Origin: Hemiscyllium ocellatum
Taxonomy: Eukaryota
Direction: 5' to 3'
Length of the DNA: 64,000 nt
Assembly: GCF_020745735.1 (NCBI RefSeq)
Contig: NC_083402.1
Location: forward strand, 8,322,004-8,386,003
Below are positions 1-64,000 of this stretch, in pieces; within the stretch, counting starts at the first letter, position 1, and every line of letters begins with the position of its first letter. Made by a program: the position numbers and the translations under genes. The notes under the pieces were generated by a model. That model was not told the DNA's origin. It ran no database searches and saw only the letters and a list, made by a program, of their open reading frames with translations.

Positions 1-338
1 ATGTTGATCCTCTCTCTCTCTGACATCTCTCCTGTGTGAACCAGGGTTTGACTGTAGCTTTTTTGCCAAGAGAGTGTTTATGGGGACGTTCCAAGCATTT
101 GGAACAGCATCATTAAGTTGCAATCGAGGCGATTGGGTTTTTAAATAGTTCTGGGATTCAAATGTGTTTTTCTTTTGTTCATGTGTGAATAAATACTGTT
201 TTGTTTAAAAGTGAGTGGTTGGGCCATATGCATCTCTCCTGGATTATCCAATCGACATTTGCATAAAACAACTCAATAAGTTAGGGTCTGGGCGAATTTC
301 CTGAAGTGTTTTGAGGGGGTGTGGCCTGGTCCATGACA
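1..338 (+). mobile_element. 3' part of an LTR-like repeat (solo LTR / non-autonomous LTR element), truncated by the window start
   Basis: Contains AATAAA and ends ...TGGTCCATGACA (terminal CA); similar ending (...TGGTCCATTACA) at 13440. Confidence 0.4.
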
Positions 339-561
339 CCCACCATTTAGCTACTGCTATGGGACCCATGGTTTACTCCCACAACATCTTATTTCCGTTT
401 TTGTTCCTTATGGAAGGAACCATAAGGAAGGCTGATCCATACAATTATAGAATTAGACAGGATGGAAGAGGCCCTTGAGCCATACAGTCTACACCAACAA
501 AAACATCACTGTCAGTCTGCACCTGTCCAACCTTCCAGCATTTGGTCCATAGCCTTGTATG

Positions 562-2100
562 TTACATAGAACACAGAACAGTACAGCACAGTATAGACCC
601 TACAGCCCACGATGTTGTGCTGACCATTTATCTTAACCTTAGATCAAAATATCCTCCACACCCTCAATCTTCTGCCATTCTTGTGTTTGTCCAACAGTCG
701 TTTGAATATCCCTAATGTTTCTGACTTTACTACCACTGCCTTCCACATATCCACCAGTCTCTGCATAAATAAACTACCTCTGACATCTCCCCAATACCTT
801 CCTCCAATCACCTTAAAATGATGACTCCTTGTGACAGTCATTTCTGCCTTAGGAAGAGTCTCTGGCTATCTACTCTGTCTATGCCTCTCATTACCTTGTA
901 TACCTCTATCAAGTCACCTCTCTTCCTGCTTCTCTCCAGTGCAAAAAGCCCTCACTCACTCAACCTCTCTTCATAAGACAAGTCGTCCAATCCTGTGAGT
1001 ATCCTGGCAAATATCCTCTGAACCCTCTCTAAAGCATCTACATCCTTCCAGTAATGGGACAACCCAGAACTGGACATAATATTCCAAGTGTGGTCTAACC
1101 AGGATTTTATAGAGCTGAAGCAAAACCTCGCGGCTCTTAAACTCAATTCCACCTGTTAATGAAAACCAAACACCATCCGCCTTCTTCACAATGCTATCCA
1201 CTTGGGTGACAACATTGAGGGATCGATGTACATGGACCCCAAGATCCTCTGTTTCTCCACACTGTCAAGAATCCTGTCTTTAACCTTGTATTCAGCATTC
1301 AAAGTCGACCTTCCAAAATGCTCCACTTCACATTTATCCAGGTTGAACTCCATCTGCCATTTCTCAGCCCAGATCTGCATCTGCCAATGGCTTGTTGTAG
1401 CCTCCAACAGGACTCTACACTCACTACAACACCACCGGCATCGGCAAACTTACTAACCAACCCTGACAGGTCTTCATTCATGTCATTTATAATAACTACA
1501 AAGAGCAGAGGCCCAAGAACAGATCCCTGTGGAACATCACTGGTCACTGACTTCTCGGTGGAATACTTTCCATTCACTATCACTTGCTGTCTTCATTCAG
1601 CAAGCCAATTTTGTATCCAGACAGCCACATCTCCCTGTGTCTCATACCTACTAACTGTCTGAATTAATTGACTATCAAATGCCTTATTGAAATCCATAAA
1701 AACCATACCCAATGCTCAACCTTCCACAATTTATCTCATCACATCCTCAAACAACCCAATCAGGCTTGTGAGGCATCACCTGACCCTCACAAAGCCACGC
1801 TGACAATCTTTAATCAAACTATGTTCTTCCAAATAGTCATAAATCCTTTCCAGGAAGTTGCTTACCACAGACATCAGACTGACAGGTTTGTAATTCCCAG
1901 AGATTTTTCTATTCCTTTTCTCGAACAGAGGAATAACACTCGCCTCCCTCCAATCATCCATTACTACTCCCATGGAGAGTGAGGATTCAGAGATCATCAC
2001 CAGAGGAGCAGCAATCTCATTCCTCGCTTCCCATAGTAACCTTGGATATATCTGATCCGGCCCTGGACACTTATCTCTCTTGATGCTTCCCAGAATTTTT
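562..2100 (-). mobile_element. 5'-truncated CR1-type (HER1-like) LINE, RT region, degenerate
   Basis: ORF fragments KCPGPDQIYPR, GNYKPVSLMS, VPQGSVLGPLLF, SKFAD; (tgttcta)-like 3' tail near 565; its 5' end abuts the intron about 25 nt upstream of the 2128 acceptor. Confidence 0.9.
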
Positions 2101-2127
2101 ACCATTTTGATGTTCGTCCTTCCTCAG

Positions 2128-2408
2128 CTGCTCAAGGAAATGTCTCAGTAGTGAGTGGGACAGAGGAAGATTCAGTTACTTTATCCTGTATCTTCAGGAG
2201 CTGGGACTCCCACGCCCCTGACCACTGTTACCTGGATGAGGAAGGAGGCCTCCCAACACTTCATTACATTTACAGCCCAATCACAAGGAACTTGGACAAC
2301 TGTACACAGTGGAAATCGGTACGAGCTCATCGGGAACCCAGAGGAGGGAAACACCTCAAACTGATTCTCAGTATCTGATCTAGAAAGAGACACGGGTGTG
2401 GGTTTATG
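2128..2408 (+). pseudogene. Broken V-set Ig exon (paralog of V2)
   Basis: cctcag|CT GCT CAA GGA AAT GTC..SVTLSCIFRSW..TVTWMRK..NRYELIGNPEEGN; +1 insertion near 2215, net 68-nt deletion removing the E-F strands and second Cys, in-frame TAG near 2379; phase-1 donor TAT G|GTAAGA. Confidence 0.88.
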
Positions 2409-2454
2409 GTAAGAAATCATTCTGGATGGGAGACAACAATTGATCATATAATCG

Positions 2455-2750
2455 TTGGATGGTTAATCCAACACCCAGGTAATGTTCTGGGAGTAGGATT
2501 CAAATCCTACCATGGCAGATGGTGGAATTTGAAATTAATAAAATTCTCAAAGTAAGAGTCAAAAGCTGACTATGTGACCACTGTTTATTGTTGTAAAAAC
2601 CCATCTGGTTCACTAATGATCTTTCGTGAAGGGAACTGTCATCCTAACCTGGCCTGGCCTACTTGTGACTCCAGACACACAGCAATGTGGTTTATTCTTA
2701 ACTAATAGGGATGAGTAATCAATGCTGCCCTACCCAATGTCCTTCTCATC
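2455..2750 (+). mobile_element. tRNA-derived SINE, degenerate; related copies at about 3300-3545, 12600-12960, 15270-15620, 43130-43490(-), 53700-53960(-), 62290-62510
   Basis: Recurring ggttcaaatcc(c)accatggcag...ccatctggttcactaatg...tggcctacatgtgactccag motif. Confidence 0.7.
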
Positions 2751-3968
2751 CTGTAATTTAATGAATATGAAGAAGTATTCCGTCTGTAGAGGGTGTACAG
2801 TGAGAGTGCAGCAGGTTCTGTGAATTTTTAATGATTTGGTCATTGAAACTAAAATATTAACCCTGTTTCTCTCCATAGGTGGGGTCTGGCCTGCTGAGTA
2901 TTTACAGCATTTTGATTTTTATTTCAAATTTCCAACATCTGCAGTATTTTGCTTTTGTGTTTGAAATTTGACTTTTTAAACATTTAATGTAATTTGATGT
3001 GTTGATCCTTTTAGGTACATTCTGATGTCAGTATTGAAAGGCATTGACACACTCAGAATATTCAGTTCAATCTTCAAACGATCCAAAGTTAAACTGACAA
3101 TGGGATCATCTCCTCGAGCAGGAAGGTGCTGCAGAGTAATGTGTCCCTCTTGGTTACAATGAAAGTGTTCACACCTTCATCGGGAATAGTTCCATCAGTG
3201 CAAGTACATTCCCCCAGTTTCTGTCTGACTGTGTGAGGCATCACAGCCACATGGGACCTATCCTAGCCCTGCATTCACACATGGGTTATAAAAGGAGATA
3301 GTGGTATACTGCTGCTGTCACTGGGCAACTAATCCAGACACTCATGTCTGGGGCCATGAGTTCAAATCCTACCACGGCGGAAGGTGAAAGATAAATGAAA
3401 TTTTAAACATTTGGAATTTAAATGAAAAAGTAACCTTATGGTCACATGTGACCACTGTTGACAGTTGGGAAAGTTCATTTGAATCAGTCAGGTCCTTTAC
3501 AGTATGAAATCTGCCTTCCTTACTTGGTCTGGCCTACATGTAGGACACAGGACAGGGTGGGATGGTAGATCAGTGCTCAGTAATGGGTGCCCTTGTGTTG
3601 GTGAGTCAAGACTGGGTCCAGGAAATACCCTGCAGAATGTTTTAAAGTATCCATCTAACCTTATATTCTGTATCACAGAATTAAGCAGTTGCCTCCTTCA
3701 GGAGTTGTTCTGAACTGCAATGCACTGCCTGAAAGGCCAATGGAAATAGATTTAATAGAGTGATCTTTCAGGCGATAATTGGGTAAGTATTTGGAGGGGA
3801 GCACATTCCTGGTCTGTGGGAAACAGCAGGTGAGAGTGTTGAACTGGTTTGCCCCATTACAGAACATCCTGTTTGTACATTTCACCTCTTGCTCTGTAAC
3901 CCTGCTACAAGTTTCACTGCAGCAACATGGAGGGATTCCTGAATAATGCTGTTCTTGCTGTTTTACAG

Positions 3969-4070
3969 TGAACAGGACTGAGCCCACCACTGTATATCTG
4001 CCAGTCATTCCAACACTTCTCATCCTGCCCATCTGCTTCATAATCTTCATCAACTTCAGCAACAAAGGAG
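3969..4070 (+). CDS. Transmembrane exon of gene A (102 nt, phase 1-1), frame open
   Basis: gttttacag|TG AAC...AAA GGA G|GTGGGT; (V)NRTEPTTVYLPVIPTLLILPICFIIFINFSNKG. Confidence 0.8.
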
Positions 4071-4789
4071 GTGGGTTCATGGAGAATGAGGTTTGATAAA
4101 ACAGTATGGTTCTGTCATAACAAGAGGGAGGGGTGCACAGGAGATTCACCAGGATGTTGCCTGGGATGGAGCCTTGTTGTGAGTGATTTAACATTGAGGC
4201 TGTTTCACAAGGAGATCCATTTAAACCCATTCCATTGAACTCTGATGGATCAATCCCCATTCTCCTCCCATCACTGTTGAATCTCAATGCGCTAAAATAT
4301 CTTTTCATTCACTCCCATTTGACAGAATCACAACAACCCACATCTTTTGCATTCATTCCCACTTTGTACAGACTCTCAAACAGAACAGAAAGGAAGTTGC
4401 AGTTCACCACATTATTCTTATGTGATTTATTGTTCAAGTGGCTTTTGAGAGTTTGCTGGATAAAGGCATAGACACGGTGGCTCAGATAGTCTGAGTAACA
4501 GAGCTATATTTGGGGAGGAATGGTAACATGGACTCCTCTTCTGGCCTGTGCAGTGAGTGCAATGTTCAGGCACTGATCTGTTTTGGGACTGCCCTCATTA
4601 CTTGTCTTTGCTCTGGCTGAACAAATTGAACAGGCAGGATGTCTGAGGAATATTGAAGGCCTCAGAATCCTGAGCTCAGTTATGTCAGTGCTGAAGACCT
4701 TGAGACGTTTAAATTCTGATCCTTATCTTCATGGCCTCTCCCTCCGTTTCTTTGTCAGTTGCATTTTGGCTTCATAGAGAGAAGTTTTG

Positions 4790-5285
4790 ATACAGGAGCA
4801 GGAATGTCTTGCTGTAATTGTACAAGGTCTTGGAGAAACCACACCTGGAGGACTGGGTGAGGTTCTGGTCCCCTTATGGGAGGAAGGATGTTCTGGCATT
4901 GGACAGAGTGCAATGAAGGTTTCTCAGACAGACTCCTGGGATTTCAGGGCTGATGTATGAAGAGAGATTGGATCGGTTCGGATGGTATTCACTGGAGTTT
5001 GGAAAAATGAGGGGGATCTCAGGGAAATGTGTGAAATTTCAGTAAAACTCGACGAGGTAAATGTAGGAAAGATGTTTCCAGTGACCGGGGAGACAAAAAC
5101 CAATGGTCACTGTCAAAGGATATGGGGTAGACCATTCAGGATTGACATGGAGAGTAGTCCCTTTGGAGTTACTGTGATCCTGTGGAGTTCTCTGTCACAG
5201 AAAGCAGTTGAGGCCAAAGCAAAGAATGTTTTTAAGAAGGCGTTAGAGTTCTTGAGGATAAAGGGATGAAAGTGTATGGGGGGAA
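4790..5285 (+). mobile_element. CR1 LINE 3' fragment
   Basis: Remnants of the RT C-terminus (cacacctggag...ttctggtcccc..., YEERLDRL-like). Confidence 0.7.
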
Positions 5286-5366
5286 AACATTTCCAATTGT
5301 GGAGACAATGTGACAAATTTGTTCATAATTTTACAAAATATTTATGAAACTTTTTTTTCTCTTCAG

Positions 5367-5406
5367 GGTGTTCACAGCAAATCAAGAGAACGACACCTTT
5401 GAAAAG
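5367..5406 (+). CDS. Cytoplasmic exon c1 of gene A (40 nt, phase 1-2)
   Basis: ttttttttctcttcag|GG TGT TCA CAG...AAA AG|GTAAGG; (G)CSQQIKRTTPLK(R); same length as paralog 49593-49632. Confidence 0.8.
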
Positions 5407-5453
5407 GTAAGGTAGTCAGTGACTGACACGAGAGTAGCGGTAGAAATTCTCTG

Positions 5454-5546
5454 AGTCGAGAGTGTGGTGTTGGAAAAGCACAGCAGGTCAGGCAGCTTCC
5501 GAGGAGCAGGAGAATCGATGTTTCGGGCAAAAGCTCTTCATCAGGA
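5454..5546 (-). mobile_element. Short Penelope-like terminus with a hammerhead-like core; related copies at about 17860-17930, 19118-19250, 25935-26070, 28705-28890, 29170-29275, 38335-38540, 49855-49960, 52690-52830, 57400-57480
   Basis: Recurring gctggaaaagcacagcaggtcaggcagcatcc..ggagcaggagaatcga.gtttcgggc unit; reverse complement reads CTGATGA-A-stem-GAAA-CA-TC. Confidence 0.7.
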
Positions 5547-6199
5547 AGCTCTCACTTTTGCTCTAGTTCAGGGTTGTATTGAATATCTCCTTTTCAGAGA
5601 CAGAATGCAGCCTCCTGCTAATGATCTCCGAATGTGTTATTTTCCTGCTTACAAGTTGCTCAAACACTCACTGGGAAAATGAGAGGTAAATGACAGAGAA
5701 ATAAATTCTGAACAGAATTGGTCAATTTCTGGCTGTTTGTAAGTTTTCAGCTCCAGGTTAATCTGAGAGCTCTATTCTGCAAATCAATCTACAATTCATC
5801 CTTGTATAAAACGAAAGTGTTCCCCATTTTTCTCACAGTGGTCACTTTGAGTTGTCATGGCTGTTTCATGGAGGGAAAGATTGGAATGTTATCACTTGCA
5901 GTGAGTGCTGAGGATAAAAAGGACCTTTTTTGTGAATCCTACTATTTCTCCCTTGCCCTCCGAGCAGCTGAATTTTCACTGGGTGGGAACGTGGTTTCCT
6001 GATCATCCCCCACTTTCCAAGATTTCCATGTTCTGTAGCATCCTCCAAAGTTACAGCAGATGGGAAGCCCTTGCAGGAATTTTCCCCACATCTCCAACAC
6101 CCTCCCTCCCTGCCTTGTAACCAGTTGCTCAAAGCTGACCCTTGGGTGCTTTGGTACATTCTGGTACCAAGGCAGAACTGTTTCTGGTGGTGAATTCTT

Positions 6200-6430
6200 C
6201 AAGGGTGACATGGGTGAGTTGTGTCTAAATCTGAACATTTTGTTTATTCATTTGCCGGTCGTGAGCATCTCTGATTGGGCCAGCATTGACTACCTGTCCA
6301 CAGTTGCCCTTGAGAAGGTGGGGGTGAGCTGCCTTCATGAACTGCTCCAGTCGGTGTTCTGGAGGTAAGAGCCACAGAGCCCTTAGGGAGGGATTTCCAG
6401 GATTTTGATCCAGCAACAGTTCCCCACCAC
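6200..6430 (-). mobile_element. SINE 3' portion (same family at about 27270-27600 on + and 32540-32690 on -)
   Basis: Shared aaaatcctggaa.tccctccctaagggc...gcagctcaccaccaccttctcaagggcaac motif. Confidence 0.6.
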
Positions 6431-6572
6431 CTTCTCATGGACAGCTAGGAGCAGCCAGCCCGACCCATGACCTGTGAGGGGATAAGCAAAAAGATAGGAT
6501 TCTTGTTACTGTGACCTGGGGATTATGCCATTAGCTTCCTCTGAATATTAATGTTCCTTGTATGTATTTCAG

Positions 6573-6699
6573 GAATGATCCAGGGTCATCCAGCATTCCT
6601 GAGCCTCATCAGGCCCAGCAGCCGTTGGCCTCAGGTACTGGCTGTACTCGAACTGACCAATCACCATCCATTTCAGACACTGTAACATCGAGTGTGTGA
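6573..6699 (+). CDS. Cytoplasmic exon c2 of gene A: internal donor after 6634, or read-through to TGA at 6697-6699
   Basis: tgtatttcag|G AAT GAT CCA...; (R)NDPGSSSIPEPHQAQQPLAS G|GTACTG, or ...GTGCTRTDQSPSISDTVTSSV*. Confidence 0.75.
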
Positions 6700-7142
6700 A
6701 GCATCAACACAGTGGACAGACATGCAGTGACAGAGTACCATCCTCACTGTACAGCCTGACCACTTTGGACTAACTCTCTTCCCATTCCGTGTGACCCAGT
6801 GAAAAGCAGCATGTTTCCCATTGAGAGCATCACTACTTTTCTTTTGGTTTCTTCACTTTTGGTTTGGAACTGTGATTTTAAAGTTGAGAATTAAAGTTTG
6901 AAAAATAGGTTGTTTGACAAAAGATGAGAGAAGAAAAGGGAAACATTGCTGTTGGAATATGGTCTGGAAAACTAACGCAGGTTAATTCAAGGTCATTGTC
7001 ATTGTCATCGGTGATTACTCACTCATGAGTGTTATCATCTACTGAGGAAATTTGTACCCCTTTTCATAGGTTCTGTGGGTCTTTGTGTGAATCCTGGAGC
7101 CACATCTCCAACCACATATTTGTTGTGTGTTTCTTAGATGTG

Positions 7143-7399
7143 GAACAAAGAACAAAGAAAATTACAACACAGGAACAGGCCCTTCAGCCCTCCAAGCCTG
7201 TACTGCTCCAGATCCTTTGTCTAAACCCGTCACCTATTTTCTAAGGATCTGTACCCCTCTGCTCTCGCCCATTCATGTCTCTGTCTCGATACATCTTAAA
7301 TGTATCATGCCCACCTCTACCACCTCCGCTGGCAACCCGTTCCAGGCACTCACCACCAATCTGCGTAAAGAACCTTCCACACATATCTCCCTTAATCTT
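7143..7399 (-). mobile_element. CR1 LINE 3' end fragment
   Basis: (gaacaaa)n tail and 3'UTR motif acaggcccttcagccc. Confidence 0.7.
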
Positions 7400-10300
7400 A
7401 GAACATAGAGCATCGAACAGTACAGCACAGAACAGGCCCTGCAGCCCTCAATGTTGTGCTGACCTGTAAAATATTCTAAGCCCGTCTGCCTACACTATCA
7501 CATCATTATCCATGTGCTTATCCAAGGATTGTTTAAATCTCCCTAATGTGGCTGAGTTAACTACATTAGCAGGTTGGGCATTCCACACCCTTATCACTCT
7601 GAGTAAAGAACCTGCCTCTAAAATCTGTCTTAAATATATCACCCCTCAATTTGTAGTTATGCCCCCTCGTACAAGCTGATATCATTATCTGAGGAAAAAG
7701 GCGCTCACTTTCTACTCTATCTCATCCTCTGATCATCTTGTATGTCTCTATCAAATCCCCTCTTAGCCTTCTTCTTTCCAATGAGAACAGACTGAAGTCT
7801 CTCAGCCTTTCCTCATAAGACCTTCCCTCCAGACCAGGCAACATCCTGGTAAATTTCCTCTGCTTCTTTTCCAATGCTTCCACATCCTTCCTGTAATGGG
7901 GCGACCAGAACTGTACACAATATTCCGAGTGCAGCCACACTAGCATTTTGTACAGTTGCAGAATGACATTGCAGCTCCAGAACTCAATCCCTCTACCAAT
8001 GAAACCTAACACACGGAATGCCTTCTTAACAGCACAATCAACCTGGGTGGCAACTTTCAGCGATCTATGTACATGGACTCCAAGATCCCTCTGCACATCC
8101 ACACTACCAAGAATCTTTCCATTGACCCATTACTCTGCCTTCCAGTTATTCTTTCCAATGTGAACCACCTCATATTTTGCTGCAGTGAACCCCATTTGTC
8201 ACCTCTCAGCCCAGTTCTGCAGTTTATCCAAGTCCCCCTGCAACCTGTAGCATTCTTCCACACTGTTCACCACTCCACCAATTCAGTGTCATCTGTAAAC
8301 TTACTAACCCGTCCACCTATGCCTGCGTCTGAGTCATTTACAAAAATGACTTCCAATTAACCCTGTTGGACTATAACCTGGTGTTGTGTGATATTTAACT
8401 TTGTACACCCCAGTCCAACACCGGCATCTCCAAATTATAAAAATGACAAACAGCAGTGGTCCCAAAACAGATCGTTGTGGCACACCACGAGTAACTGGAC
8501 TCCAGGCTAAATATTTTCCATCAACCATCACTCATTGCCTCCTTTCAGAAAGCCAGTTTCTAATTCAAACTGCTAAATCACCCTCAATCCCATGCCTCTG
8601 CATTTTCTCCAACAGACTACCATGTGGAACCTTATCAAAGGCTTTACTGAAGTCCATGTACACCACGTCAACTGCCCTACCCTCACCTACATGCTTGGTC
8701 ACCATCTCAAAACATTCAATGAGGTTTGTGAGACATGACCTGCCCTTGGCGAAACCATGTTGAATATCTGCAATCAAATTATTGCTAGCTAGATGATGAT
8801 AAATCTTATCTCTTATAATCTTTTCCAAAACCTTTCCTACAACAGAAGTCAGACTCACTGGTCTATAATTACCTGGTCATCCCTCCTGCCCTCCTTGATC
8901 AAGGGCACAACATTTGCAATCCTCCAGTCCTCTGGTTCTAAACCTGTAGACAGTGATGACTCAAATATCAAAGCCAAAGCTTCTGCTATCTCCTCCATAA
9001 CTTCCCAGAGAATCCTTGGATAAATCCCATCCAGCCCAGGGGAACTTGTCTACTTTCACACTTTCTAGAATTGATCTTGTATCTCTTTCATCTCCTCTAC
9101 AATGTTCTCCTTATCCTGAGTGAAAACCGATGAGAAATGTTCATTTAGCACATCTCTGATCTCCACAGGGTCCACACTCAACTTCCCACTTCTGTCTTTG
9201 ACTGGCCCTATTCCTACCTTAGTCATCCTTTTATTCCTCACACATCTCTAGAAAGATTTAGGGTTTTCCTTTATTCTACCTGCTAAAAACTGATCATGTC
9301 CTCTCTTTGCTCTTCTTAACTCTCTTTAAATCTTTCCTAGCTAATCTGTATCTCTCCATCACTTCATCTGAACCATCTTGTCTCATCAACATATAAGCCT
9401 CCTTTTTGCAATTAACAAGAGATGCAATTTCTGTAGTAAACCACGGTTCCCTTACCTTACAACTTCCTCCCTGCCTGACAGGGACATACCTATCAAGGAC
9501 ACGCAATATCTGATCATTAAACCAGCTCCACATTTCTATTGTCCCCATCCCCTGCATTTTGATAACCCATTCTCTGCATCCGAATTCTTGACTAATTGTG
9601 TTCTTCTTGCCCTTGCCCCATCGATAAACCTTGACTTGTGGCATGTACCTATCGCTTTCCATCGTTAAACTAAACATAACTGAATTATGGTCACTCTCTC
9701 CAAAGTGCTCACTTACAACTAAATCAAACACCTGGCCTGGTTCATTACCATGCACCAGATCCAGTGTGGCCTCCCCTCTTGTCGGCCCCTCGACATACTG
9801 TGTCAAGAAACCCTTCTGTACACATTGGTCAAAAACTGATCCAACCGAAGTACTAGAGTTATAGCATTTCCAGTCAATGTTGGGGAAATTAAAGTCCCTC
9901 TTAATGATCACCCTATTCCTTTCACTCCTACCCAGAATCGTTTTGCCAATCCTCTCCTCCACTTCCCTGGAGCTCTGCAGAGACCTATAAAAAAAAACTC
10001 CCAGCAGTGTGACCTCTCCTCTCCTGCTTCTAACCTTAGCCAATACTACCTCAGGAGTAGTATGGTGTCAAAAGTTCTTTCAGCCACCATTATACTTTCC
10101 TTGATGAACAAGGCTACACCTCCCTCTCTTTTACCGCCTTGCCTGTTCTTAATGAATGATCTGAATTCTGAAAACCTGCAACATCCATTCCTCACCCTGG
10201 TCTATCCATGTATCCAAAATGGCCACAACATCGAAATCCCAGGTACCCATCCGTACTGCAAGCTCACCTACCGTATTCCGGATACTCCTGGCATTGAAGT

Positions 10301-10860
10301 AGACACACTTCAAACCAGCTTGCTGTCTGCCAGCACACTCCTGTGACCGTGTAATCCTGCCCGTGTCCTCCCCACTCTCATCCTCCTGTCTACTGGAACT
10401 ACACTTCAGGTTCCCATCCCTCTCTTTAAACCCACCCAATCAGCACCAGCAAATTTTCCACCCAGGATATTAGTACCCCTCTGGTTCAAGTGAAGACCGT
10501 CCTGTTTGTGCAAGTTGCACCTTCCCCAGAATGAGCCCCAATTATCCAAGTACCTGAAACCCTCCCTCCTACACCATCTCTGTTCCCCTGATATCTCTCC
10601 ATATTCCTTGCCTTGCTATCATGTGGCACAGGTAACAAACCAGAGATAACAAATCTGTTTGTTCTAGATCTCAGCTTCCACCCTAGCTCCCTGAAATCCT
10701 GCCTTACATCCCTATCCCTCTTTCTACCTATGTTGTTGGTCCCTACATAGACCACGACTTGCGGCTGGTCACTCTCTCCCTTCAGGACCCCAAAGATACG
10801 ATCTGATACATCATAGACCCTGGCACCTGGGAGGAACACACCAACTGTGAGTCTCATCAA
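7400..10860 (-). mobile_element. CR1-type LINE, about 3.5 kb: end of ORF1 esterase domain, APE endonuclease, RT; degenerate
   Basis: ORF1 PGARVYDVS..VVVYVGTNNIGR; APE CVYFNARSIRN, DFNFPNIDW, GEATLDLV, FGESDHNSV; RT YMDFSKAFDKVPH. Confidence 0.92.
8351..8436. mobile_element. 86-bp short insertion inside the LINE with an approximately 11-bp target-site duplication
   Basis: Flanked by acaaaaatgac (8340-8350) and ataaaaatgac (8437-8447); removing it restores LINE RT sequence. Confidence 0.7.
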
Positions 10861-10869
10861 TTCCCAACA

Positions 10870-11755
10870 AAAAGACTTTTCCCCTGTCACTTTGAACTCA
10901 TGACGCCTCGTAACTGAGACCCCACTCCGGGAAAAAGCTTCTTGCTATCCACCCTGTCTATACCTCTCATGATTTTGTAGACTCAATCAGGTGCCCCTCA
11001 ACCTCTGTCTTCCTAATGAAAATAATCCTAATCTGCTCAACCTCTTTTCATAGCTAGCACCCCATTATACCAGACAATATCCTGGTGAACCTCGTTTGCT
11101 CCCTCTCCAAAGCATCCACATCCTTTTGGTTACATGGCGACCAGATGGGTACATAACATTCCAAACATGGCCGAACCGAAATCTTATACAACCATAACCT
11201 GACCTACCAACTCCTGTACTCAATACCCAGCCTGATAAAGGAAACCATGCTGTATACCTTCTCGAGCAATCTATCGAACTGCATTGTAACCTTCAGGGGA
11301 CAATGGATCTGAACACCCAGATCTCTCTGTGCATTAATTTTCAGCAGGGCTTGTCCATTTACCATAATGTTTGCTCTTGAATTGGATCTTCTAAAATGCA
11401 TCACCTCGCATTTACCTGGATTAAACTCCATCTGCCATTTCTCTGCTCAACTCTCCAATTTATCTATATTCTGCTGAATTCTCTGACTGTCCCCTTCACT
11501 ATCTGCTACTCCACCAATCTTAGTGTCACCTGCAAACTTGGAATGAGCTGACAGCGGAAGTCGTTGAGGTGGATAGATTATCAACATTTAAAAGGCATTT
11601 GGGTAAATACGTGTCCAGGAAAGGATTAGAAGGATATGGGTCAAGTGCAGAGAAATGGGGTTAGTGTGGACAGACATTTTGGTGGGCATGGACCATTTGG
11701 GGCAAAGGGCCTGTCTCTGTGCTGTAGGACTCCATGACTCTATAGCTCTATCTGC
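10870..11755. mobile_element. Two further CR1 LINE 3' fragments (about 10870-11540 on -, about 11545-11755 on +)
   Basis: MEFNPGKCEVMHF..QRDLGVQ on minus; (catgactc)n tail on plus near 11745. Confidence 0.75.
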
Positions 11756-12359
11756 AGAAGCGATCTGTATTGACCAGTGACTTTGGAATTCAAGCAAGAG
11801 GTACATCCAATGTACCTGGAAGAGAACTCATCATCCAAGGATTTCATAAAGGCCTGACGTTTATCAGTAAAATGGTCATCAAACTGGAAAATCACAATTC
11901 TTTTATTTTTCTCATTTATCTTAACTCTGCATGTGTGTGTATGTCTGCACACATATTTGTGAGAGATGTCTGATTGGATGTTTATAATCAATGAAGATTG
12001 GGCTTAGGTGGTCGATATTAATTAGATTGCCTTATAGTTTTGGATATTGGTTTGCTCAGATAACAAATCTACATCCAGAACCTTAACCTGAACTACAAAT
12101 TGACTCAAAACATGCTATTGCCTTATAGTTTATCTGTGCTCAGTTTTGTTCTTCAGAATGAATTGTTAATTTTTGTTAAAATTGTAGACTTGGTGTCCAA
12201 GATGTGTTCTTTGTCATGTCTCAGTCAGAATCATTCAGTCATTTTGAGGATCATTGAATGTTTTCTTTTCATTGTGTTGTGTATCCAGTGATAGTGAGGT
12301 GGGTTTGGTTTGGCTTCTATCCCTGTTTCATAACATTCCAGAAAGGGATCTGATTGGTT

Positions 12360-13075
12360 TCTTTAGATTATTATCTGAGCAATGAAGATTAAAACTCCTT
12401 TCCTCGGTCACTGGCTCTAGATGGATTCTTGAACAATAACCATTTCTGATTTTCTGAATCGTCAGGCCCGTTCCTTGCTGTTTCGAACTGTTTATGGCCG
12501 GTCTGTATGGATCAAGGAAAAGAGTCCAATCACACATCCCAAATGACTCCCATAGCTGGGCTGTTGAGGGGGCTCTGAAGATCAGGTTTATGCTCTGTTG
12601 AAATGGGGTTCAATTCTCACCACGGCAACTTGTGGAATTTAATTAATAAATCTGGAATTGAAGCCTTGTTCTTCCTGATGGTGGCCATCTGAATTATCAT
12701 CATATGTTGCTCAAAAAAAACCCTGTTTCACTAATGTCCTTCAGGGAAACAAATCCACCATCTTTCCCCCATCTGCCCTCCAGGTAACTTCTGATCCCAC
12801 TTCAAACTTCAGTGTGACCTTTTCGGACAGATTGAATGCAATGTGTCTGACTCTGTCCTTGTCTCTGAAATGGCCAAGCAAGCCTCACAGTTCAAGGACA
12901 GTTAGGGATGGGGAACAAATACTGGCCTTGCCAGCGAGACCCACATGCCTTGAACGAATTTTAAAAATCTACCTAATCTGTTTTCACTCTCTGCTCAGTC
13001 CCTGCACCCTCTAACACCTGGCCCTGCCTCACTTCACTCTCTCTACCCTTATTTCCCTTTGACCCTCCCCTAGCA
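12360..13075 (+). repeat. Low-copy segmental unit X (copies at about 14990-15730 on + and 43040-43760 on -)
   Basis: Shared ttattatctgagcaatg..gatggattctt.acaataaccattt..tcaaggaa.agagtcca..ccaaatgactccc followed by the same SINE. Confidence 0.8.
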
Positions 13076-13089
13076 ACCAATATCCCACT

Positions 13090-13440
13090 TGCTCCAATCT
13101 CATCTCTGCAAGTGTAGGAGGTCTGCTTTGTTGATGTTACCTTTGCCAAGTGTGTGCTTATGCGATGCTGCTGTATTGGAGCAGTTGATGAGCAGTTGTT
13201 AAATAATATATTATTTTGTTAAGTATTTTATTAAAGGTAAAGTAATGCCAATTCTTTTTTTTCATTTGTATTTAAATTGTGATGTCAGAATAAATTGAGT
13301 TTTGCTGAAAGGTGAATAGTTTGACCAATGGAATCACATCTCGAGTGCAATGCCTTGAACTTGCATTTAAACAAGAAAGAAATTAGGATCAAAGCTATCT
13401 CCTTGATATGTTTTGAGGTGGTTTGATCTGGTCCATTACA
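13090..13440 (+). mobile_element. LTR-like fragment (3' end)
   Basis: AATAAA then ...TGGTCCATTACA terminus, similar to 1-338. Confidence 0.4.
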
Positions 13441-14189
13441 CTACACTTCGGATCTTCATATTCCCTGCAAGTACTGAAATTCTGTCCTGTCCACTTGAGT
13501 CCAGGTCATACACACAGCTCAAAAAGAGCCTTGTTTCAGCACACGTCCCTCCAGTCTGAAATACAAACACTCGCCGCAGTGAATTGAAAAATGACAAAGA
13601 GCGGTGGATGTTGGAAATCAGAAACAAAAACAGAAATTGCTGGTGAAACCCAGCCCAGCACCTTCTGCAGGTGGGGGACACAGAGTCAGCACATGTTCCA
13701 GGATGGTCTAATCTGGTTAGTGAATACTTTGGAACACACATAGTCACACCAACATCTGACATCTTTTCTCTCACATACAGGGAAAGGACAATGATATTCA
13801 TATACTAGTAAAAGGAATGACAGTCACATGTCTGTTTGAAGTTTCCTGTTTGTGAATGGTTCCCATTTCATATCCTCCCAACCCCTCAGTCACAGCAGCA
13901 CTGTACCTGCAAGACACTGATGGGATGAATAGCCCACTTCATTTCCTGTGTCATATGGTCTTCTTCCTGAACAACTCACTCAGCTCCATCACAACTGGCC
14001 TTCAAGAGCCAGTTTTCAGTTTATTTCAGACTTTCAAAACAAATTATTCCAGGTATCACCGACCTGGAGAAGGAAGACCAAGGATCAGCATTCTGATCAG
14101 CACAAGGATCATCTCAGCAGGTCTTGTGAACAGAGAACCATTGAAAAGGTTTTATGTGGTTTCCTCCTCCCCAAAGACCAGAGCTTAGT

Positions 14190-14294
14190 TTGTGTTGTGT
14201 ATCTGTGTGTGTCTGTGCGTGTCTGCATGTGCGTGTGTGCGTGTGTCTGTGTGTCTGTGTGTATATTGGTGTGTGTATGTGTCTGTGTCTATTT
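14190..14294. repeat. Imperfect (TG)n microsatellite running into an assembly gap
   Basis: Directly visible. Confidence 0.95.
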
Positions 14295-14449
14295 NNNNNN
14301 NNNNNNNNNNNNNNNNNNNNNNNNNNNNNNNNNNNNNNNNNNNNNNNNNNNNNNNNNNNNNNNNNNNNNNNNNNNNNNNNNNNNNNNNNNNNNNNNNNNN
14401 NNNNNNNNNNNNNNNNNNNNNNNNNNNNNNNNNNNNNNNNNNNNNNNNN
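14295..14449. other. Assembly gap (155 N)
   Basis: N run. Confidence 1.
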
Positions 14450-14827
14450 CTACATGTTGTGTGACTCTATCACCATGCTAAATGTGACAGGTTTTAAACA
14501 GATCTAGCAACTCCTGCCTGCACATCCATGAGACACTGTGGGCCATCAGCAGCAGCAACATTGTACTCCAGCACATCTGTAACCTCATAGTCCGGCATCT
14601 CCCTCACTCAGCCATTACCATTAAGCCAGGGGATTATTCCAGGTTCACTGGAGAGTGTAGGAGGGCATGTCACAAGCAGCAACAGCCACACCTAAAACTG
14701 AGGTGTTAGTCTGGAGAAGTGACCATACAGGTGTACTTGTGTACCAAACAGCACAAGCAGCAAATGGTAGACGGAGCTAAGTGATCCCACAACCAATGGG
14801 TTTCCATGAAGGGAGCTGACCAGGCTC

Positions 14828-15022
14828 TTTAAATTATTATCTGAGCAATGGAGAAGGAAATCCACCTTTAAATTATTATCCGAGCATTGGAGATGGAAAT
14901 CCACCTTTAAATTATTATCCGAGCATTGGAGATGGAAACCAACCTTTAAGTTATTATCTGAGCGATGGAGATGGAAATCCACTTTTAAATTATTATCTGA
15001 GCGATGGAGATGGAAATCTTCT
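14828..15022. repeat. 39-bp minisatellite, 5 copies
   Basis: Unit tttaaattattatc(t/c)gagc(a/g)(a/t)tggagatggaaatccacc starting at 14828, 14867, 14906, 14945 and 14984. Confidence 0.95.
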
Positions 15023-16029
15023 CCTCAGTCCCTGACCCTGGATGGATTCTTGGACAATAACCATTTCCGATTCCCTGAATCATCTGGCTGAGTAACTGGC
15101 TCGGCCCGGTCCTTGCTGCTTCGAGCTGTTCACGGCCAGTCTGTCTGCTGCTTCGGTATGGGTCAAGGAAGAGTCCACTTGGGTGTCACACATCTCCAAA
15201 TGACTCCCAGTAGCTGGGCTGCTGTGGGGAACCTGAGGGTCAGGTTCATGCTCTGGGGAGAGGGGTTCAATTTTCACCATGGCAACTTGTAGAATTTACA
15301 TTTAATTATCAAATCTGGAATTGTAAACTCAACTGTGTGATGGTGACCATCTGAATTAACATCAATTGTTGTTTAAAGATAGAAACTGTTTCACTAATGT
15401 CCTGCAGGGAAGCAAATCTACCATCTTGACCCAAGCTGCCCAACAGGTGACTTCAGATTCCCATTTCAAGCCTCAGTGTGTCCTTTTGGAGCGATTGAAT
15501 GCAATGTGTCGGACTCTGACCTGCTGCCCTCTGAAATGGCCAAGCAAGCCTCTCACTTCAAGGGTGTTCAGGGATGGGCAACAAACGCTGGCCTTGCCTG
15601 TGAGACCCACGTGCCTTGCACGGATATGAAAACGACTGAATCTGTTCTCATCATCTTCTCACTCCCTGCACCCTCTAATATTTGTTCCTGCCTTACCTCA
15701 ACTCTCTCCTATCATCCAATATCGTCCCTGCTCCAATCACATCTCTCATGAATGTTTTGGACAGTCTGTGTGGTCCTACCCAGAATGAAACATATGACCA
15801 GAAGAAATTGGGGCAGAGGTAAACCATTCAACCCCTCAAGCCTGCTCCAACATTCAGGAAGATCTTGGCTGATTTGTTTGTGCTTCATATTCCACATTTT
15901 CACCTCGATTCCCCGGATTCACAAGAATCTGTCCATCACTACCTTTAAAAATATTCCATGACCCTACCTCCACGGCTTCCTGAGGCAAAGAATTCCAACA
16001 TCACACAACTGTCCGGGAAAACAGGACAC

Positions 16030-16910
16030 CAACATTGGTGATGGAGTGGACAGTGAAGAAGGTTATCTCAGAGTAAAATGGGAACTTGATCAGTGGAATG
16101 ATGGGCCGAGGAATGGCAGATGGAGTTTAATCGAGACAAATGTGAGGTGTTACATTTTGGAAAGGCAAATCAGAGTAGGACATACACACTTAATGGTTAG
16201 GTTCTGGGGAGTGTTGCCAAGCAAAGAGACTTTAGAGTACAGACTCACAGTTCCCGAATGATGGAGTTGCAAGTAGAGCTGGTTAGTGATGAAGGTATTT
16301 GGTATGCTTGCCATTATTGGGCAGTGCATTAAGTATAGGAGTTGGGATGTCATACTGTGGCTATATAGTGCACTGATTTGGCCAATTTTATCATGCTGCA
16401 TTCAGTTCTGGTCTCCCTGCTATAGGAAGGATGAAGGGAAACTTGAAAGGGTTCAGAAAAGATTTACAAGGTTGTTGTCAGGGTTGAAGGGTTTGAGATT
16501 TCGGAAGAGCCTGAGGAGGCCGGGGCTGTTTTCCCTGGACTGTTCAAAGCTGAGGGGTGACCTGAGAGAAGTTAAAATCATGAAGGGCGTGGATGGAGCT
16601 CCACCATAGTGGAGTTCAAAACTAGAGGGCATAATTTTAAAGTGAGAGGGAAAGATTTAAAAGGGGTAACGTTTTCCCGCAAAGGGCATTGCATGTATGT
16701 GATGAGCTGCCAGAGGAAGTGATGGAGGCTGGTACAATTGCAACATTTAAGAGGCATCTTGACGGGAATATGAACAGGAAAGGTATATCCATAGCAGGAT
16801 ATGGATGAAATGCTGGCAGATGGGACCAGATTAATTTAGGATATCTGGATGGTATAGAAGTGTTGGACTGAAGGGTCTATGGCCATGTTGTACATCTCTA
16901 TGACTCTAAA
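16030..16910 (+). mobile_element. CR1 LINE 3' fragment
   Basis: WQMEFN..KCEVLHFG..; CIQFWSPCYRKD..LERVQKRFTR; (tatgactc) tail. Confidence 0.85.
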
Positions 16911-17339
16911 AACATTTACGATATTATACATTTCAATCAAGTGATCCCTGTTGTGTGTGAATTACCACAAACTTCGTTTAATTTGGATACATATTAAGAA
17001 ATCTTCGAGACAATGAAATATTGAACCATCTTCCCAAAGTTTATTGCATATAGCAATAAAATAGGACTCCTTAAAAAAAACAAGTTAAGCCTCACGATTC
17101 AACTTAGCTAGTCCCTGATTTTTGGTGGAATTTAGTCTACGATTCTAACCAATAGCATCTGTCTCTGGATATCCAAGGTCCAATCCTTTTGCTGAATTGT
17201 TCTCTGGAGTTCTGCTACTGTAAAATTCTGAAGGTGAATTCTTACAGGATTTTACTTCATGTGGAGTTTCTGATGTGACATTATTGAGTATCCGTTAGAT
17301 AATTTCATCCACAAAATCCATGAGTGATCAAGTCTGTAA

Positions 17340-18490
17340 CTTACCTTCTTATCAGGAGTAGCTTCCTTGTTCCTTGATACATTTGGTGTTAACTATCTCC
17401 TGTCTCCAGGAACAACATGTTGATGTTGTGTTGACTCTTTCTTCCTGGGGATGGATAATTATCATGTTGCTTTTAACTCCTTGATAACAGTTCCTGCTTG
17501 TCTCTTTCATCTCAGGACCAGTTTATTCCAGAGAGAGTCATTGTTTATTCGTTCATCCCCTGAATAGTTATTAAAGTTTGAAGGTTACATTCTCACAGCC
17601 CCTCATTATTCTAAACTCCAGGGGAAACAAACCAAACCTGTCCTCCCTCTCCTCATGAGACAACCTGCTTCTCAATCTCAGAAACCCCCTTTGAGCCAGC
17701 ACCAATATCCTTCATTATGTACAGCATTTGAGATATGGTCTCAGAAATACTCTGTATAACTGAAGCAAAACATTTATACTCTGATACCAATTCCTCCTTT
17801 ATTCTAGGATAGAATGCTGTTAACCTCCCTGATGACATGGTGCAAGTAAGGACTGCAGGACTTGATTCTCCTGCTCCTCGGATGCTGCCTGACCTCCTGT
17901 GCTTTTCCAGCATCACTCTCTTGACTCTGATTACAATGGTGCATCTGTTGACTAACCTACCTCCCATCACACCTCAGAATTCTGCAGTCCTACTCATTTA
18001 AATAATTCTCTACTTTTTCCCTGTGTTTAGTGTGTCTGCCCTGCCCAATGTGTACTCTGTGATCAATATAGGCGAATCCAACTCTCCTGTTCAGGCCTTT
18101 AACCAGATTATGGCAACATTATCACATTGTCTGTGACATCTTGCAGTAATGAATTAGTTGACTACCAATATAAAAATAGAGAGCTTCATCTGCTGTAAGG
18201 GGTGAGCGAGTTTGGAAGATTTGTAGCTCAGGCTGAGGACAGAGGACTCCTGTCCAAAGAAATGGTCACAGAGGCAAAGGCAACGGAAGAAGAGATCAAC
18301 ATCATGTCGTGTCTGAACCTCGGTGAGGTGGGAGTGCAAAGTGATTAAAACTGAGACCTTTGCTGAGTACAGAACATTCAGCATCGGAGAAGGGATAGTG
18401 AATGTCCAACAAGAGGTGGAGGGAGGAGAATGGGGAGAGACAAGTGGGACAGTGGGTGGAGGAAGGTTCCAGAGGGGTGGGGGTAACTCT
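17340..18490. repeat. Segmental block Y, inverted paralog of about 34770-36620, lacking the 35020-35930 part
   Basis: 17340-18110 matches the reverse complement of 35930-36620; 18230-18490 matches the reverse complement of 34770-35020. Confidence 0.8.
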
Positions 18491-18544
18491 GAATTGTTGC
18501 AGCTTGTGTTCATGCCTGAAAGGAAGAGAAAAAGTTTCATGTTA

Positions 18545-18835
18545 TCTCAGTACTCCAAATGGGGCCTAACCAGAGCTTTATAAAGTCTCAGTAGCACATC
18601 TCTGCTTTTATATTCCAACCCTCTTGAGATAAGAGAAAACATTGCATTCGCTTTCTTAATCACGGACTCAACCTGCATGTTTACCTTCAGAGAATCCTCG
18701 ACTAGCACTCCCAGATCCCTTTGTACTTTGGCTTTACTAATTTTCTCACCATTTAGAAAGTAGTCTATGCTTTTATTCTTTTTGCCAAAGTGCAAGACTT
18801 CACACTTGCTCACGTTAAATTCCATCAGCCATTTA
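18545..18835 (-). mobile_element. CR1 LINE RT C-terminal fragment
   Basis: WLMEFNVSKCEVLHFGKKN..QRDLGVLV..YKALVRPHLEY. Confidence 0.85.
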
Positions 18836-21800
18836 AATGATTTAAATGGACAATGATTAAAGCATGCTGGGAAATCAAACCCAGCCTTGACTAAAGTGAC
18901 TGTGCTAATCCACACGCTGCAGGATCCAGACAGGCTACAGCTGCTCACAGACGGTTTACAAACAAACCTGACAGCTACAGACCCTGCAATACACACCTGA
19001 AGCTGGACTTGAATGGGTAAATGGAATGTCACCCTGGGGACAATTGGGAGCAGGGAGTCATTCAATAGACATGGAGGTGCCCAGTACCCTTATTTGGAGG
19101 AGGCTACTGGCAGAGATATTCCTGATGAAGGGCTTTTGCCCGAATCGTTGATTTTCCTACTCCTCGGATGCTGCCTGACCTGCTGCACTTTTCCAGCACC
19201 ACTCTGATCTAAACTCTAGTTTCCAGCATCTGCAGGTTTCACTTCTGCCTCATACAATATGTAGACGACCGACTTGTGTAAACAGAAACAAAGGAGGAGC
19301 ACATTCAGCTCCGAGGTGACATACTCAATCTATTACACAGGCTAGGATGCAAAATTAATCTGAAAAAGACACAAATCTACAGCCTAGGGTCACATCCTTG
19401 TGAATGATAATCACCCACAGGAAAAGGGAAATAGACCAAATGCGATTAGAGACCACAGAACGACTCCCACTCCCCCGAGATGGTCTTGCACTTTGATCCT
19501 TCCTTGGGTTCGTGGGATAGTGCAGAAACCACATTGATGGGTTCACCATCAAAGCAGCCCCAGTCTCAGAGTTACTGATAAAGGACGCTGCCTGGAATTG
19601 GACACCTCAACACACAGAGGAGTAACTGAGTTACAACACGCCCTCACAACAGCACCTGCCTGACTAGTTCCCAACCCTGATTTACCATACGTCCTCGAAG
19701 CTGCAGCCACAGACCAGACGATAGCTGCTGTTCCACTGCAAGAGTGACACGGTAGGCAAGGGCCAGGAGCTTATGTCTCCAGGGTCCTACAGCCTGTGGA
19801 GCAAGGGCTTTCCATGTGGGAATGGCACCACCACACAGTCTTTTGGGCAGGCCAATACTTTGACTACATTATTGGTTGAAACCCACTGACCATACTGACT
19901 GAACATACACCAATCCAGCTCCTGCTGGACAGCCCAATCAAAGATGGCTCGGTGAGACAGATTTGAGCCACACAATGGACTCCACTGCTTCAGAGTCGGG
20001 ACATCACGGTCAAACGTACCAAGGTGCCCAGCTTCCTAGCTGATGTCCTGAATTATGGAGGAGACCCACATGACTGCCAAATCACAGCCACAAAACACCC
20101 TACCGGCCCTTTTATGACCCAAACAGCAGGGAAAACGGTTAGGGATGAGACAAGAGAATAACCAAGCAGACACAGCCATCGGAATTTCTGTAGGTGGAGC
20201 CTCCACTGGACAGGATGGCATGTGGATCACCTGCTGTGGGATATACACGACCAACACTCAGGGACAGCTATTGGTTGAAATAGACTGAAAATTACCCAAC
20301 CATCTCAGTGACCAGGCTGTGGAACTAGCAGCTGTGGCTTATGTAGTTAGCCACTCCAACCTGTTCCTCCACCCACAGATATATATTCTCTAACAGCATG
20401 TGTGTGTGCAACAGCCTCACTGAATTCTTACCACTCTGGGAAGCAAAGGTTTAATTTCTGCCAATGGGAAATCACTACCAACAGTCCCCTTTATTTCAGT
20501 ACAGACTGCAGTCTGCCCGTGGAAGGCAATACAGTATAATTAAAGTTAAACACCACCACAAGACATCCCCAGAAGGTAACCACAGAGCAGGTGAATTCTC
20601 CAAAAAAAGGACTCATGTTGGAAATTGTGGCAGCTACCTATAGGTGAGCAGGCCAATGCAGTCATTGTAAGTCAGACTAACGTAGAAGACCTTAGACAAG
20701 AGCAACATCATGATGACCCGTTAAAACAGATTGTGGCAGGGATTTATCCAGATGGCTAAGCTAGGTGGAAAGATTCCCTGCAAGTACATGATGGGTTAGT
20801 TCAAATGCAGGAGTCTATGTAAGTCCTGACTCAGGACAGGAACCACATTATTTACCAATTCCATGATGGCATGGTCACCAGGGAATTGAGGCTGTGACAG
20901 AACACTTGAAGAACTGTGTTGGCACGCACGTCCAGTGGAAGGGCCCTGGACAAACCTCCAAGATGACTCTATAGGTGCCCTGCCTCCATGTGAAAACAGA
21001 TACACCTACATCCATGACATCATCGACACTTTTACAAAACGGATCGATGCATTTCCCATTGGGGCAAACACAGTGAGAACAACAGCCCAGATCCTCACAC
21101 AACAGGTGTTCACGAGATGGGGTTGACCCTGCAGTATCGAGTCAGATCAGGGAACCCCATTACACTAGCCGAGTAATGCAAAATGTGTTGACCATGTTTG
21201 GTATCAAACAGGAATTCCACATCACTTACCACCCCCAATCCAGTGGGATCACAGGCAGAATGAACCACGGACTGAAAGGGATGATGAGGAAAACAGTGCA
21301 ACAGAATAACAAAACCTGGGAGACAGTGCTTCCATTTGTCCTCATGGTGAGGAGATACCACCCACCCCTCAACTGATGACAGGCTGACCCATGAAAGGGG
21401 TTGTCTCCCTGTTCGGACTTGACCTATCAGAGCCTGCCTCACTGACCTCCCCGACAAAAAGCTGGACAGCACCTCACCCACAATAGCAAAGGCACTTAGC
21501 TGGCAGTAGCCATCCAGTTAGGGACGAGAAAGAAACTAAGCAAGGCTTACTTCAATCGCAAAGTTAACCGTATCGAGTACCCCACTGGATAGCAAGTAAT
21601 GCTCCAGGTCTATGAGCCAAGTTCCTTCCTTTCCCCTAAATATTCCAATCCACTTATGGTGGTGGATAAAGCTAGCCCCTCAGTCTATAAGATTCTACTA
21701 GCCATGGGTAAAACTGGCTGGTACCACAGAAACCAGTTAAAAGCCTTTGGCACACAACACAGCCACTCTCACCACCTTAGTATATGGAAGGCAGATGACA

Positions 21801-22480
21801 CAGTTTCAGACCAAATAACAAGACCAAGGACACCCCATAACACATCCTCAGGGCACCCACCCCTGATGGAAATGATACACTTCCATCACTGTCACCAGTA
21901 GCAGATTCCATATCCAAGGGACCCCCGACCAGTTTAAATGACCCAATAGGAGAGTGTGCAACAGATTGGCATCACACATTACCCAGTGACAACACGGAAA
22001 TGTCACAGATTCCCGAGAACCCCCTGACAGATCGGCAAACTGAACATTCCCGACTCAGTATAACTCAGACACTTAACGGTATCTCCGCACCATGGACATG
22101 AGACTCACTCAGAACAGACTCACTCAGACTGTCACGCAGCAGTTCCTGATGACTCCAATAGGGGGAGTGATAGTAAACCAACAGGGAAACCCAGAGCAGG
22201 CGAGCTCAGACTCCCAGACGGTAATTCCAGATGTCTCCAATAGGGGGCATGGCACAGCCCATGTCTGGGAACCGAGAGAATTACAGACTAAACAAAACTG
22301 ACGTAAACTCCCAGGTGGCAATTCCACATTTCTCCAATAGGGGGACGGATAGCACACCAATAGGAGAACAGGGAGGATTTGATACAGACACCCCAGAGAC
22401 AGAGGATTCAGACTCTCTGTTTGGTGTCTCTTTGACAAATGCACTGATTCAATGATCCAAGTGATGAAACAGCTCCTGAC
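18836..22480 (+). mobile_element. Degenerate retrovirus-like pol relic (RT thumb, tether, RNase H, integrase, low-complexity tail); no LTRs or env seen
   Basis: IQYVDD at 19252-19269; SFLGFVG*CRNHIDGF; WNWTPQH; tether AYVSRVL..VFWA..LTILTEHTP; RNase H QAVELAAVAY, NSLTEFLPLW, IIKVK, GNHRA; integrase HGHQG, WTNLQ..IGALPP, IIDTFTK, ESDQG, YHPQSSG; C-terminal SPKY..VVDKASPSVYK..GWYHRNQLK. Confidence 0.85.
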
Positions 22481-23309
22481 AGCCACTCAAGGGAAGATGC
22501 AACTGTTTCTGCTCATCAAAACTGTCATGCAGCTCACACCTCTTCCAGCTTTATTCCTCTGCACGCTGAGGAATTTAACCAAGTTATAATTCTTCAATTT
22601 TCTGCTCATTGGATAGAATCTCCAAGTCAGATTCTTCATGGTACCTTCACTTTCATCTTCATTTCTATGACCCACATTTAAAACTGGTCTCTGTCAGTCA
22701 GGCCAGCTTCATTTTCATTCATATTTCAATGATTGATCTCTTGCAAGCCCCGACACATTCACTCGTCTTTGAAACATTGATCTTCATGACCACTTCGTCT
22801 CAGATTTTGTTTTTCTCCTAACCACATCATGGTCAGCTCATTTAAACAGTCCTAATCTCTACCGCTAGAAACCAAGGTTGGAGCCTAATAATCATCGAAA
22901 CCCAATCTAACATTCCACCTGGGATTCACATTACCATGTTCTGTTTTTGTTTTAAAAAAAAAGTAGGGGAGGGTTAGGTCATATACATCCTGAGCATATC
23001 CATTGTATTGTGTCAAAACAGTTCAGCTATTAAACAAGGATAACAACAGATCTCTCCCCAGGGTAACCACGGACCGCGAGCAAGAGCTATTTCATCACAT
23101 TAAACAATCCAGGATGCACTTATCAATTCATTGCTGCTTTCAGTGGTTGGGATAGTTCATTTGTTTTTATCTGTAAAGTACTTAAACTGACCCATTAAGG
23201 CAAGTACTTGAGAATTCTTTGTTCAGTTAAGTAGATTAGAACAGTGTGGACATCCTGTGGTTACCCCCCTGCTGTGCACTCTGTGTGGTAGGGTACTTGA
23301 AACTGACCC

Positions 23310-23700
23310 TTTAAGGCAAGTCCCCAATGACTCTGCTTCCACCACCACAGCTGGCAATGCATTCCACGTATTCACAACTCTCTGTGTAAAGAACCTGCCT
23401 CTGACGTCTCCTTTACACCTAATGTCTTCAAACTATGACTTCTCGTACCAGTCAATCCTGCCCTGGGGAAGAGTCTCTGGCTATTGCTCTCATTATTTTG
23501 TACACCTTGACCAGGTCTCCTCTCTTCCTCCTTCTCTCCAGAGAGAAAAGTCCGAGCTTATTCAACCTTTATTCATAAGGCAAGCTCTCCAGTCCAGGCA
23601 GCATCCTGGTAAACCTTCTTTGCACCCTCTCCCAACCCTCTGTATCTTTACTATAGCAGGGCGACCAGAACTGGACACAATATTCCAAATGTGGTCTATT
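23310..23700 (-). mobile_element. CR1 LINE 3' fragment
   Basis: ccacatttggaatattgtgtccagttctgg, LERRR-type sequence on the minus strand. Confidence 0.75.
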
Positions 23701-23963
23701 ACATATGGATGGATACTGTTCTGCCTCACTGAGGTAACATGTTGGAAATCAAGTTGCATTATTCCCTGAATTGTCACAAAAGTTAGTTTCTCCTGAGTTT
23801 TAAACTAAAGATGACAGAAGGCACAGACTAGGTTTCGGTTCTTCACAAGGATAAATATTTATCACACATAAATAGACTCTAATTCCACACAAAAATGATG
23901 GACCATTGAGCTATAACAACATTAGTTAAAACTCTAAGATGCTCATGAATCAAGTCCCCTTAA

Positions 23964-24108
23964 NNNNNNNNNNNNNNNNNNNNNNNNNNNNNNNNNNNNN
24001 NNNNNNNNNNNNNNNNNNNNNNNNNNNNNNNNNNNNNNNNNNNNNNNNNNNNNNNNNNNNNNNNNNNNNNNNNNNNNNNNNNNNNNNNNNNNNNNNNNNN
24101 NNNNNNNN
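23964..24108. other. Assembly gap (145 N)
   Basis: N run. Confidence 1.
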
Positions 24109-24843
24109 AACAGTTTCGTCAATCCCTGTTCGCGGGATCTGCTGAGATGATTCTTGTGCTGATCAGAATGCTGCTTCTCCAGATGCTGTCACTGGTTTAC
24201 TAGAGATAGAGTGTGTGGTTTATAAAAGGTCTGACTTACTCATTAAAGGTCAGAACTTACTGCAACTGCTGAAGGAAAAGACAATCAGCTGGTTATCCTC
24301 AGATTTAAAGGAGATTTTCCTGCCGGAACAGAGCTGATGATGAACAGCTCCTCAGAAGGTGGAGGTCAGATGGCTTCTCCCTGTCATGTTCATATCCACA
24401 ACCTGTTCAATTAGCTGGGAACCAATCACATAGTCATTGGTAGCAAGATGGTCTTTGTCATTGATTACTGGTCTTTAGTACAAAGACCAATCAGATACTT
24501 GTTTCTGGCTGAATCGCCAGTTGTACATGGGCATGTCTCCAGTTCGTCTGCACCTTCTTCTGTTGCTGTCTGACCCAGCAGCTGTGTAAACAACAGTTAC
24601 AATGAGTGTCAGGTTACTTGCTTTCAAAAGTGTGCAGTATCCCTTAAACAATCTTTGGTTTTCAACAATTCTGATGCCTTTCAGTCCACAATTAAAAATA
24701 CACTAAGATAAAAAGGCACAATTTTTAAAAAAATTTAAAAAACAATTTTGAAGAATAGTAATGCCAAGTTTTGAGCCGGTAAGTTCCATCACGTTCCTTG
24801 AATTTGATCTGAGAAACAACGCAACCTCAGTTCTTATTCGCTC

Positions 24844-24881
24844 CTAATGTGTCTTCACCACAGCTGCATAGGTTACATCCG
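24844..24881 (-). CDS. Terminal cytoplasmic exon with canonical ITIM
   Basis: tttctgtctctttctag|CG GAT GTA ACC TAT GCA GCT GTG GTG AAG ACA CAT TAG = xDVTYAAVVKTH*. Confidence 0.8.
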
Positions 24882-25403
24882 CTAGAAAGAGACAGAAATC
24901 AGAGCTGATGATAATTATAAATTCAGTTTAAAGGTAAATGCAGGAAAGGGGCATATTTACCCAAATATCAGTCCCATCACTATCAGAGTAGTTACAGGAA
25001 AGGGAAATATTTACTCCATCAGTTGTACATTTTCCCCTCATTCTCTTGATGACGCTCACAAATACATTGGGAGAGACAAGCTTTTTGAGAGACAGTCAAG
25101 TATCATCCAATGGGATAGTGGAGAGACTGTTTGCTTTCTGATTGGTGGAGTAAAGGAACACTCTAATGAAGATGAATAGATTGACGGGCCAATGACAACA
25201 GCATCGTGGTGAGGGAATGGGGCTTTAAGGTCATGTGATTAAATCTCCATAATGGCGCCACCCAAAGTTGGGGTCTCAAATAACAAGGAAATGGATCACC
25301 CAGGCTCAACTAGCACTGTCCCACACATCGGACAATGGGCTTCAGGGATTGGGAAAGGAGAAAGAATTAGGATTAGGATTCGGAAAGGACAAACCTGACT
25401 CAC

Positions 25404-25439
25404 TCTCTTCTGAATCAGCAACCCGGAGAGTTTTGTCAC
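25404..25439 (-). CDS. 36-nt spacer cytoplasmic exon (phase 1-1)
   Basis: ttctctttcatttcaag|GT GAC AAA ACT CTC CGG GTT GCT GAT TCA GAA GAG A|GTGAGT. Confidence 0.78.
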
Positions 25440-25534
25440 CTTGAAATGAAAGAGAATAGTCTGTTAGTGAGGAGGATGTATTTTAAATGTTTAGAAATAC
25501 CACTATGTGGGAAAAAAAGTATGTAGCTGGTTAC

Positions 25535-25588
25535 CTTGTCTGTTGCTGTCAAACACGATGCTGGCATAGGTACAGGAGTCAGGCTGAG
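25535..25588 (-). CDS. 54-nt Tyr-motif cytoplasmic exon (phase 1-1), ITIM-like CTYASI
   Basis: cctgtttgtattacag|CT CAG CCT GAC TCC TGT ACC TAT GCC AGC ATC GTG TTT GAC AGC AAC AGA CAA G|GTAACC. Confidence 0.8.
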
Positions 25589-28026
25589 CTGTAATACAAA
25601 CAGGATTCACTCTGAAACTGCCTTACTGCATTAGCTTTCTGACTCTGGAATCAAAGAATCATACACAATCCTGGATTCACATCACAGCTTTACCATTGGA
25701 AAATGTTCAATGAACTGCATGAGAATCAGACATCAAACCATATTCGGAGTTATTTGGACAGGTGGTGTTCCAACACGCATGTCTTCAGGAGCGACTTAAG
25801 AGGGGGAAAGAGAGTTGGAGAGGTTTGGACAGGGATTCTCACAGTCTTGGAGATTGAAAATTAGACCTCAGTGATGTTACTATTACAGTCCGGTGAAACC
25901 ACCACCACACATCTCTCTCTAATGAGCGTAGATTAGAGTGGTGCTGGAAAAGCACAGCAGGTCAGGCAGCATCCAAGGAGCAGGAAAATCGACATTTCGG
26001 GCAAAAGCCCTTCATCACTTTAATCTAGACTCTGATCTCCAGAACCTGCAGTCCTCACGTTTGCCTAGCTTTTCCTCTCTAATGAGAGAACAGTCCGATG
26101 CCCTCTGGGACTATGGTGAGTTTACATTTACAGGAAGCGACGTGGAGGGGCCAGATTTGGAAATATTGTGAGTGTATAAGGATGACAGACCCAATGCTGT
26201 GGAAGAATTTGAACCTGAGAAGGATAATCTTTAATTTTATGCCTTTTTCAATTCACGAGCCGTTCTTGGCAACACACCTTGGGAAGGATATTCTGACCTG
26301 AGAAAGGGTGTGGTGCAGAATGATGACATCAGATCTCACAGAGTTAAATTACAAGGTGTGGGATCACAAATTATGTTTGTATCCTGTTGCACTGGAAGGT
26401 TTGGGATGATTTGATTGAAATTCTCAAGAAAAGAAGAGCATAAACGATCTTTCCACATTCTCCAAGTCGGGAAGTCTCAGATGCCTTCCCACGGGTTTCC
26501 TCATTCCACAGTTCCCAACCCTATGCCAGGGTTTCCAATTTTCCCACAGTCCCATGGTTCAGGTTACAAACCCTGCACCCAGCACTCTGAGCCAATCCCT
26601 TCCATTGCAGAGGGAAACACATCCTGGTCCTTCACAATGTACATCCAGTCGGTCCATGATTTTAAAGAATCACGGTTCACAGTGTCTCAGAGATATTGGG
26701 GATCACAGTTTACATGAGGGAACTTATTGGGGGTTAAATTCAAAGTGTGTCCCTTGCTAAGGCATCCCTTTTATGCTCCCCCTTCCAGAACCCACTTACC
26801 ATCCCCTCACCATGCTAAGATGTGGCACTTTGACACCCATTCCCAGGTATTTCAAGTGAGTAATACTTTCCTGGAGATATTTTCCAAACAAAATGATTAG
26901 TGATATTATTACACACCTCTGGATCAAGTGGGACTTCACGGAGACCTCCTGGCTTTGAAGGAGGGACATTACCACTGTACCACACGACCCCTAATGGTCT
27001 TGATCATAGAGTCATAGAGATGTAGAGCACAGTAAAAGGCCCTTTGGCCCATTGAGTCCATGCTGGTCAAAACCAACCATCTACCCATTCCAATTCTATT
27101 ATCGAGCAGTTGTCCCAATACTTTATACATCAACATTGCACCTAAACAGACCTTAAACATTATGAGGGTTTCATGCCTGTGTCACCCTTAAAAGCAATGA
27201 CTTTCAGATTCCCGTTCCTCCGAGTGAAAAGGTTTCCCTCACATCTCCGATAAACCTCTAACATTCATCAAAGATCCTGAGACATCACCTTCCCAACCCA
27301 CGATAACATCCAGCTAAACATTCAGTGGCAGCAGATAAATGGGAACACCACCACCTGCAAATTCCCCTCCAAGGCACTCACCGTCCTGGCTTGGAAATAT
27401 ATCATCACTCCTTCACTCTTGTTCGGTCAAAATCCTGGAATTCACTCCCTAAAGGCATTATGGGTCAACCTCCAGCACGTGGACTGTCACGGTTTAAGAA
27501 GGCAGCTCATCGCCATCTTCTCAAGAGATCAACAAGGGATGGCCAATGAATGCTGGCCAGCCAGTGACATGCATGTTTCATGAATGAATAAAAACAAACA
27601 CCCTGCCCCGTACATTAAATTAATGTCCCATGGTCACTGATCACTCCATCATGGGGAAATAATTTTCAATTCAACCGTATTTATGTCCCTCATAATTTTA
27701 AGCATTTCAATCATGTCTCCTCTCAATCTCCTCCTCCCTGGAGAAAACAATCTATCCAAATTCTCTTCAGAATTGAAACTCTCCAGCCCAGGTAACATCC
27801 TGGCAAATCTGCTCTGTACCCTCTCCAGATCCCTCCCATAATATGGATTCCTGAACTTCACACAATTCTTTAGCTGTGACCTAACCAATTTTTCATCCAG
27901 TTCCAGCATAACCTCACTGCTCTGAGTTAAGCTCTATGCTTCAACTAATAAAGGGAAGTATCCCATAGGGTTTTTTATCCACGTTATCCACCTGTCCCGA
28001 TACATTAAGGGACTGGTGTACATGTA

Positions 28027-28230
28027 CTGAAAATGTGTTGCTGGAAAGGCGCAGCAGGTCTGGCAGCATCCTATGAGCAGGAGAATCGATGTTTCGGGCA
28101 TGAGCCCTTCTTCAGGCTCATGCCCGAAACGTTGATTCTCCTGCTCTTTGGATGTTGCCTGACCTGCTGCGCTTTTCCAGCAACACATTTTCAGCTCTGA
28201 TCTCCAGTATCTGCAGTCCTCACTTTCTCC
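28027..28230. mobile_element. Head-to-head (palindromic) pair of Penelope-like termini
   Basis: ctgaaaatgtgttgctggaaa..gggcatgagc / gctcatgcccg..ttccagcaacacattttcag inverted arms. Confidence 0.75.
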
Positions 28231-28269
28231 TGGTGTACATGTACACCAAGGTCACTCTGATCCTTGGTG

Positions 28270-29960
28270 TTTCCCATGGTCCTATTGCTCATTATGTCTT
28301 CCCTTGCTTTTTCTGTCCTGCCCAAGTGTATCACCTCACGCTTATCCAGGTTGAATACTGTTTGCTACTGATCAATCTATCTGAGCAGCCCGTATAGATC
28401 CTCTTGTTATCTAAGGCTATCCTCCTCAATATTTACCACCACAACTATTTGTTTATCATCTGGAACCATATTGATCAACCCTTCTTCATTCCAGTCACAA
28501 AAATGTCCCTCAACCATCATCCTCTGTTTCCTGCCAGTCAGTAAATTGTGCATCGAATTTGCCCCAAATTTCCTTGGATCCCATGGGCTCTCACCTTTGC
28601 TATCGTTCTCCCATATGGAACCTGGTCAAAAGTTTTGCCGAAGTCCAAGAAGACACAAGAACATCAGAAATCGGAGCAGGAGAGGGCTGTCTGATCCCTC
28701 GAGGAGAATGTGAGGACTGCGGATGCTGGAGATTAGAGTCGAAGAGTGTGGAGCTGGAAAAGCACAGCCGGTCAGGCAGCATCTGAGATGTAGGAGAGTC
28801 GTCATTTCGGGAAGAAGCCTTCCATCAGGAAGAAAGATCCTTCCTGGTGAAGGGCTTATACTCGAAACGTCAATTCTCCTGCACCGCAGATGCTACCTAT
28901 CTGGCCCCTCGAGCCAGCTCCATCATTCAATAAGATCTCTTTTAAAATCTATCTCCCTTTGCATTAAAAAGATGGCATTAAATTCATTCCCCGCGTCTAC
29001 ACATCTGGTAACCTCTTCAAAACAAATTCAGGGAAGTTGTTAAGATATGACCTCCTGAGCAAATCCATGTTCATGATTGATCCCTGTCTCTCCAAATGCA
29101 GATCCATTCCGTCCCTCAGAATTACCTCGAACAGTTTCCACACCACTGAGTATAGACTGAGAGAAAGTGGGAACTGCACATGCTGGAGAGTCAGAGTTGA
29201 ACAGTGTGGCACTGGAAAAGCACAGCAGGTCAGGCAGCATCTGAGGAGCAGGACGGTCGATGTTTTGGGCATAAGCCGTTCAATAACCTGATCTGCCACA
29301 CATTTTGACACTAAGTTAAGACTGACTAGCCTGAAGTTTCCTGGTTTATCCCTTGTTCCCTTCTTGAGGTACCACACTGGCTGTCCTCCTGTCCTCCAGC
29401 ACCTCTCCTGCAGCCGGAGAGGAATGGAAAATTATTTCCAAAACCCCTGCTATTTTCTCCCCTGCCTCACTCAACAACCTGAGATACATTTCATCCTGCC
29501 CTGGAGATTTATCTACTTTTTGCCGTCCATACCACTCAGCAATTCCTCTCGATGTTCATTTCTTTAACCTTGTCACAGACTATCTCCCTGATTTCTACAC
29601 CAAAATCATCCCTCTCACACCTGAACAGCAACATAAAGCTGTCAATTACAGCCTGACATACATCTTCTGGGTTCAAGTTTCAATTACAACCATGGTTTTT
29701 GTTGTCTTTTTACCATGAATATTCCTTTAAATATTTTGAATGTTTCTTTATATTACCTGTCAGTATACTTTCATATTTCCTTTAAGCACTCTGAATCTCC
29801 ACTTTAAGTTCCCACTTGCACATTTTATAATCCTCCAGAAATTGCTCCTGTTTTGAATTCTCAGTATCTGCCATAAGCCTCCCTTTTCCCTTCATCCAAT
29901 GCTGTGTATTCCTCAGTATTCAAGGTTCACTGGATTTGTTGGTCCCACCCTTTAGCCCTG
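28270..29960 (-). mobile_element. Old CR1 LINE fragments interrupted by short repeats
   Basis: KKGTRDKPGNFRLVSL and DLHLERQG remnants. Confidence 0.65.
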
Positions 29961-30339
29961 TACTCTCCTTATTTCCTTCTTCAATGCATCCCATTGCATA
30001 CCTGGTCTGGCCGACATGTGACTCCAGTCCCACAAAAGGGCACTGCTGTAAGGTACAGTAATTGTTGAAGAATGGGAGGGGCTGTCAGTGAGCAGATTTA
30101 TACAGGGCTACAAGGTGCCACATGCTCAAAGAGGAAGCCAATGTCATCAGGAAGTGATGGAAAGCAGCAGCCAGTCTCAAAGATTGCACTGCAGCAAATA
30201 TGCATTTAGAAACATTGTACAGGATGATTTTCCATTTACTTTGGTAAATGGAGGGTACAGAAACAGATATTTTATTTTAAAGACACAGAGATTTGCCTCC
30301 TCTGACTCATCGAGGTGAGGAAGCAAATTGTTGGGAGCT

Positions 30340-31115
30340 TGTACAGAATCCTTGGATTCTGTTTAGTCACAGGACAGGTCCCAGAGCACTGGAGAAGAGC
30401 CACCATTGTTCCTTTGTTTGAGGGCAACAGGGATAATACAGGAACTTACAGGCTGGTGAGCCTTACGTCCGTGGTAGGGAAAATATTGGAGTAGATTCTT
30501 AATGACTGGCTATACTCAATTTGAAAAAAATATCTTCTTATTAACACGAGGCAACATGGTTTTGTGCAGGAAGGTCATGTCACAGAAACTTGATTCAGCC
30601 TTTTGAGCAAGTTTCATGATTGACAATGACAGGGTGATAGATATTGTCCACATGGACTTTCGTAAGGCCTTTGACAAAGATTTTCATGACAGGCTGATAC
30701 TGAAATTGAAGCCACATGGATCTGCGGAGAGGTGGTAAGATGGATGCAGAATTGACTTAGTCATAGAAGACAGAGAGTAGTGGTGGAAGGGTGTTTTTCT
30801 GACTGGAAATCTGTGACCATTGGTGATCCACAGGAGTCAGTGTTGGGACCCCTGTTAGTTCACAACACTTATAAATATTTTGGAGAATATTGTAAGTGGG
30901 ATGATTAGTAAGTTTGCAGATGACACAAAGATTGAGGGAGCTTTGGATCGTGAGGAAGATTGCCAGAGGATACAGCAGGACATATAAAGGCTGTCAACTT
31001 GGGCACAGAAATGGCTGTTGTAATTTAATTTTGAGAGACATGTGGTGATGCATAAGGTCTAATGCAAGAGGGAAGTATACAGTAAATGGTACAACCCTTA
31101 GAAGCATTGAAGAGA
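30340..31115 (+). mobile_element. CR1 LINE RT fragment
   Basis: GNYRLVSLTSVVGK, MDFRKAFDK, SKFADDTKI-type sequence with frameshifts. Confidence 0.8.
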
Positions 31116-31659
31116 TCTAGGGTAGCTTACTCCCTCCTGCTGCAGGCCTTTCCTCACTCTTGGTTCAGGCTTTCCCTCACTCCTGGTTTAGGCCTTCCTT
31201 CACTCCTGGTGTGGCCCTCCCTTAATTCCTGACATCTCACTGCAATTATATCGATCTTTGGTGAGATCCCACCTGGAATGTGGTGAACGGATTGGATTTC
31301 CATATCAACAAAAAGATTCACTTGTTACAGAGTGAGTGTCATACACTGTCTTGAACCAGGGAATACAGTCTCAGAATGAGGGATAGGTGGTTGGAACTGA
31401 GATGAGGGGGAATTTGTTGTTTCGAAGCAGTTAATCTTGGGAATTCTCTCATCAAAGAGCTGTGGAAGCTTAACCATTGAGTATGTTCATGAATGAGATT
31501 GATAGTTTCCCGGCATTAAAAACATTGAGGGGTAAAGGGATAGTGCAGGAAAGTGGTATTGAACTACAAGCTCAAACATGATCCTCTTGAATGGTGGAGC
31601 ATCTTGTCCTTAGTGGAGAACGTCCTGATACACATTCTCCTGACTCTCCTACTTCCTGT

Positions 31660-32520
31660 GGCTGTGGGAATCCTTCCAAAGACACACTACAGCTTTAAAC
31701 CTTCCAATAGAATCACCAACATGGCCTTTGTTGTCAGACAAATCCAAGTGAAATGTCAAAAACAACACCAGGAACTCTGTATTACATTTCTCAACCTGAT
31801 CACAGCAGATGACTCAGTAAATCACTTGATGAATCATATTCTTAAAATTTGGAATGTCCAGAAACTTCTTCCAAATTCTGCAATTGCTTTGGGATGACTT
31901 GACATCTTCAGGAACGGATGTCTTCAAGGAATATGACCAAGGTAAAGCAACACTGTGTGATAGCTCCATATTATCTATAATCTACCAAACAGCAGCTTTG
32001 ACTTCTGGTTTCAGGATTAAACACGGCCCAGACAGAAATCTCTTCAACCTCAGTCTCATCCATGCCAATGATAAAATGACCACAACAGACCAACATAAGA
32101 TGCAGTACGCACTGATAACATCACTGTTGTTTTCACATTCTGCACCCGACTAGCAAGCCACCCTTGATCTCTTCAATGCTGCAAACAAGGGACTTGGCCA
32201 ATGCTTGAGTGTTGCCAAACCAAAACACAAATCACTGGTCAGTTCAATATTCTACCTCTTGTACATGCTAAGACTCCGGGATACATTAAGCACTCTCGAT
32301 AGCTTGGGAGCACCTCCGTCAAAAGGTTGCCCAGGGCTGACATCACTGGCTCTGCCCATCAGTGCCAGTCTCAGTCCAGCCCATAGGTGACCACGAGGGC
32401 ACTCTGCTTCTCAATGCCCATTGGGGAAGAGATCCAACACTGGATCAGCTGAGACAGCTCAACCTTCCAGAAACTATGGCAGTGACTGTTTGACAACAAA
32501 GCTCTCCACAAGGCAGCAAA
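31660..32520 (+). mobile_element. RTE-clade LINE RT fragment, degenerate
   Basis: LPKTHYSFKPSNRITNMAFVVRQIQVKCQKQHQELCITF resembles the RTE LPESQCGFR..TDMIF..RQ.QEKC motif. Confidence 0.65.
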
Positions 32521-32954
32521 AAGTCCTTGCTTTCATCATCAGTCGGTGTAAATGTTGGGAGACCCACAATGCCACTGGGGAGGGAATTCCAGGAGTGTGA
32601 CCCAGTGACAGTGAGCGAACGACAATATATTTCCATGTCAGTACAGAGTGGGTGGCTTGGAAGGGAACTTGGAGCTGGTGGTGATCCCATGTAACTGCAG
32701 TAACAAACAGGAATGCAGTGACTGCATCTTCACGGTCAGGAAACTGAACAGTGTTTAGACACATTCCCTGTTCTTCCAAAGACACAAACTTCAAAAGCTT
32801 TTGCCTCTATATTTTTGAAATCATTTCATTTTTTGTGTGTGTTTGGGACTTCTTCAATTCATTAACCAACTACTGCAGCTTGCAGGATGTTTTATAATGT
32901 TTCGATTCACAATCACCTTGTTAAATACAAATCGTTCTGAGACTCGGAGCGATT

Positions 32955-33272
32955 AAGGGGTGCCACAGTGGTACAGTGGTCAGCACTGCTGCCTCACAAC
33001 ACCAGGGATTTGGGTTCAATTCCCACCTCGGGCAACTGTCTGTATGGAATTTGCACATTCTCCCTGTGTGTGCATGGGTTTCCTCCAGGTGCTCCAATGT
33101 CCTCCCACAGTCCAAAGATGTGCAGGGTAGCGAATTGGCCATGATAAATTGCTTATAGTGTTTGGTGAAGGGGTAAATAAAGGGGAATGGATCTGGGTGA
33201 GTTGCTCTTTGGAGGGTCGGTGTGGACTGGGTGGGCCGAAAGGCCTGTTTCCACACTGTAAGTAATCTAATC
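32955..33272 (+). mobile_element. Full-length HE1-type V-SINE
   Basis: tRNA-like head, V-domain (ggaatttgcacattctccctgtgtgtgcatgggtttcctcc), LINE-derived tail and (taatc)n end. Confidence 0.85.
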
Positions 33273-34599
33273 AAAGTAACTGTTCCAGTCTCTGACAGGT
33301 ACAGATCAGAGTTAACTCTGTTATGTCACACGTGTGTCTTATGGAATGCCACTCCAGTGTGGCAGCAAAACAGGAAATATTGTCTTCCCGTTGTACTGCA
33401 TTATACATAACAGGAGGAGACCACTCAGCCCCCTGTGCCTGGGCTGGCCCTTTGAAAAAGCTATTGAAATTAGTCACACACCCCGTGTCCTTTCCTGGGT
33501 CTGCTGCATTGAGTCTGTCATGTGACCTCTGGTTCTTTCATCACCACCTTTACCTGGATCCATTTACTAACTGACTGTCCTGCCTTTGGAAACAGTTGCT
33601 CATGACTTGCTTTCGAAAGACTCTTCTTGAATTGGCACAGCCCAATCAAATCTCCCCTGAATCTTCTCTGTTGTAAAGACAATACCAGTTCCTCCAAAGA
33701 ACTGAAGTCTCTCTTCTCTGGAACCATTCGATTCATCTGCTTTGTACAAAAACATCTTCCTTAAAGGATAGTGCACAGAATTGGTCATGTGTCTGCAGCT
33801 GGGCTCAAACTGATGTTTTGGAAATGTCCATCCTTGCTTTTCTACTCCATTTGGCATTCAATAAAAACAAACATTTCTTTTGCCTATTTTAATGCATTTC
33901 ATTAAACCTCCAAGCTTCAAAGACTTCTCAATGTGCATTTCTGCTAACTTTCTGTTCCTGTAACCATTGTAAAATTACACCATTTATCACACCTCTCTTT
34001 GTTCTTCCTATCATGATGTGTCACTTCACTCTTCCCAGTGTTAACTTTCATTTGGCTAGCCATTTCACCAGCCTATATGCCCCAGAGCCTGTCAGCACTT
34101 TCCTCACTCTTCACTGGGTTTTGAATTTTGTGTCATCTGCAAACATTGGAGTTTGTCCTGTATCCCTGAGTGCAGATCACTCACAAAGATCAAGAAGAGA
34201 GTTATATCACCAGCGCTGCACACTTCCCTCCTGTCTGAAATAAAACCACAGACCACAGCGCTCTGCTTCCTGGCCCAAAGCCAATTCCCAAACCACACAG
34301 CCAGTAACTTTGAACCTCATCTGCTTCAATTTCAAGAAGATATGTACATCGTACTTCACAGCAGGGGCAAGCCCTATGGCCCATTGAGTTTTCTCCACAA
34401 TTCATTAAGACCATAACTGATCTGGTTCTGGCTCAGTTCTGCTCTCCTACCTTGTCCCCACTCCTCTCGATAAGGCCAAAGGCTTGTGTTAGCACTGAGG
34501 CTATTGGGATGAGAGGGGTTGATGGGACGGGATGGGGTCATTCGTTGACATAAACAGTGAATGAGTTTCGTCCTTTGTGTTTTGAATCCACCCAGGATC

Positions 34600-35175
34600 A
34601 CAGCTCTCTCCTCAGACAGCTGCTCTCACCACATCCAGAGACCCACCCTCAGTGCTATGTGCCATCATGTACACACTCTTGACCTCTCTCTCCATCAGCA
34701 CCCCTTCAACTGTCTCAAAGCTGTCCTGAGCCCCAGTTCGACTTAATTCTCCGGCTCATTCACCCGATACCATGTACCCCCACCCCTCTAGAACCTTCCT
34801 CCACCCACTGTCCCACTTGTCTCTCCCCATTCTCCTGCCTCCACCTCTTGTTGGACATTCACTATCCCTTCTCCGATGCTGAATGTTCTGTACTCAGCAA
34901 AGGTCTCAGTTTTAATCACTTTGCACTCCCACCTCACTGAAGTTCAGACACGACATGATGTTGATCTCTTCTTCCGTTGCCTTTGCCTCAGTGCCCATTT
35001 CTTTGGACAGGAGTCCTCTGTCCATCCCACAGACCCCTTCACCCACCTCCAACTCTCTTCCTCCACCTGGACCCCTCCCTCTGGCCTTTAAGCCGCACTT
35101 GTCTCGTTCATTGAGAACTGACACTGGTCTTTGTATTTCTCTGCCCTCCTCCATTCACTCCTCTCTCCCACTGAA
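34600..35175 (+). mobile_element. Penelope-like element ORF N-terminal fragment (paralogous copy at about 18200-18490 on -)
   Basis: TRHDVDLFFRCLCLSAHFFGQESS..TWTPPSG resembles the pre-RT region of the element at 36.8 kb. Confidence 0.6.
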
Positions 35176-35268
35176 CTGAATACTCTCAGGCTGTTCTGTC
35201 CACACCAGTCACTCATCTCATCTCAGATCTAGACAAAAGCTCAAAACCACCAACGTACGGCCATTTCC

Positions 35269-35316
35269 CTGTTCTGTTGCTGTCAATCTTGGCACAGAAG
35301 CTGGAACTGTCCTGAT
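35269..35316 (-). pseudogene. Dead duplicate of the 48-nt ITIM exon
   Basis: ttacag|AT CAG GAC AGT TCC AGC TTC TGT GCC AAG ATT GAC AGC AAC AGA ACA G|GGAAAT: Tyr->Cys and donor GT->GG relative to 39901-39948. Confidence 0.8.
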
Positions 35317-35374
35317 CTGTAACACAAACAGGAATGATAAGGGGATATTTATTGGTAGGTGTGTTGTTAGGTAT

Positions 35375-35800
35375 CAGCAACAGCTCAGTGGACACCACAT
35401 ACCCCTCGGAGTTAGAAGGCTGTGGGTTCAATTCCCCATTCCAGTGATTACAACGTAAGATCAATGCTGAGACTTCGGAGCAGTTCGAATGGAGCGCTGC
35501 AATGTCTAAAGTGTTATCTTGTGGCTCAGATGTTCAAGGTTGCACTGGCCTGCTCTCTCAGGTGGAGGTGAACAATTCCACATGCATTACTTCAATGAAG
35601 AACAGAGGAGCTCTCTACCGTGTCCTTGTCACTCATCCCTCAACCCAGATCATTGTGTCCTCACCATCACTCATCCCTCAGGCTACATCATGAAAATACA
35701 CAGGCTAACTGATTGAACACAGTGCTGTTTGTGGGACATTACTCTTCACAAACTGGTTGTTGCATTTCTCATTACCAGAATGAAAATAAATGCATTTACG
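35375..35800 (+). mobile_element. Deu-domain-type SINE; its head is also present at about 40015-40050, cut by a LINE
   Basis: tRNA-like head tatcagcaacagctcagtgg..; gctgtttgtggga..aaactggttg motif. Confidence 0.55.
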
Positions 35801-36829
35801 CCTAACTTTTCATGATCTCAGGGCACTGAATAACCCCTTACAGCAGATGATGCTCTATTTTTATGTTTGCAGTCAACTAATTTCTTACTGCAAGCTGCCA
35901 CAAACCACAATGTGATCATGATGTCATCATCTGGTTAAAGCACTGAACAGGAGAGTTGGATTCGCCTGTATTGATCACAGAGTACAGACATTGGGCAGGG
36001 CAGACACACTAAACACAGGGAAAAAGTAGAGAAATATGTGAATGGAGAACCACTGCAGAATTCTAACCTGTGGTGGGAATCAGGTCACAAAGGGAGGTAC
36101 ATTCTTACACCATGGAATCAGGAAGGTTAATAAAATGCTATCCTTGAATAAAAGAGGAATTGGATATAAACATAAACATGTTATTTTAGATATACAAGGC
36201 AGTTCTGAGATCACATCTCAAATGCTGTACATAATGAAGGATATTGGTGCTGGCTCAAAGGAAGTTTCTGAGTTTGAGAAGGAGGTTGTCTCATGAGGAG
36301 AGGGAGGACAGGCTGGGTTTGTTTCCCCTGGAGTTTAGAATAATGAGGGGCTGTGAGAATGTAAACTTCAGAACTTTAGTAATGATTCAGAGCTTAAACG
36401 AATCAACAATGACTTTTTTCTGAAATGCAGTGGTACTGAGATAAAAGGGACAAGGAGAAACTGTTATCAAGGAATTAAAAGCAACATGTTCATTAGCCAT
36501 CCCTGAGAAGAAGGAGTCAACACAACATCAAGGATCTGTTCCTGGGATACAGGAGAGAGTTAACACTGAATGTAACAAGGAACAAGGAAGCTACTCCTGA
36601 TAAGAAGGCAAGATACAGACAAGTGACTTGAAGAGTAATCAGTGTTGTGGTTGAACGGATTGAAATGATCATCAATCATCTCACACCGGAGATTTTACCT
36701 GTCCATCGAGAACTGCTAACATTACATGGATCATTTTATTTCTCTGCCCTCCACCATTCACCCCTATGTCCCCCAAACTGACTGGTGTCAGGCTGTTGTG
36801 TCCACAACAGTTACAAAGTTCATCTGATC

Positions 36830-38170
36830 CAGCATCTCCCCACCACCCCCATAGCCTCCAAGCTCACATTCCCACAATCCTGACTTGCCCACTTCTGCCT
36901 TCTTCCCAAAATCTATAGCTGGACTGCCCAGGCAGACCCAGGGTTCCTGCTTCTTCCTGCCTGAGGGAACTTATCTCTGCTGACCTTCACTCAATTTTTC
37001 CGCCCCTTGTCCAGCCCTTCCCAACTACATCCATGATTCTTTTGCCACTTTATGTCAGTGTCAGAATTATTGGTTAGTGAGCTCCAGCCACCTCCTCTTC
37101 ATTGGTGTGGTCACACGTACCCACCTGGGCCCCAGTTATGCCTCTCTCATTGTGGGGCAAGTGGAACATTCCTCATTCCAGGCCTCCTCAGGCCACTCCC
37201 ACAACTCTTTCTCCTGTATGTCGATGACATCATCAGTGCTGCTTCCCTCTCTCATCCAGAATTGGAAAAAGTGATCAATTTCACTTCCAATATCCACCCT
37301 GTTCTCACCTTCACCTGATCTCTGACACCTCCCTTCCCTTCCTTGACATCTCTGTTTCTATTTCTGGGGATAGGCTGGCCACCAATATTCATTCCAAACT
37401 CACTGACTCCCACAGTTACCTTGACTCCCCATCCTCACACCCTGCTTCCTGTAAAGACTCTGTTCCATTCTCCCAGTTTCTCCAAGCCCACCGCATCTGT
37501 CTGATGGGGCCACATTCTGCACAGGGGTCCTCCGAAATGTCAAGCTTTATCCTCAACCAAGGATTCTCCATCACCACGGTTGACAAGGCCCTCAGCCGTG
37601 TCCAACCCATCTCCTGCATTTCTGCCCTCATCACTTCCCTTCCCTTGCCTTGCCCTCATCTATCATCCCACCCACATCCACATCCAGAGGATCATTAACC
37701 ACCATTTCCACAGCACTCCAGCGGTGCTCAGTGCAAGGTGGAAGAACAGCATCTCATTCTCCACATGGGCACCCTGCAGCTTCCTGGCCTCAGTATTGAG
37801 TTCTAAATACTTTTACAGCCAGAACACATCATTCCATGTGCTTTATCCATCCTCACACCTCAGGCCCTGTCATGACATGAGTTGTTTTCAGCACAGCCAA
37901 ACCATTTTCACCAACTTATTGTCTCCACTATCAGCTTTTCATTCTCCCTGGCATCCTTTTGATGATCTGACTTCCATTCACTACCTCTGGGCTCCATCTC
38001 CCCCTATCTGCTCACTCCTTTTCCCCTCCTCCATCACCTGTCTTTACCATAGATACCATTTTCCTCCAGCTACAGACAGTTCTGAAGAAGGATCACTGGA
38101 TTTGAAATTTTAACTCTGGTTTCTCTCCACAGATGCTGCCAGACCTGCTGAGTTTCTCCAGCATTTTCTG
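36830..38170 (+). mobile_element. Penelope-like retroelement RT, degenerate, with hammerhead-like terminus near 38080-38115
   Basis: FCLLPKI..CPGRP; THLGPSYASL; FLLYVDDIISAAS; FTSNIHPVLTFT; PFLDISVS; KDSVPFSQF. Confidence 0.8.
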
Positions 38171-39771
38171 TTGATTTATATTGGAAGGCTTCCTGAACAA
38201 GAAGAGGAGGCTATTCAGCCCATTGTATATGTGTTGATTGATAAAGGGCTCTCTAGAACATCCCACTGCCCAGCTCCTGGTCCATAGCCCTGGAGACTCA
38301 TGTTATTCAAATCCTCATCCAAGTGAGTTTTAAATGTCGAAGTCAAAAAGGGTGGTGCTGGAAAAGCACAGCCGGTCAGGCAGCATCCGAGGAGCAGAAG
38401 ACTCATTTTTGATGAAGAGTTTATACTTGAAACATCGACTCTCCTGCCTCTTGGAAGCTGCCGAACTAGCTGTGCTTTTCCAGCACCACACATTTTGACT
38501 CTGATTTGCAGCATCTGCAGTCCACACTTTCTCCTGGGTTTTAGATGTGTTGACGGTTCCTGTCTCTCTAAACATAGACTACAGAACATGGAACAGGACA
38601 GTGCAGGAACATGGCCTTTGGTCCTCCATGTCAGTACAAACCATGATGCCATTCTAAACTAATCCCATTTCCCAGCACATGGTCCATCCCTCTCTATTCC
38701 TGTTGTTCATGGACCTGTCTAAATGGCTCTTAAATGTTGCTCACAGATCTGCTTCTAGCACCTCCCCTGGTAGCCTGTTCCAGACACCTACCATCTCTTT
38801 GTTAAAAGCTATCCTCACAAATCACCCTCAAATTTTTCCTCATTCACCTTAAATTTATGACGCTTGTATATGACATCTCCACTCTTTGAAAAAAAACTGA
38901 CTGTCCCCCCTATCCCTGCCTCTCATAAATTTATGTATTTCTGTCAGGTCTCCCCTCACCCTCCAATACTCTCACAAATATAAATCCAGGTTTGACCAAG
39001 TTCTCCTGATAGTTAACACACACCAAATCAGGGAACATCCTGCTCAATCTCTTCTGCACCTTTGTTTTGTGCACAAGTGCCCCTAAGTCCCTTCATGTTG
39101 TAGCTTTCTTCCATTTCTTTTCTCCAGACCTGCTGAGTTTGTCTGTTTGTTTCTCAATCATGACTCCTACATACATGTCCAAACTTTGATAGAAGCTGAA
39201 CACTGAGGGAACTAGTCCTGAGTGGCACTCGGAACAGCATCGCAGTCACAAAACTACCCACTCACAATAACTCAATGTCTCCTGCTTTGGATCAATCTCG
39301 CCACTTTCCCCTGGATCCCATGAACCTTTGATTCTGTGACCAGTCTGCCTTGTGGAACTTCACCAAACACCTTGCTAACATCCGCATTGATGGTCAATAT
39401 CAAACACCCAATCAACCATCCTTCAATACTCCTTAAAAATTCAATCACGTTTATCAGACCCGACCACCCTTCAACAAACGTCTTCTGAGGGAATGGTACT
39501 GGGTCAGACTGGCATCATGAAGACCTCATCAGGGGAGAATTCAAGGTCAGTTAAAACTGAACTGGGGGTTCTCATTTGGGATGATTCTCTGACGGTGGCC
39601 AGGCACGAATTCTATGAGTTGACCAGTTTCCCACTGCAGCTTCAAACATCAACACTGCAACTCCTCCTCAGGAAACCAGACCCACAGTGAAATCAGCTCT
39701 TAAAGATATGGGGGAGTGGGAGTGATCTCAAACAATACATTTTCTCAATATAGAAACAAATGTTGACTCAC

Positions 39772-39807
39772 GGCCTTCTGACAGACTGTTTGTGAATCTC
39801 TTGCCAC
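39772..39807 (-). CDS. 36-nt spacer cytoplasmic exon (phase 1-1)
   Basis: cattttgtctttgttaaag|GT GGC AAG AGA TTC ACA AAC AGT CTG TCA GAA GGC C|GTGAGT. Confidence 0.78.
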
Positions 39808-39900
39808 CTTTAACAAAGACAAAATGTTCTCTTAGTTTGATTATAGAATCTGAATATCAATTAGACAATTGCTCAAAACCTTTAAGGTGCAGCCATTTAC

Positions 39901-39948
39901 CTGTTCTGTTGCTGTCAATCTCAGCATAGAGGATGAAACTGTCCTGAT
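39901..39948 (-). CDS. 48-nt ITIM exon (ILYAEI), phase 1-1
   Basis: cattcctgtttgtgttacag|AT CAG GAC AGT TTC ATC CTC TAT GCT GAG ATT GAC AGC AAC AGA ACA G|GTAAAT. Confidence 0.82.
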
Positions 39949-40051
39949 CTGTAACACAAACAGGAATGATAAGGGGCCATGCATCAACAGGCTTGTTCTT
40001 AAATATCAGCAATGGCTCAGTGGAAACCACATCATTCTCTGAGTTAGAGAT

Positions 40052-43024
40052 GTGATTGGAGCAGGTGAAATATTGGACTTGAAGCATGGGTTGGTACTTG
40101 GGACTTCGATGTTGTGACCATTTTGGAGATATAGGTAGAGTAGGGACATGGTTGGTTGTTGCAGTTCCAGGATTTAGATGTTTCAGTAAGAGCAGGGAAG
40201 ATAGTAAGGTCGGGGGAGGTGGTGTGCGGTGGCATTGTTAGTCAAGGACAGTATTATGATTGTTGAAAGGACATTTGAGGACTCTCTACTGAGGTAGTAT
40301 GGACTGAGGTTAGAAACAGGAAAGGTGAGGTCACTCTGTCGGGAGTTTTCTATAGGCCTGCAAATAGTTCAGAGATGTAGAGGAAAGGATAGCAAAGATG
40401 CTTCTGGACAGGAGCAAGAGTGACACAGTAGTTGTTATGGGGGTCTTTAACTTTCCAAATATTGACTAGGAATACTATAGTTCATCTACTTTAGATGGGT
40501 CAGTTGTTGTCCAATGTGTACAGGAGGGTTTCCTGACACAGTACACAGACAGGCCAACAAGGGACGAGGCCACGTCAGATTTAGTACTGGGTAATGAACC
40601 TGGCCAGGTGTTCAATTTGGAGGTAGGTGAGCACTTTCATGATAGTGACCACAAATTGGTTAAGTTTATTTTAGCAATGGAAAGGGATGGGTATATATTG
40701 CAGGACAAGAGTTATGAGTTGGAGGAAAGGCAACTACGATGTGATTAGGCAAGATTTAGGATGCATGGGATGGGCAAGGAAACTGGAGGGGATGGGCACA
40801 ATTGAAATGTGCAGCTTCTACAAGGAACAGTTACTGTGGGTCCTTGATACATATGAGTAAAAAGTGAGGTCTGCAGATGCTGGAGATCAGAGCTGAAAAT
40901 GTGTTGCTGGTTAAAGCACAGCAGGTCAGGCAGCATCCAAGGAAAAGGAGTGATTCCTGATGAAGGGCTCTGGCCCAAAACGTCGAATTTCCTGTTCCTT
41001 GGATGCTGCCTGACCTGCGGTGCTTTAACCAGCAACACATTTTCAGCCTTGATACATATGTACCTGTCAGGCAGGGAGGAAGTTGCTGAGCGCGGGAGCC
41101 GTGGTTTACTCAGGGAGTTGAATCTCTTGTCAAGAGGAAGAAGAAGGCTGATGTTAGGATGAGATGTGAAGGCTCAGTTAGAGCGCTTGAGAGTGACAAG
41201 TTAGCCAGGAAAGACCTAAAGAGAGAGCTAAGAAGAGCCAGGAGGGGACATAAGACATCATTGTCAGATAGGATCAAGGAAAACCCTCAGGCTTTCCATA
41301 GGGATATCAGGAATAAAAGAATGACAAGAGTAAGACTGGGGCCAATCAAGGATTGTAGTGGGAAGTTGTACATCGAGTCAGAGGAGATAGGGGAAGCGGT
41401 AAATGAATATTTTTCCTCAGTATTCACACAAGATAAAGATAACGTTGTCGAGGAAAATACTGAGATACAGGCTACTAGGCGAGATGGGATTGATGGTCAT
41501 AAGGAGGAGATGTTAGCAATTAGGGAAAATGTGAAAATAGATAAGTCGGATGGGATTTCCCATGGGTTCTCTGGAAAGCCAGGGAGGAGATTGTTGAGCC
41601 TTTCACTTTGATCTTTATGTTGTCATTGTCGATAGGAATGGTGTCAGAAGATGGAGGAGAGCAAATGTTGTTCCTTTGTTCAAGAAGGGAGTAGAGAACA
41701 ACCCTAGTACTTATTAACCAGTGAGTAACTAGGGTAATGTGTTGGAAAAGGTTATAAGAGATAAGATTTATAATCATCTGGAAAGGAATATGTTGATTAG
41801 GGATAGTCAACACGGTTTTGTGAAGGGTAGGTCGTGCCTCACAAACCTTATTGAGATCTTTGAGAAGGTAAACAAACAGGTGGATGGTGGGGAAAGCTGT
41901 TGATTTGGTGTATATGGATTTCAATAAGGCATTTGATAAGGTTGTGCATGGTAGGCTACTGCACAAAATACAAAGGCATGGGATTGAGGGTGATTTAGTT
42001 GTTTGGATCAGAAATTGGCTATCTGAAAGGAGACAGAGAGTGGTAGTTGCTGGGAGATGTTTATTTGGGAGTTCAATTACTCGTGGCGTACACAAGGATC
42101 TGTTTTGGGTCATGTTTGTGGATGACCCGGGTGAGGGATTTGATGGATGGGTTCGTAAATTTAGAGTTGACACTCGGGTTGGTGGAGTTGTGGATCATGT
42201 TGAAGGATGTTGTAGGTTAAAGAGAGACATAGATAAGCTGCAGAGCTGGGCTGAGAGGTGGCAAATGGAGTTTAATGTGTGAGGCGATTCACTTTGGAAG
42301 GAGTAACAGGAATACAGAATTCTGGACTAATGGTAAGATTCTTGGCAATGTAGGTGAGCAGAGAGTTCTCGGTGTCCATGCACATAGATCTCTGAAAGTT
42401 GCTCCCCAGATTGACACAGTTGCTAAGAAGGCATATGATGTGTTAGCTTGTATTAGAGAAGGGATTGAGTTTTGGAACCATGAGGTCATGCTGCAGATAT
42501 ACAAAACTCTGGTGTGGCTGCACTTGGAGTATTGAATGCAGATCTGGTCACCGTATTACAGAAAGGATGTGGAAGCTTTGGAACGGGTGCAGAGGAGATT
42601 TACGAGGATGTTGCCTGGTATGGATGAATGTCTTACAAGGAAAGGCTGAGGGACTTGAGGCTGTGTCCATCAGAGAGAAGAAGGCTGAGAGCTGACTGAT
42701 TTGAAACATAAAATAATCAGAGCGTTAGATAGGGTGGACAGTGAGATCCTTTTTCCTCAGATGGTGATGGCTTTAAATTGAGGGGAGATCAATATCGGAC
42801 AGATGTCAGAGGTAACTTATTTACTTAGAGAGTAGTATAAGCGTGGTAAACACTGCCTGCAACAGCAGTAGACTCATTAAATTGAAGAGCATTTAATGGT
42901 CATTGGATAAACATATGGATGAAAATGTAATAGTGTTTGATGGGCTTCAGATTGGTTTCACAGGTCGGCACAACATCGAGGGCCAAAGGGCCTGTGCTGC
43001 ACTGTAATGTTCTATGTTCAATGT
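40052..43024 (+). mobile_element. CR1 LINE ORF2 (APE + RT), about 3 kb, degenerate
   Basis: GVFYRP, DFNFPNID, LDLVLGNEPGQV, YMDFNKAFDKV; (tgttcta)n tail. Confidence 0.9.
40856..41046. mobile_element. Palindromic Penelope-terminus insertion with a 14-bp TSD inside the LINE
   Basis: ccttgatacatatg at 40842-40855 and 41047-41060; inverted arms ctgaaaatgtgttgctggttaaagc / gctttaaccagcaacacattttcag. Confidence 0.85.
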
Positions 43025-43985
43025 TGGACGCTGGTGGAGAGTTGAGGTGAGGTGGGGGGAGCATTGGAGAATGCGGGGATTGAGAAGAGAGTGAGAACAG
43101 ATTCAGTAGTTTTCATATCCTTGCAAGGCACGTGGGTCTCACAGGCAAGGCCAGCGTTTGTTGCCCATCCCTGAACACCCTTGAAGTGAGAGACTTGCTT
43201 GGCCATTTCAGAGGGCAGCAGGTCAGAGTCCGACACATTGCATTCAATCGCTCCTAAAAAGACACACTGAGGTTTGAAATGGGGATCTGAAGTCACCTGT
43301 CGGGCAGATTGGGTAAAGATGGTAAGTTTGCTTCCCTGAAGGAGACTGGTGAACCAGAACTTTTTTGAAGACAAAAAATAACATTAATTCAGATGGCCAC
43401 CATCACAGAGTTGAGTTTATGATTCCAGATTTAATAATTAAATATAAATTCTACAATTTGCCATGGTGAAAATTGAACCTTTCTCCCCAGAGCATGAACC
43501 TGATCCTCAGGTTCCCCACTGGGAGTCATTTGAGATGTGTGACACCCAAGTGGACTGTTTTCCTTGACCCATACCGAAGCAGCAGACAGACTGGCCGTGA
43601 ACAGCTCGAGGCAGCAAGGACCGGGCCGAGCCAGTTACTCAGCCAGATGATTCAGGGAATCGGAAATGGTTATTGTCCAAGAATCCATCCAGGGTCAGGG
43701 ACTGAGGAGAAGATTTCCATCTCCATTGCCCGGACAATAATCCAGAGTCTGGTCAGATCCCTTAATGGAAACCCATAGCTTTTCACTCATTTACATTGAA
43801 TGGTGTGAAAGTTAAAAGGTTCATCTATCAAAGACGTCAATCTGTGCAATAAGTGTGAAGGGTTAAGGTTGGGGGTAGGGATAGTTTTCAACAGATGCAG
43901 ACTCAATGGGCCGAAGGGCTTTATTCTGTGCTGGAGAACTGTTCAACTCAATGTAACAGTCTGCCCCTGAATATCTCTCCAGGAT

Positions 43986-44112
43986 TCACACTCTCTCTGT
44001 TGGAGTCTCTGAAATGGACAATGATCGGTCAGTTAGAGTACAGACAGTACCTGGAGCAGTGAGCTGCTGGGCCTGATCAGTCCCGGGAATGCTGGATGAA
44101 CCTGGATCATTC
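43986..44112 (-). CDS. Cytoplasmic exon c2 of gene B: 62 nt to the internal donor at 44051, or read-through to TGA at 43986
   Basis: tgtatttttcag|G AAT GAT CCA...GCT CCA G|GTACTG; NDPGSSSIPGTDQAQQLTAP; read-through ...SISETPTERV*. Confidence 0.8.
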
Positions 44113-45044
44113 CTGAAAAATACACAAGGAACATGAATATTCCGAGGAATCTAAATGCATTCTGCCAGGTCACAGAAAGGAACATTCTGACTGAACATCA
44201 ATCTCTTGCTTTGGTTACTCAGAGAACAGATTCCAAAGAGTGATAAACACCGTTAATGGAATGAACTTTGATAGAAATCACAGATACTCAGATGGAGACA
44301 CAATCAGAAAAGCGACCCTTGAATAAATTGTCATGAGAAACAGTTTTGCCTTGGCATCAGAATATGGCTGGCCCCTATGGAACCCAAGGTGTAGTCAGCA
44401 GCTGTAACACAGGGAGGGCTGTGCAGACACTGTCAGGAATCACAGTGACAGATCATTCCAGGCAGCTCTGGCTCAGCTTGGAGCAACTAGTCACAGGGCA
44501 GGGAGGGAGGGTGTTGGAGATGAGGGGAAAGTGCTTGCAGGGGCTTCCCATCTGCTGTAACTTTGGAGGATATTACAGGGCATGGAAATCTTGGAAAGTG
44601 GGGAATGATCAGGAAATCACATTCCCACCCAATGGAAATTCAGCTGCTTGGAGAGCAAGGGAGAAAATAGTAGGATTCACAAAAACATCCTTTTTAACCT
44701 CAGCACTCACTGCAAGTGATAACAGTTTAATCTTTCCCTCCATGAAACATTCATTACAATTCAAAGTATCCACTGTGATAAAAATGAGCAACATTTCAGT
44801 TTTGCATGAGGATAAATTGCAGGTTAATTTGGGGACGGTGAATCAGGAGCTAGAGATTTACAATCAGCTGGAAATTGACAAATCCTGCTCAGAAATCATT
44901 AACCTGTCATTTACCTCAGTCTATTAATTACTTTCCAACACTGAGTGTTCCAGCAGCTTCTTAAAAGGACAAACCACATTAGCAGCTCATCAGCAGGGAC
45001 CTGCATTCTGTCTGTGAGCAAGAGATATTCAGGATTCTGGGTAA

Positions 45045-48000
45045 TCCAAGATGGAGACGGGAAACATTTCTGGCCGTAAGAGCTGCTCCTTTTTTGAGGT
45101 ATTTTAGGTGCTGGAGGTAATTTCCTCAAATTCCAGGAGCAGCAATTACTGTTTTATCTGCTGTTGCATTGTTTTGGAACTTTAGGAAAAAAAGTCAAAA
45201 CAACATCAGTTTTAAAAGGGAGAAGAACAGACAAAGGAAGCACATGGTGAGGACAGTGCAGGAGAGAGAGAGAGAGAGAACCTGCACAGTTACTGCCTTT
45301 GCTGTTTTTGAATTCATGTGTCGCCGGACATCGGAGTGCATTTGGGAAAATTAACAAACTGTGAATTTCACAACTAATCTCGGAGGAACCAGTTTGGGCG
45401 AAGTTCACAGCACAGAATCAGATAAGTTAATTGTTGTTTTATGTCTGTCCAAGAGAAAGGCTGTATTAGTGAGTACAGTGGGTTCTTTCTTGATTATGTG
45501 TTTTTGGAGATAAGTCTCTTGATTAAACTTAAAATATAAACCATAGCTATTAATTTAACCTGGGGCAGTGTTTTGCAGAGAAATAAGAAAATGTTATTTT
45601 CTGGGTCTGTAGATTGTGAAGGAGCAAAAATGGCCTTTGCAGTGATATGTACTTCTTGTCAGATGTGGGAGATTAAAGAGAGTTTTAGGGTTAATGCGGA
45701 TTGTAGCTGCCATAAATGCTGTTGGATGCAAATCTTATCAGATCGAGTGGATCAGTTGGAGAGACAGATAGAAGCGAAGAGGAATTTGCAACAGCAACGC
45801 TATGTGATGGATGGCAGTTATCGGAAAGGGGGAAAGTCTCAGGTACAGTCACATAGATGAGTTAACTCCAGTAAGGGAAAGAAAGGTAGGCACCTAGGGC
45901 AGGAGTCTTTTGTGGATATACCTATTTCAAACAGGTATGCTGTTTTGTAAAATGTAGGGGTGTGATGGATCTCAGGGAACGTAGCACGAACAGCCAAGTT
46001 TCTGGTATTGAGACTGGCTCTAATGTAACGAGGGGTACGTTGGCTTCCAAGAGATCAATTGTGTTAGGGAATTCTGTAGTCCGAGATACAGACAGACGTT
46101 TCTGTGACCAGCAGAGAAAAGGCTGAAAGATTTGTTGTTTCCCTGGTGCCAGGATCAAGGATGTCTCCAAGAGGGTGCAGAATGTTCTCATTGGAGAGAG
46201 GGGCCAGCAAGAGGTCATTGTTCACATTGGAACCAATGATATAGGAATGGAAAAGATTGAGATTCTGAAGGGAGATTACAGAGAGTTAGGCAGAAATTTA
46301 AAAAGGAGGTCCTCAAGGGTAGTAATAGTAATATCTGGATTACTCCCAGTGCTACGAGTTAGAGAGGGCAGGAATAGGAGAATAGAGCGGATGAATGCAT
46401 GGCTGAGGAGCTGGTGTATTGGAGAAGGATTCACATTTTTGGATCATTGGAATCTCTTCTGGGATAGAAGTGACCTGTACAAGATGGATGGATTGCACCT
46501 GAATTGGTAGGGGACTAATATACTGGCAGGGAAATTTGCTAGAACTGCTTGGGAGGATTTAAACTAGTAAGGTGGGCCTGGGGTTGGGGGGAGGGGTGGA
46601 ACCTAGGGAGATAGTGAGGAAAGAGATCAATCTGAGACTTGTACAGTTGAGAACAGAAGTGAGTCAAACAGTCAGGGCAGGCAGGGACAAGGTAGGACTA
46701 ATAAATTAAACTGTATTTATTTCATTGCAAGTGGTCTAACAGGGAAGGCAGATGAAGTCAGTACATGGGACTCGGATATCATAGCAATTACAGAAACATG
46801 GCTCAGGAATGGGCAGGACTGGCAGCTTAATGTTCCAGGATACAAATGGTACAGGAAGGATAGAAAGGGAGGCAAGACAGGAGGGGAAGTGGCATTTTTG
46901 ATATGGGATAGCATTACAGCTGTGCTAAGAGAGGATATTCCCGAAAATACATCCAGGAAAGTTAATTGGGTGGAACTGAGAAATAAGAAAGGGATTGGGA
47001 TTGCATTATAGACCCCCAATAATCAGAGGGAAATTGAGAAACAAACTTGTAAGGAGATCTCAGCTATCTGTAAGAATAATAAGTTGGTTATTGCAGGGGA
47101 TTTTAACTTTTCAAACATCGACTGGGACTGCCATAATGTTCAAGGTTTTGATGGAGAGGAATTTCTTAAGTGTGAACAAGACAATTTTCTGATTCAGTAT
47201 GTGGATGTACCTGCTAGACAAGGTGCAAAACTTGACCTACTCTTGGGAAATAAAGCAGGGCAGGTGTCTGAGGTGTCAGTGGCAGAGCACTTTGGGGCCA
47301 GCGAGCATAATTCTATTCATTTTAATATAGTAATGGAAAAGGATAGATCAGATCTAAAAGTTGAAGTTCTAAATTGGAGGAAGGCCAATTTTGACAGCAT
47401 GAGGCAAGAACTTTCGAAAGCTGATTGGGGCAGATGTTCGCAGGCAAAGGGATGGCTGGAAAATGGGATGCCTTCAGAAATAAGATAACAAGAAAGTATA
47501 TTCCTGTCAGGGTGAAAGGGAAGGCTGGTAGGTATAGAGAATGCTGGTTGACTCAAGAAATTGAGGGTTTGGTTAAGAAAAAGAAGGAAGCATATGTCAG
47601 GTATAGACAGGGTAGATCAAGTGAATCCTTAGAAGAGTATAAAGGAAATAGGAATATACTGAAGAAGGAAATCAGAAGGGCAAAAAGGGGATATGAGATA
47701 GCTTTGGCAAATAGAATTAAGGAGAATCCAAAGGGCTTTCACAAATACATTAAGGACAAAAGGGTAACTAGGGAGAGAATCGGGCCCCTCAAAGATCAGC
47801 AAGGCGGCCTTTGTGTGGAGCCACAGAAAATGGGGGAGATACTAAATGACTATTTTGCATCAGTATTTACTATGGAAAGGATATGGAAGATATAGACTGT
47901 AGGGAAATAAATGGTGACATCTTGCAAAATGTCCAGATTACAGAGAAGGAAGTGCTGGATGTCTTGAAACGGTTAAAGGTGGATGAATCCCCAGGAGCTG

Positions 48001-49545
48001 ATCAGGTGTACCTGAGAACTCTGTGGGAAGCTAGAGAAGTGATTGTTGGGCCTCTTGCTGAGATATTTGTATCATCGATAGTCACAGGTGAGGTGCCGGA
48101 AGACTAGAGGTTGGCAAACGTGGTGCCACTGTTTAAGAAAGGCAGTAAGGACAAGCCAGGAAACTATAGACCAGTGAGCTTGACCTCAGTGGTGGGCAAG
48201 CTGTTGGAGGGAATCCTGAGGGACAGGATGTACATGTATTTGGAAAGGCAAGGACTGATTAGGGATAGTCGATATGGCTTTATGCGTGGGAAATCATGTC
48301 TCTCAAACTTGACTGAGTTTTTTAAGAAGTAACAAAGAAGATTGATGAGGGCAGAGCAGTAGATGTGATCTATATGGACTTCAATAAGGCGTTCGACAAG
48401 GTTCTCCATGGGAGACTGATTAGCAAGGTTAGATCTCATGGAATACAGGGAGAACTAGCCATTTGGATACAGAACTGGCTCAAAGGTAGAAGACAGAGGG
48501 TGCTGGAGGAGGGTTGTTTTTCAGACTGGAGGCCTGTGACCAGTGGAGTGCCACAGGGATCGGTGCTGGGTCCTCCAGTTTTTGTCATTTAATAAATGAT
48601 TTGGATGTGAGCATAAGAGGTACAGTTAGTAAGTTTGCAGATGACATCAAAATTGGAGGTGTTGTGGATAGCAAAGAGGGTTACCTTAGATTACAATAGG
48701 ATCTTGACCAGATGGGGCAATGGGCTGAGAAGTGGCAGATGGAACTTAATTCAGATAAATGCAAGGTGCTGCATTTTGGGAAAGCAAATCTTAGCAGGAC
48801 TTATACACTTAATGGTAAGGTCCTAGGGAGTGTTGCTGAACAAGAGACCTTGGAGTGCAGGTTCATTGCTCCTTGAAAGTGGAGTCGCAGGTAGATAGGA
48901 TAGTGAAGAAGGCGTTTGGTATGCCTTCGTTTATTGGTCAGAGTATTGAGTACAGGAGTTGGGAGGTCATGTTGCGGCTGTCCAAGACATTGGTTAGGCC
49001 ACTGTTGGAATATTGCGTGCAATTCTGGTCTCCTTCCTATTGGAAAGATGTTGTGAAACTTGAAAGTGTTCAGAAAAGATTTTAAAATATGTTGCCAGGT
49101 TGGAGGATTTGAGCTATAGGGAGAGGCTGAACAGGCTGGGGCTGTTTTCCCTGGAGCGTCGGAGTTTGAGGAGTGACCTTATTGAGGTTTACAAAATTAT
49201 GAGGGGCATGGATAGGATAAATAGACAAAGTCTTTTCCCTGGGGACGGGGAGTCCAGAGCTAGAGGGCATAGGTTTAGGGTGAGAGGTGAAAGGTATAAA
49301 ACAGACAATGTTTTCACACAGAGGGTGGTACATGTATGGAATGAGCTGTCAGAGGATGTGGTGGAGGCTGGTACAATTGCAACTTTATGAGGCATTTGGA
49401 TGGGGATATGAATAGGAAGGGTTTGGAGGGATATGGGCCAGGTGCTGGCAGGTGGGGCTAGATTGGGTTGGGATATCTGGTCGGCATGGACAGGTTGGAC
49501 CGAAGGGTCTGTTTCCATGCTGAACATCTCTATGACTCTATGAGC
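45045..49545 (+). mobile_element. Near full-length CR1 LINE (5'UTR, ORF1 zinc finger + esterase, ORF2 APE-RT), multiple stops
   Basis: ORF1 VICTSCQMWE..CHKC..LERQ; VIVHIGTNDIG..DGLHLN; ORF2 GDFNFSNIDW, PGNYRPVSLTSVVGK, YMDFNKAFDKV, FADDIKIGG; (tatgactc)n tail. Confidence 0.93.
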
Positions 49546-49592
49546 CAGAGCATTTCTACAACCACATTTATATCAGTCACTGATGACCTTAC

Positions 49593-49632
49593 CTTTCCAA
49601 AGCTGTGGTCAGATCCATTTGCTGTGAACCCC
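49593..49632 (-). CDS. Cytoplasmic exon c1 of gene B (40 nt, phase 1-2)
   Basis: tttttatctctttag|GG GGT TCA CAG CAA ATG GAT CTG ACC ACA GCT TTG GAA AG|GTAAGG. Confidence 0.82.
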
Positions 49633-52085
49633 CTAAAGAGATAAAAATGATTCGTAAATATTTTGTTAAATTATGAACAAATTTGCCACATTGTCTCCAC
49701 AGTTGGATGAGTCCCAAGCAAAACCATCCCTGACCAACAATATAAACATTTTGCACAGTTAGATGCAGTGATCTCTTGAATCTCATCTGATTGCTAAAGC
49801 TTTACTCAGGAGTGTCCTCCTCAGCCCAGTCCAATATCAATAATGGACCAACAACAAAAACAGAAGTTGTTGGAAAAAGCTCAGCAGGTCTGGCAGCATC
49901 TCTGAAGAGAAATCAGTGTTAATGTTTCAGGTCCGGTGACCCTTCCCCAGAACTGATGGTAGCTCAGAAAATATTGGCTTAAATGCAGAAGATAGGATGG
50001 GGGGAGGTGGTAAGATGAAAATGATAGTTGACCAAGTCAGATTAGAGTGTTTTACAATAATCAGTGGGAACAAGGGATCAGATGCAGGAAGATGTGTTCA
50101 GTCAAAGAGCAGAAACAAGAGACAAAGGTATTAATATTGTTATGATCCCAGTTGATGTTATTACTGGACAAGTCAGGCCCCAGACTGAAACAGGTTTGCT
50201 CGAGCATATTTTGAGTTGTTTTTGTTTTTGATGAAATGGTCTCTCTCCGAAAGATAAGCACACGATGCTGCAGAGTTTGCTGTCACACTATAGCAGAAGC
50301 TCATTCCCAAAAGAAATGAAGATAAAACATGTGTCTACTTAAGACATAAGTTCAAACAAGTTTAAAGATAGAGTCAAACGTTATCATATTAATGCCAAAT
50401 TACTTTTTTATAAATCAAAAATAATAAAAGCTCTGTGTCAACCCCAGCACTCATCCCCAGTACAGTACTCAAAAATACATCTTGTTTTATGCTCAGAAAG
50501 ACGACTTGGGCAAGACTAACCCCAGGGTCCCTGTTTCTAACACACTGGGAGATTTAATTTTGATCATAAGCGGTCAATGAGCTAAAGTTCACTTATAAAT
50601 TATGTGAAGGGAATGGTCAAGAGATACAGTTACAGATATCTCACGAGGAGTAATAGTTAACTGTAAAAAAATTAATGACAGTGTCAAACTGAAAGAAAAC
50701 ACAAATATTTACACAAAATAAAGGAAAAGGTGAGAAAATTGGACAGGATATAAAAATCAAAGGCAACAAAATTCATAAGGAGGGAAAACTTACTGTCCAG
50801 AGAAAGTTAGGCAGTAATATAAGAGTGGATAATTAGAGTTTCTCGAGACATTTTGTAGGTATGTTGGTGAGACAGCTGACTAGTGATGTACAGCATGGAT
50901 TCAATTACCACATTAGCTGATCTTACCACAAAGGTCCCAATTTTTCAACCTTCACCTCTTACTTGAGATAAGATGATTATCAGGTTAAACACACCACCAG
51001 TCATCTGTTTTTCTCTCTCTCTCTGATCAGAGAACACCACTGTGGTCCTCTGGGAATATGGCAACGTTACATTTAGATGGTTTAAAAACAACAGGAGTTT
51101 GTCGAATTAGTCATGGAAATGGCTGATGAATTTTGCATTAGTCTTCAGGATAAGGGATACAAATAACATTCCAGATCATTATAAATCCGGAAATGAAAAT
51201 GAAGGAGGAACTCAAGAAAATTCCAAACACCAGAGAAGTGGTCCTGAGTAAATCATTGATGCTGTGGACTGACAGTTCCCTGAGTCCCTGATGGACTTCA
51301 TCCCAGGGTCTTTAAAGAGGAGCTGCTGGGAAAATTGAACAATTGCTTTACATTTCCCACAATTCCCAATGTTCTGGGCTGGTCCCACTGCCTTCAACAA
51401 TAGCGAATGTAACTCCTGTATTCAAAAAGAGACGATGTTTTTAATTTGACCAACCAGAGCAAAGGTAGGTCACGAGGTCAGCCCCAAACCAGATCAGTGC
51501 CTGAGCACTGCCCCCACTGCACAGGCCCGAACAGGAGCCCATGTTACCATCCCACGCCGAGATGTCTGTTACTCAGACTATCTGAGGCACCAGGTTGTCT
51601 TTTTGCAGCAAATCAATTTTAACAATAAAAACACAAAAAGGAATTGTTTCAAATTGCAGCTTCCTTTATGTTCTATCGAGATTCTGTACTGAGTGGGAAT
51701 GAATGGAACAGATTTGGTCTGTTGGGATTCTGTCAAATGGAAGTGAATGAGAAGACATTTTGGTGCATTGAGAGTTGACAGTAATGGGGAGAAGAATGGG
51801 GATTAATCCATCAGAGTTTAATAGAATGGATTGGAATGGCCTTGCTTGTGAAACAGCCTCAATCTTCAATCACCCATGAGTCAGACATCAGACAGTGGGT
51901 GATGATGTTGAACAGGCCACCTTCACCCACCCTCCACCACCCATCAAAGACAAAGCCAGCATTTTCAGAGAATGTACTGAAGAGGAGAGAGTCAGTGAGG
52001 GAAAATTAATCCAGGGCCATTGTTTATTGCTGTTTCAAAAACAGAACCATATTGTTTTATTAACCTCATTCTCGACAGGACCCAC

Positions 52086-52208
52086 CTCCTTTCTTCCTGA
52101 AGGTGATGAAGATGATGACAATGATGCTGATGATGAGGAGGAGGAGGAGGATGAGCAGTGGAATGACCAGCGAATATACTGAGACATACTGAGCAGGCTG
52201 AGTCTTCA
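52086..52208 (-). CDS. Transmembrane exon of gene B (123 nt, phase 1-1), no charged TM residue
   Basis: gttttacag|..(V)KTQPAQYVSVYSLVIPLLILLLLLIISIIVIIFITFRKKG G|GTGGGT. Confidence 0.88.

Positions 52209-63676: not shown

Positions 63677-63703
<27 letters not shown>
63676..63703. repeat. (CA)n microsatellite
   Basis: Directly visible. Confidence 0.95.
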
Positions 63704-63707
<4 letters not shown>

Positions 63708-64000
63708 ACAATTAAGACAGAGAAAAGATAAATGATTTATTTTTTTACTATGAGTGAAAAAAGAATGTAGACAGGGTAACAGGCTAAACAGAACACTGAA
63801 AATAAAAGTCCTGACCACAAGATGGAAGGATCGCTCTCTCTCACAGTCCTTGTGTTTTTTAGCAGGAATGAGATGCTGTGTTCTGGACAGAGATGGTCAT
63901 ATGTCAAATCCAACGGCCAATCAGGTGAACTTAGGACTTTTCTTTTCAGATTACTTGTGTTTTTTCTGCTTTACTCTATAGTAATGGGGGAGAGTTAGAG

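Follow-up and report, generated by a model that had tools for sequence, protein, structure and literature searches.

Tyrosine and spacer mini-exons duplicated as a cassette in the tail of a Siglec-15-like receptor gene of Hemiscyllium ocellatum

Introduction

Modular, alternatively spliced tyrosine exons are textbook material for PECAM-1 and related receptors. The locus described here raises the question of whether a shark receptor tail was assembled by duplicating a unit of this kind, whether the resulting exons belong to an intact gene and whether the number of signalling tyrosines can change without loss of the reading frame. Our literature search found nothing on this receptor family, which belongs to the oldest jawed-vertebrate lineage and is uncharacterised, or on the duplication of ITIM cassettes. 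We analysed a 64-kb stretch of Hemiscyllium ocellatum DNA (hereafter the window), in which the gene is read on the minus strand.

Results

Tail exons of an annotated receptor gene

Eight minus-strand exons, running from the transmembrane (TM) exon at 52208 to the stop codon at 24844, spliced exactly into residues 267–410 of XP_060698522.1 (144 C-terminal residues), the RefSeq product of LOC132826572 isoform X2 (Table 1). Because the spliced product equals these residues, the exon chain read from the sequence is the annotated gene model. All eight exons were intact, with AG/GT at every boundary of the TM and tail chain. An alternative donor 9 nt further on in spacer exon 2 (exon end 25395) accounts for isoform X1 (+SES). 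The window covers the 3′ half of LOC132826572, which spans 73.6 kb, and the annotated model requires ~34 kb more sequence upstream. Consistent with a type I receptor that has a neutral TM and a long tail, the TM segment (VYSLVIPLLILLLLLIISIIVIIFITF) contained zero K/R/D/E and was followed by ~100 tail residues.

Table 1 Coordinates of the receptor exons, the dead copy and the tRNA-like elements in the window.
Feature	Position	Strand	Description
Transmembrane exon	52086..52208	-	123 nt, phase 1-1; TM uncharged, ends RKKGG; 100% identical to XP_060698522.1 residues 267–308
Cytoplasmic exon 1	49593..49632	-	40 nt, phase 1 to 2; GSQQMDLTTALE
Cytoplasmic exon 2	44051..44112	-	62 nt, phase 2 to 1; RNDPGSSSIPGTDQAQQLTAP
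Tyr exon 1	39901..39948	-	48 nt, phase 1-1; DQDSFILYAEIDSNRTG; ILYAEI, canonical ITIM
Spacer exon 1	39772..39807	-	36 nt, phase 1-1; GKRFTNSLSEG; GTGAGT donor; 93 nt past Tyr exon 1
Tyr exon 2	25535..25588	-	54 nt, phase 1-1; PQPDSCTYASIVFDSNRQG; CTYASI, ITIM-like, Cys at -2
Spacer exon 2	25404..25439	-	36 nt, phase 1-1; DKTLRVADSEE; GTGAGT donor; 95 nt past Tyr exon 2
Terminal coding exon	24844..24881	-	Enters in phase 1; (T)DVTYAAVVKTH + TAG; VTYAAV, canonical ITIM
Partial duplicate of Tyr-exon-1 region	35230..35416	-	187 nt; pseudo-exon 35316–35269 (DQDSSSFCAKIDSNRTG)
tRNA-like SINE-type element, remnant head (A box)	40002..40048	+	Upstream of Tyr exon 1; LINE starts ~40078
tRNA-like SINE-type element, full length	35370..35780	+	A box AGCTCAGTGG, B box GGTTCAATTCC; adjoins the dead copy

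The ectodomain of the product resembled that of a Siglec. Residues 18–156 of XP_060698522.1 matched human Siglec-15 (7zoz) with E 7e-15, and CD33 and Siglec-8 more weakly. The N-terminal domain was thus a V-set domain with Siglec homology. In the alignment, YRCRVEL of the gene product was paired with YFCRVEF of Siglec-15, a stretch that includes a candidate for the essential F-strand arginine. Several family members carry the NCBI names Siglec-15 or Siglec-12. The window also contained two V exons of its own, V1 and V2, which are dead intronic relics (243-nt palindromic insertion and in-frame TGA); V1 reads CHVE. We rejected these two exons as the head of LOC132826572, since both are broken and match the RefSeq V domains at only ~85–90% identity; this bears on how the ligand-binding side of the gene is read.

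Two homologous cassettes and a terminal tyrosine exon

The acceptors, Tyr and spacer exons, spacing and donors described in a sequence-only reading of this locus were all found on the minus strand where it had placed them. Its statement that every exon is phase 1-1 held for the four cassette exons, but two tail exons further upstream, beyond the span it covered, run 1-2 and 2-1. Likewise, of the repeated duplication of a two-exon cassette that it proposed, two homologous cassettes were confirmed, but the third copy consisted of a Tyr exon alone.

The acceptor CCTGTTTGTRTTACAG occurred exactly three times in the 64 kb (39949–39964, 35317–35332 and 25589–25604) against 0.15 expected, and the pattern GACAGCAACAGA..GG(T/G)AA returned the same three sites against 0.05 expected. 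Local alignment of Tyr exon plus acceptor scored 39, compared with a null maximum of 26 among 4000 random windows, so that the cassette homology, on whose significance the earlier reading had staked its case, was significant. The spacer-exon alignment score was reached by 11/4000 random windows. Across the whole window, nhmmer profiles recovered the Tyr exon at these three sites only and the spacer at two; on the plus strand, neither DNA patterns nor these profiles found a Tyr or spacer copy that could represent the tail of a truncated paralogue (2.1–6.7 kb).

Likeness between cassettes 1 and 2 extended to 15/16 bases of the intronic acceptor tract and 18/20 bases of the exon end plus donor (17/19 in another alignment). 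Both spacers ended in TCAGAAGnnnGTGAGTCA, and intron length and phase were alike. Every cassette exon was a multiple of 3 in phase 1-1, one cassette adding 28–30 residues, and the tyrosines were spaced 28 and 27 residues apart along the tail. Convergence or chance, acting on short exons under a shared motif constraint, is a very improbable source of this likeness. The resemblance is indeed limited to the exons with their splice sites, and little of the 93-nt intron aligns with the 95-nt one, but protein constraint fails to explain identity in an intronic polypyrimidine tract. Acceptor, exon end and donor, spacer ends, intron length and phase all agreed, the score lay far above the 4000 random windows and a chance origin of the Tyr-exon likeness was rejected (p < 1/4000).

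We therefore regard it as probable (roughly 0.8 for gene structure and tail jointly) that LOC132826572 codes for a type I receptor whose two V-set domains, the first of them Siglec-15-like, are followed by an uncharged TM and a ~100-residue tail, the signalling part of which comprises two homologous cassettes (Tyr exon, ~93-nt intron and spacer exon) followed by a terminal Tyr exon.

Cassette duplication across cartilaginous fishes

Orthologous cassettes in the zebra shark measured 48/92/36 nt (cassette 1) and 54/88/42 nt (cassette 2), and the zebra shark locus (L002) had the same architecture with two cassettes only. Both cassettes were also orthologously conserved in Mustelus. As each is conserved as an orthologue in zebra shark and Mustelus, the duplication is old, and sequence comparison places it prior to the split between orectolobiform and carcharhiniform sharks. 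Spacer 2 was 42 nt in the other sharks, and the equal 36-nt spacers of H. ocellatum are therefore a derived coincidence rather than an ancestral state. Counting cassette copies in relatives, as the sequence-only reading had proposed, revealed that duplication recurs. Alongside the dead 187-nt copy described below, this included an independent, young tandem cassette duplication in skate (intron identity 94%; 78 + 30-nt exons, phase 1-1) and a doubled four-exon block in Narcine, for which 14 isoforms are annotated. Tails in the receptor family carried 3 to 7 Tyr motifs, and among the family members were activating-type partners whose TM segment contains Lys.

A recent duplicate of Tyr exon 1 is dead

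The copy at 35.3 kb is silenced twice, as had been read from the sequence, by TAT to TGT (Tyr to Cys) and by loss of the donor (GT to GG). Its pseudo-exon was identical to the 39.9-kb Tyr exon at 42/48 bases and had no spacer exon downstream. Identity between the two copies was 80.7% across 187 nt, a stretch made up of a ~47-nt pol-III A-box head, ~40 nt of unique flank, the exon and 39 nt of intron. Five of 17 residues were replaced in the dead copy, compared with ~93–94% of live tail residues kept in paralogues and Chiloscyllium. That the copies share the head of a SINE held in so far as the ~47-nt A-box head is common to both, but the label SINE derives solely from the A and B boxes. ARAGORN and Rfam gave no tRNA match for the element. 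In the zebra shark the same element lay immediately upstream of its single Tyr exon 1, and this orthologous site was the only other copy of the element that we saw.

The 187-nt dead copy was missing from the zebra shark locus. Window positions 35893–35230 corresponded to L002 26102–26767 and window positions 40048–39608 to L002 26582–27010, the two L002 matches overlapping by the 187-nt duplicated piece. At the level of aligned sequence, the comparison shows the live and dead copies to be complementary halves of a single ancestral region. We attribute the two halves to a duplication of the Tyr-exon-1 region at the DNA level, more recent than that of the cassettes. The 39.9-kb half retained the exon, the short intron and the spacer and is live, and the 35.3-kb half retained the upstream element and the exon, with spacer, GT donor and tyrosine gone.

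Tyrosine number can change in frame

Annotated isoforms of relatives and of a paralogue, all Gnomon models, differed by whole tail exons. Mustelus X3 lacked exactly the 48-nt (16-residue) Tyr exon, Leucoraja X2 and X3 and the Hemitrygon isoforms differed by entire tail exons, and X3 of the H. ocellatum paralogue LOC132826527 lacked the 12-residue spacer. The annotation of LOC132826572 contains no skipping isoform, its sole variant being the alternative 9-nt donor. Together with the phase 1-1 exons, these models support the earlier proposal that ITIM number can change by exon gain, loss or skipping without a frameshift, and tyrosine number thus appears adjustable at exon level with the frame kept. 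Some gene models in the family were poor or chimeric; XP_072448591, for example, spans 125 kb and has a V exon read in the wrong frame.

Predicted signalling by the tail

ILYAEI and VTYAAV fitted the ITIM consensus (I/V/L/S)xYxx(I/V/L), and CTYASI failed it owing to Cys at -2. CTYASI (in DSCTYASI) was the most conserved tail motif yet is non-canonical as an ITIM. From these motifs we infer inhibitory signalling, in which phosphorylated ILYAEI and VTYAAV, perhaps with CTYASI, would recruit the tandem-SH2 phosphatases SHP-1/SHP-2. The spacer exon may then serve as a ruler for bidentate SH2 binding, and how many docking tyrosines there are, and how far apart they lie, may vary over evolution through cassette gain and loss and within a cell through in-frame exon skipping.

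Discussion

Two other accounts bear on whether, and for what, the live tail is used. The motifs may mainly be YxxPhi endocytic or sorting signals, or docks for Csk, SHIP or SAP-type adaptors, in which case cassette number would tune trafficking. YAEI, YASI and YAAV all fit YxxPhi, and the best conserved motif, DSCTYASI, misses the ITIM consensus, but two of the three, ILYAEI and VTYAAV, are canonical ITIMs, and an uncharged TM with a long tail, occurring beside short-tailed relatives that have a TM Lys, makes up the classic inhibitory/activating pair. A tyrosine spacing of 27–28 residues would also suit tandem SH2 binding, and we consider the trafficking account unlikely. Slightly less likely still is that the locus is a decaying copy whose tail exons are used only through read-through from an upstream paralogue, or were joined by the annotation pipeline, leaving the cassettes now functionless. 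Such decay would agree with the dead V1 and V2, with the distance to the remainder of the annotated gene and with the occurrence of poor or chimeric family models. It is at odds with the state of the TM and tail exons, all eight being intact, bounded by consensus splice sites and in full agreement with the RefSeq product, and with the retention of live tail residues set against 5/17 replaced in the unused 35.3-kb copy.

The origin of that unused copy is a separate matter. A repeat-mediated by-product, rather than a cassette duplication, is a tentative possibility; the copy would then stem from a retro-copied antisense read-through transcript (element plus 5′ flank) or from a template-switching repair patch. 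The copy does consist of the complete element and just 187 nt of flank, it sits in an 810-nt segment missing from the paralogous inverted arm (18203–18237) and a 96-nt piece copied from 36731–36825 comes next. However, we saw no A-rich tail and no convincing target-site duplications flanking the 810-nt segment, and a LINE stands exactly at the place from which the upstream half of the live copy is missing. The copy is explained equally well if the whole region was duplicated in tandem and then suffered two deletions that complement each other.

Under our preferred reading, a tail of two live cassettes and a terminal Tyr exon, the locus offers no new principle. A duplicated, frame-neutral tail of Tyr and spacer mini-exons is a design already known from PECAM-1-like modular tails, documented here in an unstudied cartilaginous-fish family. 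What it provides is a clean, dated case of inhibitory receptor tails growing and shrinking, in which the unit, a Tyr exon with its putative ruler exon, is phase symmetric and duplicated as a block, and one fresh duplicate has been caught dying. More speculatively, and to us doubtful at present, cartilaginous fishes may have a large unnamed paired-receptor family (Siglec-15-like V plus second V-set) whose members would each owe their inhibitory strength to the combination of Tyr and spacer mini-exons that is included or skipped in frame. Recurrent selection would have driven separate re-amplification of the cassette in sharks, in skates and in electric rays. If true, this would be the most ancient exon-level control of ITIM dosage, with phase 1-1 exons departing from the claimed phase-0 pattern of ITIM exons.

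Among known systems, CD33-related Siglecs carry a membrane-proximal ITIM and a distal ITIM-like motif, and mammalian Siglec-15 has a TM Lys, signals through DAP12 and lacks an ITIM. The product of LOC132826572 shares with Siglec-15 the alignable N-terminal V-set but differs in its neutral TM and ITIM tail with three Tyr motifs, Lys-TM relatives occurring elsewhere in the family; its sialic-acid binding is only putative. Unlike in Siglecs, its second domain is a V-set and not a C2-set. PECAM-1, for its part, has two ITIMs spaced to suit the tandem SH2 domains of SHP-2. Like PECAM-1 (CD31, cytoplasmic exons 9–16), the shark receptor builds its tail from a string of short exons and gives each of its signalling tyrosines a short exon of its own, symmetric in phase within the cassettes (cassette exons of 48, 36, 54 and 36 nt, phase 1-1). 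In PECAM-1, exon 14 (19 residues) carries Y686 in VYSEI/V and is removed as a unit by alternative splicing (PMC2132561). The PECAM-1 ectodomain is unrelated, however, with six C2 domains, and its tail exons show no obvious origin by duplication of a two-exon cassette, whereas the shark unit joins a Tyr and a spacer exon by a conserved ~90-nt intron and was duplicated again, on separate occasions, in several lineages. As in teleost NILT/NITR and mammalian PIR-B/LILRB, the shark genes form a multigene IgSF family with paired ITIM and charged-TM members, in which the number of ITIMs varies. The NILTs of salmon have 4–5 ITIMs, all in a single large last exon, and ITIM-bearing exons have been described, citing the PIR-B gene, as 'always' phase 0 (PMC3022915). 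Each cassette tyrosine of the shark gene instead lies on its own 48–54-nt exon in phase 1-1, and the Tyr exons, including the terminal one, are entered in phase 1, as are those of skate and zebra shark; the phase-0 rule is a generalisation from the literature and no functional requirement.

Tail anatomy of LOC132826572

A HMMER search that took the 54-kb V-like exon as query recovered shark and ray RefSeq models, and a further search with the tail of one of these recovered models of the epaulette shark, Hemiscyllium ocellatum. Eight exons of the window, spliced at AG/GT boundaries throughout, gave exactly residues 267-410 of XP_060698522.1, isoform X2 of the immune receptor gene LOC132826572. 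The gene is thus already annotated, and its design principle is already known. Its annotated span is 73.6 kb, placing the leader, V1 and V2 exons ~34 kb past the window end. V1 of XP_060698522.1 aligned to Siglec-15 of human (7zoz, E 7e-15), and the product's second domain is of generic V-set type. Isoform X1 differs solely by a donor 9 nt downstream of the GTGAGT of spacer exon 2 (CAG/GTTTGT, 25395-25404, minus), reading …SEESESADVTY…, and several paralogues also use this alternative donor.

Coordinates and properties of the receptor exons and related features
Feature	Position	Strand	Length (nt)	Phase	Remark
TM exon	52208-52086	minus			AG/GT boundaries, spliced into XP_060698522.1
First cytoplasmic exon	49632-49593	minus	40	1 to 2	
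Second cytoplasmic exon	44112-44051	minus	62	2 to 1	
Tyr exon 1	39948-39901	minus	48	1-1	
Spacer exon 1	39807-39772	minus	36	1-1	GTGAGT donor
Tyr exon 2	25588-25535	minus	54	1-1	
Spacer exon 2	25439-25404	minus	36	1-1	GTGAGT donor
Terminal exon	24881-24844	minus			AG/GT boundaries, spliced into XP_060698522.1
V1 relic	59725-60337	minus			Siglec-15-like pseudo-exon
V2 relic	53996-54351	minus			In-frame TGA
Truncated paralogue V2	2127-2400	plus			Frameshifted
Truncated paralogue TM exon	~3974-4090	plus			
Truncated paralogue cyt1-like exon	5366-5407	plus			
Truncated paralogue cyt2-like exon	6571-6672	plus			

The TM segment carries no charge. The tyrosines of ILYAEI, CTYASI and VTYAAV are spaced by 28 and 27 residues, so that each cassette (Tyr exon, short intron and spacer exon) brings one tyrosine along with a fixed spacing. 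The sequence-only reading had described an ITIM tail, which holds for ILYAEI and VTYAAV, as both fit the consensus; with Cys at position -2, CTYASI, the most conserved motif of the family, is no more than ITIM-like. We infer an inhibitory function for this tail. Given their phases, the first two cytoplasmic exons are skippable only as a pair.

Within the 64 kb of the window there are three occurrences of the 16-nt acceptor tract CCTGTTTGTRTTACAG (0.15 expected), and the exon end GACAGCAACAGA..GG(T/G)AA is present at the same three sites (0.05 expected). Tyr exon 1 (DQDSFILYAEIDSNRTG) and Tyr exon 2 (PQPDSCTYASIVFDSNRQG) are followed after 93 and 95 nt, respectively, by their spacer exons, to which the TCAGAAGnnnGTGAGTCA motif is restricted within the window. 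The Tyr exon plus acceptor gave a local alignment score of 39, against a best of 26 among 4000 random windows; the spacer exon score was matched by 11/4000. Profile searches of both strands of the window (nhmmer) recovered three Tyr and two spacer copies and none further. The features at all three sites, read on the minus strand, agreed exactly with their earlier description, and the proposed repeated cassette stands as two copies, at 39.9 and 25.5 kb, whereas the third, at 35.3 kb, is partial.

A dead partial copy at 35.3 kb

In the 35316-35269 pseudo-exon, TGT replaces TAT and GG replaces the GT donor. It shares 42/48 bases with the 39.9-kb exon, the differences being five replacement and one silent. 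Window 35893-35230 corresponded to 26102-26767 of the zebra shark locus (L002), covering a complete A-box/B-box element, ~40 nt of flanking sequence, the Tyr exon and an intron stretch of 36 nt, and window 40048-39608 to 26582-27010, covering the element head, Tyr exon, short intron, spacer exon and sequence past the spacer. These two matches identify the live and dead copies as complementary halves of one ancestral region, overlapping by 187 nt at 80.7% mutual identity. A LINE (~40078-43025) lies upstream of the live copy in place of the expected rest of the element. Homology of the dead copy ends 39 nt into the intron and is followed by a 96-nt piece related to 36731-36825.

The non-coding flank common to the 39.9- and 35.3-kb copies implies duplication at the DNA level, later than insertion of the element, as had been proposed. 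The element itself is older than the divergence from the zebra shark gene. Its A and B boxes suggest a SINE-type label; neither ARAGORN nor Rfam gave a hit, and no further copies turned up in a search. Either tandem duplication with two subsequent deletions or insertion of a patch may account for the event. An inverted paralogous arm at 18203-18237 lacks the 810-nt segment bearing the dead copy, and no target-site duplication was found for the event.

The inverted repeat of 17332-18485 (plus) and 36620-34775 (minus) comprises three pieces of 85%, 86% and 97.6% identity; the far greater likeness over its last 249 nt points to gene conversion or to an element of younger age. The dead copy lies between pieces two and three, in the minus-strand arm only.

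Relics and an inverted paralogue

Both V exons of the window, V1 and V2, are broken relics within the long intron. A 243-nt insertion splits the V1 relic; its 100-nt arms (59976-60075 and 60085-60184) form a palindrome at 97% complementarity. A 12-nt direct repeat, AGGATATGTACA, flanks the insertion, which could be of foldback/MITE type or an assembly foldback. At the 5' end of the relic a LINE adjoins at ~60343 and the AG acceptor is gone. YRCRVEL of the annotated V1, aligned to YFCRVEF in Siglec-15, is YQCHVEL in the relic (59790-59770); loss of the arginine thus belongs to the relic exon and not to the expressed gene. In the V2 relic, the TGG (Trp) of paralogues is replaced by TGA at 54268-54266; with only ~85% identity, the exon was rejected as V2 of the annotated product.

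A truncated paralogue in inverted orientation (2100-6700, plus) belongs to a larger inverted, co-linear duplicate of 54.4-44.0 kb and has neither Tyr nor spacer exons.

Age and recurrence of the duplication

The tail layout is shared with zebra shark L002, in which cassette 1 (48 nt, 92-nt intron, 36 nt) is followed 3.6 kb on by cassette 2 (54 nt, 88-nt intron, 42 nt) and, 487 nt further, by the terminal exon, with two Tyr and two spacer copies and none more. Both cassettes are also recognisable in Mustelus (..CTYADINKNRT / VDKRVTISASED and QPDSCTYASLV.. / ..LQVADSEE), so their duplication is older than the split of these shark orders. Both spacers are indeed 36 nt in the window, but the length of spacer 2 in zebra shark, Mustelus and whale shark is 42 nt; the match is a derived coincidence, reached via a 6-nt acceptor shift.

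In little skate (L001:27672-31661), a unit of a 78-nt Tyr exon and 30-nt spacer, each phase 1-1, is duplicated in tandem over ~3 kb at 84-94% identity that continues across the introns, where it is as high as 94%. This duplication is independent of the shark one and much younger. Together, the Tyr exon and spacer of sharks (29 residues) look like the single Tyr exon of skate (26 residues); either sharks may have gained the short intron or skate may have lost it. In Narcine, a four-exon block is present twice. The number of Tyr motifs per tail ranges from three to seven in the family, which also has short-tailed members whose TM segment bears a Lys.

Exon skipping in annotated isoforms

Isoform evidence comes from Gnomon predictions, and some family models are clearly poor. 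Isoforms across the family differ by entire tail exons, in frame every time, including in a paralogue of the same genome (LOC132826527 X3, without the 12-residue spacer 1), which bears out the proposal of frame-preserving tail change at the level of these models. In Mustelus LOC144495190, X3 is short of precisely the 16 residues that Tyr exon 1 encodes; in Leucoraja LOC129695285, X2 is without a 10-residue spacer and X3 without the first Tyr exon and its spacer. The difference is an 18-residue Tyr exon in Hemitrygon, and 16- and 17-residue exons among the 14 Narcine isoforms. Tyr exon 1 is missing from whale shark models and spacer 1 from some Chiloscyllium models. None of the annotated family isoforms compared contained a 35.3-kb-type exon.

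The 125-kb model XP_072448591.1 (P0026, Chiloscyllium punctatum) has a tail matching that of the window at 93% and an N-terminal half in which a V2 exon is read out of frame; it is probably chimeric or pseudogene-derived. In isoforms P0094, P0095, P0100 and P0103 (H. ocellatum, C. punctatum, R. typus) the 123-nt phase 1-1 TM exon is skipped in frame, predicting soluble proteins with the entire tyrosine tail, an odd product, if real.

Comparison with known systems

A literature search found no paper on this shark receptor family. The observation of the sequence-only reading is confirmed and its interpretation supported; the value of the finding lies in a clear evolutionary series and testable splice junctions. 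The shark tail design works like that of PECAM-1, whose cytoplasmic exons are alternatively spliced and whose 19-residue exon 14 bears Y686 (PMC2132561). The family also resembles many IgSF families in its inhibitory/activating pairing. In salmon NILTs, by contrast, all ITIMs lie in a single last exon and ITIM exons are stated to be always phase 0 (PMC3022915), whereas the Tyr exons are phase 1-1 in the window gene, skate and zebra shark. Its neutral TM segment and tyrosine tail set LOC132826572 apart from Siglec-15, so that functionally it is no Siglec-15 orthologue.
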